From sequence record OQ032512.1: 64,000 nt of DNA; one strand, given 5' to 3'. The translations under genes were made by a program, and so were the position numbers. Source of the DNA: Acinetobacter phage nACB2. Below the pieces are notes generated by a model. That model ran no database searches and was not told the DNA's origin. It saw only the letters and a list, made by a program, of their open reading frames with translations. Each line of letters starts with the position of its first letter. The stretch's first letter is position 1. Shown here piece after piece: positions 1-64,000 of this stretch.

Positions 1-30
1 CTTTACTTTGTTCTAAAAATAAATTATAAT
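1..30 (+). promoter_or_regulatory. Early sigma70-type promoter (CTTTAC-N18-TATAAT) firing into the ORF-free 5' region
   Basis: ctttac at 1-6, 18-nt spacer, tataat at 25-30. Same architecture as eight other copies in the window. Confidence 0.5.
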
Positions 31-612
31 TCCTGAGTCGGTGAGACTTGTTACCCCATTTGTCAAATCCGATCCATATACGGCAATTTCCTTGTCACTG
101 TTATGGTTTGACATCCTAATAAGTTGAGGGGCAATAGCATAGTTCATAATGTGAACAATTGAATATAGCAATCCTACGGTCTGAGACCCTTGCAACAAGT
201 CTATATTCACTGAATGTTATTGTCTAAGGAGAGATGTTTGGAATATGTTACGTTGTAATGTTCATCTACAACCATTTACGCAATGTAACATCTGATATTT
301 GCATCTATAAAATTAAATATCGGGGTCATTCTCAAGTTGAGTAATTCTACTGAGAGTGCTTTCACAATGTGAAAGATGAGATACAGTCAGAGATTGAACG
401 ACGATATTGATATAATGAAGAAATAAGGAATCATCATTATTGATTATCTGAGACTGTATGAGGTTGGTTCCTCAAGGGTACTGAGTATCATAATTGGTTT
501 TTATCAATTATTCCTAATGGTTAGGGTATCGTTTATCTAAATTGCTGAGAATATAATTGTCTGAGTTATTTGATGGAATGGTATGAGAAAGGGGTGATGC
601 TATGTTTGCGAC

Positions 613-628
613 AACAAAAGTGGGGTGC
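613..628. repeat. Perfect hairpin GGGTGC-tcc-GCACCC
   Basis: Inverted repeat read directly from the sequence, in an ORF-free region. Confidence 0.5.
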
Positions 629-760
629 TCCGCACCCGAGTAATGCGAGCGAAGCGAGTATTACGAGGTTCAAAATTACATTTCCTGAGTCCTGTTCCTC
701 TTATAAATTATTTTAGAAATATAACAAAAATCAATTGACTAAATAATAGTGTACAGGCGG

Positions 761-844
761 TATAACAGTTACAATAAAACAACTCCTAATAATAATTCTT
801 AAAGTAAATGAAAGAGTTGATAATACTGATTATACCGCCTGTAC
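761..844. repeat. 15-bp inverted repeat GTACAGGCGGTATAA / TTATACCGCCTGTAC with a 54-nt AT-rich spacer
   Basis: Read directly from the sequence. No ORF of 60 aa or more in any frame between 211 and 1102. Confidence 0.5.
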
Positions 845-1102
845 ATCCCCAATCATACCATATTTTTATCTAGTCCCATATAGTAGTCTAGCTGTACGAT
901 TTTTACACTCTAAGAGCTTGTAATAGACAAGGATTGAGAATCTAATTTTATATTTTAATGTTCATTCATTTAAGAATCTAAAAGTTCATCCATTGAGAAA
1001 CAATTTTATTTGATTTATTACATTATAATAAAACCGTAGTATGATTTATCCCGTAATCATTCAACCTTTTTAGTTTCACTGTTAAAGGTTTATTTTGTTT
1101 CT

Positions 1103-1810
1103 TTGGAGAAACCAATGTCTGTATCATCTATTGTTCTGTCTAAGAACACGCTGTCTATTCTTAAAGTAGCTGCACAAATTAACACTTCTATCCTGTTTAA
1201 ACCAGGTCAAGAGATTAAAACTGCCACTGAAAACGGCGTTATCATGCTTCATGCAGTTATTGATGAAACATGGCCACGTGAATTTGCTGTATATGAATTG
1301 AACCGTCTACTGCAGGTGCTAAACCAATCTGCGATGACAGGAGCTTCTCTTAACTTTACAGACGGTAAAGAATATGTAGAAGTGAAATCAAGCAATGCTA
1401 AAGTTCGCTATAACTTCAGCGATGCTTCAATGATCAGCTATCGTGATAAAGCCATTGTAATTGACCCTAAAGATGTCAACCTTTCATTTGTTATCTCAGA
1501 ACAAACTATTGCTGACGTACGCAAAATGGCGGGTGTGTTGGGTCACACGCATATCAAATTTAAAGTAGAAAACAACGCGATTAAAATGATCACTAACAAT
1601 CCTACTTTAGATCAGTCATCAAATGAATTTACTGTAGACATTGACACACCTGAAGGTGAAACGTATGTGGACGGCGAATACTCTATTAAAATTGAAAACA
1701 TGATTCTTATTGACGGCGCGTATCGCATTACAATTTTCAAAGGCTTAGCAGCTCAGTTTGAGCATCAGGTGCTAAATGCTCGCATCTTCTTTGGTCTAGA
1801 ACGCAAATAA
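1103..1810 (+). CDS. 45: DNA polymerase sliding clamp (T4 gp45 family)
   Basis: 235 aa, length and N-terminal region like T4 gp45. Followed by gp44, gp62 and regA in conserved T4 order. GGAG Shine-Dalgarno upstream. Confidence 0.8.
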   Translation: MEKPMSVSSIVLSKNTLSILKVAAQINTSILFKPGQEIKTATENGVIMLHAVIDETWPREFAVYELNRLLQVLNQSAMTGASLNFTDGKEYVEVKSSNAKVRYNFSDASMISYRDKAIVIDPKDVNLSFVISEQTIADVRKMAGVLGHTHIKFKVENNAIKMITNNPTLDQSSNEFTVDIDTPEGETYVDGEYSIKIENMILIDGAYRITIFKGLAAQFEHQVLNARIFFGLERK

Positions 1811-1821
1811 AACAAATTAGT

Positions 1822-1850
1822 CAAGGGAGGTATTCTCCCTTGATTTTTAT
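1822..1850 (+). terminator. Intrinsic terminator hairpin caagggag/ctcccttg followed by ATTTTTATACT
   Basis: 8-bp stem, 5-nt loop, T-tract. Confidence 0.6.
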
Positions 1851-1921
1851 ACTCTTGTAGTTTTTACATTATACTACCGTATTACTGATACATCAACATA
1901 TTTTACTTTAAGGACAATACC

Positions 1922-2890
1922 ATGTCAACAGTTGTAGCTGCAAATCCTGAACATTTTCTTTGGTGTGAAAAATATCGCCCTGACACTTTAGAGCAAACCA
2001 TCTTGCCAGCTTCATTTAAAGCTGCACTACAAAAAAGTGTTCAAGATGCTAAGATGCCTTCTTTCATCTTCTTTTCTCCAAGTCCTGGTACTGGTAAGAC
2101 AACTACAGCTTTAGCTCTGTGTCATGACCTGAAATGCGAAAAGTTGTTCATCAATGGTTCTACAGACAACTCTATTGACACCATTCGTAACTTGGTTACT
2201 CAGTTTGCTACCACTGCCTCTTTATTCTCAGATGCGCCTATCAAAGTAGTTGTACTAGACGAGGCAGACCGTTTATCACCAGCTGCTCAAGACGGTTTGA
2301 AAGCCCTGATTGAAGAAGTATCTAAAAACTGTTCATTCATTTTAACTTGTAACAACAAAGCGCGTCTCATTGATCCATTGCGCTCACGCTGTACAGAAAT
2401 TGATTTCATCTACACCAAAGAACAGCAGGTGGAATTAGCAACCTTGATGCTAAAACGCGTGATTGAAATTCTTAAATTAGAAGGCATTGAGCATGACGTA
2501 AAAACTCTAGCTGCCTTAACAAAAGCGTGTGTGCCTGATAACCGTAAATTGATTCATACTGTTCAAGAATACGTGCGTCAATACGGTAAAGTGGACGCTG
2601 GTGTATTAGCTCTACATAATTCACGCGATACCAAAGTGTTCGTAGACATTCTACGCGCTAAAAACTTCGACCCTGCTCTTAAATGGTGTCTAGACAATTC
2701 AGATGCGATCGGCGATGACTTCTACCGTTTCATCTATGATTCTCTGAAAGATGATCTAACAGATCAATCTCGTGCTCAGATCATTATTACTCTGAATGAT
2801 TACCAACGTCATCATGCCACCGTTCCAGACCGCTTCTTACATTTAAGCGCTATGGCTACTCAAATCATGATGGAATCGCAGTTTAAATAA
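1922..2890 (+). CDS. 44: Clamp loader large subunit (T4 gp44, AAA+)
   Basis: Walker A SPSPGTGKTT, Walker B VVLDEADR, sensor SRC. Clear similarity to T4 gp44. Confidence 0.85.
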   Translation: MSTVVAANPEHFLWCEKYRPDTLEQTILPASFKAALQKSVQDAKMPSFIFFSPSPGTGKTTTALALCHDLKCEKLFINGSTDNSIDTIRNLVTQFATTASLFSDAPIKVVVLDEADRLSPAAQDGLKALIEEVSKNCSFILTCNNKARLIDPLRSRCTEIDFIYTKEQQVELATLMLKRVIEILKLEGIEHDVKTLAALTKACVPDNRKLIHTVQEYVRQYGKVDAGVLALHNSRDTKVFVDILRAKNFDPALKWCLDNSDAIGDDFYRFIYDSLKDDLTDQSRAQIIITLNDYQRHHATVPDRFLHLSAMATQIMMESQFK

Positions 2891-2994
2891 TGGGTTGCTG
2901 GTACGCCTGTCTCAAGTGCCCTTGTGTATGGGTGTTTTACCAACTTGTAGATGGGCGTTGTCCTATTTGTAAAGGTAATGTGAAGGAGATATAG

Positions 2995-3429
2995 ATGATG
3001 ACCTCTGAAGTCGCAGCTAGTAAAGAGAAAAAATTTGGATTGTTTGATATTCTGAACAATATCAATTCTGGAAAGGATCGCAGCCTATTCTTTCAATCAA
3101 ATTATGAAAAGGAATACAACCCTTTCATGATCAATCGTTCTTTGATGCAGAATCAACGTACAATTATGATTGCTCAGGCAGCTAATCAGGCGGTATTGAT
3201 TGATAAAGAAATGCATCATGATTATATGATGTCAACCATCAAAAAGAACAACTCTCGCGCCAAATGGAAAAAGCGAGATGACAAAAGTGAATACCTTGAA
3301 TGCGTGAAGCAATTCTATAAGGTAAACGAAAAAGTTGCTTTACAATACTTGAAAATCCTTACGATTGACGAATGTAAGGTATTATTAAAAAAGTTTGATA
3401 AAGGCGGTAAAGCTGGACGTGGTAAATGA
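2995..3429 (+). CDS. 62: Probable clamp loader small subunit (gp62 position)
   Basis: Called only by synteny between gp44 and regA. The sequence is divergent. Confidence 0.4.
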   Translation: MMTSEVAASKEKKFGLFDILNNINSGKDRSLFFQSNYEKEYNPFMINRSLMQNQRTIMIAQAANQAVLIDKEMHHDYMMSTIKKNNSRAKWKKRDDKSEYLECVKQFYKVNEKVALQYLKILTIDECKVLLKKFDKGGKAGRGK

Positions 3430-3430
3430 T

Positions 3431-3892
3431 ATGAAAAAATTAGCAGACATTCTTGTAGAACGACCATTGGGTGCAGATATTCTTCCGTACTGCGTGGAGA
3501 TTAACCCTGAAGTTGACGGCAACAATAACTTCAACCGCATTCGTGAAACGTTGAAACGCGTTGGTATTCAAAGCGCTTCTCATTCTAACACACTAAATCA
3601 ATCATGTCATATTTTCTTCCATGAAGGCAAATATTACTTGATGCACTTCTTGATGATGTTTATGTTTGATGGTCATCAGTCTAAACTAGATGAAGATGAC
3701 ATCAAGCGCACTCAATGTGTAGCCTATATGTTAGAGCAATGGGGATTATGCACCATTGTTAATAAAGAAGTTCTTGAAAAACCAAGTGAAGAACGTTTTA
3801 TGCACGGTCTGCGCGTAGTCAAATATCGTGATTCTAACAACTGGACATTCCGTTCTATTTACAAAATGCGCAAGGAAACGCCTAATGGCTGA
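3431..3892 (+). CDS. regA: RegA translational repressor
   Basis: RETLKRVGI...QSCHIFFHEGKYYLMHF...DGHQ...EDD...WGLCTIV aligns with T4 RegA. ATG at 3431 is in frame with the track ORF 3395..3892. Confidence 0.75.
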   Translation: MKKLADILVERPLGADILPYCVEINPEVDGNNNFNRIRETLKRVGIQSASHSNTLNQSCHIFFHEGKYYLMHFLMMFMFDGHQSKLDEDDIKRTQCVAYMLEQWGLCTIVNKEVLEKPSEERFMHGLRVVKYRDSNNWTFRSIYKMRKETPNG

Positions 3893-4778
3893 TTTATATC
3901 AACCGTTGTTACCACGATGGTTAAACTATTGCCACGCCATGGTCACTACGCTTGATTTAGACCCTGTCTATAGTGGCATGCGCGGTGCGTTCTTGTCTCA
4001 AGAGATAACAAGAGACCAATTCGACAACTTCATGGTTAGCTTCGCTCTTTTATATTCTTTAGAAGAAAGCTGTAAGATTGTTGAGATGAATCTTCCTACA
4101 AATGAATTGTGGAAGTATCTCATTGATAACTATGAGACATTGAAGCGCGGACGAGCAAGACGGTTCTTCCGTGAAAAGAAGGGAATGAACTGTCTCAACT
4201 ATCTTGTTGAACATTTTGAAACTTCTACTCAGTTTATTGAAGAAATGTATGATCCATGTTATGAAAAGATGGCTGAGAAGTTTGCTAAAGTTCCATCTTT
4301 TGGTCCATACTTCACTTGGAAGTGGTTAGATTTATATGACCGCGTATACGGTATGGAGTGTAAAATCACTCTAGACTACGCCGTACAAAATCTACCAGGA
4401 GCTCCGATCAAAGGCGCTAAACTAGTGTCTTCAGAACTTTGGCCAGAAGATGAGTTTGAACTCAAACGCGTTCTACAGCATATGATTCAAGAATGTCAAC
4501 GCGTTGGTCTTATGGCACCACCTTCGCTAGACCGTTTGGTAGACATTCAAGAGATTGAGACGTGTTTATGCGGCATTGTACATATGTACAAAGGCACACA
4601 TGTTGATAAAATAGGTAAAGACTTGAGAAGCAAGTATGAAGAGGTCTATAAAGTGGGTAAAACCGCTGGTTGGCTTTTGAAACACATGCCGAGACCTCTA
4701 CCTCATGACATTGAATTTAATGATCCGTACCTGAAAGTTGAAGATTCGTCTTCATCATTCAACCTATTAGACCTGTAG
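3885..4778 (+). CDS. Hypothetical ~300-aa protein, paralog A of 7991..8956; candidate DNA base-modification enzyme (aGPT-Pplase-like?)
   Basis: Shared motif block FGPYFTWKWLDLYD versus WGGFMAYELVTDL. Lies in the hydroxymethylase/kinase neighbourhood. Start taken at MADLYQPLL. Confidence 0.35.
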   Translation: MADLYQPLLPRWLNYCHAMVTTLDLDPVYSGMRGAFLSQEITRDQFDNFMVSFALLYSLEESCKIVEMNLPTNELWKYLIDNYETLKRGRARRFFREKKGMNCLNYLVEHFETSTQFIEEMYDPCYEKMAEKFAKVPSFGPYFTWKWLDLYDRVYGMECKITLDYAVQNLPGAPIKGAKLVSSELWPEDEFELKRVLQHMIQECQRVGLMAPPSLDRLVDIQEIETCLCGIVHMYKGTHVDKIGKDLRSKYEEVYKVGKTAGWLLKHMPRPLPHDIEFNDPYLKVEDSSSSFNLLDL

Positions 4779-4833
4779 ATTATAGGGATAAGACTTGAAG
4801 AAGAAAATATTTCGGAAAAAGTTAAAATTTTTC

Positions 4834-4863
4834 CTTTACTTCTTCAAGTAATAATTCAATAAT
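4834..4863 (+). promoter_or_regulatory. Early promoter CTTTAC-N18-AATAAT (weaker -10)
   Basis: Same architecture as the other early promoters. Confidence 0.35.
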
Positions 4864-4939
4864 AGTAATCATGAAAGGCAAGGTACAAAATCAAAACCAA
4901 GCCTCAATTGATAAATTAACGCTCAACGGAGTAAACCAA

Positions 4940-5635
4940 ATGAAAGCTATTCTTAAACACATCGCGGATTCAACTGTAACTGTTACAATCGACAACCTTA
5001 CTCTTGAAACTTCTAAAGAAGTTGCTAAGACTCTACGTGTAGATAACTCACTAGATATTACTGCTGCGACATTAAATCGCATCATCAAAAACAAAAAATC
5101 TTCTGCTGGTTTCAACCTTGAAGTTGACGGCGAAATGTACCCTTGGTCAGACCGCGATATCAAAGTATTCGGTATCACAGAAGCAATTCAACCTTCTTTC
5201 GAAAATATCTCTCAAATCGTAGCTGAAGAAGCAGTACAACCAGTTGTTGAAGCTGTAGCTGCGGTAGCTGAAGTTATTGTAGAAAAAGAAGAAACTGAAG
5301 ATGCAGATGATCTTACAGCTGGAGAAGGCGTGAACTGGATGCGTCGTAACCCTAAAGGTCCTCAAGAACTTCTGAAAGTTCGTAAAAGCTCAAAAGTTTG
5401 GGAAATTATTGTAGCTCTCAAAAAACGCCGTATGACTCTCAAAGAATTACAAGAAACGTTATATGCTGTTGGTCTTGATGAAGATCAGATTGATGATTAC
5501 AAAGTTATTCAAGCAATGTATGATGTTATGTGGAAAGGTTACAACATCGCTAAAATTACATGTGCAGACGGTGAAGTGCGCTACGCTATCCGTACACTAG
5601 ACTTCAAAAAAGTTGACTCAATCTTAACTTACTAA
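4940..5635 (+). CDS. Hypothetical early protein with an acidic central linker
   Basis: Start chosen at the ATG preceded by the conserved leader CTCAACGGAGTAAACCAA. Confidence 0.5.
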   Translation: MKAILKHIADSTVTVTIDNLTLETSKEVAKTLRVDNSLDITAATLNRIIKNKKSSAGFNLEVDGEMYPWSDRDIKVFGITEAIQPSFENISQIVAEEAVQPVVEAVAAVAEVIVEKEETEDADDLTAGEGVNWMRRNPKGPQELLKVRKSSKVWEIIVALKKRRMTLKELQETLYAVGLDEDQIDDYKVIQAMYDVMWKGYNIAKITCADGEVRYAIRTLDFKKVDSILTY

Positions 5636-5648
5636 TAAACCCATACGG

Positions 5649-5688
5649 AGGGGCGTGAAGTCCCTCAACTTTTATACTACCTTGAGGG
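5649..5688 (+). terminator. Hairpin gaggg/ccctc plus a mutually exclusive ccctcaa/ttgaggg hairpin enclosing TTTTATACTACC
   Basis: Two mutually exclusive stems can be drawn. The T-rich motif is shared with sites at 1843-1853 and 7237-7249. Confidence 0.45.
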
Positions 5689-5695
5689 TTCCGAG

Positions 5696-6043
5696 ATGGA
5701 AATTTTGAATATTGTTGTTTTGGTTGTTTCTTCTTTTTTAATTCTAGTTGGTCTTTTGACTCTTGTATCTTGCTACAAAGAGCGCAAACGCAATAAATAC
5801 CTCACAGAATATAAAGCGCTACAAGAATTGAAGCCTAAACTGGACTACTTCAACATCAAATTGATCGAAGTGTCTGAAGGTCAATACAAATTTGTACAGT
5901 GTGCAAAATCAGGTAAACCAGTTTTCCAAATTCGCAAGCGCGGTAAAGGTGTAGACTTTGTGAAAATGGTTCCAGAATTCCAAGAACACAAAAAGGATGT
6001 TATGTCTGCTAGTCATCTAAACAAGGTGCTTCACGCGAGTTGA
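5696..6043 (+). CDS. Small membrane protein (N-terminal TM helix, basic C-terminus)
   Basis: Hydrophobic N-terminus LNIVVLVVSSFLILVGLLTLV. Confidence 0.5.
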   Translation: MEILNIVVLVVSSFLILVGLLTLVSCYKERKRNKYLTEYKALQELKPKLDYFNIKLIEVSEGQYKFVQCAKSGKPVFQIRKRGKGVDFVKMVPEFQEHKKDVMSASHLNKVLHAS

Positions 6044-6078
6044 TTTTATAAAAAACTTCGAAAAAGTTATATAATACA

Positions 6079-6108
6079 CTTTACTTATGCGGCGAAGTGT
6101 ATTATAAT
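6079..6108 (+). promoter_or_regulatory. Early promoter CTTTAC-N18-TATAAT
   Basis: ctttac 6079-6084, tataat 6103-6108. Confidence 0.55.
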
Positions 6109-6150
6109 TTCTATCATAAGTTCAATATCAACTCAACGGAGTTAACCAAA

Positions 6151-7203
6151 ATGACTATCCACGCTTTTATCTCTTCAGCTTCTTATTTCAATCGTGAAAT
6201 TTCTGGTCAATATGTTGTGGCTGCTAAAGAGCCTAAAGATTCAGAGTGTAAACGAGACTTCTACCTTCGTATTATCCACCCAGATACTCAAAAAGAGTTT
6301 GGTGTACATATCTTTGCAAAAGATGTTATTTTCAAAGATGAAAACGCAAAGACAATCGAACTTCCTTTTGGGCGCGTTCAGAATAAAGGCGCTGAAGACA
6401 ACTCTGTTAGTCAACCAGTTGCTAATCCTATTGTAGAATTGACAGACGAAGAGCTGGATCTATTGATCTACAAGCGCTTCGAGATTATGTCCATGTTGTC
6501 TGATTCTCTGATCAATGGTCATACTCGTTCTTTGATTATTTCTGGCGCTCCTGGTATTTCTAAGACATATACTCTAGAATCTAAGTTGAACGCTGCTCTA
6601 GAAGAATCTTCAATTGAATCATTTGTGCATCTCAAGGGTCGTATCACACCTTTACAACTATTTGTGAAGTTGTTTGAAAATAAAGATGAAGGGCAAGTGT
6701 TATTAATCGATGACGTCAACTTATGGGGTGAAGAGAATTCTGTAGAGATTTTAAAAGCTGCTCTAGACACAGGCGCAAAACGTGAGATCACTTGGGCTTC
6801 TACACTTAAATGGTTGGAAGAGAATGAGATTCCGCAGACATTTGAGTTCAACGGCTCAGTATGTTTCATCACCAATATTGACTTTGACCGAGAAATTAGT
6901 AAGAATAATTCTCAGTCTGTACATCTGAAGGCGTTGATCTCAAGAGCCAACTACCTAGACCTAAAAGTACACTCAAATCGAGAGATTTTAATACGCATCA
7001 AACAGATTGTCAGAGACTCTGAAATTTTGTCTAAAAACGGTCTTAGTCCAGAGCAGGGTGCTCTAATGATCGAATGGTTAGAAAATAACGTGGATAAGTT
7101 GCGTGAAATGTCTCTGCGTACTGTATTGAAGATTGCTTCCTATATGAATACATCCATGGAAGAGTGGGAAACAATTTCTGCCGTCATGTTATTAAAGAAA
7201 TAA
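6151..7203 (+). CDS. P-loop NTPase (Walker A GAPGISKT, Walker B VLLIDD); AAA-like ATPase or candidate DNA 5-hmdU kinase
   Basis: Motifs read from the translation. Start set at the ATG after the conserved leader, not at the track start 6097. Confidence 0.5.
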   Translation: MTIHAFISSASYFNREISGQYVVAAKEPKDSECKRDFYLRIIHPDTQKEFGVHIFAKDVIFKDENAKTIELPFGRVQNKGAEDNSVSQPVANPIVELTDEELDLLIYKRFEIMSMLSDSLINGHTRSLIISGAPGISKTYTLESKLNAALEESSIESFVHLKGRITPLQLFVKLFENKDEGQVLLIDDVNLWGEENSVEILKAALDTGAKREITWASTLKWLEENEIPQTFEFNGSVCFITNIDFDREISKNNSQSVHLKALISRANYLDLKVHSNREILIRIKQIVRDSEILSKNGLSPEQGALMIEWLENNVDKLREMSLRTVLKIASYMNTSMEEWETISAVMLLKK

Positions 7204-7216
7204 GCTACGAGGCGTT

Positions 7217-7249
7217 GAGTGGGCGCTTTCCCACTCATTTTATACTACC
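7217..7249 (+). terminator. Terminator hairpin gagtggg/cccactc followed by ATTTTATACTACC
   Basis: 7-bp stem plus T-tract. Confidence 0.55.
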
Positions 7250-7267
7250 ATCCGAAGGATAAACATT

Positions 7268-7966
7268 ATGCATATCTCAGCTAAATTGAATGCTATGGAA
7301 AAACGAACAATGAGTCAAGTGGACTCTTCAATTGAAGCTATGCGCCAAATATGTTACGCTATAGATAACAATATGGCTTCAGACCTTGTATTGAAAGACA
7401 AAAATATTTCCCTTTTTCGCTGGGTGAATGAAGGCGGAGAAAGTAAGGTCATGAAAATGCTGGGCGATGATAAGATACAGGTTGGTAATGTATTTTCTAC
7501 GCGGTCTAGAGTTATTGTACACGGCGTGAATTGTATGGGTGTAATGGGTGCAGGTATAGCTGCACAGATACGTAGAAACTTTCCAAAAGCACATAGTGAA
7601 TACATTAAGTTTATCAACGAGTGTCGTATTAAACAAGAGTCTCCGTTGGGTAAAGCTCAGTTTGTTGATGTCGGTGGCGGAAATTACATTGTTAACGCCT
7701 TTACCCAAGAGAAAACAGCTAAAAAACAAGGAGATGTGGCCATCTCTTACAGCGCAATATTAATGTGTATGGAAGAGATTAAAGAGACCTGCTACTGTCT
7801 AGGTATTGACCGAATCGCTATGCCTAAAATTGGTTCTGATTTAGGTGGCGGAGATTGGAATATTATACGTTCAATCGTCAACGCTGTTTTTAATGATAGT
7901 CGCGTAGAGGTTACAGTATATGTTCTGCCGTCTACCTTTTTGAAGAATACAGGCACTAAGTTTTAA
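7268..7966 (+). CDS. Macro-domain protein (ADP-ribose binding/hydrolase family)
   Basis: VIVHGVNCMGVMGAGIAAQI matches the macro-domain nucleotide-binding motif (VNAAN...GGGV.GAI). Confidence 0.6.
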   Translation: MHISAKLNAMEKRTMSQVDSSIEAMRQICYAIDNNMASDLVLKDKNISLFRWVNEGGESKVMKMLGDDKIQVGNVFSTRSRVIVHGVNCMGVMGAGIAAQIRRNFPKAHSEYIKFINECRIKQESPLGKAQFVDVGGGNYIVNAFTQEKTAKKQGDVAISYSAILMCMEEIKETCYCLGIDRIAMPKIGSDLGGGDWNIIRSIVNAVFNDSRVEVTVYVLPSTFLKNTGTKF

Positions 7967-7990
7967 AAATCGGGTTTTGGAACATCGCAG

Positions 7991-8956
7991 ATGAATAACA
8001 AACATCTTATAGACATCAAACATGAATATGATTTCGACTTAGGATGGATTCTATATTTTATTGCTGAACGTCAGAGCATAATGCTAAAGAAAAACTCAGG
8101 TCTTCCAAAGTTTGAATGGACTGAAGATGCAATTTTTTCTGAATATCGTTTTTGTAACGTAGATCGAGAAGATGATAGAGTCACCACTTGGTTGAGAGAC
8201 AATATTCGAGAACCATTTGCAGATCACCCCGACCTTTGGCTGATGTTAGCTTTATCTAGATGGATCAACTGGCCACCTATGATTGAAGAATTGGCGAAAA
8301 GTAAATACTGGTTCGGAAAGCCTGAATTTAGTCTTCAAGGTCTAGCGGATACCATGCTTGAACGTCATAAACGCGGTGAAAAGGTGTATACCGCTTCTTA
8401 TATGATCAATACAGAAGGGGATAAGACATCTCCGTATCGCAACAAAACAAAACATGAATTTGTATGTTGTAAAGTGGTGGGTCAACTAATGGCTGATCGA
8501 GACCGTATTGAGAAAGAACTCAGTAGACCAAAATACACTCTAGAAGAAGCTTGTAATCTATTCCAAGAATACTCAAATTGGGGTGGGTTTATGGCTTACG
8601 AATTGGTTACTGATTTGAATCATACGCGGTATCTAGAGAATGCGCCTGATCGTTACACTTGGAGCAATCAAGGTATAGGCGCAAATCGTGGTATGAACCG
8701 ATTGACTGGAGAAACCAAACTTGAGAAAAATTGGGGTCAAGAAGTATGGAATGAATATAGCTTGAAAGTTATCAATGCCGTGCATAAGGCATACGATGAA
8801 GGTTTGATTCCTAATCACCTAATCTCCAAGTCTCAGATAGATGCTAGATGTATCGAGTCAGCTCATTGCGAGATGGACAAATATCTGAGAGTGAAGACTG
8901 GAGAAGGTCGTCCAAGATCAAAATACAATACCCACTCGAAATTTTACGCAGTATAA
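7991..8956 (+). CDS. Hypothetical ~320-aa protein, paralog B of 3885..4778
   Basis: Shared motif block with 3885..4778. Confidence 0.35.
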   Translation: MNNKHLIDIKHEYDFDLGWILYFIAERQSIMLKKNSGLPKFEWTEDAIFSEYRFCNVDREDDRVTTWLRDNIREPFADHPDLWLMLALSRWINWPPMIEELAKSKYWFGKPEFSLQGLADTMLERHKRGEKVYTASYMINTEGDKTSPYRNKTKHEFVCCKVVGQLMADRDRIEKELSRPKYTLEEACNLFQEYSNWGGFMAYELVTDLNHTRYLENAPDRYTWSNQGIGANRGMNRLTGETKLEKNWGQEVWNEYSLKVINAVHKAYDEGLIPNHLISKSQIDARCIESAHCEMDKYLRVKTGEGRPRSKYNTHSKFYAV

Positions 8957-9036
8957 TAAATCTATTTGATTATTACAGATAGTACACCTAATACATTATA
9001 ATATTAGGTGTCAAATGTTTGCTCTAGGAGAAAAAG

Positions 9037-10149
9037 ATGCAACCGCCTATGTTTATTACAGGACTAACAATTAATCAGACTGTTGGACGCGCTATCACCT
9101 CTATTATGCGTATGGGTAAAGAAATTGAAACTCGAAACGGTACAGCCAAATTTCTAAATGATATCACTTTGGAAATTCAAAACCCACGCGAGCGCCACCT
9201 TTCTCTAACTGGACGCAAAAGTAACATCTTCCAATTGATGGCTGAATCTTTTTGGGTTATGGCTGGACAAGATCAAGTTACAGGATTTCTAGAATTTTAT
9301 CTGCCTCGTGCTACAGATTATTCTGATGACGGCGCTCATTGGCACGGAGCTTATGGCCCACGTATATATGATCATGGTCAGATGGATGACTTGATTGAGA
9401 CCTTCCGTTCCGAAGGTAAAAATACACGCCGTGCTATTTTGATGATCGCTAACCCAATGCAAGATAATCTAACGACTATTCAACGCTTGTATGGCGAAGG
9501 TCATAAACCAAAAGACATTCCATGTAACCGCGAAATTCATTTTTATGTTACGGACAATAAGTTGAATTGTAAAGTTATTCAGCGTTCCGGCGATATGATT
9601 TTCGGTACTGGTTCAATCAATCCGTTTGAATTCACCTTCTTACAAGAAATCATCTATCAGCGTCTGTTGAAGTTACAAGGTTTTGAAGACCTAGAATTGG
9701 GTGTATACCGCTGGCACGTTACAAATGCTCATATCTATTCAAATTACTATCTTCAAGCTGAAGATGTAATGAAACACTTCGATGACGATAAAGAGCACGT
9801 TGAAGGTACTTTGCCTGTAGCTTATCCATTTACTAAAGAAATGTTTGCTCATAAGTTGAGTTCCCTGAACGAAATCATCGCTTGTGATAACGTAGAGCAT
9901 CTACGCGCTCTCGTCAACCATTACCCATTTGGTAAGTTCAATGAAATTATTGAATTGTATTATGTTCTAATCAAAGCATATACTTTGGGTAAAAAGATTA
10001 AAGAATTGCTTCCTGATCAGAAATTAGTCTTGAATATCTCTAGTATTCCAGATTCTTTAGCAGCTGCTATCGAAGGCTCAGCCTTCAAAAACTTTGATAT
10101 TAACTATGATACAGAAAGCGTATCTTTCCATCTTGTGGAGACAAAATAA
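9037..10149 (+). CDS. Thymidylate-synthase-family pyrimidine hydroxymethylase (dUMP/dCMP hydroxymethylase-like) with a C-terminal extension
   Basis: RRAILMIANP, PCNREIHFYV and IQRSGDMIFG correspond to the TS motifs RRxIxxxWNP, PCHxxxQFYV and QRSxD. His-to-Asn after the catalytic Cys as in T4 gp42. Confidence 0.7.
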   Translation: MQPPMFITGLTINQTVGRAITSIMRMGKEIETRNGTAKFLNDITLEIQNPRERHLSLTGRKSNIFQLMAESFWVMAGQDQVTGFLEFYLPRATDYSDDGAHWHGAYGPRIYDHGQMDDLIETFRSEGKNTRRAILMIANPMQDNLTTIQRLYGEGHKPKDIPCNREIHFYVTDNKLNCKVIQRSGDMIFGTGSINPFEFTFLQEIIYQRLLKLQGFEDLELGVYRWHVTNAHIYSNYYLQAEDVMKHFDDDKEHVEGTLPVAYPFTKEMFAHKLSSLNEIIACDNVEHLRALVNHYPFGKFNEIIELYYVLIKAYTLGKKIKELLPDQKLVLNISSIPDSLAAAIEGSAFKNFDINYDTESVSFHLVETK

Positions 10150-11321
10150 TGGGTCAACTCATCGTTCTATGCGGTGAACGCGGTGTGGGGAAAGATTTCC
10201 TCACATCAGCTGTAGCTGAACAAATGGCTAAATCTGGTATTAACGTCACACGTCTTTCTTTTAGTGATGAAGTGCGTCGCGTGGCATACGTGTTGTTCCC
10301 ATTTCTAAAGAATGTTTTGAATGACAATAAGAATGACCCAATTATCGGCAACTTAGACAATCCTAAAGAGTTTTCTTGGCGAGATATCATTAAGATGATA
10401 GGAAAGGTCTGTCGAGACGTCGATAGCTCTTATTTCGCCAAACGTTGGTCTGAGAATCAATCTCATCTAGTTCTAGAAAGTCCGTCAAATGATTTATTCT
10501 TCATCACGGATATGCGCACTCAAGATGAATACGATCTATTACGCAAAACAGCTCATACATTTGATAGTATTTTGTTTGTAAAAATTGAATCCGAAACAGG
10601 TTTACCTCCGGATGATTTTGAAAAGTGGACGCGCGAATTTAGTGATTACGACGTTCTGTTTAAGAATCTTCGTGATGAAAAATCTGTGGCTGATTTTATT
10701 AGCGCCTTGAATCTTAATGTTGGGATGCCTACGCGTCTAAACAAAAAGATGCTGAATACAATGTTAGAAATTCAGAATCGCAACAACGCACTCTATCTAG
10801 GAACAACAGACTGGCGTCAAAAGGCTGATCTACACAAATACTGCGCTGCCGCTGAGCGCGAGTTCTCTGAATTTCTAGATGAGATCACTACAGAGTGGGC
10901 TTGGTGGAAGAAAGGTGAACAACAATTTGATGTAAACAAAGCCGTTGTGGAATTTTGTGACTACATCTGCTTTAAGATGTCTGTACTATTGTTGAAATAT
11001 CCAGATTTTCAAGGCGTAAACGATGATGCTTACTTTGAACCGCGCGAAAGTATTAAAAACGTGGGGTTCGCCATTTGGTACGAGACCATCAAAACCAAGG
11101 GTATGTCTTATCTTCAGTATACGCCGTATGTAGCAATGGACTTCCAACGTCTAATGGAAGAAATTAATATCACACTTGATTATTTTAATATTACAGCAGA
11201 ACAGTTTTATAATACTATGTTGCAGGTTCTGGAACGTAATTCAGAACGCGCAGAAAAAATCTCTCAGGGCTTATTAGTAAATAAAGCAGCTGAAAATGAA
11301 ATCACTACGGTAGAGGAATAA
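10149..11321 (+). CDS. Fusion of dNMP kinase (T4 gp1-like) with an all-alpha NTP pyrophosphatase (MazG/gp56-like)
   Basis: N-terminus LIVLCGERGVGKDF resembles T4 gp1 MKLIFLSGVKRSGKDT. C-terminus EFSEFLDEI...VVEFCDYICFKM fits the MazG E-x-x-E / E-x-x-D motif. Confidence 0.6.
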   Translation: MGQLIVLCGERGVGKDFLTSAVAEQMAKSGINVTRLSFSDEVRRVAYVLFPFLKNVLNDNKNDPIIGNLDNPKEFSWRDIIKMIGKVCRDVDSSYFAKRWSENQSHLVLESPSNDLFFITDMRTQDEYDLLRKTAHTFDSILFVKIESETGLPPDDFEKWTREFSDYDVLFKNLRDEKSVADFISALNLNVGMPTRLNKKMLNTMLEIQNRNNALYLGTTDWRQKADLHKYCAAAEREFSEFLDEITTEWAWWKKGEQQFDVNKAVVEFCDYICFKMSVLLLKYPDFQGVNDDAYFEPRESIKNVGFAIWYETIKTKGMSYLQYTPYVAMDFQRLMEEINITLDYFNITAEQFYNTMLQVLERNSERAEKISQGLLVNKAAENEITTVEE

Positions 11322-11323
11322 AC

Positions 11324-12403
11324 ATGTCGTCATTAGCATCACGCCTTATCAAAGCAGCTCCAAAATCAAAAGCATGCATCGTGAACCAAACCGATATTGG
11401 TGAAAAGACCATGTTGGCTAAATACATTATTCCTCTTATGAACCTGATGTTTAGCGGTTCATTCAACGGCGGTCTTTGCTTTGGTATTCATCAGCTTGTA
11501 GGTGACTCGCGTACCTTTAAAACCAACATGGCGGTAATGATGGCCAAAGGTTATATGGATCATAATAAAGATTATGACCCAAATGACTTAGAAAAGCAGC
11601 CTGTTTTAGTTGTATTCGACTCTGAATTTGCAATCCGTCCGACATTGGAACAGTTTGGTATTCCACCTGAGCAAGTCGTATACATTCCATTTGAAAATCT
11701 GGAAGAATTGAAAGAAACACTCACTCAGATTATCCAAGACGTCAAACGCGGTGAAAAGGTATTCTTCCTAATTGATTCAATCTCTCAGGTTGCTTCTATT
11801 AAAGAAGTTGCTGACGCATTGAAAGGTGACGTGAAGGTAGATATGACGCGCGCCAAAGAAATGAACTCTTTGTTCCGTATCATCACTCCTATGTTAGCAA
11901 TTCGCGATCTTCCTCTTGTTGCTATTAACAGCTTCTATGAAGACAATGCTAATCAGTATGCAGACCCAATTATTAAAGGCGGTAAACAGAACTTCCTTTC
12001 ATCCGATATTATTTGGTTTGTTTCTCGTGCCCAAGATAAAGATGATGATGGTTTGAAAGGTTGGTTCTTCAACTATAAAGCCCTGAAACACCGTTTTGTG
12101 AAAGAGAAGTCAGTATTCAAACTACACGTGACATTCGATGGTGGTATTGATTGGGCTTCGGGTTTGATTGAATTAGGCGTTGAATCTAAACTGATCAAAC
12201 AGGCTGGTGCGTGGTATGAATTGGCTGATGAATTAAAAACGCCTAATCTCAGCAAAAAGTTCCAACGCAAGCAAATTGTGAACAAGGGTGAATCTGGTTT
12301 CCTTGAAGCACTTTTAGCGTCACCTAAATTTCATGAATTCTGTGAAGACAAATACCGCCTTGAAAATGGTGAGATGGTATCTGAAGATTTAGTTGAAGCG
12401 TAA
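11324..12403 (+). CDS. uvsX: UvsX recombinase (RecA family)
   Basis: SRLIKA..., LVVFDSEF, GEKVFFLIDSI and MTRAKEMNSLFRIITP align with T4 UvsX. Confidence 0.85.
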   Translation: MSSLASRLIKAAPKSKACIVNQTDIGEKTMLAKYIIPLMNLMFSGSFNGGLCFGIHQLVGDSRTFKTNMAVMMAKGYMDHNKDYDPNDLEKQPVLVVFDSEFAIRPTLEQFGIPPEQVVYIPFENLEELKETLTQIIQDVKRGEKVFFLIDSISQVASIKEVADALKGDVKVDMTRAKEMNSLFRIITPMLAIRDLPLVAINSFYEDNANQYADPIIKGGKQNFLSSDIIWFVSRAQDKDDDGLKGWFFNYKALKHRFVKEKSVFKLHVTFDGGIDWASGLIELGVESKLIKQAGAWYELADELKTPNLSKKFQRKQIVNKGESGFLEALLASPKFHEFCEDKYRLENGEMVSEDLVEA

Positions 12404-12415
12404 GTGATATAACGA

Positions 12416-12440
12416 TGGGGGCGCAAGCCCCTATCTTTTC
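12416..12440 (+). terminator. Hairpin GGGGC-gcaa-GCCCC with a T-tract
   Basis: Read from the sequence. Confidence 0.5.
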
Positions 12441-12452
12441 GGGGAAAATGGA

Positions 12453-13868
12453 ATGCAATTTGAAAATTTATTGTTGAGTACTTTGATTTACGCACCTCAG
12501 TTCGCGAACAAAGTAATCAATTTTATTGAACCTGATTATTTTACGGATATTGGCCAACGTAATACTTTCAAACTAATCAATCATTTTTACAAAAAATACA
12601 AAGCGCCACCGACTAAGGACGCTTTGCTTATTAACCTAAGCAATACCAATCTACCTGAAGCCATCTATGATCCTACTAGCGTAGCTATTCAGATGCTTTA
12701 TATGCCAGAAGATGAAATCAGTAATCTAGATTGGACATTTGATGAAACTGAAAAGTGGGCTCAAGAACGCGCTTTGTATATTGCTATGTCTACATCTCTG
12801 GCTGTGATGAACGGTGAAGACAGTAGCATTTCAAAGACAGGTATTCCTTCTATGATTCAGAAGGCGCTCGCAATACGTTTTGACCAATCTATTGGTCATG
12901 ACTATATTGATGACGCTCAGAAGCAGTGGGAGTATTATCAGAATCCAGCTAGTAAGATTCCTTACAAACTTGAGTGTATGAATAAAGTCACTCAAGGCGG
13001 TAATACGCGTAAAACTCTATCCATTGTTCAGGCAGGTATCAACGTAGGTAAAACTACATGGATGCTGAATATGGCTGCCGACTATGCTAAGCAAGGTCTA
13101 GACGGTATCTATTTTACACTAGAAATTGCCGAAGAAGTCCTACGCGAGCGTTTGGATGTACGTTTGTTCGGAGAGAATTCTGAACAGATCAGAGCGCACG
13201 ATTCTTTTGCCTATTTGAACCGCGTTAAAAAGATCAAAGATGAAAATTTTGGTCGAGTTGTAGTAAAACAGTTCGCGGCATCTTCTGCTCACGTTGGCCA
13301 CCTACGTCATGTGTGTCAAGAATTTGAGGTCAAACATGGTAAAAAGCCAGACTTCATCATGGTGGATTACCTTACACTATTGAACTCATCTGTACTCCAC
13401 CCTAGTACAAAGAGTGACTCGAACACGTACTTTACCAACGTAGCTGAGGAACTACGCGGTTTAATGATTGAGATGGATGCTATTGGTTGGTCAGCGCAAC
13501 AGTTCAACCGTTCTGGACAAGATGAAAAGGATCCTAAGTTGTCTAACTCAGGCTTATCTATTGGCGTTCAGGCTACTGCTGACTTTACATTGGCTCTAGT
13601 ATCACCTAATGAGCTGAAACAACAGGGTAAAGCAATTGGCATTGTTCTGAAAAACCGTTTTGCTAACAAGATGCATATTCCTAAGTTTGCGCTTGGTATT
13701 AATGACGATCTACAGATATTCTTTGACTTGCCTGAAGGCGAAGAATATAAAGACGTTTCTGATCGCATGGACGAGCAGATTCAAGAAGCCATGGCTCATG
13801 TAGATGCTACAGCAGCTAAAAAGACTCAAACTAAGACAATGAACATATCAGAATTGAATTTTGGTTAG
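12453..13868 (+). CDS. 41: Replicative DNA helicase gp41 (DnaB family)
   Basis: 471 aa, Walker A GINVGKTT, DnaB-like layout. Confidence 0.8.
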   Translation: MQFENLLLSTLIYAPQFANKVINFIEPDYFTDIGQRNTFKLINHFYKKYKAPPTKDALLINLSNTNLPEAIYDPTSVAIQMLYMPEDEISNLDWTFDETEKWAQERALYIAMSTSLAVMNGEDSSISKTGIPSMIQKALAIRFDQSIGHDYIDDAQKQWEYYQNPASKIPYKLECMNKVTQGGNTRKTLSIVQAGINVGKTTWMLNMAADYAKQGLDGIYFTLEIAEEVLRERLDVRLFGENSEQIRAHDSFAYLNRVKKIKDENFGRVVVKQFAASSAHVGHLRHVCQEFEVKHGKKPDFIMVDYLTLLNSSVLHPSTKSDSNTYFTNVAEELRGLMIEMDAIGWSAQQFNRSGQDEKDPKLSNSGLSIGVQATADFTLALVSPNELKQQGKAIGIVLKNRFANKMHIPKFALGINDDLQIFFDLPEGEEYKDVSDRMDEQIQEAMAHVDATAAKKTQTKTMNISELNFG

Positions 13869-13950
13869 GTCTTAAACTTTCAGTAATAATTGTTCCAATG
13901 TAAATAGATGTAAAGTTTTTACATTGGAACTTACTGAGAGGCACTACTCC

Positions 13951-16900
13951 ATGTCACAAATTTTGCTGGAAGCATTTAATTCCATCCCATACACCACAGA
14001 ACGTACTGAAAAGAATGGTCTGATGGATATCAGCTATACCTTTGAAGATGAAACAAAACACAGTTTCCGTTTCCACTTTGAAAAGCGCGTAAACTACGGT
14101 CGCAACGTATTTGTTCTGACTCTAGGCCAAAAAGCGCCTAACATCAAAATGTACAAGCGTGTATTTGGTAAGTTCCACAACCCATTACGCGTTATTGCTA
14201 CTCTCATTGAAATCATCAAAGACAACCGTCAAAAACGTTCTGATGTGAAAGGTCTTATCATTGAAGTTCCAGCTCAGGCTTTTGGCGCTCACGGTCGTCT
14301 AGTAGACAAAATTGTAAAACGCGAATTGCGTTCAGAACTGAAGGTTCAAGACCTTGATGTTACCATTGAAGAATTTGAAAAACTAGGTCTTCAAGGTATC
14401 ATTGCTACCGTTAAGCCGTACAACTTCGACAGCGTATTCAACGGTAAATTGATGAAGGAGCTGTTGGATAACCGTAGCGCAGATCGGAACGCGCCTGTCG
14501 TTGCTCAAACTGCTAAGAAACAGATTGTAATTGACACAAGATATGACGGCGTTTGGCAAAATGCCAAAAGTTTCAGAGTCTTTGTTTCTACTCTTGAAAA
14601 AGATGAAGGCAAAGGCGTTATTGACGCTCTAGAGAAATGCAACTTCAAATATCTAGGCGACAATCCATTAGCGCATCGTTTGATTTTTGCCTATCCTGGT
14701 GAATACGCAGATAAATTGAATCAAGACCTAAACAAAGCAATTGAACTCGTGAACTCATCTACGGAGTTTGAAGCGTCAATAGGAGAAAAGGAAGTCATAA
14801 TCTCTCATATGTTTAAATACGAAGATAGAGCAGTAGCGTATTTCTCTTCACCAACTGAATTGAAAGTGGCTCAAAAAATTGTTTCGTCTGCTGGTTACGA
14901 AGACATAGAAATTTCTGTTGAGACTTCGAAGTATCGTATGGTTGATACTACCGAAAAATTATCTTGTAAGGAATTCAATGCTTTGCTCTCAACTTTTATC
15001 GGCGACGGCAAAATTATTTCTGAACGCACATCTGAAATAGCTGGCGCAGATGATATTTCTACAGCGGAACAAAAATTCCATCTCGAACATCAAAAGGGTG
15101 GCTTCAAGATTGTAACAACTTCTCCATTAGCTACAATCTTGCTATTGAATGATCTACAATTAGACCTTACTGATAATAAAGATGGTTCTGTTTATGTGAA
15201 GTTGTCTCACTTCAGTAAAACAGTTGGTACTAAAAAGCAAGTTGTTAATGCTCTAACTGCCGCTGGTTATGTTGAAGGTGAGCATGTCGCGACTCCTGGT
15301 TCAGCTGCATCAACTTCGAAGACTAAACTCGATACGTCAGATGTGAAGCCATCTAAGCAATCAATTGATGTACAGATTGAAGATGCTATCGAAGCCAATA
15401 AAGGTCGCGCTGAAGAAGTGTTGAAAGAAAGTTTCAAATATAATACTTCAGGCCATACTGTCGCCAACTATAAGTTCCTACGAGCGGTGCGCCCTAAAGA
15501 CGGATATGTTCTATATGTATTCGAACTTATGGTTTCTCCTAAGTTTGGAAGTCCTGTGAAACAAAAGGCTTTTGTCAAAGGGTATATCGAAACTGACGCT
15601 CTAATTGGTTATACTGGTAGTGGCGCTGAACGCAAACCAGTGATTGCTCCTGTAAGAATATCTATCGACCGAACAGTTACAAGTTGGGTTGGATATGATT
15701 ACGAACCAGATGTTGCTGAGCGCTTCGAAAAGACTATGTCTTTCGATGAACCTAAACCAACATCAATCAACTGGTCTACTGCTGAGACTGCTTTGAAAGG
15801 TCAATACTTCAAAGATAGCAACTACAAAGTTGTTAACATGAAAGTTGATGAGTTGATCTCTAGACAATCGACTGATTTCCGTATTGATGCAGGTAGCAAT
15901 ACAAACCGTATCAAAGGAAGAGCTGAACGCGCTCTGGCGCACATCGCTTCTGGCGCTCCAATGGACATGCCAGTTGTTGATATTGATGCTCAAGGTAATC
16001 TTCAGGTTGTAGATGGTCGTCATCGCATTGCTGTAGCTAAAGAAATGGGTCTGAAAGAGATTCCAGTGTTCTTGAATGATGCTGCTAGAAAACCAAAACT
16101 ATTTAATGATTTGACAATCAAATTGGCGAAACAAGGTAATCTACCGCAAAAAACGATCAATGTGAAAGGAGATGATGTTTTCGTAACAAAATTATCAATG
16201 CCCGGAATGTATAATACTGAAGAACGTAATCTGTCATTCTTAATGGATTCTAATCCGTTATACACTTCTATTGATAATCAGAATGCAGAAGTAAAGCGTC
16301 GCCTACTTCAACTTGTTGGTTCTTCCGCAGAACGAATTAAATCTGCAATTGAAAGTTGGACTGGTGGGCGTATTAAGGTAGAGAGCGTTAGCGGTTCTGG
16401 TGTGAAATCTGAACCTAAAACGGATTTATCTTTCCTTCTTAACAAAGACATCTCTTCAGACGCAGCGGAACCAATCTTGAAATACCTGAAGAAAAATATC
16501 AAAGTTGGTACCAAAAAGTACGAACTAAACAGTGAAAGTGGTGTTAATTATTTGAATAAGATTCTAAACCAATTGGTGAGTCTGATTCCAAATTCTAACG
16601 ACCATTCATTCTCTATTGGCGGAAACATTAACGCTAGAAAGGCAGGCGGTCTAAAAGTTGTTGTAAATGATATGCACAGAGGTGGATATTATGAAGGTAA
16701 TACGCACTTAGCTGTAGCGGTACAAGTTGGCGGAGCGTACACATACGGCATTAATTCTGCAGTTTGTAAGTTCTTGAAAGAGGTATTTGCTAACTTGACT
16801 AATATAGGAGATAGTCTTCCTGAGGGTAGAGTTTTCGACAAACACGGTACCAATTTCTCTACGGTTGGTGTAGCTTATACTGGAAAAGAGTACTATAGCA

Positions 16901-17232
16901 AACCAACATTTGCTAATGTCAAGATTACCGCAAAACATCTTGTTTTGTCTGAAAAAATGAACGAAGGCATTAAGGAAGACTTGACAGGCGTTGCACCTAA
17001 AGTGAACAAAGTAGATAAATCTATTTTAGAAACTGCTATGCGTCAAATGGGTATCTACCATTCAGCATTTGGTTACGGCGGTGGTTCATTTACCGTAACA
17101 ATGACTGAGGGAGTTGTTGATATTCTACCTGTTTCCGGAAATGTAATTGCATTGAGCAAACTGTTAGGTGTAAAATTAGGTCAAGACTTAGTTCAAGATG
17201 AACGCGGTGGACTACGCTTTGATATTGCATAA
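13951..17232 (+). CDS. Large (1094 aa) multidomain protein with a central ParB/Srx-fold domain (DGRHR...IPV)
   Basis: VVDGRHRIAVAKEMGLKEIPVFL is the ParB/DGQHR-type motif. ATG 13951 has a GAGAGG SD; the track start at 13924 is TTG. Confidence 0.6.
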   Translation: MSQILLEAFNSIPYTTERTEKNGLMDISYTFEDETKHSFRFHFEKRVNYGRNVFVLTLGQKAPNIKMYKRVFGKFHNPLRVIATLIEIIKDNRQKRSDVKGLIIEVPAQAFGAHGRLVDKIVKRELRSELKVQDLDVTIEEFEKLGLQGIIATVKPYNFDSVFNGKLMKELLDNRSADRNAPVVAQTAKKQIVIDTRYDGVWQNAKSFRVFVSTLEKDEGKGVIDALEKCNFKYLGDNPLAHRLIFAYPGEYADKLNQDLNKAIELVNSSTEFEASIGEKEVIISHMFKYEDRAVAYFSSPTELKVAQKIVSSAGYEDIEISVETSKYRMVDTTEKLSCKEFNALLSTFIGDGKIISERTSEIAGADDISTAEQKFHLEHQKGGFKIVTTSPLATILLLNDLQLDLTDNKDGSVYVKLSHFSKTVGTKKQVVNALTAAGYVEGEHVATPGSAASTSKTKLDTSDVKPSKQSIDVQIEDAIEANKGRAEEVLKESFKYNTSGHTVANYKFLRAVRPKDGYVLYVFELMVSPKFGSPVKQKAFVKGYIETDALIGYTGSGAERKPVIAPVRISIDRTVTSWVGYDYEPDVAERFEKTMSFDEPKPTSINWSTAETALKGQYFKDSNYKVVNMKVDELISRQSTDFRIDAGSNTNRIKGRAERALAHIASGAPMDMPVVDIDAQGNLQVVDGRHRIAVAKEMGLKEIPVFLNDAARKPKLFNDLTIKLAKQGNLPQKTINVKGDDVFVTKLSMPGMYNTEERNLSFLMDSNPLYTSIDNQNAEVKRRLLQLVGSSAERIKSAIESWTGGRIKVESVSGSGVKSEPKTDLSFLLNKDISSDAAEPILKYLKKNIKVGTKKYELNSESGVNYLNKILNQLVSLIPNSNDHSFSIGGNINARKAGGLKVVVNDMHRGGYYEGNTHLAVAVQVGGAYTYGINSAVCKFLKEVFANLTNIGDSLPEGRVFDKHGTNFSTVGVAYTGKEYYSKPTFANVKITAKHLVLSEKMNEGIKEDLTGVAPKVNKVDKSILETAMRQMGIYHSAFGYGGGSFTVTMTEGVVDILPVSGNVIALSKLLGVKLGQDLVQDERGGLRFDIA

Positions 17233-17246
17233 ATTGTAGAATGATA

Positions 17247-17276
17247 AAGGGAAGCTTCGGCTTCCCTTTTGATTTT
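17247..17276 (+). terminator. Intrinsic terminator aagggaagc-ttcg-gcttccctt plus T-tract
   Basis: 9-bp stem, T-run. Confidence 0.7.
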
Positions 17277-17327
17277 AGACTGAATTATTAAAAAAGGTTA
17301 TAATACCTTCACTCGTTTGGAGACTCA

Positions 17328-18713
17328 TTGATGAACATTTTTGAAATTGTACAAGCTGTAAAAAACGCTAAAGGATCAAACAATAAGATTGGTCTATTGA
17401 ATGCCAACTCAGGTAACAAAATACTCCAGAAGTATCTTTCCACTGTATATGACACACGTCTTTGCTTCTACGTACAGAAATACGAAGCTGGTACTCCAAC
17501 TAAGCAAGAATATGATGATACTGAGATCGAACGCATGTTGGATTTTGTATCTGCTCTTTCAGAGCGCTTATTAACAGGTGAAGCAGCTCAAGAAGCAATC
17601 AAAGAATTCACCGCAACATTGTCTACAGATGGACAAGAGTTATTCGCATCTTTGATACGCCGTGATATCAAAGCTGGCGTTGCTTCTGGTACTCTAATCA
17701 AAATCTGGCCAAACAGTATCTTCATTGAACCGTATCAGCGTTGCGTTCTAGCTAAAGACACTAAAAGTGATATCAAAGGCTGGGGATTCTACGTTTCTCA
17801 GCTGAAGGCTGACGGCTCTTTCGCATCATTGAATGCTTCTGATGAATTACACCATTGCGCGTCTCGTGCTGGAACAATCTACCCTAATAGTGTTCCATTC
17901 ATGAACCTCATCAATGAAGTTCGCCAAAAGCAAGACGAAATTGTATTCAATGAATACAAAGTCAAAGATTGTACAATTGAAGGTGAATTCCTAGTGCGCG
18001 TTGATGGCGAAATTCTACCTCGCGAAGAATCTAATGGTATGCTTAACAGTTTACAGCAATCTGGTAAAGAACTTCCAGAAAACGCTGAACTTGTATACTT
18101 CATCTGGGATATTGTACCAACTGAAAAGCGCAAATACAAAGGTTCTTTTGGCGTGGGTTACAAACAACGCTTTGAAGCTATAGAACGCCTATTCTCCGAA
18201 GGCACTCTAGTGTTTCCTATTGAAACTAAATTCTTCAATAGTTATGAGCAATGTGTAGAACACTTCTTGGAAAAAATCAATTTAGGTCTTGAAGGCACTA
18301 TCATCAAACATCCAAATGCAATTTGGGAAGATGGTGATAACAAACTTCAGATCAAAATGAAGATTGAAGCTGAATGCGAATTGAAAATTGTTGGATTCAA
18401 TCCAGCTGAAAAAGCCTCAAAATATGAGCACCTTTTTGGTTCGTTACAATTGGAATCCGAAGATGGATTGCTGAAAGTGGGTTGTTCTTCGGGCTTGAAA
18501 GATGCAGTGCGAGCAGAGCTTCATCAGATTGGAGATAACCTAATCGGACAATTGGTGACAGTACGCTTCAATGACATTTTGAAACCAAAAGAAAATGGTT
18601 CAGATTGTCATAGTTTATTTTTACCGCGTTTTGTTGAATTGCGTCTGGACAAAACTGTTGCTGACACACTTACCCGCATTCAAGATATTTTTGAAGACGC
18701 GAAAAAGAAATGA
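17328..18713 (+). CDS. 30: ATP-dependent DNA ligase (T4 gp30 family)
   Basis: KADG adenylation motif (SQLKADGSF). Overall layout like T4 gp30. Confidence 0.8.
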   Translation: MMNIFEIVQAVKNAKGSNNKIGLLNANSGNKILQKYLSTVYDTRLCFYVQKYEAGTPTKQEYDDTEIERMLDFVSALSERLLTGEAAQEAIKEFTATLSTDGQELFASLIRRDIKAGVASGTLIKIWPNSIFIEPYQRCVLAKDTKSDIKGWGFYVSQLKADGSFASLNASDELHHCASRAGTIYPNSVPFMNLINEVRQKQDEIVFNEYKVKDCTIEGEFLVRVDGEILPREESNGMLNSLQQSGKELPENAELVYFIWDIVPTEKRKYKGSFGVGYKQRFEAIERLFSEGTLVFPIETKFFNSYEQCVEHFLEKINLGLEGTIIKHPNAIWEDGDNKLQIKMKIEAECELKIVGFNPAEKASKYEHLFGSLQLESEDGLLKVGCSSGLKDAVRAELHQIGDNLIGQLVTVRFNDILKPKENGSDCHSLFLPRFVELRLDKTVADTLTRIQDIFEDAKKK

Positions 18714-18743
18714 TGTAACAATAATTTTCTAAAATGTAAAAAT

Positions 18744-18810
18744 AAGCCCTGTCTAGTACAGGGCTTTTTAATACCAAAATACTGGGTTCCAGACGGTAGG
18801 TTGGAACGTA
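18744..18810 (+). repeat. Composite element: terminator hairpin (agccctgtctagtacagggct + T-run) followed by stem-loop GTTCCA-gACGGTAGGt-TGGAAC
   Basis: Near-copy at 47809..47872 in the same orientation. Confidence 0.55.
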
Positions 18811-18820
18811 GGAAAAAGTC

Positions 18821-18850
18821 CTTTACTTTTTCTTGAATATTGATTATAAT
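18821..18850 (+). promoter_or_regulatory. Early promoter CTTTAC-N18-TATAAT
   Basis: Part of a 78-bp repeat that is about 97 percent identical to 19211..19290. Confidence 0.6.
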
Positions 18851-18891
18851 TCTAATCATAAGGTTCAATAACACTCAACGGAGTAAATCAA

Positions 18892-19146
18892 ATGACTAAA
18901 CTTACAGAAAATCAAAAAATTGTTTTAAACGCTCTCATTGGTACTCAAACTTTCGCAAATCAACGCTGGACACCAACTTCTACAGTAGCTGAACGTTGCG
19001 GTCTTTCTAAATTGGTAGTTGCTGGCGTTATGTGCTCATTGATTAACAAAGGTTTAGTTGTATCAATGAAGACTAAAGAGGGTTCGGTGTACGAATTCAC
19101 ATTAGATGGTAATGCGACTTTGATTGAGGAATTGTTAAAGGCTTGA
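18892..19146 (+). CDS. Small winged-helix DNA-binding protein (paralog 1)
   Basis: N-terminus MTKLTENQK. The segment SKLVVAGVMCSLINKGLV looks like an HTH. Confidence 0.5.
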   Translation: MTKLTENQKIVLNALIGTQTFANQRWTPTSTVAERCGLSKLVVAGVMCSLINKGLVVSMKTKEGSVYEFTLDGNATLIEELLKA

Positions 19147-19162
19147 AAGTTAAAATTCTAAA

Positions 19163-19190
19163 ATCCTAGTCAATTGGCTAGGATTTTTTA
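19163..19190 (+). terminator. Terminator ATCCTAG-tcaattgg-CTAGGAT plus TTTTT
   Basis: Read from the sequence. Confidence 0.6.
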
Positions 19191-19210
19191 TTGATAATAC
19201 GAAAATACCA

Positions 19211-19240
19211 CTTTACTTTTTCTTGAATATTGATTATAAT
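19211..19240 (+). promoter_or_regulatory. Early promoter CTTTAC-N18-TATAAT (second copy of the 78-bp repeat)
   Basis: Identical -35/-10 elements to 18821..18850. Confidence 0.6.
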
Positions 19241-19281
19241 TCTAATCATAAGGTTCAATATCACTCAACGGAGTAAATCAG

Positions 19282-19587
19282 ATGACTACATTAACAGACA
19301 ACCAAAAATTCCTTTTCAAAACTTTAGCAGTACACTCAGACGGCGTTGAACGCGGAATACTTATTCGAGATATCACAAATCCTGTTGACCTTAACATCAA
19401 AGCATTGGATGTTAAAGAAATATCTGACTTCACAGGTTTTCACCCTGTAGCAATTCGCGGTTTGATCCATAATCTTGAAGTGAAAGGTTTAATAATCGTA
19501 ATCAAAAATCCAAGACGCGGCAATACGCACGTTACATTTACAGATGCTGGTTACGAGTTGGTTAAGAAATACTTCCCTCCAATGTAA
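19282..19587 (+). CDS. Small winged-helix DNA-binding protein (paralog 2)
   Basis: N-terminus MTTLTDNQK is paralogous to 18892..19146. Confidence 0.5.
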   Translation: MTTLTDNQKFLFKTLAVHSDGVERGILIRDITNPVDLNIKALDVKEISDFTGFHPVAIRGLIHNLEVKGLIIVIKNPRRGNTHVTFTDAGYELVKKYFPPM

Positions 19588-19604
19588 ACCGCATGAACTG
19601 CTCA

Positions 19605-19635
19605 GGAGACCATATCGGTCTCCTTTCTTATTTCT
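19605..19635 (+). terminator. Terminator GGAGACC-atatc-GGTCTCC plus T-rich tail
   Basis: Read from the sequence. Confidence 0.6.
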
Positions 19636-19680
19636 AGTGTAAATATTCTCAGTACAAGAACTCTCACATTGGAAATAGCC

Positions 19681-21438
19681 ATGAGCAACAGACAACCTGA
19701 CAGCTATGACTTCAGAGACTTGCAAGAGGCATTACAGCAATTTCTTTCTACGCATCCTGACTTCAAAGATGTGAACTGGAAAGGATCTGTTGCCGCTCGC
19801 ATGGTCGATCTTCACGCCTATAATACATCTATCAATGCTTCAAGTGTTGGTTTCGCGTTTAATGAATCATCAATCAATTCAGCCACTATCAGAAGTAACG
19901 TAGCAGCCAAGGCTAGTGGTATATTGAACTACCTTCCTGCTTCAAAGCGCTGTTCGGAAATTCTAGTCAAGTTAGATGTACGAGCTACTGGAATCAATCC
20001 TGACGAAGATATTGCATTTGACCGCGATGTACGCTTCAACGGCGTTTCAAATCAGGTATCATTGAATTTCGTGCCTGATGGTACGTACCGCGCTAATCTA
20101 GTTGATGGGTACTATACATTCCCAGAGGTTAAACTACTTCAAGGTGAGCGTATTACAAACCGATTTGTAGTAAAGACATCTGAAGGTATAGAAACATATA
20201 TCATTCCCAACCAGCGTATTGACATCAATACATTAAAGGTTATGGTGAAGGAAGGCGACAGTCTCCAAACCTATACAAGATATCAACATCCTAATCAGTT
20301 AGGAAAGAACAACAAACTATACTACGTCAGAATTAACCCTGAAGGAAAATACGTTCTGGAGTTCGGTGATGACGTATTCAGTAGACGTTTACAATATGGT
20401 GAATCTGTTATTGTAGATTATATTGCTACGCTAGGTTCTGAAGGGAATGGTGCCGCTAAATTATCAGCTAGTGGTCTTATTGGCGGATCTACTGATATTA
20501 CCATAACTGTATTGAGCGAATACAGTAAAGGCGGGGCTGATGAAGAAAGTATTGAGTCAATTAAACGTCTAGCTCCTCTAGGGTTCGGCGCAAATGGAGT
20601 TTGTGTCACGCCTTCCGATTTCATAGCCGCAGTAAAGCGCTTCATGGGTGACTCGGTATCCGTGAATGCATGGGGCGGAGAACAGAATGATCCACCAAAG
20701 TATGGTTACACATTCATCGCAGCAAGATATAAAAACGGCACAAACCTAGATCAAATGACAAAGGATAATCTACAAGAACAGATTCAACCTTTGTGCGTTG
20801 GACAGATTACGCCTTTAATCAAAGATGCAGATATTTTCCATCTGTCGGTTGATGTAGACTATGAATACAATCCAAAGCGTACAGTTCTTTCTCGATCTCA
20901 ATTGAATAGAAAAATTGAAGAAGCAGTGAAGACGTACTCTTCAAAAAATCTGGAAAATTTCTCTACCGATTTTGATCACAATATGCTTAATGCATTTATC
21001 AAGTCTATAGATAACTCTATTATATCTGCTGATACTCAAATCAAGATATACAAAGAGATTGCAGAAGCTGAAGTTGGGTATTATTACAACGGAAAAATAG
21101 AATACGGCTCGGCTATTCTAGGTTCGTCTGTTCTAGTATCAGGCTTTAAGCCTATTGAAACAAATAGCGACAAAAATGATTATAGACTGGTTGCCTCAGG
21201 AAAAGAACTTGTAATGGAAAGGGTGAATAAAGTCACTGGTTCTGTTTCAGTATATCCTGGAAAATACGGAAGTGTGGACGAGACTAAGGGTGTGGTATAC
21301 ATTCAAAACCTTTACATTGATGAACTAGAAAAGATGAAGGCTTGGGCGCAACGTTCTGCTCTAGACAAATCAATGAAAGCAAATAAAGGCGTGATCTTCC
21401 AATTGAGTGCTGGTACAATTAATGGAGTATCACTATGA
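19681..21438 (+). CDS. 6: Baseplate wedge protein (T4 gp6 / P2 gpJ family)
   Basis: YDFRDLQEAL...DLHAYNT and ESIKRLAPLGFGANGVCVTPSDF align with T4 gp6 YDFEGSRL...LLAYNT and ERIRELGTIK...CVTATDY. Confidence 0.6.
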   Translation: MSNRQPDSYDFRDLQEALQQFLSTHPDFKDVNWKGSVAARMVDLHAYNTSINASSVGFAFNESSINSATIRSNVAAKASGILNYLPASKRCSEILVKLDVRATGINPDEDIAFDRDVRFNGVSNQVSLNFVPDGTYRANLVDGYYTFPEVKLLQGERITNRFVVKTSEGIETYIIPNQRIDINTLKVMVKEGDSLQTYTRYQHPNQLGKNNKLYYVRINPEGKYVLEFGDDVFSRRLQYGESVIVDYIATLGSEGNGAAKLSASGLIGGSTDITITVLSEYSKGGADEESIESIKRLAPLGFGANGVCVTPSDFIAAVKRFMGDSVSVNAWGGEQNDPPKYGYTFIAARYKNGTNLDQMTKDNLQEQIQPLCVGQITPLIKDADIFHLSVDVDYEYNPKRTVLSRSQLNRKIEEAVKTYSSKNLENFSTDFDHNMLNAFIKSIDNSIISADTQIKIYKEIAEAEVGYYYNGKIEYGSAILGSSVLVSGFKPIETNSDKNDYRLVASGKELVMERVNKVTGSVSVYPGKYGSVDETKGVVYIQNLYIDELEKMKAWAQRSALDKSMKANKGVIFQLSAGTINGVSL

Positions 21439-23234
21439 ATCATCTGAGAGTTGGAAAACATCTACCACTTCATTTTAAAGAAATGTACCCCAAGTTGGTA
21501 ACATTCATAGAAACGTATTATGAATTCATGAACGATTCTGGGTTTATGAATTCGGTTATACGCAGTCGCATACAAAATGGCGAAACAGAGCTGGTAAGAG
21601 ACGACGCAGAAGCATTTGTTGCAACTTTGGATGAACGTCTTAGTGGATTAGATCAGCAAACGGCAGATATACACGTTTCTGATTGGAGAGCGCCGAATTG
21701 GTGGTCTGCTAATATGATGTCAATATTAAATATGGAACGCATACCAGAGTCATTCTTGACGTCGGAGCAAAATATATTCAAGACGTCTGATGGGGAAACA
21801 TATCAATCCAATTTTGTTCATAAGAAAACTATAGAAAATTGGATGAAAGATGCTGGTTTTCCTGAAGCTTCCGCATTCGGCGGAGACGCAATTCTTACTA
21901 GCCGTATTTTACGCTCATTGTATCAATTGAAGGGAACATCAAAGGCTTTGGAGTTGTTCTTCAATGTATTTTACGGTGAGCAAGTTACAATCATCAACCC
22001 TAACAAGTTGATTGCTTGTATAGATGGTAATTTCATTCTAGATTCTAATGTTCAGATTAAAGATGATCTGTTGTTTTCGGAGTATAGTATCATCGTACAA
22101 TCTGAACACCCTAGAGAATATTACGAACCCTTGTACACCGATGTTTATCTAAAAATGTTCCACCCAGCTGGTTTTGGTGTTTCATTCTCTGATACAGCTC
22201 CGATTCATAATGAATACAACATCAATAAGTTGGATCCATTCCTTAGTAAACCATACGCGCCGCATATCTCCAATACTGGTATGATATCTGTTAAGGGTAT
22301 TCAGGGAGGAAACTCTTGGGAATATACGACAAATTATGGCTCACGGTACATCAAGGGCTTTGGAACTTCATTCCAATTGCCTGACGGGATCTACTCTGAA
22401 GGTCGAGTAGGTGTGCGTCAAGTTACGCCGTACGGAGAGTTGGGTGAGACAACCTTTATGTCTGAGTTCGTCATTGAAACGTCTAAACCAGAGATAACAG
22501 CAGGAATTGATTCTGAGTACAAACGTATCAGAGGGCAAACTATTCCACGCGTTGAAGTCAAGTTGATGCGTTATAACGGAGACGTCATCCAAACGACAAA
22601 ATCTGATAGTAAAGGTATATACCGTTTCTTGTTTAGTTCGGGAATTACTAGAGGTGAATACCTATTGGGCGTAACATCTAATGCTGGCAACGAGAATACA
22701 ATTTCTTTGACAGTAGACTATCGCAACAAATCCCTTCCTATACCTACGTTAGTATTGAGCAATGATAGCGGAGAGTCTAACAAAGATTACATCACCAATG
22801 ACGGCAAAGTTATCGTAGAACACACGGAAGGCTACAATTGGGAATACTCTGTTGACGGCGGTTTCAATTGGAATGATGGCTCAGGAAATAGTTTCAGACT
22901 TAAACACGGTTCATATAAAATGAATTCAATAATGGTCAGAACTAAAGAAGGTCGTTTCCATAGCACTGTAAATGCTCTGTCCAGAAATGTTCAGGTCATT
23001 CTTCTTCTACCAAAAATTGATATTAAGCGCGTGAATAATACTTTGGAGATATATTCCAAAGATGTGAAAACAATATCTATCTTCAGAAATGGGTCTTATA
23101 TCAAAACCATTGATCTTGTTTCAAACGCGTATTCATTTTCTATAGAACTTGTTGATTGGGACATGTATGTGTTTAAGTCTACAGATGCGGCGGGCAATAA
23201 GGTAGAACAAGAATACACTATTCAAATCATATAA
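21435..23234 (+). CDS. 7: Baseplate wedge protein related to the C-terminal half of T4 gp7, with C-terminal Ig-like repeats
   Basis: EYSIIVQSE matches T4 gp7 EYDIIVQSD. A F.E.Y..Y block is shared. 599 aa against 1032 aa in T4. Confidence 0.5.
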   Translation: MNHLRVGKHLPLHFKEMYPKLVTFIETYYEFMNDSGFMNSVIRSRIQNGETELVRDDAEAFVATLDERLSGLDQQTADIHVSDWRAPNWWSANMMSILNMERIPESFLTSEQNIFKTSDGETYQSNFVHKKTIENWMKDAGFPEASAFGGDAILTSRILRSLYQLKGTSKALELFFNVFYGEQVTIINPNKLIACIDGNFILDSNVQIKDDLLFSEYSIIVQSEHPREYYEPLYTDVYLKMFHPAGFGVSFSDTAPIHNEYNINKLDPFLSKPYAPHISNTGMISVKGIQGGNSWEYTTNYGSRYIKGFGTSFQLPDGIYSEGRVGVRQVTPYGELGETTFMSEFVIETSKPEITAGIDSEYKRIRGQTIPRVEVKLMRYNGDVIQTTKSDSKGIYRFLFSSGITRGEYLLGVTSNAGNENTISLTVDYRNKSLPIPTLVLSNDSGESNKDYITNDGKVIVEHTEGYNWEYSVDGGFNWNDGSGNSFRLKHGSYKMNSIMVRTKEGRFHSTVNALSRNVQVILLLPKIDIKRVNNTLEIYSKDVKTISIFRNGSYIKTIDLVSNAYSFSIELVDWDMYVFKSTDAAGNKVEQEYTIQII

Positions 23235-23259
23235 GTACAGATAGATCAGGAGAAATACG

Positions 23260-23772
23260 ATGTCATTTTCTATCTCACCACAAGTGAACATTTTTGAGAC
23301 GGACGCCACTTCTTTGGCTGTACCGTTCTCAGGCGACACGGTAGGAGCTATGTCTGGTACTGCCCAATGGGGCGCAGTCATGAAGCCCATATTCATTAAC
23401 AAAGGTATTGACGAGTATCTGGAGAAGATGTTTCCTCCTAAATCTCCAAGCTCAGAGACCTTTTACATCGCAAAAGATTATCTGCAATATAGCAATAAAC
23501 TAGCTTTTGTACGAGTTGTTGGTAAAAAAGCCAGAAACGCATGCTATAAAAAGGCTTCTGATAACGTTGCTCATCACAGAATCTCTATTTCATCAGCGCC
23601 TGTACTTCATATCGTAGACACTACGACTGAACCAAATGCCACAGTAGAATTAATTGTGAATGGAGTTGTACAAGATGTAAACGTTACCAATCAGAATGCT
23701 GACACGGCGTTCCAAGTTGAAGTTCCGGAAGGAAAGAGAATCGTTTGGATGCGTTTGACCAAACAAGACTAA
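23260..23772 (+). CDS. Tail-sheath N-terminal-domain paralog (residues 1-95) plus an extra ~75-aa beta-rich C-terminal domain
   Basis: MSFSISPQVNIFE...FYIAKDYLQYSNKLAFVRVVGKKARN parallels the T4 gp18 N-terminus and ORF 23820..24116. Confidence 0.5.
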   Translation: MSFSISPQVNIFETDATSLAVPFSGDTVGAMSGTAQWGAVMKPIFINKGIDEYLEKMFPPKSPSSETFYIAKDYLQYSNKLAFVRVVGKKARNACYKKASDNVAHHRISISSAPVLHIVDTTTEPNATVELIVNGVVQDVNVTNQNADTAFQVEVPEGKRIVWMRLTKQD

Positions 23773-23819
23773 GTAATAACAGTTGAACATATACAACTAT
23801 CAAATAAGGAGGAAGTCTT

Positions 23820-24116
23820 ATGGCTTTCAGTATTTCTCCTCAGATCAACATCTATGAAGTAGACAATACCACTTTTGTCGAAACAAAGGGTGACACCATG
23901 GGGGCAATGGCAGGTTATGCGCGTTGGGGTAAGTGTGGTCAAATCACACCTATCACTACTGGTGGTACTCAGTTCGCTGAAACCTTTTTCAAACCAGATG
24001 CGCAGACAGCACTAAGTTTCTTCATTGCTGCGGACTTTTTACGTTACACCAACAAGATGTTCTTTGTACGTGTGATCGGCGAGAAGGCGCGTAACTCAAC
24101 AATTTCTTCGGAGTAA
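23820..24116 (+). CDS. 18: Tail sheath N-terminal fragment (equivalent to T4 gp18 residues 1-95)
   Basis: FFIAADFLRYTNKMFFVRVIGEKARNS matches T4 gp18 YFMSAMNFLQYGNDLRVVRAVDRDTAKNS. Ends in two in-frame stops, TAA TGA. Confidence 0.65.
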   Translation: MAFSISPQINIYEVDNTTFVETKGDTMGAMAGYARWGKCGQITPITTGGTQFAETFFKPDAQTALSFFIAADFLRYTNKMFFVRVIGEKARNSTISSE

Positions 24117-24122
24117 TGAATA

Positions 24123-25730
24123 ATGGTTGATTCAAACCTTTTAATCCGTAATGAAGACGAGCTCGAATTTGCGGACTTTGCTGGTTCACCTTTTGCTGGA
24201 CGCTATCCTGGTAGCCTAGCAAACGGTATTATGATCAGCGTGGCAGACAGCGCTTCATTCTCTACGTGGCCATTCGCATATTCTTTTGAATACGTCCCAG
24301 ACGCAGGTCAGGTGGCAGTAGCAGTTGTGGATACAACTGGTAAAATCAAAGGAACAGGTTCTGCGTATCAGGAATTCAACTTATATATTGAGCGCATTCG
24401 CAAGCCTGAATTAGTTGCAACGTCTACCATTACCATTGGTGGTGCTGCTATTGAATATTCTACTGACGTTTCTATTGCTGATCTTGTTGCAGATATTCAG
24501 ACCAAGTTTATGGCAGCAGCTTCAAATAGCACAAAATACGCTATTGTTGAAACTAAAGTAAGTGGTAACACTGCTATTATCAGCATGCGTAATCTTGTGT
24601 TGGGTAATGAACGTCCGTCTATTCAGACTGATGATTTCCTTCACATTGTTTCTAACGTCACAAAGGCAGGTGGCTATGGTACATTGTTGGAAAAATATGA
24701 ATCTGTGTCACTGACCAAGGGTAGCAAGAAAGAAGATGGTTCAAGTAACTATATTCTTGACGTTATCAACCGTCAATCGAAGTGGATCTATGTTAACCCA
24801 GCGTTGACTACAATTGCACCAGACGATTACGTTCTTGACGGTGGTGAAGACGACTATGACACAACCCTCTATGAAGGTCTGTCAATGTTCAAAAACGCCG
24901 AACGCTACAAGATCAACTATCTATTTGGCGCTTTGCGTCCACTAGAGAAAAAGCTGATCCATGAAGTGGTAGAAGGGCGTAAAGACTGTATTGGCTTTGT
25001 GGCTCCAGATATGGAAGATGTCGTAAACAATAGCGGCAATGAAATGACTTCTGTCATTGACTTCCGTAATGTGCGTTTCAACATTAACTCTACGTATGTG
25101 TTCACTACAGACAACTGGGCTCAAGTGTACGATCAGTACAATGACCGCTTCGTTTGGATTCCAACTTGTGGCGGCACAGCTGGTCTGAAAGCGCGTACTA
25201 CCGATGAAGTATCAGCTTGGAAGTCTCACGCTGGTTATACTCGTGGTGTGTATGCGGGTTATAACAAGTTAGCTTGGTCAGCTGAAAAGGGTGAGCGCGA
25301 TGAGTTGTACAAAATCGGCGTAAACTCTATTATTGATGCAGGTTCTGACGGTATGGTACTTCTTGGCGACAAGATGACTACATCTAAGCCTACAGCATTT
25401 AGCCGTATCAACGTTCGTTCTGCGTTCATTGTGGCTGAGCAGTCTATTGCCAACTACGCGAAATATTACTTCTTTGAAAACAACAATGAAGAAACGCGTT
25501 CTCAATTCTTGAATGCTGTGAATCCTTTCTTCCGTAAAATGGTTACACAAGAAGCATTTGAAAAGGTTGAAACGCAGGTTGATGAAAATAACAACCCATT
25601 GTCTGTTCGCCAAGAAAACCGTTTCGTGGCTAACTTCCGTATCTGGCCTCAGTACAGCATCAATTACATTGACTTGTACTTCCAAGCTGAAGGTTCTAAC
25701 GCTTCATTTGAAGAAAACGAAGCTCAATAA
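24123..25730 (+). CDS. 18: Tail sheath main body (gp18 residues ~100 to the end)
   Basis: Same frame as 23820..24116, with its own GGAG RBS. C-terminal region is gp18-like (PTCGGTAGL...GYTRG...RINVRS). Confidence 0.7.
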   Translation: MVDSNLLIRNEDELEFADFAGSPFAGRYPGSLANGIMISVADSASFSTWPFAYSFEYVPDAGQVAVAVVDTTGKIKGTGSAYQEFNLYIERIRKPELVATSTITIGGAAIEYSTDVSIADLVADIQTKFMAAASNSTKYAIVETKVSGNTAIISMRNLVLGNERPSIQTDDFLHIVSNVTKAGGYGTLLEKYESVSLTKGSKKEDGSSNYILDVINRQSKWIYVNPALTTIAPDDYVLDGGEDDYDTTLYEGLSMFKNAERYKINYLFGALRPLEKKLIHEVVEGRKDCIGFVAPDMEDVVNNSGNEMTSVIDFRNVRFNINSTYVFTTDNWAQVYDQYNDRFVWIPTCGGTAGLKARTTDEVSAWKSHAGYTRGVYAGYNKLAWSAEKGERDELYKIGVNSIIDAGSDGMVLLGDKMTTSKPTAFSRINVRSAFIVAEQSIANYAKYYFFENNNEETRSQFLNAVNPFFRKMVTQEAFEKVETQVDENNNPLSVRQENRFVANFRIWPQYSINYIDLYFQAEGSNASFEENEAQ

Positions 25731-25775
25731 ATAGAGTGAGGGAGGAAACTCCCTCAATTTCATAAGGATGAAAAC

Positions 25776-26303
25776 ATGTCAGTACAAGACTTGAAGAATT
25801 CGGTGAAGAGTGGTTTGTATCGTAACCACAAATTCCGCGTTCTGTTTAACTTTCCTGAGTTCGCAGGTACAGCAGACGTTGTGAAACAAGCAGCTGTATT
25901 AGGGCGTTCTTCAAAAACACCTTCATCAACTATGGGTGTTATTGAAGTACCTTTTGAAGGTCGTACTGTACCTCTTCCTGGCGACCGTCAGTTCGAAGAG
26001 TTCTCAATCACGCTTTTAGCTGTGAACGACTTCAAAGTGCGTAATACGCTTGAAATTTGGCAAGAATACATCAATGGTAGTGAATCAAATACTACTACTT
26101 CATTGGATTACACTGATTTCTTACGTGATATCACTGTTGAAATGCTTGATGTAAATGACCGTGTTGTGAAGACTTATACACTTCAAGACGCTTGGCCATC
26201 TCTTATTGACGGTATTGATTTGGATCGCGGTTCTATGGACAGCTCATCTGAATTCAACGTGACTCTACGTTACCTTCAGTTTACATCGAACACTACTCGC
26301 TAA
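25776..26303 (+). CDS. 19: Tail tube protein (gp19)
   Basis: 175 aa, lies between sheath and portal, gp19-like pattern. Confidence 0.65.
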   Translation: MSVQDLKNSVKSGLYRNHKFRVLFNFPEFAGTADVVKQAAVLGRSSKTPSSTMGVIEVPFEGRTVPLPGDRQFEEFSITLLAVNDFKVRNTLEIWQEYINGSESNTTTSLDYTDFLRDITVEMLDVNDRVVKTYTLQDAWPSLIDGIDLDRGSMDSSSEFNVTLRYLQFTSNTTR

Positions 26304-26315
26304 GGCAGGTGACAA

Positions 26316-27863
26316 ATGGCAGCTTCATGGTTTGGATTGACTAGCAAAAAAGCAAAAGCGATCGAGGCAAAACTCGCTCCGTTACAATTAAGAGCGACAG
26401 ACCCATTAGATGGTTCTTTGGTTTTGAGCGGATTCCACCATGAATCTGCCAACCTAGCCATAGATGGTACGTTCCAAAACTCCGCTGCCCTTATCAATGA
26501 ATATCGGGATATGGCTATTGACCCTGACGTTGATATGGCGGTGGACGATATTATCAATTCTATTGTTACTTGTGAAGAAGACAAACGCGCCGTTGAACTT
26601 GATTTCTCTAAGCTAGAAATGAGCGACGCGATGTGCGAAAAGTTTAGAAAGGAATTTGACCGCCTTCTTCATTTAATGGATTTCAATGAAAACGGCTACG
26701 AACGTATTAAACAATGGTACGTTGATGGGCGTCAATATATTCAGCCTGTTCTAGACCCATCGAGACACAAAGAAGGTATCAAAAAGCTGGTATTTCTTGA
26801 CTCTAGAACTGTTCAAAAGGTCAAGATGATTGAAAAGAAATCAGCAATCGTTGACCGCAAACAAGTAGAAGTAATTGACCGTATCAAAGATTGTTTTGTA
26901 TTCAACCCCTTCTGGGCACCTGAATACAATACCTTCAGTAACAGTTTGTCAATGCCTGCTATCACGCGCCTAGACACTCAGATACTAGATCAGGATGCCC
27001 TTATTTACGTGCATTCAGGTGTTAAAGATCCTCTTACAGGCGTTGTTGTATCAGATTTAGAAAAAGCCAAAAAACCACTAAATAATTTAAAAATGCTACG
27101 TGACGCTCAGGTGATCTATCGCTTGACGCGTTCTGTAGAAAAGCGTGTGTTTAAAGTTGATGTTGGTTCTTTACCGCCTAAACAGGCTGAAGAGCAGATG
27201 AAGAAAGTCATCCGTGAACACAAGACTAAGATGCAGTATGATCCTAAGTCTGGTAAGGTGAACGGTAAAGGTCACCAACAACATATGCTTGAAGACTTTT
27301 GGTTCCCAGTACGAGACGGTGGTCGCGGTTCAGACGTTTCTACATTAGCTGGCGCTCAAAACCTTTCTGAAATTGATGATATTCTTTACTTCCAAAAACT
27401 TCTGTACCGTTCTCTAAACACACCTGAAGGGCGTTTAGGTGATCAACAACCTACTTTATTTGGTAACAGAAATGCCGAAATGACTAGGGATGAATGGAAG
27501 TTTAATAAGTTCGTTATGCGTAAGCGTAAACGCTACGCTGACGGTGTATTCATTCCTCTTCTCAAAATTCAAGCTGTTTCTCAAAATATTGTTACAGACG
27601 AAGAATGGGAACGCGATATTGCTCCTAATCTGAATTTCAAATGGTTATCTGATTCTTGGGTTGAAGATCAGCAAGAAACAGACCAGTTGATGAATCGGTT
27701 CTCCAATCTTGGAAGCGTGGACGAGTATGTAGGTAAATATATTTCAGATGAATGGGTATATGAAAACATCCTTCGTTTCACACCTGAGCAAATCAAGCGT
27801 GAAAAAGAGCGTGTAGCAAAAATGCCAAAACCTACTGAAGGAGAAGATCCAAATGGCTTTTAA
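26316..27863 (+). CDS. 20: Portal vertex protein (gp20)
   Basis: 515 aa. Similar to the T4 gp20 N-terminus and core. Confidence 0.75.
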   Translation: MAASWFGLTSKKAKAIEAKLAPLQLRATDPLDGSLVLSGFHHESANLAIDGTFQNSAALINEYRDMAIDPDVDMAVDDIINSIVTCEEDKRAVELDFSKLEMSDAMCEKFRKEFDRLLHLMDFNENGYERIKQWYVDGRQYIQPVLDPSRHKEGIKKLVFLDSRTVQKVKMIEKKSAIVDRKQVEVIDRIKDCFVFNPFWAPEYNTFSNSLSMPAITRLDTQILDQDALIYVHSGVKDPLTGVVVSDLEKAKKPLNNLKMLRDAQVIYRLTRSVEKRVFKVDVGSLPPKQAEEQMKKVIREHKTKMQYDPKSGKVNGKGHQQHMLEDFWFPVRDGGRGSDVSTLAGAQNLSEIDDILYFQKLLYRSLNTPEGRLGDQQPTLFGNRNAEMTRDEWKFNKFVMRKRKRYADGVFIPLLKIQAVSQNIVTDEEWERDIAPNLNFKWLSDSWVEDQQETDQLMNRFSNLGSVDEYVGKYISDEWVYENILRFTPEQIKREKERVAKMPKPTEGEDPNGF

Positions 27864-28053
27864 AGAAGAACTAGCAGAAGCAATTTTGCAAGTACAAGAA
27901 TCTGAAGGTGGTGCTCTAGGTAATAGCACTGAAGCACTTACAGGCGCTGTTACAAACCGTCTAGATCAAGGTCTAGCTATTTTGAAACGCGAATGCCAAA
28001 AGGCTTACAAAGGTAAATTTGTTGGCGGCGATGGCATCAACGAAAACAAGTGA
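27853..28053 (+). CDS. 67: Prohead core protein (gp67-like)
   Basis: Small acidic protein immediately after the portal gene. Confidence 0.45.
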   Translation: MAFKEELAEAILQVQESEGGALGNSTEALTGAVTNRLDQGLAILKRECQKAYKGKFVGGDGINENK

Positions 28054-28345
28054 GAATATTGCGATGCAAGATATTAACACAGAAGATTTGGTTGAGAAAT
28101 TCATCTATAAGGTGAATTTCAAAGGCAAGAAGCGCAAGAAATTATCTTGTCCTCCTGGCTATCATCCAAATGCAGAAGGTACTGCTTGCGTTCCAATGAC
28201 TTCATCTATGAAGACTCATTTGAAGTTGGGTGCAAGAGCAGGTAAGCGCACTAAAAAGGCAATGGGCGTTGGCTTTATCAAGCGTACAGTACGTAAGATG
28301 CGTAAAGCCATGAAGTTCCGTAAAGCATATGGGTACTCAAAATGA
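28019..28345 (+). CDS. 68: Prohead core protein (gp68-like), very basic C-terminus
   Basis: Called by position between gp67 and gp21. Start uncertain; an alternative ATG is at 28064. Confidence 0.4.
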   Translation: MLAAMASTKTSENIAMQDINTEDLVEKFIYKVNFKGKKRKKLSCPPGYHPNAEGTACVPMTSSMKTHLKLGARAGKRTKKAMGVGFIKRTVRKMRKAMKFRKAYGYSK

Positions 28346-29010
28346 CACAAGGTCTATTGTTTTTACGCGAATCAACTGATCAAGTAGAGATTCTCAATGA
28401 GAATACTTCTACTGGTAAAGCGATGTACATTGAGGGACCGTTCATCAGTTGTAATATGAAAAACCGTAATGGACGCGTTTACCCTAAGTCAATGATGGAA
28501 GCAGTCGTAGACCAATACAAAACTGAATACATCAATGAAAGACGCGCTTTCGGGGAATTTTTACACCCTGAATATCCTTTTCCAAACCCTAAGATGGCAG
28601 CTATCCGTATCGACTCTTTAGAGTGGAAAGGCGACACTGTTATCGGTAAGGCGAAGGTGCTTGAGTCTATGGATGAAGGGCGTAAATTAAAAGCCCTAAT
28701 TGACGAAGGTTTCAAGTTGGGTGTTTCTACGCGTGGTATGGGTAAACTTGCTCGTGACAAGTTCACGGTTGAACAATATCGCATGAATGCGGTTGATGCC
28801 GTTGATCTTCCATCTGGTCAACCTTGCTACTTTGATGTTGTAAACGAAAGCGCTATGTGGTATCCATCTAGTTCAGGTGGTTGGGAACAACGCACTCCAG
28901 AAGGTGAAGTGATTAATGAAGCTGAAACAGCTGAACAAGCTGCAGGCTTGGATCATGAAAAATTCTTAGAGCGCTTGAACATGGCTTTACACAATAAAAT
29001 TTACGGCTAA
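28342..29010 (+). CDS. 21: Prohead core protease (gp21)
   Basis: NRNGRVYPKSMM matches T4 gp21 NQNGRIYPVEVL. 222 aa. Confidence 0.8.
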   Translation: MTQGLLFLRESTDQVEILNENTSTGKAMYIEGPFISCNMKNRNGRVYPKSMMEAVVDQYKTEYINERRAFGEFLHPEYPFPNPKMAAIRIDSLEWKGDTVIGKAKVLESMDEGRKLKALIDEGFKLGVSTRGMGKLARDKFTVEQYRMNAVDAVDLPSGQPCYFDVVNESAMWYPSSSGGWEQRTPEGEVINEAETAEQAAGLDHEKFLERLNMALHNKIYG

Positions 29011-29068
29011 AATTTTACAACCTTAGTAGTTGTAACAAGAGCTGAAACTCTTTGAAAAGGAAACAGAA

Positions 29069-29821
29069 ATGTCACAAGTAATTGTTGATCTGTTGGCTGA
29101 AGCAGGTATTGAAGAAGCCTTAGCAGACAAAATTGTTGAAGCGTTTGAAGAAAAGCTGCAGGAAGGCATCTCTACAGGTGTTGAAACGCAACTTGAATCC
29201 GCTAAACAAGAATGGGCTTTGAACCAAGCTGGATTAGTAGAATCCGCTTTGGACACTATCATTGAACAATGGGGTGAGACCAATAAATCTCTTCTCGAAT
29301 CAGCTGCTCAAGCTGAAGTGGTTAATGAAGCGTCAGAAGCCATTCGCAAACTTTTAGGTGTAGATACCGTAGCCTTCAACGAATCTGTTGGCCAATATGC
29401 AGACGGCAAGATTGGTATGTTGAACGGTACTGTTGAAACATTACAAACCCAATTAGATGAAGCTAACACTGAAAAAGAATCATTGTTAGACGAACTAACA
29501 GGTTATCGTCGCGCTGAAATCTTTGCTGAAGCTACAGACGGTCTTTCAGATTTAGCTTGTGACAAAATCACTGAAGCTCTTTCAAAACAGACTTTTGCTG
29601 ACGAAGCTGAATTCGGTGTAATGGTAAAAGCGCTTGCTGAAGCTCATCGCGCCCCTTCTACTGTTGAAAAACAAGTTGATGGTGCCGTTGATAATGCTGG
29701 TACTCAAGATCAGTTCAACGAAGGAACTAAAGCTCCTGCTGCAGCTGACCCCGCAGAACAACAGAAGCCTATTTCACTCGCTGAAGCAACATTGTTGCAA
29801 ATGCAAGGCAAGAAAGTTTGA
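29069..29821 (+). CDS. 22: Prohead scaffold protein (gp22)
   Basis: Acidic, Ala/Glu-rich, alpha-helical. Lies between gp21 and gp23. Confidence 0.7.
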   Translation: MSQVIVDLLAEAGIEEALADKIVEAFEEKLQEGISTGVETQLESAKQEWALNQAGLVESALDTIIEQWGETNKSLLESAAQAEVVNEASEAIRKLLGVDTVAFNESVGQYADGKIGMLNGTVETLQTQLDEANTEKESLLDELTGYRRAEIFAEATDGLSDLACDKITEALSKQTFADEAEFGVMVKALAEAHRAPSTVEKQVDGAVDNAGTQDQFNEGTKAPAAADPAEQQKPISLAEATLLQMQGKKV

Positions 29822-29886
29822 TCTTTTGGTCGAACTTTCCTCAACTAAATAATTCATCAACTCAATGATCTTTAGGAACTATTATC

Positions 29887-31209
29887 ATGGATCAATTTAA
29901 CGAAACAGTAGAAAAGTGGACGCCAATCATCGAAGGTAAAGATGAAGCGAACAGCCAAGCATTTAGCCGTTTGTCTAAAAAAGGCATCATGGCCCAAATT
30001 CTTGAAAACCAAGAAAAATGGTGTAATGCAAACGTTCAAGTATTGAATGAAGCAGCGCCTACTAACACCATCGGTGGCGGTGCAGTAGCAACTTGGGCAC
30101 CTGTATTAGTTCGTATGGCGAAACGTGCTCAACAAGCGCTTATCTCTATGGATTTCTTCGGTACTCAGCCTGCTACTACTCCAGATACACTGATCTTTGC
30201 TCTACGTTCGCGTTACACTTCGCAAACTGGCCCAGAAGCATTATTTGGTAAACCAAATACAGCTCACTCTGGTGCAGGCGCTGAAGTTGGTTCAAGCTCA
30301 GGTTTCACAGAAGCATTCATCACTGGCGCTGGCGCTACCGATACTCCTGCTTCTGGTACTGCAATGACTACTTCCAAAGGTGAATTGTTAGGCTCTGATG
30401 CCGGCAATGCTTGGGGTCGTATGGCAATCAGCATCGAAAAACAAACGGTGTCTGTTGGTACTCGTGGTCTATACGCTGATTACACTAATGAATTGCGTCA
30501 AGATATGCAAGCTGTTCATGGTGAAAACGTAGACGAAATCATTTCAAGCCTTCTTGTTAATGAAATTCTTGCAGAAATGAACCGTGAATTCATTACTCGT
30601 ATGAACGTTTGTGCAAAAATTGGCGCTCAAGCTGGTACTGCTGAAGCTGGTAAATTCAACTTAACAACTGATACTGATGGTCGTTGGTTACTTGAACGCC
30701 TTAAAGCATTGTTGTTCCGCATTGAATTAGAAAACAACGCTGTTGCAATTGACACTCGTCGTGGTCGCGCAAACCGCTTGTTGACTTCTGCAAACGTAGC
30801 TTCTGCTCTTGCTATGGCGGGTATGCTTGACTTCTCTCCTGCAATTGCTGCAAACGGTGAACTTGAAGTAGACCCTACTGGTCAAACTTTCTGTGGCGTG
30901 TTAGCTTCTGGTCAACGTGTCTACATCGACCCATTTGCTGACGTGAACTACTTGACTGTAGCTTACAAAGGTGCAACTGAATTGGATGCTGGTATCTACT
31001 ACGTGCCATATACTCCGCTTGAAATGCATCGTGCTCAAGACCCTGATTCTATGCAACCGCGTATGGCATTTAAAACGCGCTACGCCGTTACAGGAAATCC
31101 ATATTATGCCAAGAACGCTGATGGTACCGACACCGTTGGTAAAGGTCTTGGCGCTGAAAGCAACGGCTACTACCGTAAACTGTTGGTGCAGGGCTTAGAG
31201 GTGGCTTAA
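29887..31209 (+). CDS. 23: Major capsid protein (gp23)
   Basis: DAGIYYVPYTPL matches T4 gp23 DAGIYYAPYVALTPL. The N-terminal prohead cleavage region (QILENQEK) is conserved. Confidence 0.85.
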   Translation: MDQFNETVEKWTPIIEGKDEANSQAFSRLSKKGIMAQILENQEKWCNANVQVLNEAAPTNTIGGGAVATWAPVLVRMAKRAQQALISMDFFGTQPATTPDTLIFALRSRYTSQTGPEALFGKPNTAHSGAGAEVGSSSGFTEAFITGAGATDTPASGTAMTTSKGELLGSDAGNAWGRMAISIEKQTVSVGTRGLYADYTNELRQDMQAVHGENVDEIISSLLVNEILAEMNREFITRMNVCAKIGAQAGTAEAGKFNLTTDTDGRWLLERLKALLFRIELENNAVAIDTRRGRANRLLTSANVASALAMAGMLDFSPAIAANGELEVDPTGQTFCGVLASGQRVYIDPFADVNYLTVAYKGATELDAGIYYVPYTPLEMHRAQDPDSMQPRMAFKTRYAVTGNPYYAKNADGTDTVGKGLGAESNGYYRKLLVQGLEVA

Positions 31210-31231
31210 ACAGCATCTTTGACTCATTGAA

Positions 31232-31264
31232 AGAAAAAGCCCCTGTTTAGGGGCTTTTTCTTTA
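31232..31264. terminator. Bidirectional terminator aaaagcccctgtttaggggctttttc
   Basis: Perfect hairpin with A/T runs on both sides. Near-identical copy at 32383..32413. Confidence 0.7.
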
Positions 31265-31269
31265 GTATT

Positions 31270-32361
31270 CTAATTCATTTCTAACATATCTAGGACTGCG
31301 TCCAACTTATCTCTGAATACAATCTTTCTAGCAGCTTCAACATCTTGACCAGACCTCCAATTCATGTATTCAACATCACCTATAGGGTTGAACGGTTTAC
31401 CTGTTGCTCCATGAGGGTCGCGCATAGCATTACATATTGCTGAAAATAGTTTATACTCTTCGTCAACGTCAAATAAGAATGTGCATAATCGCTTGGCGCC
31501 ATATCCTTTATCATACAGCATACGCATTTCAAGTGAGCAGACCTGTAGAGCCTTCTTATATTCTAGACGCCATCCTTCAGTCTTGTAGTAGCATCTATTT
31601 GAAAGATAGAATGGGAGCCAGACTTTTTCTCGAACTTCTTTACGTTGTATACGTTCGGTGGCTCTTATTGAATCTTGGACTTTGAATTCAGGTTTGTTTC
31701 TAGTATTCTTTTGGCGTTCTATCCATAAGCGTCTGGCTTCTGGATCATTCTGAAGTTTTATTCTAGCGTTCTCTAGACATTTATCGTAACATCCTTTAGC
31801 CGCAAAATTTTTAGATCGCACAGAAGTCGCTGCCCTTCTTTCATCTGTCCAACTGCGATTAATGCCCTCCATCGCATTCTTGCGATACGTTTCGTCTTTC
31901 CATAATTCAGTAGTATGCTTTTGAAACATATCTCTGTATTCAGGTTGCGACAATAATTCACTCTGTCTCTGACGTTGTTCTTCAGAAGGTACAAATCCGC
32001 TCATACCCTCTCCACCATCAGTTAGATTAGTTAAACAACCTGTACCCAAATCCCTTCTTCCGTATCTGGCAATATACTCTATTTCAGCAGCATGAGCTTC
32101 GGCTTCTGTGAGATTGTCCAGAATGATTTCGGAGACGACTTCTAAACCTTCTCTTTGCGCTTTCTTTATGGTATTAATTTTATGCTTGTTACCTTTGTTG
32201 GTTTCGATCATATACCCAACAAAATGCTCTTTATGGCGTTCCTCTTTACCCTTTCCAATATAGAATGGTAAATCGATACCCATTATCTTCAACTGATAAA
32301 CATAAAACACGTTTGACTCCGATATTAAATCTACGTTAATAATAGTTGAAACCCCAATCAA
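31270..32361 (-). CDS. GIY-YIG homing endonuclease (Seg/I-TevI-like)
   Basis: VYQL...GIDLPFYIGKG...HKEHF...AEIEYIARYG...LTNLTDGG. Free-standing between gp23 and the - strand block. Confidence 0.75.
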   Translation of the reverse strand: MIGVSTIINVDLISESNVFYVYQLKIMGIDLPFYIGKGKEERHKEHFVGYMIETNKGNKHKINTIKKAQREGLEVVSEIILDNLTEAEAHAAEIEYIARYGRRDLGTGCLTNLTDGGEGMSGFVPSEEQRQRQSELLSQPEYRDMFQKHTTELWKDETYRKNAMEGINRSWTDERRAATSVRSKNFAAKGCYDKCLENARIKLQNDPEARRLWIERQKNTRNKPEFKVQDSIRATERIQRKEVREKVWLPFYLSNRCYYKTEGWRLEYKKALQVCSLEMRMLYDKGYGAKRLCTFLFDVDEEYKLFSAICNAMRDPHGATGKPFNPIGDVEYMNWRSGQDVEAARKIVFRDKLDAVLDMLEMN

Positions 32362-32382
32362 TGGATAAAAATCAAGTCAAAA

Positions 32383-32413
32383 AGAAAAAGCCCCTGAATA
32401 GGGGCTTTTCTTT
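32383..32413. terminator. Bidirectional terminator aaaagcccctgaataggggcttttc
   Basis: Near-identical to 31232..31264. Flanks the GIY-YIG gene. Confidence 0.7.
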
Positions 32414-32421
32414 GTCCGAGT

Positions 32422-32808
32422 TTATACCAAGTTGATGAAATGTTCTTTACATACTTCTTTGACGATTGTGTCAAAGTCATCTTCAAAGTCACAGACGTCA
32501 TCCAATGAGTCTACTGTAGTTGTTGAAACGTAGCCGTTGACCTTTGTAACTTTGAACGTAGATACATTTTCTCGGGTTACGGCTAAGGTGACTACGCCTT
32601 GACTAGAAATAGATGTAAATGAGATTGAGTTAGGGTCAACTACAATAGCAACATCTTCAGAATAATCATAGCTGTTGACGATTGAAGAAATAGCGGAAGC
32701 GAGTTTGTCTGAAAAAGTGATGTTGCGAATGCTCTGACCAGCTCTGACTGATACATCTTGATCTAGGGTGTATCTTGAACCTGATACAAAAAATTTAACT
32801 GTAGACAT
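32422..32808 (-). CDS. Hypothetical beta-rich 128-aa protein
   Basis: ORF flanked by terminators. Confidence 0.45.
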   Translation of the reverse strand: MSTVKFFVSGSRYTLDQDVSVRAGQSIRNITFSDKLASAISSIVNSYDYSEDVAIVVDPNSISFTSISSQGVVTLAVTRENVSTFKVTKVNGYVSTTTVDSLDDVCDFEDDFDTIVKEVCKEHFINLV

Positions 32809-32902
32809 TTGAGTTCTCCGCTGAGAGGTAATATAAGTTTGTGTCCATGAGAGATAGTATAATGGTTTCCATTAAGGAAGTAAAGGACTATTTCCGAAAT
32901 AT

Positions 32903-33229
32903 TCAAATAATATTTTCTCGAATGAACAATCTTGCGAAATTATGTTTCTGGAGATGTTTGGTTAAATCTGTTAGGAATGTAAATTTTATTAGACTTTCCT
33001 CTGTCTTGAAACCATTAGCGCACCATATCTTGAGTTCATACGCATCACCCTTTCTTAGAGATATGATGTATTGTTTCTCGCTCTTAGTGTAACTAACCAT
33101 TACAAAGTTACCATGCACTTCAGCTTGGCATTCTTCAATGTTCTCCACTTCAAATGAGTCTGTCATCAATTTGCTTATTTTGACCTGTACCGTATTTTCA
33201 AGATCAATATTCATAAAACTTCTACCCAT
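32903..33229 (-). CDS. Hypothetical protein
   Basis: Protein-like composition. Preferred over the overlapping + ORF 32841..33092. Confidence 0.4.
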   Translation of the reverse strand: MGRSFMNIDLENTVQVKISKLMTDSFEVENIEECQAEVHGNFVMVSYTKSEKQYIISLRKGDAYELKIWCANGFKTEESLIKFTFLTDLTKHLQKHNFARLFIRENII

Positions 33230-33495
33230 TCGTTATTGAATTTCTTTTGTATTTTACAAATGTATTTCGTATCTAACATAGATGGCGTTGAATCATAAAG
33301 AAATAATGTGTTTGAAGTACAACGATATGCTTGATTATCCACATAAAAAAAATGGTATCTGGATGAGTTTAACGGTTTGTGGATATCCCCTTCTAAAATC
33401 AGAACATCATTTTTGTATACTTCAAACTTCATATTGTCTTGTTTAGTGCACCCTAGTAGAGAACAAACCAAAACAACTAAAAATAGATATTTCAT
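33211..33495 (-). CDS. Lipoprotein (signal MKYLFLVVLVCSLLGC)
   Basis: Lipobox LLGC. Start reset to the ATG preceded by GCGGAGAA; the track's MRRTLM is the SD region translated. Confidence 0.5.
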   Translation of the reverse strand: MKYLFLVVLVCSLLGCTKQDNMKFEVYKNDVLILEGDIHKPLNSSRYHFFYVDNQAYRCTSNTLFLYDSTPSMLDTKYICKIQKKFNNEWVEVL

Positions 33496-33968
33496 TAAAG
33501 TTCTCCGCATGACGCTTCAATTATTCTATCGATCACTTGACGACGGCGCGAATTAAACGGCGTAATTGTTTTTTGAAATGACTCCAAGATTACTTTTACA
33601 TCCTTATTGTTGAGGCTCTCTATGAAATCTTTGTCCAAAAACATTTCGCATCTTGCCCAAGTTCCTTCTTCACCTTCAACGTAATACTTTGGATTTGAAA
33701 GATTGCGGGAAAGTAATCTGGCTTCACCTTCCGCCAATTCTAAAACAATGTACCCATCCTGAATGAATGTAATTATCTCATGAGAGGTGTAGAACTCGTT
33801 GTATGTTACGTCACACTGAAAAGCTACGCATGCTTGTTTTCCGTTTAGAACGTCTCTCAATTCCATAGAATCGTCTGTGTTAAGACGAGCTATGCCAATT
33901 TTACAATTCAATGAATCATCTAGTGTCATTAAGACGCCATCAAGGCTTGTTCTAGGTATTCCGTACAT
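33495..33968 (-). CDS. Hypothetical protein
   Basis: ORF only. Confidence 0.4.
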   Translation of the reverse strand: MYGIPRTSLDGVLMTLDDSLNCKIGIARLNTDDSMELRDVLNGKQACVAFQCDVTYNEFYTSHEIITFIQDGYIVLELAEGEARLLSRNLSNPKYYVEGEEGTWARCEMFLDKDFIESLNNKDVKVILESFQKTITPFNSRRRQVIDRIIEASCGEL

Positions 33969-33980
33969 ATTCTTTATTTC

Positions 33981-34322
33981 CTACAATTTGTACTGTTTGA
34001 TCTGCTCATCAATAATATGACGCATTTCTGGATAATATTTCAGGGTATATTCTTTATATGATATACGACTTCCGTCTTCATCAATTAATTCAATTTCTGA
34101 TAGATTTCTAGCATATCCCATATCACCTCGAATATACAACGCATCACGGCTTCCTGTCTCTATGAAACGTATGTAACCATCAACGGAACTGTTTCCAGTA
34201 TAAAATTCAACCCCTAGTAAGTGCATAAACATGCGCACATATTCTGAAGTTGTTATTTCATCGTATTGAAACTTTAAACGATGAGTTCGATTGAAACCAA
34301 CGTTGGGTATTTCAAATGTCAT
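33981..34322 (-). CDS. Hypothetical protein
   Basis: ORF only. Confidence 0.4.
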   Translation of the reverse strand: MTFEIPNVGFNRTHRLKFQYDEITTSEYVRMFMHLLGVEFYTGNSSVDGYIRFIETGSRDALYIRGDMGYARNLSEIELIDEDGSRISYKEYTLKYYPEMRHIIDEQIKQYKL

Positions 34323-34355
34323 ATCTTTAAACCTATATTCATGAAGTAAAAAACG

Positions 34356-34862
34356 TTAAAATACAAAAATCGAGTCTGTATTTTCCAATTGTCTAGTGGT
34401 GTAATTTTTACCTTCCAGACGGTAGTGTGGGAACATACTATGAAGGCACTCTCGAATATGTTTCATCCTTTGAGTCATTGACAAATGAAAGGTTTGATCA
34501 GCCAACCCTAAGTCATCAAGATTCACTATACCAAATAAAGATAACATGCTAGATGGTATATTCTTAGGACAGACTCTGACTTCAAAATCTAATTCGTACT
34601 CAGGAATCATAGAATGAGACGGATACTCTGGATCCCATTCGAGCGCGTCGTTATCAGGATGAATATCAACCTCTAGAACGGCTATAGATTTATAATCAAA
34701 TATTTCTGGATAAGTTCCGGAAGCCAAAAGTTCAACCCAGTCAGAAGACAGATAAACGCCTAGTGGATCATGTTGGTCAGACGTTTGTGTTGGTGGTTTA
34801 GCGAGTAGACCGAACTGATGTATTGAGTCTAGATTCTCTAAAGGTGTTAAATGATATAGCAT
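34356..34862 (-). CDS. Minimal ADP-ribosyltransferase-like protein (H-Y-E class motifs, Tpt1/KptA- or DarT-like)
   Basis: N-terminus MLYHLTPLENLDSI..GLL and GVYLS resemble the HG[ST] and VHLS NAD-binding motifs of Tpt1 and DarT. Start at the ATG after GCGGAGAA. Confidence 0.3.
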   Translation of the reverse strand: MLYHLTPLENLDSIHQFGLLAKPPTQTSDQHDPLGVYLSSDWVELLASGTYPEIFDYKSIAVLEVDIHPDNDALEWDPEYPSHSMIPEYELDFEVRVCPKNIPSSMLSLFGIVNLDDLGLADQTFHLSMTQRMKHIRECLHSMFPHYRLEGKNYTTRQLENTDSIFVF

Positions 34863-35692
34863 CAGCGTTCTCCGCACACCTTGTTTTCAATCATGACTAC
34901 ACTATCTCTTAACAGTTTGAATGACTGTAGGTTTAATTCATTCTGGTCTATCTTCGATAGTATAGGTCTTAGAATTGAATTGTTGTAAGATTGAAGTGAA
35001 GGGCTTTTCTTTATCAACGTTGAAGCTGTGTGGATCATCAACTCCAAGTCTTTTTTACCACTCAGAATGCAATCGTCCACGTTAAAAATATCCATTATGG
35101 TTTCATTCGTCTTGTAATAGCTCTGAGCTGGTTTGGTGCCTTTGAACTCAACATACAGAGCTAAAAAGTATAACGCAAACGCAACAATATAATAATACCA
35201 TTCCAAGTTGAAAAATAACATCATTATTGCTAAAACTACAAAGAGTATGAATGTTGCATGAATATATTCAACCAAATTTAATTTATATTCATTTCTGAAT
35301 CCTTGATGGTTGAGAATTATCATTCTGGGATTTTCGAAAGAAAACACAGCTCCCCAACTAGGCTCATATTCAACAAAATCGAACAACATATTTCTTATGT
35401 CTAAGAAGTCTTGTACACTTCTAGCATTTTCAATATATTCTCTAAAGGTTCTTGAAGAGATGTATTGTTGAATTTCTAAACGTCTATTGATCATCTCATT
35501 GAATGGTTCTTGATCCCAGTCTAGACCATCAAGTAAAGATATTCTAACCATGGACACATTTAGATCATTTATTAAATTTGTGGCTCTAGACATATCATTG
35601 TATATAATATCCGATAGACGAGAAAGAATGTCGATTTTAGTTTGTAAAACATTCTCTTCGGACAGCATTTTAACAACTATTGGATTTATCAT
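34862..35692 (-). CDS. Membrane protein (two central TM helices)
   Basis: FILFVVLAIMMLFFNLEWYYYIVAFALYFLALY. Confidence 0.45.
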   Translation of the reverse strand: MINPIVVKMLSEENVLQTKIDILSRLSDIIYNDMSRATNLINDLNVSMVRISLLDGLDWDQEPFNEMINRRLEIQQYISSRTFREYIENARSVQDFLDIRNMLFDFVEYEPSWGAVFSFENPRMIILNHQGFRNEYKLNLVEYIHATFILFVVLAIMMLFFNLEWYYYIVAFALYFLALYVEFKGTKPAQSYYKTNETIMDIFNVDDCILSGKKDLELMIHTASTLIKKSPSLQSYNNSILRPILSKIDQNELNLQSFKLLRDSVVMIENKVCGER

Positions 35693-36108
35693 CTTTTTAT
35701 AATGCTCGCAGTATTGAGTGGAAACGATTCTGGGTCTAGAGGATCTTTCAACCGTCTAGGATTCAACTCAATCCATTCATAGCCTATTTCATCTTTGCGG
35801 AACCATTCTTGGTTTGGAAGTTTACTAGGCATCTTTGTATGGAAACGCATGGTTCCGCTTCTGCCTACGCTGAAGTATCTGAAACGTCTTGACGGCGCGT
35901 AATCCCATACGTTCGCGTATACTGGTAAAGGCTCCTCATACATCTCTAACAGAGACATAAACACAATGTTACTTGTGTCTGTTATATGCTTTTCATCGGC
36001 GCCAATCCAATTACTTCCATCGTACGTAGCCCATAGAACCATGGAATTGTTCAAAAACAAAGCATATGTTCCATATTCTGGACTTTCATCAAATGGGTTT
36101 AACAACAT
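35689..36108 (-). CDS. Hypothetical protein
   Basis: ORF only. Confidence 0.4.
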   Translation of the reverse strand: MLLNPFDESPEYGTYALFLNNSMVLWATYDGSNWIGADEKHITDTSNIVFMSLLEMYEEPLPVYANVWDYAPSRRFRYFSVGRSGTMRFHTKMPSKLPNQEWFRKDEIGYEWIELNPRRLKDPLDPESFPLNTASIIKR

Positions 36109-36183
36109 GAGACTGCTCTCGTTATTATATCAATGACCTATTATAATAGCAAACGAAATATTTTTAAAAAATCAAATGAATCA

Positions 36184-36213
36184 CTTTACTTCACCCAAGA
36201 AATTGATTATAAT
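36184..36213 (+). promoter_or_regulatory. Early promoter CTTTAC-N18-TATAAT; leader then forms hairpin CAGGTTTGAA-t-TTCAAACCTG
   Basis: ctttac 36184-36189, tataat 36208-36213. Hairpin at 36221-36241. Confidence 0.55.
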
Positions 36214-36268
36214 AGATATCAGGTTTGAATTTCAAACCTGTTTAATAACACTCAATGGAGTAGTCAAT

Positions 36269-36646
36269 ATGACAACTAATTTCACAATCTTGGTAGAATC
36301 TGATTTTCATAAACTAGACAGTAAAACAATTGGCGACATTCTGCGCGGAGAGATTGTACAAGTGATGAAAGAATGTACTGATGATCTAGAAGCCAATTAC
36401 CGCTTTTCAGACGTTGTATTCACTCAGGTATCTAAAACTCATCGCATGATCACTTCTTCAGTCTCAAACAAAGGTACTTTCAAAACAGTATCTGTTAATA
36501 TTGATGAAGAAAATGACATCTATGTCATGTCTGTGTTAGCTGACCGTGAACGTTATGACCGTCGTTTCGGCGATCTAGCTTCTCTTGTAGGCAATCTAGG
36601 CGCTGAAGATGCAAGAATAATCGCTGTATTGAATAAAGCGTTCTAA
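36269..36646 (+). CDS. Lone + strand early protein, 125 aa
   Basis: ATG preceded by the leader AATAACACTCAATGGAGTAGTCAAT. Convergent with the 36693..37700 gene. Confidence 0.5.
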   Translation: MTTNFTILVESDFHKLDSKTIGDILRGEIVQVMKECTDDLEANYRFSDVVFTQVSKTHRMITSSVSNKGTFKTVSVNIDEENDIYVMSVLADRERYDRRFGDLASLVGNLGAEDARIIAVLNKAF

Positions 36647-36663
36647 TTTTCTTGTAATAAAGG

Positions 36664-36694
36664 AAAAGCCCCAATAGGGGCTTTTCTTTTGTCT
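36664..36694. terminator. Bidirectional terminator aaaagccccaataggggcttttc
   Basis: Member of the aaaagcccc/ggggctttt hairpin family. Confidence 0.65.
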
Positions 36695-37700
36695 AGAAAG
36701 GAAGTTTGTTATCCTTCACTAGCTTGCTATAACCGCCGTCATCAAATACGCTGAGGTTGGTATTGCCATCGAAATTGCTACGCTTCATGGACGAGATGTT
36801 TATGATGTTATTCAAAGCATAAAATTGTTGGTCTACTGAGCAATGCGCGAGGTCATTAACCTTAGCCATCATGATAGCTTGGAAGGATTCTGGTAGCCGT
36901 TCCAATACCTTATAAGAAATATCTATAGTGGAGAAGCGTTGGTACGTGTATTCATTGAACTTATGTTCTCGCAGAGCAGTGAACATAGGTCTAGAAGCGC
37001 GTTTGTCGCCTTTTCTTAAATCCAACATATCTGGTTTGAACAGATGTGATCTTTCCATCCAAATAAATGCATCTCGAAAATCTTCAAATGCGTAACCTCT
37101 ATACGGAGAATGATTCAATTCTAAGATGTCTAAAACCGCGAACCAGTCTGTAGTTATCAATACTAGATGCTCCACACCTGCGGTAACAGTCTTATAGTAT
37201 AGTCCTGTATTTTTGAGAACCATCTTGAAGTTTCTTAACCATATCTGTAATAACTGAGAAAGGTCGCCATACGAATAATAATGTGCGCTGAAAGATAAGC
37301 AGTTACTAGGAACAAACTGAACATCTACATGACACCACTTACCCTCGGTTGATTTCAACCGTAGCTGAGAACTACCTTCCGTTTGTATCAAGTAACGTTC
37401 TGACGGCTCTACTGTACTGTTGTGTTTAGCGAATACTCCCATATCAACCCAAGGATGATCAGGTTGCTCGTTACGATAGGCTATCATAGCCAATTCATTG
37501 ACTGCACAACGGTTTTGAACAGTATCAGAAAGAAATACGTCAAGGTCTCCGTGATCTTCTTTAGATTTAAAGAACTCAGGAAAATGAGGCTTTGATATAT
37601 TAAAGTCATTACTTGTTGAAAGAGTAGTTAAAAGACGCTTTAAGTTTTCCAACGTCTCTGTACTCATACGTTCTGTTTGTTTAAAAGCATTTCCGCTCAT
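36693..37700 (-). CDS. Hypothetical 335-aa protein, possible Pol-beta-type nucleotidyltransferase fold
   Basis: HGDLDVFLS then HVDVQFV would fit a G...DxD...hDh pattern. Weak. Confidence 0.25.
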   Translation of the reverse strand: MSGNAFKQTERMSTETLENLKRLLTTLSTSNDFNISKPHFPEFFKSKEDHGDLDVFLSDTVQNRCAVNELAMIAYRNEQPDHPWVDMGVFAKHNSTVEPSERYLIQTEGSSQLRLKSTEGKWCHVDVQFVPSNCLSFSAHYYSYGDLSQLLQIWLRNFKMVLKNTGLYYKTVTAGVEHLVLITTDWFAVLDILELNHSPYRGYAFEDFRDAFIWMERSHLFKPDMLDLRKGDKRASRPMFTALREHKFNEYTYQRFSTIDISYKVLERLPESFQAIMMAKVNDLAHCSVDQQFYALNNIINISSMKRSNFDGNTNLSVFDDGGYSKLVKDNKLPF

Positions 37701-37779
37701 AACTGTAATCCCATCATTGGTTTTATCATAGATGAGTCTATTATAAGTGAGGATTCCAATTAAAATAATAAATCAAATC

Positions 37780-37809
37780 CTTTACTTGGTGCTGATAATA
37801 CAGTATAAT
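37780..37809 (+). promoter_or_regulatory. Early promoter CTTTAC-N18-TATAAT
   Basis: ctttac 37780-37785, tataat 37804-37809. Confidence 0.55.
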
Positions 37810-37866
37810 GTTCTTCATTCAGGTAATAACCTGTATTAATGTCTCAAACAATTTAGGAGAATAGAC

Positions 37867-38142
37867 ATGAACCGTACTGAACTTGTAGCTGCTGTAGCAA
37901 AAACAACTGGCCAAACTCAAGTATCTGTTGAAGCAACAGTGAAAGCAATTGAAGCAGAAATCACTAACCAATTCGTAGCTGGTAACGGCGTACAACTTAT
38001 CGGCTTTGGTTCATTCAAAGTAACTCCAGTTGAAGCGCGTAAAGGTCGCAACCCGCAAACTGGTGAAGAAATTGATATTGCTGCTACTAAACGCGTTACA
38101 TTCAGCGTTGCTGATTCAACCAAAGAAAAATTAAAAGGCTAA
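37867..38142 (+). CDS. HU/IHF-family histone-like DNA-binding protein
   Basis: MNRTELVAAVAK...GFGSFKV...RKGRNPQTGEEI is a near-canonical HU sequence. Confidence 0.85.
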   Translation: MNRTELVAAVAKTTGQTQVSVEATVKAIEAEITNQFVAGNGVQLIGFGSFKVTPVEARKGRNPQTGEEIDIAATKRVTFSVADSTKEKLKG

Positions 38143-38157
38143 ATTTTTCTCAGGTAC

Positions 38158-38186
38158 AAAAAAGCCCCTTGCGGGGCTTTTTTATT
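38158..38186. terminator. Terminator aaaagcccc-ttgc-ggggctttttt
   Basis: Hairpin plus T-run. Confidence 0.7.
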
Positions 38187-38346
38187 GGCTGTCTATTTCT
38201 CTGGATTGCTTCTTTCCTTGTTGACGCTCAATTCTATGCGTCATAATTTTTGTATACTTTCCTACACAACCTCCGCCTTTGTTACAAGGTCTAGCTGTCC
38301 AATAGTCGTATCCAACTGGTTTACTGCCTTTACGCGTTCTACTCAT
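38182..38346 (-). CDS. Small basic Cys-containing protein
   Basis: MSRTRKGSKPVGYDYWTARPCNKGGGC... Start taken at the second Met. Confidence 0.3.
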   Translation of the reverse strand: MSRTRKGSKPVGYDYWTARPCNKGGGCVGKYTKIMTHRIERQQGKKQSREIDSQ

Positions 38347-38391
38347 TTCACTCTCCGATAAAAAATGAGACTTGCGTCTCATTTTGATAAA

Positions 38392-38637
38392 TTACTCAGG
38401 CATACCTAAATGTACACCTTTTTCATCATAGAGCCGTCGCCGTAGCTCTATATTATTAACTTCAATTTCAACCATGCGGTCTTTAGTTTTATTATGCTCA
38501 GTTAAGAGATAATTGTATTTGCTCTTCGAGTCCTCTAGACCTTTCTGTAGATGTTTGTTTTCACGTCTTGATAATTCATATAGTATACAAAGAACGCAAC
38601 AAATAGCTCCAAGAAAAGCAACAACGCCAATATCCAT
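38392..38637 (-). CDS. Small membrane protein with coiled-coil tail
   Basis: TM segment VVAFLGAICCVLCILY then a charged helix. Confidence 0.4.
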   Translation of the reverse strand: MDIGVVAFLGAICCVLCILYELSRRENKHLQKGLEDSKSKYNYLLTEHNKTKDRMVEIEVNNIELRRRLYDEKGVHLGMPE

Positions 38638-38969
38638 TATAGCATCACTCCAAGTGTTATGATTATAACAATAATTAGATGAGCTATTTGATCCTGAAAA
38701 AACGTTAAACGGCTGTCATTCTTCATGAAGTCGATAATGAAATGCGATAAAACCATAAACCACATTGAGACCATAGCGACGTTAGACTCGTGTCCAAGCG
38801 CCTTCAGTACGATATAAACGCCCAAACCGTGTATAAAACAATGAGCTAAAAGAATAATTGACCAGTTAGGGTCAACGTGTCTAGATTTATGAACAGCGAC
38901 AAAATCCCCTTGCAACGGAAAGTCGCAAAGGAAGTGGACTGCCAATAGTATAGAAAAAAGTTCGATCAT
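38637..38969 (-). CDS. Polytopic membrane protein
   Basis: Three or four hydrophobic segments. Confidence 0.4.
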   Translation of the reverse strand: MIELFSILLAVHFLCDFPLQGDFVAVHKSRHVDPNWSIILLAHCFIHGLGVYIVLKALGHESNVAMVSMWFMVLSHFIIDFMKNDSRLTFFQDQIAHLIIVIIITLGVML

Positions 38970-39505
38970 GCTTTATACAACCATTTAGAACGCTCACGCG
39001 CTTCACGCGCTTCAGGCAATTGAGAAACGTCCATAGTAACAATTTTGTCATTGCCAAGATTATTACTTGAGCGAATGCGCAATTTACCGCCATTGATGTA
39101 TAGGTCTTTGCCTTCCATCCAACCAATGTAGAATTCATTTTCAGCGCCTGTATTTTTATATAGACGCATGTCTTCAGCTACACCAAGCGTCATTTTGAGG
39201 TCTACACCGCCTTGAACCAATTCAATTTTAGCAGAAACAATTTTCAGTCCGCCGTACAGCTCTAGTTTTTTATAGCCTTTAATCTGTTGGTTAATGTGAT
39301 AATCCAGCGCTTGAGCATCTTCTTCAGTAATGAGAGCGTTCGCTTCGCTGTATTGTTGTTTGATTGAAGCAAGTAGACGCGCAGCCTGTTCACTGAATAA
39401 TAAGGTTTGTTCTGAACCACTGCGTAGGTCAATTTCTTCAGCTTGGGGTTGTTGAACTTTCTGATGTTTAGAATCTAGAATTAAAGCAGCCATTATGGTC
39501 TCCAA
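38966..39505 (-). CDS. Hypothetical protein
   Basis: ORF only. Confidence 0.4.
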   Translation of the reverse strand: METIMAALILDSKHQKVQQPQAEEIDLRSGSEQTLLFSEQAARLLASIKQQYSEANALITEEDAQALDYHINQQIKGYKKLELYGGLKIVSAKIELVQGGVDLKMTLGVAEDMRLYKNTGAENEFYIGWMEGKDLYINGGKLRIRSSNNLGNDKIVTMDVSQLPEAREARERSKWLYKA

Positions 39506-39508
39506 ATA

Positions 39509-40447
39509 TTACCAATGAACAATATTTACTGTGCAAAGTTGTTTGCCTTTAAGGGTTTTGATAGATGCACAGCCCTTTAGCATATTGAGGTCACCGAATG
39601 AGAATTCAATTGGGCCAAGGCTGATATCTCTAAGATCGGTATACACAGTGCGTACAATGTCGCCACTAGATGGTCTGAAAGAACGTTTGATATGTTCATC
39701 TTCTTTGCTTTTAGAAGAAAGACCAGACAAAAACAGGATATTATCTTCTGGTTTGGTGAAAGGTATCATAAACGTCTGACGAAGGAAGCTATCAAGCAAA
39801 GAGCCACGGAAATCAGCGCCTTCTACTTGGAAATCAACGTTGCGAAATGGCAATTCACTTTTCACGCGAGAGATGAGATTGTGCATATGATGGAATACAG
39901 CCATAAACACGCGGTATTGTTCAGGTTCATCAATACGCTTCATATAAAGACTTCCAGTATTGAAATGGTCTCCAATGAAATGTAATTTCACGTCAACCTC
40001 GCCTTTAGACATGATTATAGCCTGAGCCTTTTGAATACTGATACTCAACGCTTGATCTAGGTTATCGTTGTTACGATCATAGAAGGCGTTGAAGTCTTTA
40101 AAAATGACATGATGAGTAGCTTTATTTTCTGAAGCTGATACAGAACCACCTTCAGATGATTCCGGAGAAAGATTTATTGGCTTATATGTCTCTAACAACT
40201 TAGAAACAAATGCGCGTTCAACCTTATTCATGTTACGACTTACGATTGCTGTCGTTGATGGAAGCGCAGAATCTAGGTTGACTGTCTCTACCTTTTCACC
40301 TTTAGCATGAGCAGCTGCACATTCTTTAACCCAAAGTCTTGCTGTTGACGGCGGTATGTTGAATTTTGAAGCAATTGTATTTACATGTAAGCCCTGACGT
40401 ATTGCTTTGAATACATCTTGCTTGAACGTTTTAGAATACTTTGGCAT
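39509..40447 (-). CDS. DNA-binding protein with an N-terminal IS3-OrfA-like HTH
   Basis: KTFKQDVFKAIRQGLHVNTIASKFNIPPSTARLWVKE. Start at the ATG with a GGAG SD (MPKYSK). Confidence 0.4.
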   Translation of the reverse strand: MPKYSKTFKQDVFKAIRQGLHVNTIASKFNIPPSTARLWVKECAAAHAKGEKVETVNLDSALPSTTAIVSRNMNKVERAFVSKLLETYKPINLSPESSEGGSVSASENKATHHVIFKDFNAFYDRNNDNLDQALSISIQKAQAIIMSKGEVDVKLHFIGDHFNTGSLYMKRIDEPEQYRVFMAVFHHMHNLISRVKSELPFRNVDFQVEGADFRGSLLDSFLRQTFMIPFTKPEDNILFLSGLSSKSKEDEHIKRSFRPSSGDIVRTVYTDLRDISLGPIEFSFGDLNMLKGCASIKTLKGKQLCTVNIVHW

Positions 40448-40510
40448 AACTATTAACTCCATATACTTGGGTTAATCATAGCCTATTCTTTGTAATATTA
40501 TAAAAATCAA

Positions 40511-40540
40511 AAAGGAAGCATTACGCTTCCCTTTTGGTTG
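40511..40540. terminator. Terminator GGAAGC-attac-GCTTCC with flanking A/T runs
   Basis: Read from the sequence. Confidence 0.6.
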
Positions 40541-40553
40541 GTCTTGTATTACT

Positions 40554-41123
40554 TCAAGACAAAAGTATTGCCGTCAGTTCATCTTGTTTCTTCAGAAGTT
40601 TATTCCAAACAAACCCCATTACTGATGCAATGGCAATGGATAAGGCAATGATGGCGTAATGATCAACTGAATAACCTAGATACGTTAGTACAAATACTAC
40701 TACTAGAGCCAAAACCACCGCTACGAAAAAGCCCTTGCGCATGAGCTCAATCTTAGTTTCGTTTTGTTTCAACTCAATCAACGTTCCAAGCATTTCTTTT
40801 GAAACTACAAAACGGCTGAACTCGCGAATGTCGTAAAAGCTCTTTTTAATCCATGTTGCAAACAAATTGATTAAAAGACGATTTTGTTCCTTTCCGAAGT
40901 CAAAAACGCCGTCTTGTAAGGCGCGTATCACAGCACGACTATCAATATCGTCAAAGAACTTAAACACGGCTGAAGCTACTTCTTCAACCGTGGAAATACT
41001 GTTCTTAAACGACGTCTGTAAATCCAAACACAATGAATGAGCATTTACCAAGACAACATCTTCATCTTGTACTGGTTCAACCCAATGGAATTGTTTTGAA
41101 ATTTCAGGAATCGTTAGCATCAT
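40554..41123 (-). CDS. Hypothetical protein with C-terminal TM helices
   Basis: FFVAVVLALVVVFVLTYLGY...IIALSIAIASVMGFV. Confidence 0.4.
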   Translation of the reverse strand: MMLTIPEISKQFHWVEPVQDEDVVLVNAHSLCLDLQTSFKNSISTVEEVASAVFKFFDDIDSRAVIRALQDGVFDFGKEQNRLLINLFATWIKKSFYDIREFSRFVVSKEMLGTLIELKQNETKIELMRKGFFVAVVLALVVVFVLTYLGYSVDHYAIIALSIAIASVMGFVWNKLLKKQDELTAILLS

Positions 41124-41135
41124 GATTCTCTACTC

Positions 41136-42615
41136 CTAGAATAGGGAGTCAAGGCTGAACGATGTCGGAGCCTTTGCCTCCCAATTTATTGCTGTTAAAA
41201 AGTTAGTCAAAGGCGAAATGAAGCACTTATTGAATGCTGTTTCTTTATCAATAAACTGATCAAGTTTGAACTCCTTCGGCAATTGATCATCATATGATAT
41301 TACTTCCATACCGAAAGGCGAACCCTTCCGTAATGGTAACACAAAATATTTATTCCCGCTACGAAGTGGCATGATATGTGTCACTTCCAACCGTTTCAAT
41401 AGATTGTTATGGTTCACTGCGCCTTTAACGTGATAAGGTGTACCCTTTACGTAATTACCGCTACTATCTAGATAGTCTTCAATGTTGTTGATATTTTGAG
41501 CAGCGCCGTACTCATTAATATCTCGATCCTTTTTGAAGTCTGTTTCACAAGCGTCAACAAACTGATGCATCTCAGTCATTCGATCATTCAACGCAAATTC
41601 ATAACACTTCTTCATCCAATCTCGACAGAACATTGGGTAGTTTGATTTACGCGCTTCTAAGCCAACAATCTTCAGCTTAGGAGACGCGAATCGAACGCCT
41701 TCATTATCTGTTAATAGCATAGCGTATCTTTTCTTAGTAGTAAAGATGGCAACTGTAGAAATCGCTTCTCGCTTAAAGAAAAGAGCATTGATTGGGCAGT
41801 TATATGAAGCAGCTAGTTCTTCAGCCCATTGGATGAATAGTGGTTCAAGAACGTCTTTAGCGAGTTCATCAAGTTTGTCAGTTTTAGCTTCAACAGACAA
41901 CTTATCCCAACCTTCGGCTTTCACCACTTCTTTAAATTCAACGTACACAGAGTCTGTATCACCGTAGAAACAGTGATCACCTGATAGACCGTATTTGTTA
42001 TTGATCCATTCGTTCAAGCGGAACATGATATGACGCGTTGAACATTGTCCAGCTGTAGTAATTGCTTCTGCAATACGAATATCAAAGTGGTCAGCAAAGT
42101 TTTCATTCGCAATCGCGCCGTAACCAGCGTTGGCAGCAATTTTATGCGAGTGTTGGTTTGAATCGCCGTTCTGAATGATTGTTTCCCATTCATCCTTCTG
42201 CTTATAGAACCCTGCGTCCTTCTCTAGACATTCATCAAGATATTTTTTCTTGATAGATTCTAAAGAGCGTTCATCATTCTTCATTTGACGTTTAATCGCA
42301 GAACGCGTGTCGTACAAGTCTTTGAATACGCGACGTAACAGAGATGGACGCTCAATCTTGAACATGGCTAAGTTTGGAGCCATACAAACTTTAAGGCGCT
42401 TGAGTACTTGGAAATCATATGGGCGTTCAAAATATACATCCCAAATGCCTTGACGAGCACGGAAGCGTTCAGCGTACAAACGTGTATATTTGTCTTGTTG
42501 GTCTTCAGGTAAAGATTCCAATTCTTTTGCTAGTGCATCTAGAATCTGTTCTGTAATAGCCCAAGGAATCAAGGTCTCAACGCCCATATTGAACTGTTGC
42601 GCCATGTGTGGATAT
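41136..42615 (-). CDS. 43: DNA polymerase gp43, exon 2 (motif A YP onward, motif C YGDTDS, C-terminus)
   Basis: YPHMAQQFNMGVETL aligns with T4 gp43 YPSIIRQVNISPETI. YGDTDSVYV present. The first 57 aa of the 549-aa track ORF are intron sequence. Confidence 0.8.
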
Positions 42616-43788
42616 CCTTTATGTTCAGATGAGTTCGTGATTCTCATCCCGGAATTGTATCCAGCTTGTATTCGCATACAAGAGCAGACTATATCATCAC
42701 CCACGTTATACGTTTGGTACGCTGTTGTAACTAGCGCAGATGAGCTATACTCACCGTGTCTCCCGTTTCCAATTAAGCCATACATTTAGGCACCACACTT
42801 GGCTGTACTATGTCTTGCGACTGTCTAGTCGTTGAACCTTTCAGAACTTCTTTGATCTTTAGTGTATACAGTTCTACATCTAAACCTTTTAATTTCAATG
42901 GCTTGACGTAGTTAGATGCTAGTGTTCCGTTTTGGTTGAAGATTGTTTTGCCTTTCGCTTGAGCCTTCAGATAGTAAGCAAACAATTGTTCGTCAGACCA
43001 TCCAATGATTTCAAGTTTCTTGCGTTCAAGACTTTCTTTGAATTTTTGCTTTCCATCTTCTGATTGCATCGGGTTAGATTGTTCAAACCCTTTACCATCT
43101 AGATGATGTTTCAATTCGCCAGAAATATATCTTGGATCATTCTTTTCAGTCATAAATGTATTACCGTCTGAGTCTTTAACAACAACTCGTCCAGTCATGT
43201 ATTCTTGACTACGTTTAGTGATGCTTTTAGCAGTTTCTTCATCAGCCCCAAAGAACTTTTTACCGTTCATATCGGGTCTAGAAACACCGCGTTTAGTCTC
43301 ACTAATCTTCAACTTCACATCTTCGCGCTTAGATGGATTGTTCTCACCTGAGTTCATTACGCTAGCATTCAATCTAGCTTCAACGGTATACTCAGCGCCA
43401 TCTCTAGTTGTTGTCATTAAGTGATACGCAAATCCCATACCTCGAGTTTTTGCGCCTAACATCAATAATCTATGCGCTTCGACGTGTTCTAAAATAGATA
43501 AATCTATCAGATTCCACTTAGCATTTCTGTATTCATAAAAATCGCAGACTGGAAGAATATGATGACACTCTGTTACGCCATAACCTTTAGCAGACAAAAT
43601 GAATTCCACGTACTGTTCTAGTACAGCGTGGTCACCATTCTTGTAAGTCTGTTTCAAAGCATCTAGCATTTGTAAAGCGTTCATATAATTCACCATTCTG
43701 ACTTGGCTGCTGATTGTCTCAGTGAGAGTTCCCAGCAATTAAAGAGATTTTCATTGTATTATTACTAATACAAGCCCCTTATCAGTTA
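42616..43788 (-). mobile_element. Group I self-splicing intron (1173 nt) carrying an HNH homing-endonuclease ORF in P6
   Basis: P1 is exon GCCCU paired with IGS GGGGC, with U.G at the 5' splice site. P2 is UUGUAUUA-GUAA-UAAUACAA. Elements P (AAUUGCUGGGAA), Q (AAUCAGCAG), R (GACUA) and S (GAUAUAGUC, + strand 42687-42695). P9 is cuuguau-GCGA-auacaag. Terminal G at 42616. Splicing joins ...DANAL|YPHM... in frame. Confidence 0.75.
42773..43696 (-). CDS. HNH homing endonuclease (intron-encoded)
   Basis: ECHHILPVCDFYEYRNAKWNLIDLSILEHVEAHRLL. ATG MVNYMNALQ immediately follows element Q. Confidence 0.7.
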   Translation of the reverse strand: MVNYMNALQMLDALKQTYKNGDHAVLEQYVEFILSAKGYGVTECHHILPVCDFYEYRNAKWNLIDLSILEHVEAHRLLMLGAKTRGMGFAYHLMTTTRDGAEYTVEARLNASVMNSGENNPSKREDVKLKISETKRGVSRPDMNGKKFFGADEETAKSITKRSQEYMTGRVVVKDSDGNTFMTEKNDPRYISGELKHHLDGKGFEQSNPMQSEDGKQKFKESLERKKLEIIGWSDEQLFAYYLKAQAKGKTIFNQNGTLASNYVKPLKLKGLDVELYTLKIKEVLKGSTTRQSQDIVQPSVVPKCMA

Positions 43789-45053
43789 AGGGCATTAGCA
43801 TCCACTGAAACCACGTCTTCGTACCGTCCTGGCTTCAAATCTTTAACGTATCCGCCAGCGTAATCAGGCTTAGAATTCACGCGCGCACGAATTTCAGAAT
43901 ATTCTTTGCCGCGTGCTCCATAGCCGTACATCAAGTATTGCCAAGGAAGTACTGTCGCATTTGTGTCGTCTGGATTACAATGGAATAAGAAAGCCAGCGT
44001 ATATGCCAGTTGTAACATCTTAGTCTTTTCGGCAATGCGCTTAACTAAGTTCACGTCATGAATGTTGTATGAGATGTAGTTCTGGAAGTCTTTGTAATAG
44101 AATTCAGTCAGGTTTTTATAATCGCTATGGTCAACCTTTTCTTCACCCAAGAAGTGTTTTGCGGCTGTGTTTAGCTTTTTGTTATCCAATTCTACAAAGG
44201 CGTGTTTGTCAACGATGTCTTTCAAATCGAGGTTGCTGATACCTGCAATGTTGAAAGTCACTTCTTCGCCATAAGGTCCTTGGAAGGTACGCTTGCGCAC
44301 GTAATCTAGTGGAGAAATGCGTTTGAGCTGATCTCGTCCAAGAAGGGCGTCAATACGGTTACAGAAATATGCAATATCAAACGTGTCGCTGTTCCACCCT
44401 GAAATATAGTTGTATTCGGCATCTGCGAAATGATCAACAAAATCTGCAAGTAAGTCTAGCTCAGAGTCATAACCAACATATTCAATTTGTTCTGGCGTGA
44501 TATGTTTAGCTACTTCAGGCGGTAACTTTTCTACATCGAAAGTACCAATATATTCGCCCTTGAACGTCTCAAGACCAAATACAAAGAATTTATTTGTAAA
44601 TGTGTCATAAACCGTGATGGCTGTGACTTCGTATTGAGCTAGAGCAGGCTCAGGGAATGGGCCACTAAAGATAACGCCTTTTGCGTCTTTATAACCAGAC
44701 TCAACCTCAATATCCAGAAGCGCGCCGCGGATATGTTTCATATCAAACGTAATCTGCTTTTCAGGATAACGTTCAGCCACATATTGAGCTAGAGGGTTGT
44801 CAATGCCGTAGATTTTGTAGTTAGGAACGTTCTTCATTTCATCTAACCATTGATCCATGGCATAGATGTTATCAAAAGTCACAGCCTGTAAGGGTAGACC
44901 ACCTAGAGAACGGTGTTCAGATTCTTGATCTTGAGATGGTACAAATAACTTGGGCTTGAAATGAATTTCTGAAGTACCACGTACGCCATTTTCTACGTAG
45001 CGCTCAATGATTTTTTCTTTATGCTTGGTTAGTGAAGTGTAAAAACGAGACAT
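43789..45053 (-). CDS. 43: DNA polymerase gp43, exon 1 (3'-5' exonuclease domain through the start of motif A)
   Basis: Exo I FDIEV. Ends ...VSVDANAL, equivalent to T4 ...MSFDLTSL. Confidence 0.8.
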
Positions 45054-45132
45054 ATATCTCTTCTCCTATGATATCGGGTTAATCATAACCCCAAAAGCTG
45101 TTAAGTATTAATAATCAAATGAGGTCAAACAA

Positions 45133-45642
45133 ATGCAGGATATTATCTATTCCAACGCCCAGTCAAACAATTTCTTGGTTGTAATTGAGATGATGGAGAA
45201 TATTCAATTCAAATTGTATGACATTCAGATGCCTATGTTCAGCGCTTCATCTACAATTGTGCCTACTGACACAGACCGTCAAATAAGGATTCCAGGGTCT
45301 CACATTGAGGTAGACCAACTTCAAATCAACTTCTTTGTAGATGAACTTTGGAAAAACTATATTGATTGTTACAAGTGGATGAAAGATTGTACTGGTAATC
45401 CAGATCCATTTGCTCATTCAAAATCAGTTGCGGTACTGCCGCTAAATAGTAATAAGAAGCCCGTGGGCGTTGCCTTTGTCTTCTCAGACTGTCATGCAGT
45501 CAACCTTGCGCCTTTATCACTAGATGCTGAAGGTGAAACAACAGATGTTGTAATGGGTTTGACACTAGACTTTTCTGATATGACAGTAGAGCAATGGTTC
45601 AACGAGGACGGTACGACGAGAGTCACTTTCTCCAATGGATAA
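45133..45642 (+). CDS. Tail-tube-fold protein (gp19/gp54/gp48-like paralog)
   Basis: RQIRIPGSHIEVDQLQINFFVDELWKNY..W parallels gp19 RTVPLPGDRQFEEFSITLLAVNDF..W. GAGG SD. Confidence 0.35.
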   Translation: MQDIIYSNAQSNNFLVVIEMMENIQFKLYDIQMPMFSASSTIVPTDTDRQIRIPGSHIEVDQLQINFFVDELWKNYIDCYKWMKDCTGNPDPFAHSKSVAVLPLNSNKKPVGVAFVFSDCHAVNLAPLSLDAEGETTDVVMGLTLDFSDMTVEQWFNEDGTTRVTFSNG

Positions 45643-45666
45643 TAGGGTGCAGCCCCTATTATCCAT
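45643..45666. terminator. Bidirectional hairpin TAATAGGG-tgcag-CCCTATTA
   Basis: Between convergent genes. Confidence 0.5.
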
Positions 45667-45671
45667 CTTTT

Positions 45672-45932
45672 TTACCAAAGGTCATCGCTACAGACCGCCG
45701 ATAATTCAACCTTCAATTGTCCACATTCAAAGGCGTGTGCGGCAGCTTCAGTTCTGTTGTAGTACTTTCCGTACTCATCAACAAAACCTTGATTCAGTCC
45801 CTTGCCCCAGTCGAAAGCCACGCTCTCGTCTAAGTTCAGTCGTTCCATCATTCTTATCGCATCAGAATGTCTTAGTGGGTTGGGAACAGCTATTAATATG
45901 TCCCCGACCTTTACTGCAGCACCTATTATCAT
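45672..45932 (-). CDS. Hypothetical 86-aa protein
   Basis: More protein-like than the overlapping + ORF 45635..45976. Confidence 0.45.
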   Translation of the reverse strand: MIIGAAVKVGDILIAVPNPLRHSDAIRMMERLNLDESVAFDWGKGLNQGFVDEYGKYYNRTEAAAHAFECGQLKVELSAVCSDDLW

Positions 45933-45939
45933 TTCAATC

Positions 45940-46719
45940 TCACAATAACATCAAAGGTGGAATATCGTACCAATGAGCAAATTGACGTTGGAAACGAGCC
46001 GACTTGTCCATTAACTCATCTCTCATATTATCAACTTGTTCAATGAATACGTGGGCTTTATTACGCTTCTTATCTTCCTCTGAAGCTAGAATGACGATAT
46101 CATCAATCTTTTCTCCATAACGCTCTTCATGCATTACTGCATATAAAGCGCCTTGAAGGAAGTAGTCGCGCATGTCTTCTCGACCTCGAACATAGTTTTT
46201 GTTCTTGTAGTCAAGAATAGCTCTACGTTTGCGGAATGTACCCATCAAGTCACAACGCCCAGCAACTCGCAACTTGTCTGACCACAATGCATGTTCAACA
46301 TACGACCAGTCATCCAATTCACCTAGAACAACGCGTAGTTGCTCATACATGAAAAAGAATTCGCCTGTTGCAGCTTCAGCGTCGTATGGTATACCCTGTA
46401 CATAATGCTCTAAGGCGTCATGAATAGCGGTACCACGATCTGTAGAACGTTTTGAGATACGATTGGCTTCAGCTTCTCCTACGCGCTTCCGCCACGCAAT
46501 GAGATGAGTTTCGTCTTCAAAAGCCCCCAGAAACGTAGTTGCTGACGGATAGATGCCACCATTAGGCGTTCTATAATAACGTCTTCCATCAAAATGAAAA
46601 GTCTCGCCCCATTTTGACTCCGGCACTAAACTGTCAATGATGCGCTTTGGAAATACCTTATTTCCAGACTTTGGTACACCTTCGGTTGTTATCTTCTTTA
46701 AATCTGCAAATGAAACCAC
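45940..46719 (-). CDS. PD-(D/E)xK-family nuclease
   Basis: GRCDLMG...ILDYKN is a D...(D/E)xK signature. Confidence 0.45.
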   Translation of the reverse strand: MVSFADLKKITTEGVPKSGNKVFPKRIIDSLVPESKWGETFHFDGRRYYRTPNGGIYPSATTFLGAFEDETHLIAWRKRVGEAEANRISKRSTDRGTAIHDALEHYVQGIPYDAEAATGEFFFMYEQLRVVLGELDDWSYVEHALWSDKLRVAGRCDLMGTFRKRRAILDYKNKNYVRGREDMRDYFLQGALYAVMHEERYGEKIDDIVILASEEDKKRNKAHVFIEQVDNMRDELMDKSARFQRQFAHWYDIPPLMLL

Positions 46720-46720
46720 A

Positions 46721-47119
46721 TTACTCCCCTAGTGTAACTATAGTGTCACACTCCTCACTCAGAAAATTCTTGGCACTAAAACAAGTACCACCTACATCTT
46801 CATAGTTGCGCTGAAATTTGGAAACAACGGCTCTCCACCCAACCTTTTCATCATAATAGATGACTACATGCTCACCGTCAAATTTAATGTCTTTGAGGCG
46901 TTCAGCGAGCGGAGTAGAAAAGTTAAAACGCTTCTCTACAAAAGCGCCCATGCCTTTTATCTTTTCCACAAGTAGTGTCTTTTCAGATTCTGAAAGCTCT
47001 TTCAAACCTGTAATCCAGACGCGTGTATATCTGGATTGAGTTATTCTTAGTTTGTCTTTCATAAGGAAAGTCTTCCAATGATAAAGGCTACCGCCAAACA
47101 AACGGCGGTCTGAATCCAA
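46721..47119 (-). CDS. Hypothetical protein
   Basis: ORF only. Confidence 0.4.
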   Translation of the reverse strand: MDSDRRLFGGSLYHWKTFLMKDKLRITQSRYTRVWITGLKELSESEKTLLVEKIKGMGAFVEKRFNFSTPLAERLKDIKFDGEHVVIYYDEKVGWRAVVSKFQRNYEDVGGTCFSAKNFLSEECDTIVTLGE

Positions 47120-47219
47120 GCTGAAATATTAGATGTGCGCCCCAATTGCTTTCTCGACTCAATAATGAGAAGTACTATAATGGTAGCAACCAATAATGTA
47201 ATAGATAAAGCGCCGTTCA

Positions 47220-47693
47220 TTAGCCGTTACCATTCATCATGCGTCTGAAGTCAATAGCGTACTTGATGGTGTACGTGCGTTCAGACATAGCTTTCTTGGA
47301 TTCTTCGAGAAATTTGACAATGCGTTCTTGAATCTGAAGTTCCAATTTAGATAGGATGAACTCTTCATCCACTTTGATGAATTCATCAATTTCTGACTTC
47401 AACGGAGCTACGCGTAATGGACGTTGTTTGTATGTCTCTTCTGAAGCTTTACCACCGTAGTAGCTTTTCAAACGACCTTTCAGCATGTCATGAGAGATGG
47501 TCAGTTTGTCCAACTTCTTGAATTCACGGCTATAAAGGCGTTGTAGCTTAGAGAAGATATTGACATGTTTCAACGCTTCGCCATCAAGTTGTTCAGAGTT
47601 GATTTCCAATAAGGCATCTACCTCATTATGGATCTGTTCAAGCATATCAGTACGTTCTTGAACGCGTTCGGCTGGGGTCAATTGTTGAGACAT
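47220..47693 (-). CDS. uvsY: UvsY recombination mediator
   Basis: RLKSYYGGKASEE...ERTYTIKYAIDFRRMMNG aligns with T4 UvsY RLDYYSGRGDGDE...SRGFAIKHIQDMRAFEAG. Confidence 0.6.
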   Translation of the reverse strand: MSQQLTPAERVQERTDMLEQIHNEVDALLEINSEQLDGEALKHVNIFSKLQRLYSREFKKLDKLTISHDMLKGRLKSYYGGKASEETYKQRPLRVAPLKSEIDEFIKVDEEFILSKLELQIQERIVKFLEESKKAMSERTYTIKYAIDFRRMMNGNG

Positions 47694-47808
47694 TGGTATT
47701 TTCCTACCTTTGGTCGTTATGATTACGAATATTATACTATTATATATTGTAAAAACGCAATATCAAATAAACAAATAATCATGAACATCATTTTCTAAAA
47801 TCCAATAA

Positions 47809-47872
47809 AAAGCCCCTGTACTAGACAAGGGCTTTTGTATGTAAAAATCCAACTCCACACGGTAGGCTGGAT
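47809..47872 (+). repeat. Second copy of the terminator hairpin plus ACGGTAGG stem-loop element
   Basis: aaaagcccctgtactagacaagggctttt then ATCCA-actccacacggtaggc-TGGAT. Compare 18744..18810. Confidence 0.5.
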
Positions 47873-48576
47873 CAATACTTTTCTGGTTGGTATATTCCGT
47901 CAACTTTAGTGGAGATAGTCCAATTAGAAACTGCGACCAAAGGCGTTGCGATGAATTGATATGAGAAATAATCTCCCATATCTTCAACCTGATGAATAAA
48001 ATCTAATGACACATTAGGTCTTAATTTGTCGATTTCAACATACGGTACGCCATCTTCCATAATACCGTACACTACAGTTCCGTTTAATAGCGTTTTTACG
48101 TTAGTATTTGTACGTAAGAAGGCTGCGTATGTGAAAGCGCCGTGAGTACTTTGCCCCAATAAAGGTTTATCAATATTGACCTCAAATGCCACATGACGCT
48201 CATCTGTTGACGTTCTATTGATGGTACCTTCTACTGGGAAAAAGCTAAACAGTTCATAACCGTCAACGCGTCTAAGATTCTTAACTGGGGTGACTTCAAA
48301 TAAACCGCGCAGACGTTTGTCAGGGTCATTATGAATGCGTACGATGTAACCTTGTTGTAGTATGACACCGCCTAGAGCATCTACACTAGCCAGTTGATAG
48401 TTGTCATAATCTCTAACCTGTTGTACTAATGAACGTTCAGCACCAACCTTTTCTATACCAGCCATGGTTTTGATCTCTCGACCATCTTCGAGCTGAACCT
48501 TTTCATCTGCTGAGCCGTTCACAAATCGATGTAGTTTAAAGATAAGATTCTTCAAACCTGCTACTGATACATCCAT
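47872..48576 (-). CDS. Hypothetical protein (possibly structural)
   Basis: ORF only. Confidence 0.4.
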   Translation of the reverse strand: MDVSVAGLKNLIFKLHRFVNGSADEKVQLEDGREIKTMAGIEKVGAERSLVQQVRDYDNYQLASVDALGGVILQQGYIVRIHNDPDKRLRGLFEVTPVKNLRRVDGYELFSFFPVEGTINRTSTDERHVAFEVNIDKPLLGQSTHGAFTYAAFLRTNTNVKTLLNGTVVYGIMEDGVPYVEIDKLRPNVSLDFIHQVEDMGDYFSYQFIATPLVAVSNWTISTKVDGIYQPEKY

Positions 48577-48577
48577 A

Positions 48578-49321
48578 TTAGAACTCCGCCAATTTGTGAA
48601 CAGTTGTAGTTGAACCTGAAGCTAGTGTCATCTCTAACTTGGCCACGTCACCTTCCAAATACATGCGCTTCACCTTTATGAGTTCTGAGTTGGAACCCAC
48701 ATATCCAGAAGTTGTCCAATATGTATTACCGTTCTTAACGCACATCAGAACTTCTACGGCGCAGATATCGTTAGCTGTCTCTGAACGCACAAGTAGTTTT
48801 ACAGTTTGAATATTGTAACGGTCAAATTGGTATACAACCTTATCACCGCCAGATACTTCAGATTGTTTAGCTTGAGTAGCTTCTGGTGTCCATTTACACT
48901 GCACCCAATTCTTTTTAACAATATCGTAGTATTCAAGAGACTGAACACCAGACTTGTTTTTCAACAGAGATATTTCACCACCTGAAAGATTTAGCGTTGA
49001 CAAATTAGACTGGCGTTCGATGGCATCTTGATATGTACCAACAAAACCACGTTTCAGGCGGTTGAGAAGTTGTCTATCATCTTCTGTGAAAACGTCAAAT
49101 CCTTCTATAGACTTGAATAACTCAGTCAACCACACTTGATCATCGAACTGTTTAGACCATTTATGAAGTCTGGCCACACTTTCTGCGGAGGCAACCTTTT
49201 GATTACCTCCGCCTTGATAATCGTCTACAATATCGTCATATGATATCTTTTCGCCTACGGAGCTGAGTATCTTTTCAATATCAGATCCGGAGTGACGACT
49301 TTGGAATGTTTTACTCATCAT
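48578..49321 (-). CDS. Hypothetical protein
   Basis: ORF only. Confidence 0.4.
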   Translation of the reverse strand: MMSKTFQSRHSGSDIEKILSSVGEKISYDDIVDDYQGGGNQKVASAESVARLHKWSKQFDDQVWLTELFKSIEGFDVFTEDDRQLLNRLKRGFVGTYQDAIERQSNLSTLNLSGGEISLLKNKSGVQSLEYYDIVKKNWVQCKWTPEATQAKQSEVSGGDKVVYQFDRYNIQTVKLLVRSETANDICAVEVLMCVKNGNTYWTTSGYVGSNSELIKVKRMYLEGDVAKLEMTLASGSTTTVHKLAEF

Positions 49322-49646
49322 TGTTCTCCCGTTTGTCTTTCAATTGTGTACCATTTGGAATAAAAGACTTTAACCAATCTACTCCACCCCTTTCCAACAA
49401 ACCTAATATTGGGTATGAAAGGAAACCACAAAGCATAAACAAACCATCTCTATAAGTTAGGTCTTCCGGCACAAAAGTACCGAATACATTTCCTACAAAG
49501 AAAGCAATTATTACTGCCGCAACGAAAGACCAAACGTTGAACTTTTCTCTTGTCTTGGTAAGCCGATAGACGTATGCAGAGACACCCCCGAAGATGCCAA
49601 TACCACCAGCGATTAAAGCTTCAAGCAACCGATCTACTAGAAACAC
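49311..49646 (-). CDS. Small membrane protein
   Basis: Multiple hydrophobic helices. Confidence 0.4.
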   Translation of the reverse strand: MFLVDRLLEALIAGGIGIFGGVSAYVYRLTKTREKFNVWSFVAAVIIAFFVGNVFGTFVPEDLTYRDGLFMLCGFLSYPILGLLERGGVDWLKSFIPNGTQLKDKRENNDE

Positions 49647-49706
49647 AGGTTATCCCCCATTATTGTAGGGAATCACTTCCCATGTATCTACTTATTCAAG
49701 ACGCAT

Positions 49707-49737
49707 AAAAAGAGGGGCTGTTTAGCCCCCTTTTTAT
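49707..49737. terminator. Terminator aaaagaggggct-gttt-agccccctttttat
   Basis: Hairpin plus T-run. Confidence 0.65.
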
Positions 49738-49759
49738 AGACCACATCTGATATTATTTA

Positions 49760-51100
49760 TCAGATTGATAAGCTCATGAGATCAGACATCATAATGTCAA
49801 CTGGAGTTTTGGACTGTAATTCCTTTTGCTCAGATACAATCTTGTCTAGATTAGCTTGAGTTTTATCAATACGCTCTTGCGTTAAAGATAAAATATCAGA
49901 CTCCAAGAATTTTTTGATGTATGCAGTATTTTCTGTCAAGGTGCCCAACTCCAACTCAATTTCTGGACGCTTTTTCTTCAAAATATCAGGGTTGGCTAAC
50001 CAATATTTGATCATATCCATAAGAGCAGTATACCACTTCAGATTGTCTTCCATTTTTTGAAGCATATGCGTCTTTCGATCTTGTAGATATTTGAAGCGCT
50101 CATTCATCCAAACGTTCATCAATTCTTCAATACTACCAAAGTTTTTCATACGATTATCGTATTCCCAAACTGTAATATTTTCTGTGAATGATTGATTCAT
50201 TTTGAGAATGTTGGCAATCTTTTCAGGCGTTTGTTTTCCAAAATCTCTAGAGTGGTGAATTACAATATGCCAATTACCTTCAGTTGATTCATTATCGAAA
50301 CCAGTAATTTTCTTGGCGTCTAAAAGAGGTAATAACACACGCGTTTTGTATTTCTCAAACTGGAATGAAGAAAATGGCGGAAGGTCTTTGATGATAGTTG
50401 TAGTTTGTCCAGCTCGTTCCAAAAGTCCTTTGATCATGAACTTGTTCTTTTCTAGGCGCTCAACAGTTCCTTTGAAGCCGTTAAAATGAGGAATTAGTAG
50501 ACTTTGGTCAATAATTGCACCCGTGGCCACCTGTTCCATATACTTTTTAACCTTTTTAGGACAGCGCGGAAGAATGTTTGATGAGTAACCTGTACCAATA
50601 CCAAAACCACCATTAATAACAATTAGAGGCATTTTAGGTAGGAAGAATTTAGGCTCAATCAGTTCATCATCAAACAATTGATATTCCACTAAGTTTAAGT
50701 CATCTTGGTCAAACATTTGAGATAACAATTTAGAACGGCGAACGTGAATATAACGCGGACTAGCGGCATCATTATCAATGGCTGTACCAAACTGCCCTTC
50801 TTTTTCCAGTAGAGGATAGTTGTTTGATCCAGCGAAATCTTGAGCAAGACCAACTACAGTATCTACAATTGAATCCTCGCCGTGTTTATAATGAGTTTCA
50901 TTAGATGTAGCTGAACCCAAGTTTGTGACTTTGATGTCAACGCCTTCTTTCAAAGTCTTCAGAACTGTATGAATGATCTTACGTTGAGAAACCTTCATTC
51001 CGTCAACCATAGACGGAATACTGCGCTGACAGTCATAGACAGCATAAGGTAAAAAATCTGTATTGATAAAATCATTTACTTGTTGAAGTTTTGAGTTCAT
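49760..51100 (-). CDS. 52: Topoisomerase II medium subunit (gp52, GyrA-like breakage-reunion domain)
   Basis: YAVYDCQRSIPSMVDGMKVSQRKII and NYPLLEKEGQFGT align with T4 gp52. Confidence 0.8.
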   Translation of the reverse strand: MNSKLQQVNDFINTDFLPYAVYDCQRSIPSMVDGMKVSQRKIIHTVLKTLKEGVDIKVTNLGSATSNETHYKHGEDSIVDTVVGLAQDFAGSNNYPLLEKEGQFGTAIDNDAASPRYIHVRRSKLLSQMFDQDDLNLVEYQLFDDELIEPKFFLPKMPLIVINGGFGIGTGYSSNILPRCPKKVKKYMEQVATGAIIDQSLLIPHFNGFKGTVERLEKNKFMIKGLLERAGQTTTIIKDLPPFSSFQFEKYKTRVLLPLLDAKKITGFDNESTEGNWHIVIHHSRDFGKQTPEKIANILKMNQSFTENITVWEYDNRMKNFGSIEELMNVWMNERFKYLQDRKTHMLQKMEDNLKWYTALMDMIKYWLANPDILKKKRPEIELELGTLTENTAYIKKFLESDILSLTQERIDKTQANLDKIVSEQKELQSKTPVDIMMSDLMSLSI

Positions 51101-51102
51101 GT

Positions 51103-51516
51103 TTAGTTTTCCAAGAAATTACGTATTGCTTCAATAAAGGATTGACGCTCGTGATAGCTCATAGTCTTGTATTTTGATTTAACCAATTTCAACTTGTCTA
51201 TCAGTCCATCTTCTATTTTAATCTGTAAGTTGCACAGTTTGTATTTATCAATTTCAGATTGAGAATTTAACTTAAACATCTCAATCTGAATATTGTCGGC
51301 GTACACTCCGCAAGGTCGTTTTGGCACAGAATAACGCCCTGACGGTTGTTCTTCCAATTCAAAAATCTTTCCAATTTTATTATGGTCTGATAGTGTACCA
51401 GAAAAAACTAATGTCTCTCCCTGAAGCGTATTGTTGTCAACTGATTGATATTTGACCAACAATTTACCTCTGCTAAACATCAGACCTTCCAAAACGTACT
51501 TTGCCATTACGTCCAT
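51103..51516 (-). CDS. Hypothetical protein
   Basis: ORF only. Confidence 0.4.
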   Translation of the reverse strand: MDVMAKYVLEGLMFSRGKLLVKYQSVDNNTLQGETLVFSGTLSDHNKIGKIFELEEQPSGRYSVPKRPCGVYADNIQIEMFKLNSQSEIDKYKLCNLQIKIEDGLIDKLKLVKSKYKTMSYHERQSFIEAIRNFLEN

Positions 51517-51857
51517 ACCTCAGTTCTGAAATGGAAATTCAGCTCATATTCCACGATAATTGCCTTTATTAGCAAGCGTTCTACGCTTTCCCGATCATAC
51601 GTCTGTTCAGCGCGGTCAAAGTCGTAAAAATCGTCAATTATACACTGAGGAACATCCCATTCCTTAGTACCTTCTGAAAGAATGTACGCGTGTAATGTGT
51701 CTGGTTTGAGATTGATTGTTTCCGCCTTCAAAAGTTTGAATAGACTTTCTACAATAGGGCTGCGTATCCCTTCCACCAAACGCTCATCAGCATTAGTGAT
51801 ACTGTCTGAAATTTGCTGAATAATGGGGCTGCCCTTTAAAGAACTCCATGTAGCCAT
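51507..51857 (-). CDS. Hypothetical protein
   Basis: ORF only. Confidence 0.4.
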   Translation of the reverse strand: MATWSSLKGSPIIQQISDSITNADERLVEGIRSPIVESLFKLLKAETINLKPDTLHAYILSEGTKEWDVPQCIIDDFYDFDRAEQTYDRESVERLLIKAIIVEYELNFHFRTEVWT

Positions 51858-52163
51858 CTACATCTCCTGGTCATAAGAAGTGAAGGTGTACGAAAAACCT
51901 TTCTCATTTGTAAGATTCAAACCGCTGGTAAACATATCTGCTTGTGAGATAGACGACAGACGAAGATTCTTAGCTGAATACAAATCCTTCAGATGATTCA
52001 TAGAAAAATCTACGTAGGATTGGATCAACCCTTTAGTCAACAGTCTTTGATCAGACTTTATGAAAAAGGTGAATGAGCGCTCCACAGGCTCATTCTTACA
52101 GATACCGTCACCTACAACGACCTCTTGCTCAATTTTACAAGCCAAGATTAGAATTAGCATCAT
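51858..52163 (-). CDS. Hypothetical protein
   Basis: ORF only. Confidence 0.35.
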   Translation of the reverse strand: MMLILILACKIEQEVVVGDGICKNEPVERSFTFFIKSDQRLLTKGLIQSYVDFSMNHLKDLYSAKNLRLSSISQADMFTSGLNLTNEKGFSYTFTSYDQEM

Positions 52164-52498
52164 TCTTCGTCTTCCTGATCTTGGGCGTGGATAAATGGTA
52201 GAGACAAATTATCTACTAATAACAAGCGCTTGGTGTTAGCAAAATCAGAGAAATTTTGTACTTCGGTCACTTTGGACATAGAATTTACAAAGAAAGTCAA
52301 GACTGTTTTATCGCTGCACTGGTCTAGATGCTTACGGCGGTCTTGAACCATTGTTTCTGCGATCTGGTCAATCAACTTCTTGTTCAGGTCTACGCCAGAA
52401 TCCACTCCAATATAATGGGTGGAATTTACTGTCACTTCGCCAATATATTCTGGGTGACGATATTTAATGGCTAAAGCCAAACACATTACGTTAATCAT
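52160..52498 (-). CDS. Hypothetical protein
   Basis: ORF only. Confidence 0.35.
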   Translation of the reverse strand: MINVMCLALAIKYRHPEYIGEVTVNSTHYIGVDSGVDLNKKLIDQIAETMVQDRRKHLDQCSDKTVLTFFVNSMSKVTEVQNFSDFANTKRLLLVDNLSLPFIHAQDQEDEE

Positions 52499-52818
52499 TC
52501 AAATAAATCCTTACGCTCTCCTAAGCGGATATTACAGTTAATTGGAAGGCGCTCAGGCGTTCTGAAGTATTCTGGAACTGTACCAGCGCTCCATAAATTA
52601 TTTGTCACAATACGTTTTCCATCTAACTTTTCAATGATGAAAACTCGACCTGCATGACCTAGATATTTGGTCTCGTTTGGTTTACAACCGCCATCAGAAT
52701 AGCAACCGTAATTTTCATCAACTAATGTCTTTGGATCACCGATCATTGATTTCCAATGATGGCATAACCAACACTTTTCGTGCGGGCAATTTTCGTAATC
52801 GTGATTTTCAATATCCAT
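52495..52818 (-). CDS. Cys/His-rich (zinc-binding?) small protein
   Basis: CPHEKCWLCHHW...C...C. Confidence 0.35.
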   Translation of the reverse strand: MDIENHDYENCPHEKCWLCHHWKSMIGDPKTLVDENYGCYSDGGCKPNETKYLGHAGRVFIIEKLDGKRIVTNNLWSAGTVPEYFRTPERLPINCNIRLGERKDLFE

Positions 52819-52843
52819 AAAACTTCTCCAAAATAGAATTATA

Positions 52844-53272
52844 CTACGGACTGATGAATAATTCCGGATTCAATTCGAGTTCATCTTTGAAATACCAATT
52901 TCCATCTTTAGGTTTAAACTTTCGAATGAAAACAGGTAACCAACGAGTATAAACAGCGCCCATATCATCCTCATATACTACCATATGAGGATAGTTCAAG
53001 GTTGTATTATTAGCTAGGGCAATGATCTTATAAGGTTTGTCTTTTCCAATATGAATCACATCTTGACCAGAATGAATGTTGTAATTCTGGAAATTGGCTG
53101 GAAAGCCCTTCTGATCCACTGTTACCCATCCGCAACCTTCGCAAAGGTCGTTATACACCAAGAAATTGAAGTCAATCTCAGAGTCGTCCATTTCTGGTTC
53201 TCTGTTGAGATCATTCATCTCGGGTTCAATGTGTAGGTGCTTAACGGCGCAGCATGCACAAAAATCAGCCAT
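52844..53272 (-). CDS. Cys-rich small protein
   Basis: CACC...CEGCGW. Confidence 0.35.
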   Translation of the reverse strand: MADFCACCAVKHLHIEPEMNDLNREPEMDDSEIDFNFLVYNDLCEGCGWVTVDQKGFPANFQNYNIHSGQDVIHIGKDKPYKIIALANNTTLNYPHMVVYEDDMGAVYTRWLPVFIRKFKPKDGNWYFKDELELNPELFISP

Positions 53273-53274
53273 TG

Positions 53275-54075
53275 TTACTTCTCCAATTTCAAAGACAATT
53301 TATATTCTTTTCCAATTTTTTCTGAAAGCCCTTTGAGGCGTTCATCCAGATTTTTGGAAATAAACTCTTCAAGATTAGTTTTTGCCGCCTGAAGATCATT
53401 TTCAACATCAGAAATATCTTCTGGGTCTAGACTACCTTTATATTCATCTGCTCTGACACAGGATTCATAATTTTTCAAAATGATGTCAAATTCAGAAGTC
53501 AATTGTATCTTTAGTTCTCCAGCTTCAGTTCCAAAATCCATAACGACAACAGATGGTTTGAAATAGTGAGCGCCCACTACCTTAGCCCCCTTCTTTGTAA
53601 AGGTGTTATGAAGTGGAATGTATGAAGATGTCCAATGTGGTTTCTTCTCGTACGGCGCACACCACATCAAAGCATGTAAGCCTTGCTCTCCTTCTTTAAT
53701 GGTATACAGAATGTCATCGTAGATATAATTGAAGCCTTTGGTCAAATCAACTTCATAGAAATGGTCTTTGGCGTATTCTTTATCAATTACAAGACTACCC
53801 GCAGAACCAATTTTCATAGCTAACAGGTCTTTCCCTGCGCGCATCAATACGCTTCCAAAACGTCCACGTACAATAGCATCTACCTCTGGATTGAATTCTG
53901 GAAGCGGAATTTGATTGAACGCGTGGCTCACTGTTGAATCCGTAGCTTTGATTACATCACGAAAAACAGTTTGTGTATACTGACGAGAATTTGGATTGAA
54001 TTCAACAGCCAAGAGAATTTCATATGGATCGGTTTTGTTTACAAGTACTTTAGAAAAAGAATCAATGGTATACAT
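53275..54075 (-). CDS. Hypothetical 266-aa protein
   Basis: ORF. Promoter found 60-90 nt upstream. Confidence 0.45.
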   Translation of the reverse strand: MYTIDSFSKVLVNKTDPYEILLAVEFNPNSRQYTQTVFRDVIKATDSTVSHAFNQIPLPEFNPEVDAIVRGRFGSVLMRAGKDLLAMKIGSAGSLVIDKEYAKDHFYEVDLTKGFNYIYDDILYTIKEGEQGLHALMWCAPYEKKPHWTSSYIPLHNTFTKKGAKVVGAHYFKPSVVVMDFGTEAGELKIQLTSEFDIILKNYESCVRADEYKGSLDPEDISDVENDLQAAKTNLEEFISKNLDERLKGLSEKIGKEYKLSLKLEK

Positions 54076-54133
54076 TTTGTAACTCCGTTGAGTTGATAGT
54101 AAAATCTCAGATAAACTGAGTTATCTGAGACCA

Positions 54134-54163
54134 AGTATAATATATTATTGTGTACAAGTAAAG
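54134..54163 (-). promoter_or_regulatory. Early promoter on the - strand (CTTTAC-N18-TATACT)
   Basis: + strand reads agtata-N18-gtaaag. Confidence 0.4.
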
Positions 54164-54187
54164 GATTATTCCTAAAATTAATTCTTT

Positions 54188-54406
54188 TCAAATGTTCATC
54201 AATAATGTATGGAATCTAGGCGTTGTATCTTTAAAATAAGAATGAACGGTATACGATTTGTAATACACGCCTTTCACCACCTGTACACCTTTGGGTTTAA
54301 TTGATAACTTTCGATTATGAAGAAACTTCTTGACATCACTAGGTTTTTCAAAATTACGATGCACATGGTTTTTCTTTTCATCAATAGTGATTACAAGCAT
54401 GATCAT
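54188..54406 (-). CDS. Hypothetical small basic protein
   Basis: ORF only. Confidence 0.3.
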   Translation of the reverse strand: MIMLVITIDEKKNHVHRNFEKPSDVKKFLHNRKLSIKPKGVQVVKGVYYKSYTVHSYFKDTTPRFHTLLMNI

Positions 54407-54411
54407 TACTC

Positions 54412-54948
54412 TCAGATAAGTCCACTGTTTTTATTAAGTAGTGTTAGAAGTTCTTTATGAACCTGAATTAACAGTTTTGCGTCAGATAGTGCTGTATGTA
54501 ATTGCTCACTACTGTAGTCTATCCCAAGGCGCTCGATGACGTTTAACAGTTTGTTCTTTTCGCCAGGAAATACGGACTTTGCAAGCCCTAATACATCTAT
54601 TTGATTGTGTATATTAAATGGCCCAAAACCTCTAGAATTAAATTCATGCTTCAGAAATTTGACATCAAAGGGTGCATTATAAGCAATTAGATTATCAGCC
54701 TGTTTTATGAAATGCTTCAAGTCTTTAGAAATATCTGAGAAAACTGGTGCATTTTTCAATTGTTCGTCAGTGTGGCCGTGAATGGTAGCTGAGAACCCAA
54801 CAGGACGTTCAGGATTTACCAAAGTATGAAACGTATCAACGATTTCAAAATCTACCGTTAAAATGCAACATACCTCAACTATTCTGTCGCCTTTGAAGGG
54901 GTTGAGACCAGTGGTCTCAGTATCTGTGTAACAGCTGATTAAGCTCAT
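54412..54948 (-). CDS. dexA: DEDDh 3'-5' exonuclease (DnaQ/epsilon-like; T4 DexA analog)
   Basis: Exo I YTDTETTGL, Exo II AYNAPFD, Exo III HTALSDA. Confidence 0.7.
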   Translation of the reverse strand: MSLISCYTDTETTGLNPFKGDRIVEVCCILTVDFEIVDTFHTLVNPERPVGFSATIHGHTDEQLKNAPVFSDISKDLKHFIKQADNLIAYNAPFDVKFLKHEFNSRGFGPFNIHNQIDVLGLAKSVFPGEKNKLLNVIERLGIDYSSEQLHTALSDAKLLIQVHKELLTLLNKNSGLI

Positions 54949-54961
54949 ATTGTTTCCAAAT

Positions 54962-54988
54962 AAAAGGGGCTTTTATAAGCCCCTATTA
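54962..54988. terminator. Terminator aaaaggggcttttataagcccctatt
   Basis: Hairpin. Confidence 0.55.
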
Positions 54989-54997
54989 TAATATCAT

Positions 54998-55192
54998 TTA
55001 TACTCTGTAGCGTTCTTTCAATATCACACGCACTAGATTATTTTGCGTTGTATGAATTACTCTTATTACAACATACATTCTAGACCGCATGATCACGTTT
55101 TCACCAATTCTAGGAACAAACGCAGCACTTTGATTCTCTTCTCTAATATCTGAATCTTCGTCTTCATAACGTATCATGCTACGCCAACCCAA
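54998..55192 (-). CDS. Small hypothetical protein
   Basis: ORF only. Confidence 0.3.
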   Translation of the reverse strand: MGWRSMIRYEDEDSDIREENQSAAFVPRIGENVIMRSRMYVVIRVIHTTQNNLVRVILKERYRV

Positions 55193-57021
55193 GTCTTACG
55201 ATCATCAGCCATAGTAGGGTCAAAGACAAGATTCAATAAACCATCATCCCGATCTTCTTCATAGTTTACTGTCACAAAACAAGCTGGGTCTACCAAGAAT
55301 GATTGGATCTTCTCGCTGCTATGTGAACCTAGACCTTTACAATATTTAGTTTTGGCTGACGGTTTGTCTTCAATGAATTTGAAATACGTTTCATCGTCAT
55401 AGAAATCGTACTCTTTATTCTTGTACGTGACAACGCGGTTAGGTGTATTGAAGAATTGAACGCGCCCTGCTTTCAATAGCTCTGGGAAGAACTTTTTGAA
55501 AAACAATACCAACAGACCTCGAATATGCATCCCATCCAAGTCAAAGTCTGTCGCAATAACAACCTTTTGATAACGCATATCGCTGAAATCATCTTGCCCC
55601 AGCTTGAGATTCAAGATACTCATAACATAGAGAATCTCTTGACTCAAAACAGCCTTCACTTCTTTAGCGAAACAGTTTTCAGGCTTTCCGCGCAATGGAA
55701 ATAGACCATGTACCTTTGGATTCGAAGCAGCACCCAAAGGCTTCAATGCTGAGTCACCTTCCGTTAGGAATAGAATACAGTCTTCGCGTTGTTTAGATGT
55801 TGCTGGGCGATATTTTGGAATATCGTAGAATCCGTTTTTACGTACAGCTTTCGCTTGTTCTTCAATGGATCTTGCATCTTCCAGCTCCTTCTTGCGTTTA
55901 GCCCATTCAATGATAGATTCAATCATTGGAGACGCTAGAAGAGCCTTCAGCTGCTTATCAGAAATTTTGAACTGACTTCCAAACTGGTTCGGCGCTGTAA
56001 TCAATTTTTCTTTAGTTTGAGAATTGTAGCGTGGGTTATTGATTTTACAATCAATGAACAAGCGCAAATTGTTTTTGATGTCAGATGGTCGGATCTGCTG
56101 CTTTGTCTTTTTCTCAATATGAGATCGCACTGCTTCAACAATCTTTTCACTGACGTAATCAACATGCGTCCCGCCGTCAAATGAAGCTGTTGAGTTCACG
56201 TAAGAGATATGTTGGAAACCAGTCTTTGAAAGCCCTACTGCTACATTCCAACGGTCTTGAGAAATATCTACAGTGGATTTATCAAATGAATTAACAAACG
56301 TTTCAAAATTGTTTATGTTGATCAATTTAGTGTTGAACCAAACCTTCAAATGCGGATTGGTGAAAGCAATTTCATAACAACGGCGTTCTAGAAGTAGTAA
56401 GGTGTCTTCATCAAAGTAAGCGTTGAGAATCTTCAAGTCGGGCTTGTATGTAATGGTTGTACCGTTTTCAGAAACAATATCACAAATTTCAGGAGTAGAA
56501 CGCTCCGTCATATGATTTTTGAATACTTGTTCAAACATTTTACCGTTATGGATAGTTTGTACTTTGAACATTTCGCTGAAGATGTTTACTAAAGAAGCGC
56601 CTTCGCCATTCTGACCTGTAGATAAAGAGTCTTCGTTGTCATCAAAGTTGGAACCAGAACGTAGTTCACCAAAGATCATTTCAGGAATATATTGACCGTA
56701 CTCTGGATGAAGAACAACTGGAATGCCGCCGTTATCAGTTACAATAATGAGACCTGTTTCTGGTTGAACCTGTACGTCAATTTCTGTAAGATTCTTTCCT
56801 TCTGGAGTACGAGAATGGTCAGCTGAGTTAGAAATAATCTCATCGAACAACTTATGAAAAGCAGGTGATGATGTCAATGTTCCTTCAGCAACTACTCCAT
56901 CTCGAAAGAACCATGTGTTTGCAACTACTGGATTGATTGAACCTACATAACGTCCAGGACGCGCTAACACATGTTCAACTTCACTTAATTTGCGGTACTT
57001 CGCCCATTCTTGGTTACTCAT
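55174..57021 (-). CDS. 39: Topoisomerase II large subunit (gp39+gp60 fused, GyrB-like ATPase-TOPRIM)
   Basis: YRKLSEVEHVLARPGRYVGS, GLIIVTDNGGIPV and TOPRIM LTEGDSA. 615 aa. Confidence 0.8.
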   Translation of the reverse strand: MSNQEWAKYRKLSEVEHVLARPGRYVGSINPVVANTWFFRDGVVAEGTLTSSPAFHKLFDEIISNSADHSRTPEGKNLTEIDVQVQPETGLIIVTDNGGIPVVLHPEYGQYIPEMIFGELRSGSNFDDNEDSLSTGQNGEGASLVNIFSEMFKVQTIHNGKMFEQVFKNHMTERSTPEICDIVSENGTTITYKPDLKILNAYFDEDTLLLLERRCYEIAFTNPHLKVWFNTKLININNFETFVNSFDKSTVDISQDRWNVAVGLSKTGFQHISYVNSTASFDGGTHVDYVSEKIVEAVRSHIEKKTKQQIRPSDIKNNLRLFIDCKINNPRYNSQTKEKLITAPNQFGSQFKISDKQLKALLASPMIESIIEWAKRKKELEDARSIEEQAKAVRKNGFYDIPKYRPATSKQREDCILFLTEGDSALKPLGAASNPKVHGLFPLRGKPENCFAKEVKAVLSQEILYVMSILNLKLGQDDFSDMRYQKVVIATDFDLDGMHIRGLLVLFFKKFFPELLKAGRVQFFNTPNRVVTYKNKEYDFYDDETYFKFIEDKPSAKTKYCKGLGSHSSEKIQSFLVDPACFVTVNYEEDRDDGLLNLVFDPTMADDRKTWVGVA

Positions 57022-57175
57022 TATCAGTAAACTCCGATGTTTCTACTTTAGACGGTTTATATTTGAATTCATCAATATTAATGTGAGGAATCTCTTTGCG
57101 CTCGCATGAAATGCTTTCTTGAATGAAGACCTGATTGAAAAGGTCTTCCGTTCTGGGGTCGAATGATAACTGCAT

Positions 57176-57823
57176 TTATTTTGTCTGCAGAAAAATCAAT
57201 TTACCTTGAATTAAATGTAGGTAATTTGAAATAGAAAAAAGCTCGTTGTTGTTTCGATCAATTTCAACCCGCAGCATCTCATTACGCGCCTGTATATCAC
57301 TGATGCGCTGGTTAGCATCACTGATAAAGTTAATCACTTCATCAAGTTCTGGCATATCTGTATTACGCGCAGTTTGCTCTTGTGATGCAATTGGTTCAAT
57401 AACTTCTTTGACTTCCTGAACTTCTGGGCCAAGTTCTTCATCAATGTGTTCTTTAAAGTCTTCAGGAACTTTTATGTCTTCAACAACGCGAAAAGAGTCT
57501 AGAACAGATACGTCACAGGTGCGACCAATTTCAAAGTTGGCGTTAGGTGTCATCTTTAAACCGTGTGTATACTTTCCCATTAGCCCTAGACTTTTACGTC
57601 CATCTGCACTTGTCGTTAACATAGTATTGGCAAATGAACCACCAAGTTTCTTAACGCTCTTCTTCAAGGCTGCTAATGCCGAAGGAGAGATAAATACATG
57701 GTCAGATGAAATTACAATACCCATCTGACCTGTTCCGCTCGGGTTATTTAGAAAATGACCGTTTTCAATATCAGATTTAGCTCCCACGCAACCGCGATAT
57801 TCGAAGATTTCTACTGTACGCAT
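57176..57823 (-). CDS. Hypothetical protein with C-terminal coiled coil
   Basis: ORF only. Confidence 0.4.
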   Translation of the reverse strand: MRTVEIFEYRGCVGAKSDIENGHFLNNPSGTGQMGIVISSDHVFISPSALAALKKSVKKLGGSFANTMLTTSADGRKSLGLMGKYTHGLKMTPNANFEIGRTCDVSVLDSFRVVEDIKVPEDFKEHIDEELGPEVQEVKEVIEPIASQEQTARNTDMPELDEVINFISDANQRISDIQARNEMLRVEIDRNNNELFSISNYLHLIQGKLIFLQTK

Positions 57824-57824
57824 T

Positions 57825-57868
57825 AAAAAGCCCCTAGGCAGTTATTATATGTCAGGGGCTATTATAAT
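57825..57868. terminator. Imperfect hairpin AGCCCCT-N19-AGGGGCT
   Basis: Weak. Confidence 0.35.
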
Positions 57869-57892
57869 GTATTTTATGTTATTCCATAAAAA

Positions 57893-59377
57893 TCAAATAT
57901 CAACCTTAATGGTTTTGATTGTTTGTCCCTCTTCCCTGTATATATCTAAACGCTCGGCAGCCCATTCCATTGTTCTATTTCTACGCCCGTCAAACTTCAT
58001 TTCATCTATCAAGTCGTAAATGAACGCAATGTCTTTAGAGTCGTGAATACGCAACATACGCCCTATTGATTGCTGAATTCTGATATTTGACTTACTTGGG
58101 AATGCAAATACTAAATTGTGCAGCTTCTTGATAGAGATACCTGTAGACGTTGTTCCATATGACGCTAAGAGAATGACGTCATCATGCGTTTCCATGTAGC
58201 GCTTGATTTCTTCTCTTTCTTCAACTGAAATTTCGCCGTGAATAACAAAGGGCTTCAAACCTGCTTTGATCATCTCTTCTTTAACAACTTCTAGGTGTGT
58301 CTCAATATTGTTAAACAAAAACAATGAGTTACCTTTGAGTTTGCGCCCTAGATTTACTAGAATTTTATTTCTTGGTTCATATCCACATATGATTTTAGTT
58401 TCCTTCTCCAAAGTACAGTCATTACGCCATTTGCGTCTTTGTTCTGTTGGATAAGACATTACGATCATATTAACAACTGTTTTAGTGGCTAAACCTCTGT
58501 CTTGCAGTTGTTTTGTAGTTACTAGGCGCTTAGAATCTCCAAAAATCTTACAAACTCTGATCTTATGATTTGGGTCATTTCTTCTGAGTGTACCTGTTAA
58601 GCCTACGCGCTGCCAACAGTTGATACAAGATGAGCTGATATAATCTAGGCTTTCTGAGCTGAATGTATGAGCTTCATCCCCCATTAAGAAATTGAACGGT
58701 TGGAAAAATTCTCTGTCTTGATTCTTTAGAGTCTGCCACGTACAAATTACAATTCTTTTTCTTGTATATGGACTTACGCCGTCACCAGCTACGTGAACAA
58801 ACGCATCTGTATCCCAGCCGTTGAGTTGAGAATAGTCCTTGAAGTCTTTATATAACTGTTGAGTCAACTGAAGGGTTGGGACAACAATAAGAATCTTAGC
58901 CTCATCAGCCATCATATCGAGCCAAAATCTGGATTTCATGTATTGCATCAAAGATTTACCAGCTGATGTAGCTGCCAGAGCAAGGTATCTCGTATACTTC
59001 ACGCTGTAGTAAAGCGCTTCAACTTGGTAGTCGTAAGGCTTGATGGGATTGCCGCCAGATGAAACATTGAGATTATCAACCCATTCCTGAATGTCTTCTC
59101 GGCTGATATCTCTGACTAGATTCTTCAATAACGGTTCGATGTCTACTTTGTCTTCGTAATCTTTACAAAGTTTCAGCATCATGGAAAGCAAGCCTGAAGG
59201 GAATGTACCATTCTTTTTATTGAACATACGTACAGTTCCATCCCACTTTGTCCAAGCATTGCGCTCGAAAGTGGGGTCTTGATATCTCAAAGTATCATAA
59301 GCTGCTTGCCATAGGCTATCATTGTCCGTTTCCAAGAACAAGGTACTAGCGTTCACTACACCAACAAAAGCAGCCAT
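57893..59377 (-). CDS. uvsW: UvsW-like SF2 DNA helicase
   Basis: Walker A ATSAGKS, DEAH MGDEAHT, motif VI QSIGRMLR. Confidence 0.7.
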   Translation of the reverse strand: MAAFVGVVNASTLFLETDNDSLWQAAYDTLRYQDPTFERNAWTKWDGTVRMFNKKNGTFPSGLLSMMLKLCKDYEDKVDIEPLLKNLVRDISREDIQEWVDNLNVSSGGNPIKPYDYQVEALYYSVKYTRYLALAATSAGKSLMQYMKSRFWLDMMADEAKILIVVPTLQLTQQLYKDFKDYSQLNGWDTDAFVHVAGDGVSPYTRKRIVICTWQTLKNQDREFFQPFNFLMGDEAHTFSSESLDYISSSCINCWQRVGLTGTLRRNDPNHKIRVCKIFGDSKRLVTTKQLQDRGLATKTVVNMIVMSYPTEQRRKWRNDCTLEKETKIICGYEPRNKILVNLGRKLKGNSLFLFNNIETHLEVVKEEMIKAGLKPFVIHGEISVEEREEIKRYMETHDDVILLASYGTTSTGISIKKLHNLVFAFPSKSNIRIQQSIGRMLRIHDSKDIAFIYDLIDEMKFDGRRNRTMEWAAERLDIYREEGQTIKTIKVDI

Positions 59378-59413
59378 AAGAATCTTCCATAGATATCAAT
59401 TATGTACTTACCA

Positions 59414-59719
59414 TCATAATTCCCAATATAATATAGCTTTCTTAATCACGTTCCCGTGACATTGTTTCGGGCTACAGAAGCATTGTAGGTTCAAATCGCC
59501 TTCCGAGCTTATACCTTTAAGGCGTTTCAAATCATTTATGATTTTTCTATTTCCTTGGTTCACTTGATTTTTAAGCCATTCTTCGTATTGATCAATGACT
59601 CTTTTACGACTAACTTCGCCATTTAGCGGAAATGGATTCCCCAGAATAGTTGGACGTCCAATATAAACTGTCGTTCCAGAATACACTTGGGTATCACTTT
59701 TGTTTATTATGCGTATCAT
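59414..59719 (-). CDS. Small conserved phage protein (GNPF...CxC..CH motifs)
   Basis: ILGNPFPL...CFCSPKQCHG. Confidence 0.4.
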   Translation of the reverse strand: MIRIINKSDTQVYSGTTVYIGRPTILGNPFPLNGEVSRKRVIDQYEEWLKNQVNQGNRKIINDLKRLKGISSEGDLNLQCFCSPKQCHGNVIKKAILYWEL

Positions 59720-60039
59720 AATTCAGACTCATCTAAAGTTGAAAGAATCATCTGCTGACTTTGTTTCTGTCCTTTACGTCCATTTGTAATAGCGTTCTGC
59801 TTAGCTACGGAATGTCTAAATGCGCGTCGGCGGTCTTTTTCAGCCTGTTTTGCCGCTCGCTTTTCAGCCTGTCGAGTAGTGCGTCCATCTGGAGACTGAG
59901 ATAAGAAATTTGGTTCAAATCCAGTTTCCGGAATACTAATTTTTCTAGCTGGAGACGCTTCAACAGCTTGCATTTGACCAGCTACAGCCATAAGCATACC
60001 AATATTTGAAAGTCTTTTACCAATCATGACATAATCCAC
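59716..60039 (-). CDS. Hypothetical basic protein
   Basis: ORF only. Confidence 0.35.
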   Translation of the reverse strand: MDYVMIGKRLSNIGMLMAVAGQMQAVEASPARKISIPETGFEPNFLSQSPDGRTTRQAEKRAAKQAEKDRRRAFRHSVAKQNAITNGRKGQKQSQQMILSTLDESEL

Positions 60040-60532
60040 ATAATTTAATACGAGTGTTCATTAAAATAATACCAAGATTATTAGCGCCGCAACCTGTTTT
60101 ATGGTCTACGCCCCAATAATTATCTTTCCACCAGTTACCTTCTATCAATGTCTTATCGTTAGTTGAAATCAACTTTTCTAACAAGTTTGGATTGTTTTCA
60201 AATTTCTTCAAAACTATAGATTGCATATACTTCAATCTGTTAGGTATGAATGAACTATCAAGTCGATGGTCTTTACCCTTTAGATCAAATTGTTCTTTAG
60301 CGAAGACTTTAGATTTTTTAGGAGACATTTTAGATACAAGACGTTTTGTCTCCATATCCAAGAACTTACAAGACTGATAAGCAGCTTCTGAACTAAAAAA
60401 ATTCAATATGAGCAATGATTATAGGCTTGTCCAATACCTGCATATTACTCAGATATTTGTTATCAGCATTGTCGTAGAAATTTCTGATTTCAGAATGTTC
60501 TTCTTTATACCAATCTTGAGATGTACTTTTCA
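60017..60532 (-). pseudogene. NADAR-domain gene disrupted by two 1-nt frame changes at short homopolymers (YbiA-like N-glycosidase/ADP-ribose family)
   Basis: Three pieces in two frames together recreate a full YbiA-like N-terminus. The C-terminal 132-aa ORF carries the NADAR core DNYWG...G.G.N.LG..LM..R. Confidence 0.55.
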
Positions 60533-61640
60533 TAAAGTCTCCAGTTATAACTCAACTGCGGTAACCAATTTGAAACCTACTCTAGACGATTGGCCAGACC
60601 ACTACCATCAATCTCAAACTGTTTTCACAATATTATGGTTTGCTCACCTTGTTCTGACTAGCGCCTGAAAGGTTATAACCTCTGTCTTCATCAGACATTA
60701 ACTAGCTAGTTGAACCACCTCACTTTTTCTGTCACGCCCCTAATGAACATAACCCCAGTAATCTCGGAATGAACCTTACAAACATCAATCTATCACCGCA
60801 GATAAATTATAAAACCGAATGACTCAACTCTATATAAATCAAATAAAAAGGAGTCAAAAGACTCCTAGCGTTTAAGATAGAATTGTGTGGCGGCGTGGTA
60901 GCTATCAACCTCTAGCTTTTCTTTACCTTTAACGCAAATAACGTTACCACTATGATTTTCCAAAACCATTTCATCGCTTGTTCTAAAGAATGAACCTCTT
61001 TCATATGTTTATCTCATGATCAGATTATTTATAAATTCCATTTCAACGTCTGTAATAAACAGCATCTAAATGGTCTATTTTTATACAGCTGTACTACCGT
61101 GTGAGACCTATAATTTAGTAATGGCTCTTGTCTAATATATACAAGGTTTCACCCCTTTCTCACATTCTTCCCATAAATCACAAGGTGATAATTCAGGAAA
61201 TTAAGAATGACACTTGACCAAGTGTATCTTCAAATGAATGAAGACTGATACTAGGAACCCAGATTTCAATTAAGGAAATCTCAACGCCTGAATGTTCAGC
61301 TGACGTTGCTCACACTGTATTACTACAGAATCAAGATAAAATCTCAACCTTATCATCATATAATGTTTAACGTGATCTGATGATCCAATACAATTATAGG
61401 GGTCAATCTGAACTTCAATTGTAAAGGCTTCCAAACACGGTAGTCTATCAGATTGATATTAGACAAATGGGCTTAATGAAGGAGAAAAATCTCAAGATGC
61501 CATTTGAATCAATTCAAATTTTTGAATTTTACCATTCTGACCACTTTCTCTCAAGTTTAGACCTTGAGGAAAACTAGACTGAACTTTTACGTCCAAGAAT
61601 CCTTGTCATGTGTATAGGTGAAAACATAAACAAGGCAACA

Positions 61641-61670
61641 AGCAAGGCTGATTATAAATCCTTTGTTTTT
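61641..61670 (-). promoter_or_regulatory. Early promoter on the - strand (CTTTAC-N18-TATAAT) reading into the ORF-free region
   Basis: + strand reads attata-N18-gtaaag. Confidence 0.5.
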
Positions 61671-61759
61671 AAAAGTAAAGTATTTTTATTATTTGATTTT
61701 TATCTATATGATGGTCTTTACAGTAAAATAGCTGTATCATTCAAACAAGGAGCAATGAT

Positions 61760-62032
61760 ATGCCTATTATATTAGGATTGTTAATTGTCATAGGTGTGCT
61801 ATCGTACCTGTACTACGTTGAGCGTAAACGTAACCAATCTTACATTTCTCAAGATGAATCTGAGTTGCGTGGTTACGTTTATGCAACTGAACAACTTGAT
61901 GAACATTTCACAATTATGAAATTTGAAGAATTGAAATGTATGTCTGAAGTTTCTGTAGCTGGATATTCAAGATTCCACGAAGGTATCCGTAGAAAGCTAA
62001 AAGAAGTAAACGTTGAACATTTAGAGACATAA
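61760..62032 (+). CDS. Small membrane protein
   Basis: N-terminal TM helix IILGLLIVIGVLSYLYY. Confidence 0.45.
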   Translation: MPIILGLLIVIGVLSYLYYVERKRNQSYISQDESELRGYVYATEQLDEHFTIMKFEELKCMSEVSVAGYSRFHEGIRRKLKEVNVEHLET

Positions 62033-62075
62033 TCCTTTATTTCAAACCTCAAATACATTAAAATAGGAGATTAGG

Positions 62076-62486
62076 GTGGATACTATTGTAATTTTTACAG
62101 CTATAATGCTGATAATGATGTCACCTATGGGAATATTATGGGTAGTGGCTTCTGACCATAAAAGAATAGTTGACGCTGAAAGTTTTAGACAACTATTACT
62201 TCGTGAAGACTTTGAAGATACAAAACATCTATTGTTTGGGCGACTAGGGTGGGCTGAAGCTTTAGAAGTTGATGAAGAAAATATGCTTTTCAAATACAAG
62301 TTTGAAGCTGACGGCGTTACTCTTTTTTCAAATCAAGATAAAGATGGATATGCTCTTTTAACAATAGATGCAGATAATCTTAGTTGGCAATCTACAAAGC
62401 AAACGAAAAGATCCATTTTACAATTTCACACTTATTTGCATTTTCGCAATTTCATTCAACAATTAAAGGCAAAAGATGAACATTAA
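62076..62486 (+). CDS. Membrane-anchored hypothetical protein
   Basis: N-terminal TM helix. Confidence 0.4.
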   Translation: MDTIVIFTAIMLIMMSPMGILWVVASDHKRIVDAESFRQLLLREDFEDTKHLLFGRLGWAEALEVDEENMLFKYKFEADGVTLFSNQDKDGYALLTIDADNLSWQSTKQTKRSILQFHTYLHFRNFIQQLKAKDEH

Positions 62487-63036
62487 ACCTTTACAGTATC
62501 CGCAACAATTTCAAGAATTATTGACGCCGTTATCTATTCTTGAAATATGGACTGACGGCGGTGTGACAAACAACGGCAAAGAGAATTCATTTGGAGGGTG
62601 GTCATACGTAGCCATTAAACCAAATGAAAAGCCGAAAATTGGTTATTCTGAACACGTTCCTGGTATTGTTACCAACAACCGTTGTGAAATCATGGGCGTT
62701 ATGGCTGCAATAGTTGAATTCGCTAATCCAGAGTGTAAACTCATTGTGCATAGCGATTCTCAGTATGTAGTTAAGACGGTGAATGAATGGCGTCACGGCT
62801 GGAAGCGTAAAAACCCTGCTTTAATCAAGAATAAAGAACTCTTTGAACAACTATTTGATCTTGTGGATAAAAATCACGTAGAATTGAAGTGGGTGAAGGG
62901 TCATTCTACATGCGTTGGAAACAATATCGCAGACTTTTGGGCAACTAAGGCTATGCACAAACAAAAACCTTCTGACGCTCATCTAGAAAAGGCTGATATT
63001 ATCTACTACGAAAGCGTGGAAGGGTTTTCAATATGA
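62476..63036 (+). CDS. RNase HI-type ribonuclease H
   Basis: IWTDGG...E...HSDSQYVV...KWVKGH...N..AD is the RNase H DEDD pattern. Confidence 0.7.
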   Translation: MNIKPLQYPQQFQELLTPLSILEIWTDGGVTNNGKENSFGGWSYVAIKPNEKPKIGYSEHVPGIVTNNRCEIMGVMAAIVEFANPECKLIVHSDSQYVVKTVNEWRHGWKRKNPALIKNKELFEQLFDLVDKNHVELKWVKGHSTCVGNNIADFWATKAMHKQKPSDAHLEKADIIYYESVEGFSI

Positions 63037-63623
63037 GCAAACAAAATTACGTTGACAATGAAAGACTCTCAGACGACATATTAGACTGGGTTGGAAAATA
63101 TAATGACGCAATGTCTGCAGGTCTTCCTAAACCTAGAATACCAGAACGCGTTGGAAGAGATATATTGTTAATTGCTGTCAACCTTGCGCGCCTTCCTAAA
63201 TTCAACCGTTACACTTGGTTGGAAGAAATGGTTGGCGATGCTGTAGAGAATACCTTAAAATACCTACATAATTTTAATGGCGGCGTATCAACAAGAATCG
63301 GTAAACCTAATGCTTTCAGCTGGATCACTATTTCTATGGAACGCGTGTTCTATGATCGCATAGAAAGTGAGAACAGACAACTCTATTATCGCAACAAGAT
63401 GGGCGTTGAAGCATTTGATGAAATGGGAAGCGAAATTGAGAATGGCGATCTAGGTTCTGCTGATACAACTCAGAAAATTTCAAATGATATGCGAGAACGC
63501 GTTGGAAGCTATGAACAACAACAACGCAAAAGAAAAGAGAAAGAACGCCAGAAACAGGATGAAAAGAAACAATCTGTTCCTACTGGTACAATTTCTCTAT
63601 CAGAACTGTTTTTGTCGGAGTGA
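63033..63623 (+). CDS. 55: Late-transcription sigma factor gp55
   Basis: NYVDNERLSDDILDW and YLHNFNG align with T4 gp55 NYVNNKELLQAIIDW and GLHNFDE. Confidence 0.7.
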   Translation: MSKQNYVDNERLSDDILDWVGKYNDAMSAGLPKPRIPERVGRDILLIAVNLARLPKFNRYTWLEEMVGDAVENTLKYLHNFNGGVSTRIGKPNAFSWITISMERVFYDRIESENRQLYYRNKMGVEAFDEMGSEIENGDLGSADTTQKISNDMRERVGSYEQQQRKRKEKERQKQDEKKQSVPTGTISLSELFLSE

Positions 63624-63953
63624 ATGATGATATCTTTAATTTCTGAATCTAAAACACCTCGTCTTGGAACTGCGACTTCAAAACGTCTTGATGAGATGTC
63701 TCAACTGAAGTCATTCATTACCAAAACACCAACTAATGGTTATTCGTATGAAATAAAAAGTAGCTCTCAAGCCTACGAGGGCGGATTTTTCTCAGACGAA
63801 CTTTTGAAAATAGCTGAGACGGTTCCTTCAAATTTAGATCGAATTATAGCCCAGAAAAGTGCTATACAAGCTCGTGAATATCACAACAACCGTCATCTAG
63901 ATGGTCTTAGCGACTATGAAAGACATTTCTGGAAGAAATGTCCAGAATGGTAG
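63624..63953 (+). CDS. Hypothetical protein
   Basis: ORF only. Confidence 0.4.
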   Translation: MMISLISESKTPRLGTATSKRLDEMSQLKSFITKTPTNGYSYEIKSSSQAYEGGFFSDELLKIAETVPSNLDRIIAQKSAIQAREYHNNRHLDGLSDYERHFWKKCPEW

Positions 63954-64000
63954 ACTATAGGACGAAGGGGCGATCTAATCCATCAATAAATATAGAACGC

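What the first reader, a model, noticed from the sequence alone, without database searches (positions are those of the whole stretch)
60017..60532. NADAR-domain gene broken by two compensating 1-nt frame changes at homopolymers
The 132-aa ORF carries the NADAR core (LISTNDKTLIEGNWWKDNYWGVDHKTGCGANNLGIILMNTR, against E. coli YbiA LVEHTENDAYWGDGGHGKGKNRLGYLLMELR) but lacks the N-terminus. The missing ~57 residues are present upstream in two other reading segments. MKSTSQDWYKEEHSEIR is in the same frame as the main ORF; NFYDNADNKYLSNMQVLDKPIIIAHIEFF is shifted, with frame switches at an AAA-to-AA site and a T7 run. Concatenated, they match the YbiA N-terminus in length and motifs (NFY...SN...EHYFQAQKF versus NFF..EAAYQSCKF). 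The gene is therefore either decaying, mis-sequenced at homopolymers, or recoded. NADAR enzymes reverse DarT1-type guanine ADP-ribosylation of DNA, so its integrity matters for anti-DarTG function. It pairs with the Macro-domain gene at 7268..7966, since DarG-type macro domains reverse thymine ADP-ribosylation.
Basis: partly seen in the sequence, partly recalled or inferred. Interest (0 to 1): 0.6.

Follow-up and report, generated by a model that had tools for sequence, protein, structure and literature searches.

The report
Phage NADAR gene broken by one extra T
A phage gene for a NADAR enzyme (a family that strips ADP-ribose off DNA to defeat a bacterial defence) is cut in two by one extra T in a run of Ts; every known relative has the gene intact, so this is an ordinary recent lesion or consensus error, not a recoding device.

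Summary
The window is positions 1-64000 of Acinetobacter phage nACB2 (OQ032512). On the minus strand a 171-codon YbiA-type NADAR gene is split by ONE frame change, not two. ORF-A (60533..60393, 46 aa, published gp79) is a single continuous frame ending GAA TTT TTT TAG. ORF-B (published gp78) continues one base further on. Skipping one T of the T7 run (60401..60395) gives a protein matching Pfam NADAR over 2-162 of 163 positions.

All 9 related metagenome contigs and 2 distant Acinetobacter phages have the gene intact. The two nearest carry T6, the others TTCTTT or TTTTTC. Clade dN/dS is 0.05-0.07. The window differs from its nearest intact relative by only 3 substitutions plus the extra T, so the break is very recent or artefactual.

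The catalytic Glu49/Lys56 lie just after the break, so the annotated 112-aa product lacks them. UUU-UAG allows perfect +1 re-pairing, but there is no upstream SD-like sequence, no downstream structure, a U after the stop and no conservation, so programmed recoding is unlikely.

Two more private 1-nt homopolymer indels lie within 650 bp; one breaks an unannotated 46-aa gene. My split is roughly 55% real mutation, 27% consensus error and 8% useful recoding. Low interest.

The parts
60539..60542 (-). GGAG ribosome-binding site, 5 nt upstream of the NADAR start codon
   Evidence: Read directly from the sequence. Conserved in relatives.
60393..60533 (-). ORF-A: NADAR codons 1-46 (MKSTSQ...AHIEFF) followed by a TAG stop at 60395..60393. 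Published as nACB2 gp79, 'hypothetical'.
   Evidence: One continuous ORF. Aligns to residues 1-46 of intact 171-aa orthologues. Published Table S2 coordinates are 60,393-60,533.
60395..60401 (-). T7 run (GAA TTT TTT T|AG), the only frame-breaking site. It is T6 in the nearest relatives. UUU-UAG allows perfect +1 re-pairing of tRNA-Phe.
60017..60394 (-). NADAR codons 47-171 plus stop, in the +1 frame. Begins SSEAAYQSCKF, with Glu49 at 60388..60386 and Lys56 at 60367..60365, and contains LIEGNWW (Glu131). The published gp78 uses only 60355..60017 (112 aa).
   Evidence: Pfam NADAR. YbiA alignment. WAW11802.1 is an exact match to the 112-aa version.
59716..60027 (-). Downstream 103-aa gene (gp77). 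Its ATG overlaps the NADAR stop (ATGATTGGTAA). No family hit.
59414..59719 (-). DUF4326 gene (gp76). This domain is reported as often fused to NADAR, Macro and SLOG domains in viruses, so it is likely part of the same ADP-ribose-processing module.
   Evidence: Pfam DUF4326 at E 3e-18. PMC9503650. Syntenic in all long relatives.

Best explanation
Phage nACB2 carries a YbiA-type NADAR gene. In all its relatives this gene is an intact 171-codon ORF under strong purifying selection.

By homology the product is an ADP-ribosyl glycohydrolase. Its expected role is to remove ADP-ribose from guanine in phage DNA, as an AdfN-like counter to DarT1-type toxins. It probably works with the neighbouring DUF4326 protein.

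In the sub-lineage leading to nACB2, synonymous changes turned TTC TTT or TTT TTC into an uninterrupted T6 run. In nACB2 itself that run gained one T, giving T7.

I take this to be a genuine, very recent replication-slippage mutation in the sequenced stock. Translation from the ATG at 60533 then stops at UAG after 46 codons. The catalytic Glu49/Lys56 motif and the rest of the domain are out of frame, so the gene is a null or strongly hypomorphic allele.

At most a small fraction of ribosomes would restore the full-length enzyme, by an unprogrammed +1 slip of tRNA-Phe on UUU-UAG. A small fraction of transcripts could do the same by losing one U.

Shown: the anatomy, the uniqueness of the lesion, the selection acting in relatives and the family assignment. 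Inferred: the enzymatic role, that the lesion is real rather than a consensus error, and that any read-through is low.
For: - Single frame change at the T7 run.
- The joined product covers Pfam NADAR positions 2-162 of 163 at 66.8 bits. It also hits phrog_1017 at 1e-29 and E. coli YbiA structure 2B3W at 1.2e-5, with SSEAAYQSCKF aligned to TSEHYFQAQKF and LIEG aligned to LVEH.
- All 9 Logan contigs, from 9 different sequencing runs, are intact, as are phages SH-Ab 15599 and Ab1-TPeters.
- The nearest relatives L005 and L006 have T6. The others have TTCTTT or TTTTTC.
- dN/dS is 0.05-0.07 across the clade. The window differs from L005 by 1 synonymous and 2 nonsynonymous changes, with dS 0.011.
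- No other stop or indel lies downstream of the break.
- The genome was assembled from Illumina MiSeq 2x300 reads at 487x coverage, where consensus errors at 4-7-nt runs are uncommon (PMC10057805). The window coordinates equal the published nACB2 table.
- The window lineage has 9 private substitutions spread evenly over the same 2.2 kb. This is real divergence during which indels could also arise.
- The other 22 genes shared with the relatives are unbroken.
Against: - The raw reads were not available, so a consensus error cannot be excluded.
- Three private 1-nt homopolymer indels (61043 A4 to A3, 60965 T5 to T4, 60401 T6 to T7) fall within 643 bp. None occurs in the other roughly 13 kb compared. 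That pattern also fits a local consensus problem.
- In the same 2.2 kb the sister lineages show 0 private indels against about 14 private substitutions, while the window shows 3 against 9. My one-sided hypergeometric estimate from the counts is about 0.085, which is suggestive but not significant.
- The UUU-UAG site is formally a good +1 slip site, so the allele may not be a complete null.
Confidence: 0.55

Rival explanations
1. Consensus or assembly artefact. The real phage has T6 and an intact 171-aa NADAR. The deposited sequence carries local homopolymer-length errors.
For: - Three window-private homopolymer-length differences, in both directions, cluster within 643 bp. Two of them break genes that are intact and about 98-99% identical in the nearest relatives.
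- The NADAR gene has no other defect, and it is under strong constraint in relatives.
- The phage is predicted to carry hypermodified thymine (PMC13458397). That might disturb library preparation at T/A runs; this is my speculation.
Against: - The data are Illumina MiSeq at 487x. Consensus errors at runs of 4, 5 and 7 nt are unusual for this platform.
- Low-coverage contig ends would affect only a few bases, not 643 bp.
- In the 13.9 kb compared, the other runs (about 148 of length 4, 53 of length 5 and 7 of length 6) show no private frame-breaking length change.
- Private substitutions in the same stretch show genuine divergence.
Confidence: 0.27
2. Functional recoding. The T7 allele still yields biologically useful full-length NADAR. 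This could happen by a +1 ribosomal slip at UUU-UAG (prfB-like P-site slippage at a slow stop) or by transcriptional slippage on the run. Either would make expression low-level or conditional.
For: - The geometry is right. The P-site Phe codon UUU (60398..60396) re-pairs perfectly with UUU one base on (60397..60395). The A-site holds a UAG stop, and the next +1 codon AGU continues the conserved SSEAAYQ.
- The downstream frame is entirely open and unmutated.
Against: - None of the 11 orthologues has a frameshift, so nothing is conserved or programmed.
- There is no SD-like sequence in the 20 nt upstream.
- The 68 nt downstream fold no better than shuffled sequence (z = -0.97).
- The stop is followed by U, which is a good termination context in E. 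coli as I recall.
Confidence: 0.08
3. A two-piece enzyme. The 46-aa ORF-A product and an ORF-B product, re-initiated at the TTG at 60415 or the ATG at 60355, associate to form an active split NADAR.
For: Both ORFs are open. The TTG lies 20 nt before, and the ATG 38 nt after, the ORF-A stop, so termination-reinitiation is geometrically possible.
Against: - Neither internal start has an SD sequence.
- The ATG product (112 aa) lacks Glu49 and Lys56.
- No relative is split.
- The split is too recent to have been shaped by selection.
Confidence: 0.03

Closest known systems
AdfN, the phage-encoded orphan NADAR anti-DarTG1 factors (T4 gp30.3, AdfN-Bas32, AdfN-Bas60; Johannesman et al. 2025, PMC11825919)
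   Same: A stand-alone NADAR domain encoded by a large myovirus among early and DNA-metabolism genes. The expected chemistry is removal of ADP-ribose from guanine in DNA.
   Different: - It is not the gp30.3 type. PF08010 scores 18.7 bits against a cut-off of 36.
- The subfamily-defining residue is Glu (YbiA type), not His.
- Activity has not been tested.
- In this genome the gene is interrupted by a 1-nt insertion.
E. coli YbiA (PDB 2B3W), YbiA family of the NADAR superfamily
   Same: The conserved SE..(Y/F)Q..KF motif, the L(I/V)E strand glutamate and the WG.....G.G.N.LG..LM..R tail all align over residues 15-164. The length is similar: 171 aa against 160 aa for native YbiA (PMC11125620).
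   Different: The match is weak (phmmer E 1.2e-5). This one is phage-borne. It scores below the NCBIfam cut-off for the riboflavin-intermediate N-glycosidase model (41 against 73.7 bits).
Orthologue in Acinetobacter phage SH-Ab 15599 (AXF41454.1, 172 aa) and the 171-aa proteins P0001, P0003, P0005, P0006 and P0008 (plus the 170-aa P0004) from Logan contigs
   Same: Same gene and same synteny (NADAR, small ORF, DUF4326, SF2 helicase). Identity is 46% to SH-Ab 15599 and 88-99% to the Logan proteins.
   Different: All of them are single intact ORFs. The run is T6 or an interrupted run instead of T7.
prfB (RF2) programmed +1 frameshift site, CUU UGA C
   Same: A P-site codon able to re-pair perfectly in the +1 frame, with a stop codon in the A site.
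   Different: There is no upstream SD-like stimulator, U rather than C follows the stop, and the shift is not conserved among orthologues. It is therefore a resemblance only, not a member of that class.
Spontaneous +/-1 frameshift hot spots at A/T runs in T4 rII (classical genetics, cited from memory)
   Same: A one-base gain in a 6-nt A/T run during phage replication that inactivates a non-essential gene.
   Different: Here it is seen as a fixed, or consensus, state in a natural isolate's genome record.

Membership tests
NADAR superfamily (Pfam PF08719) | Profile match above the curated gathering score | tested here: met
   The joined 171-aa product scores 66.8 bits against 35.1, covering profile 2-162/163. 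ORF-B alone scores 60.5 bits.
NADAR superfamily (Pfam PF08719) | Whole domain encoded in one reading frame, giving an expressible intact protein | tested here: not met
   The domain is split at T7 between frames. ORF-A stops after 46 codons.
NADAR superfamily (Pfam PF08719) | Conserved catalytic Glu and phosphate-binding Lys seven residues apart (E88/K95 in E. coli C7 NADAR; PMC11543638) | tested here: met
   E49 and K56 in SSEAAYQSCKF align to YbiA TSEHYFQAQKF. They are invariant in all orthologues. The assignment rests on motif alignment, not on a structure.
YbiA family within NADAR | Glutamate in the last strand (Asp in the BC4488 family, His in gp30.3 phage NADARs; PMC11125620) | tested here: met
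   E131 in TLIEGNWW aligns to the E of YbiA LVEH. By sequence alignment only.
NADAR superfamily | [quoted passage not shown] | tested here: inconclusive
   The AlphaFold2 model built from a 7-sequence shallow alignment had mean pLDDT 38 and is unusable. No fold search was run.
AdfN / anti-DarTG1 NADAR | Hydrolyses guanine-ADP-ribose on DNA and rescues phage from DarTG1 | not testable with these tools
   Needs biochemistry and plaque assays.
T4 gp30.3-type phage NADAR (PF08010) | Profile match above the gathering score | tested here: not met
   18.7 bits against a cut-off of 36.
Programmed +1 ribosomal frameshift (prfB-like) | Slippery P-site codon with +1 re-pairing, and a stop or slow codon in the A site | tested here: met
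   UUU UAG. UUU re-pairs with UUU one base on.
Programmed +1 ribosomal frameshift (prfB-like) | Stimulatory elements (upstream SD-like sequence, poor termination context) | tested here: not met
   No GGAG or AGG-type sequence in the 20 nt upstream. U follows the stop. The downstream fold has z = -0.97.
Programmed +1 ribosomal frameshift (prfB-like) | Frameshift conserved among orthologues | tested here: not met
   0 of 11 orthologues are frameshifted.
Transcriptional-slippage recoding site | Long A/T run (typically 9 or more, as I recall), conserved among orthologues | tested here: not met
   The run is 7 nt. Relatives have 6 nt or interrupted runs.

The most novel reading that the evidence does not exclude
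The T6/T7 run is a functional switch. One version is a mutational on/off (contingency) site that toggles an anti-defence NADAR in the phage population. The other is a +1 recoding site that delivers a small, regulated dose of the enzyme. A private T5 to T4 change in the upstream 46-aa gene would then belong to the same variable locus.
Probability: 0.06. Interest if true: 0.55.

Novelty: new member of a known kind. Interest (0 to 1): 0.15.

Why it matters
Practically, two published 'hypothetical' genes of phage nACB2 (gp78 and gp79) are the halves of one YbiA-type NADAR gene. They should be re-annotated as a frameshifted NADAR, or corrected if the reads show T6.

Biologically, if the lesion is real, nACB2 is a natural NADAR-null or hypomorphic phage sitting beside near-identical intact alleles found in metagenomes. 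Repairing the T7 to T6 would give an isogenic pair for testing whether this phage NADAR counters DarT1-type DNA ADP-ribosylation in Acinetobacter.

It also shows how a synonymous change that completes a homopolymer creates a mutational hazard. The finding does not reveal a new mechanism.

Tried and rejected
- **Two compensating frameshifts:** rejected. ORF-A is one frame, and there is no indel at the AGAAATTTC site in any of the 9 relatives.
- **Close phage genomes:** megablast of the locus against the phage collection found nothing. The source record OQ032512 is not in the collection. Relatives had to be found through proteins.
- **The T7 allele elsewhere:** exact look-ups of the 132-aa, 112-aa and 46-aa products found nothing. 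An exact T7-allele pattern found nothing in JGI metagenomes.
- **More relatives of any allele:** a T-run pattern allowing 0-2 extra bases found nothing in IMG/VR. A degenerate pattern from downstream of the run found nothing in JGI metagenomes, IMG/VR or GTDB genomes. No independent T7 allele and no further relatives turned up.
- **Structure prediction:** pLDDT was 38 from a shallow alignment, so the model was unusable and no fold search was done.
- **Genome-wide sloppy homopolymers:** rejected as far as it could be tested. All 22 other genes shared with L004 and L007 are unbroken. A scan of the whole window with SH-Ab 15599 ORFs found no other split coding gene. That scan was too insensitive to see the NADAR break itself, so small genes could be missed.
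- **Excess of private indels over substitutions as evidence of artefact:** 3:9 in the window against 0:~14 in sister lineages gives a one-sided P of about 0.085, which is not decisive.
- **Downstream RNA structure or upstream SD as frameshift stimulators:** none found.
- **A -1 slip on U UUU UUU:** this leads into the third frame, which is not the NADAR frame, so it was rejected on reading the sequence.

Full report
**What the window is.** ORF coordinates in the window coincide exactly with the published gene table of Acinetobacter halotolerans phage nACB2. Examples are 12,453-13,868, 49,760-51,100, 55,174-57,021, 60,017-60,355, 60,393-60,533 and 62,476-63,036. The 112-aa C-terminal part of the flagged ORF is an exact match to WAW11802.1, 'nACB2_078'. 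The window is therefore nACB2 (OQ032512) positions 1-64000. That genome was sequenced on Illumina MiSeq 2x300 and assembled de novo in Geneious at 487x mean coverage (PMC10057805). The record itself is absent from the searchable phage collection.

**Checking the observation.** On the minus strand there are two ORFs.
- ORF-A runs 60533..60393. It has an ATG preceded by GGAG with a 5-nt spacer and encodes 46 aa: MKSTSQDWYKEEHSEIRNFYDNADNKYLSNMQVLDKPIIIAHIEFF*.
- ORF-B runs 60415..60017, 132 aa from a mechanical TTG.

ORF-A is one uninterrupted frame. The two starts differ by 118 nt, which is 1 mod 3. At AGAAATTTC the window has no indel relative to any relative.

The only break is the T7 run at 60401..60395: GAA TTT TTT TAG in the ORF-A frame, and ...AAT TTT TTT AGT TCA GAA in the ORF-B frame. 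Skipping one T yields a 171-aa protein.
- It matches Pfam NADAR (PF08719) over profile positions 2-162 of 163, at 66.8 bits against a gathering score of 35.1. ORF-B alone covers only 36-162.
- It also matches phrog_1017 at 1e-29.
- It matches the solved E. coli YbiA structure 2B3W at E 1.2e-5 over residues 15-164.

So the NADAR identity and the T7 break are confirmed. The 'two compensating changes' are not.

**Relatives.** A protein search found one 90%-identity cluster. Its full-length members are 170-171 aa and come from nine Logan contigs assembled from nine different sequencing runs: L004-L012, from SRR15237817, SRR22387772, SRR25779720, SRR7685269, DRR623198, SRR33566501, ERR12320368, SRR19631087 and SRR19631088. 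The long contigs are syntenic with the window. The order is RNase H, then the intergenic region, NADAR, a roughly 105-aa ORF, DUF4326, an SF2 helicase and topoisomerase II.

Two more distant Acinetobacter phages also have a single intact ORF that aligns without a gap across the break point. These are SH-Ab 15599 (46% identity) and Ab1-TPeters (38% in the alignment). The local sequences are AHIEFF|SSEAAYQ against KHIPYHSTEAAYQ and AGIEYNSSENAYQ.

The DNA alignment shows the following at the site.
- The window reads GAA TTTTTTT AG.
- Its nearest relatives read GAA/CAA TTTTTT AG (T6). L005 is 99.1% identical over 1 kb and L006 is 98.2% over 2.2 kb.
- Four contigs read TTCTTT and three read TTTTTC.

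The history is therefore an interrupted run, then T6 by a synonymous change, then T7 by a one-base gain in nACB2 only.

**Selection and age.** Nei-Gojobori dN/dS across the clade is 0.05-0.07, with dS up to about 1.1. The gene is thus strongly constrained in relatives. After removing the extra T, the window differs from L005 by one synonymous and two nonsynonymous substitutions (dS 0.011). No other stop or indel lies anywhere in the 516 nt. The lesion is either very young or not real.

**Consequence for the protein.** In NADARs, a Glu and a Lys seven residues apart (E88/K95 in E. coli C7 NADAR) are needed for guanine-ADPr hydrolysis and are conserved across the superfamily. [quoted passage not shown]

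By alignment to YbiA these residues are E49 and K56 in SSEAAYQSCKF, and E131 in LIEGNWW. The protein is therefore YbiA-type, not gp30.3-type; PF08010 scores only 18.7 against a cut-off of 36.

E49 and K56 lie 3 and 10 codons after the break. The ORF-A product lacks them, and so does the published 112-aa gp78. A TTG-initiated ORF-B product would keep them but would lose the N-terminal 46 residues, including the conserved YLSNM motif. Neither internal start has an SD sequence. As written, the gene is a null.

**Could it be recoded?** The site is formally a good +1 slip site. P-site tRNA-Phe on UUU (60398..60396) can re-pair perfectly with UUU (60397..60395), the A site holds UAG, and the next codon AGU continues the conserved sequence. 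However:
- none of the 11 orthologues is frameshifted;
- there is no SD-like sequence in the 20 nt upstream;
- the 68 nt downstream fold no better than shuffles (z = -0.97);
- the base after the stop is U, which from memory is a good termination context in E. coli, unlike the C of prfB.

A -1 slip on the run enters the third frame, not the NADAR frame. Transcriptional slippage would need loss of one U or gain of two. From memory, runs of 7 are well below the 9 or more at which this becomes efficient. Some low, unprogrammed read-through is plausible. A programmed device is not supported.

**Real mutation or artefact?** A comparison of 13.9 kb (window 50,019-63,963) with L004 and L007 shows that all 22 other shared genes are unbroken. 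It also uncovered a second broken gene. A 46-aa ORF (MKEVHSLEQAMKWFLENHSGNVICVKGKEKLEVDSYHAATQFYLKR) is about 98% identical at the DNA level in five relatives and is followed by an intrinsic terminator at 60866..60849. In the window it is split, because TGG-TTTTT-GG there is TGG-TTTT-GG here at 60965..60962. This gene is not annotated in the published table.

A third private change, A4 to A3, lies in the intergenic DNA at about 61043. Polarising with outgroups over 60,008-62,199 gives 9 private substitutions spread evenly and 3 private indels for the window. Its sister lineages show about 14 private substitutions and 0 indels. My one-sided hypergeometric estimate from these counts is about 0.085.

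The cluster of three homopolymer-length changes within 643 bp is mildly suspicious of a local consensus problem. Several points argue the other way:
- Illumina consensus errors at 4-7-nt runs at 487x are uncommon.
- Contig-end effects span only a few bases.
- The same stretch carries genuine private substitutions.
- T4-like phages are classically prone to +/-1 changes at A/T runs in dispensable genes (from memory).
- Runs of 7 or more are strongly depleted in this genome, 2 observed against about 22 expected. This fits such runs being hazardous.

I put a real mutation at about 55%, an artefact at about 27%, useful recoding at about 8% and a split enzyme at about 3%. The reads would settle it.

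**Function and context.** Phage NADARs (AdfN: T4 gp30.3, Bas32, Bas60) remove ADP-ribose from guanine in phage DNA and neutralise DarTG1. The tested ones do not reverse DarT2 thymine modification (PMC11825919; PMC11125620).

Two genes downstream of the NADAR is a DUF4326 protein (Pfam E 3e-18). Iyer et al. report this domain as often fused to NADAR, Macro and SLOG domains in DNA viruses and predict that it processes ribose-linked phosphates (PMC9503650). The gene order NADAR, small ORF, DUF4326 is conserved in all long relatives. These genes probably form a small ADP-ribose-processing module.

The Macro protein at 7268..7966 is real (Pfam E 5e-10). Its best curated match is the macro domain of antitoxin DarG, at E 5e-20 and 72 bits against an equivalog cut-off of 250. 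It also matches M. tuberculosis DarG macrodomain 5m3i at E 1.5e-10. The two genes are 52 kb apart.

**Verdict.** This is a known kind of gene, a phage YbiA-type NADAR, in a broken state caused by a single extra T in a homopolymer. The lesion is unique to this record and is not compensated by anything. The finding is useful for annotation: gp78 and gp79 are two halves of one gene. It also offers a natural null allele for anti-DarTG experiments. It is not mechanistically new.

Noticed in passing
window 60865..61004 (minus strand); T4 run at 60965..60962: A second private homopolymer frameshift. A 46-aa gene is intact and about 98% identical in five relatives (L004, L006, L007, L008, L012) and absent from L009 and L010. 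In the window it is split into 30-aa and 34-aa ORFs by a T5 to T4 change. It is followed by an intrinsic terminator at 60866..60849. It is not annotated in the published nACB2 table and has no Pfam or PHROG hit.
   Followed up: partly
window ~61043 (minus strand GTTG-AAA-TGG): A third window-private 1-nt homopolymer change, A4 to A3. It lies in the intergenic DNA about 40 nt upstream of the small gene's ATG. All three private indels fall within 643 bp.
   Followed up: partly
window 41136..45053 (minus strand): The family-B DNA polymerase is encoded in separate ORFs. The exonuclease part is 43782..45053 (423 aa) and the polymerase part is 41136..42785 (549 aa). A 321-aa ORF of no known family (42773..43738) lies between them. 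The same three-part arrangement is annotated in SH-Ab 15599. A split polymerase or an inserted element is possible.
   Followed up: partly
window 33345..33352 (T8 on the minus strand), inside ORF 33211..33510: This is the only other A/T run of 7 or more in the window. It sits in-frame in an intact 99-aa ORF whose N-terminus looks like a lipoprotein signal (MKYLFLVVLVCSLLGC). It is a potential slippage-prone site.
   Followed up: no
whole window: Long homopolymers are strongly depleted. There are 2 runs of 7 or more A/T against about 22 expected from base composition (GC 38.9%).
   Followed up: partly
window 7268..7966 (+): The Macro-domain protein has antitoxin DarG (macro domain only) as its best curated match. 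The score of 72 bits is far below the equivalog cut-off of 250. It also hits PDB DarG macrodomains 5m3i and 5m31. The SH-Ab 15599 orthologue is annotated Tk.4-like.
   Followed up: partly
window 59414..59719 (minus strand): A DUF4326 protein lies two genes downstream of the NADAR. This domain is reported as fused to or associated with NADAR, Macro and SLOG domains in viruses (PMC9503650). The order NADAR, small ORF, DUF4326, helicase is conserved in relatives.
   Followed up: partly
window ~9037..12403 (+): A recent paper predicts that nACB2, like SH-Ab 15599, replaces thymine with a diaminopropane-hypermodified base, dapT (PMC13458397). The window holds a thymidylate-synthase-like gene at 9037..10149, whose syntenic counterpart in SH-Ab 15599 is annotated as dUMP hydroxymethyltransferase, together with its neighbours. 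Modified T could affect DarT2-type thymine ADP-ribosylation and, speculatively, sequencing at T runs.
   Followed up: no
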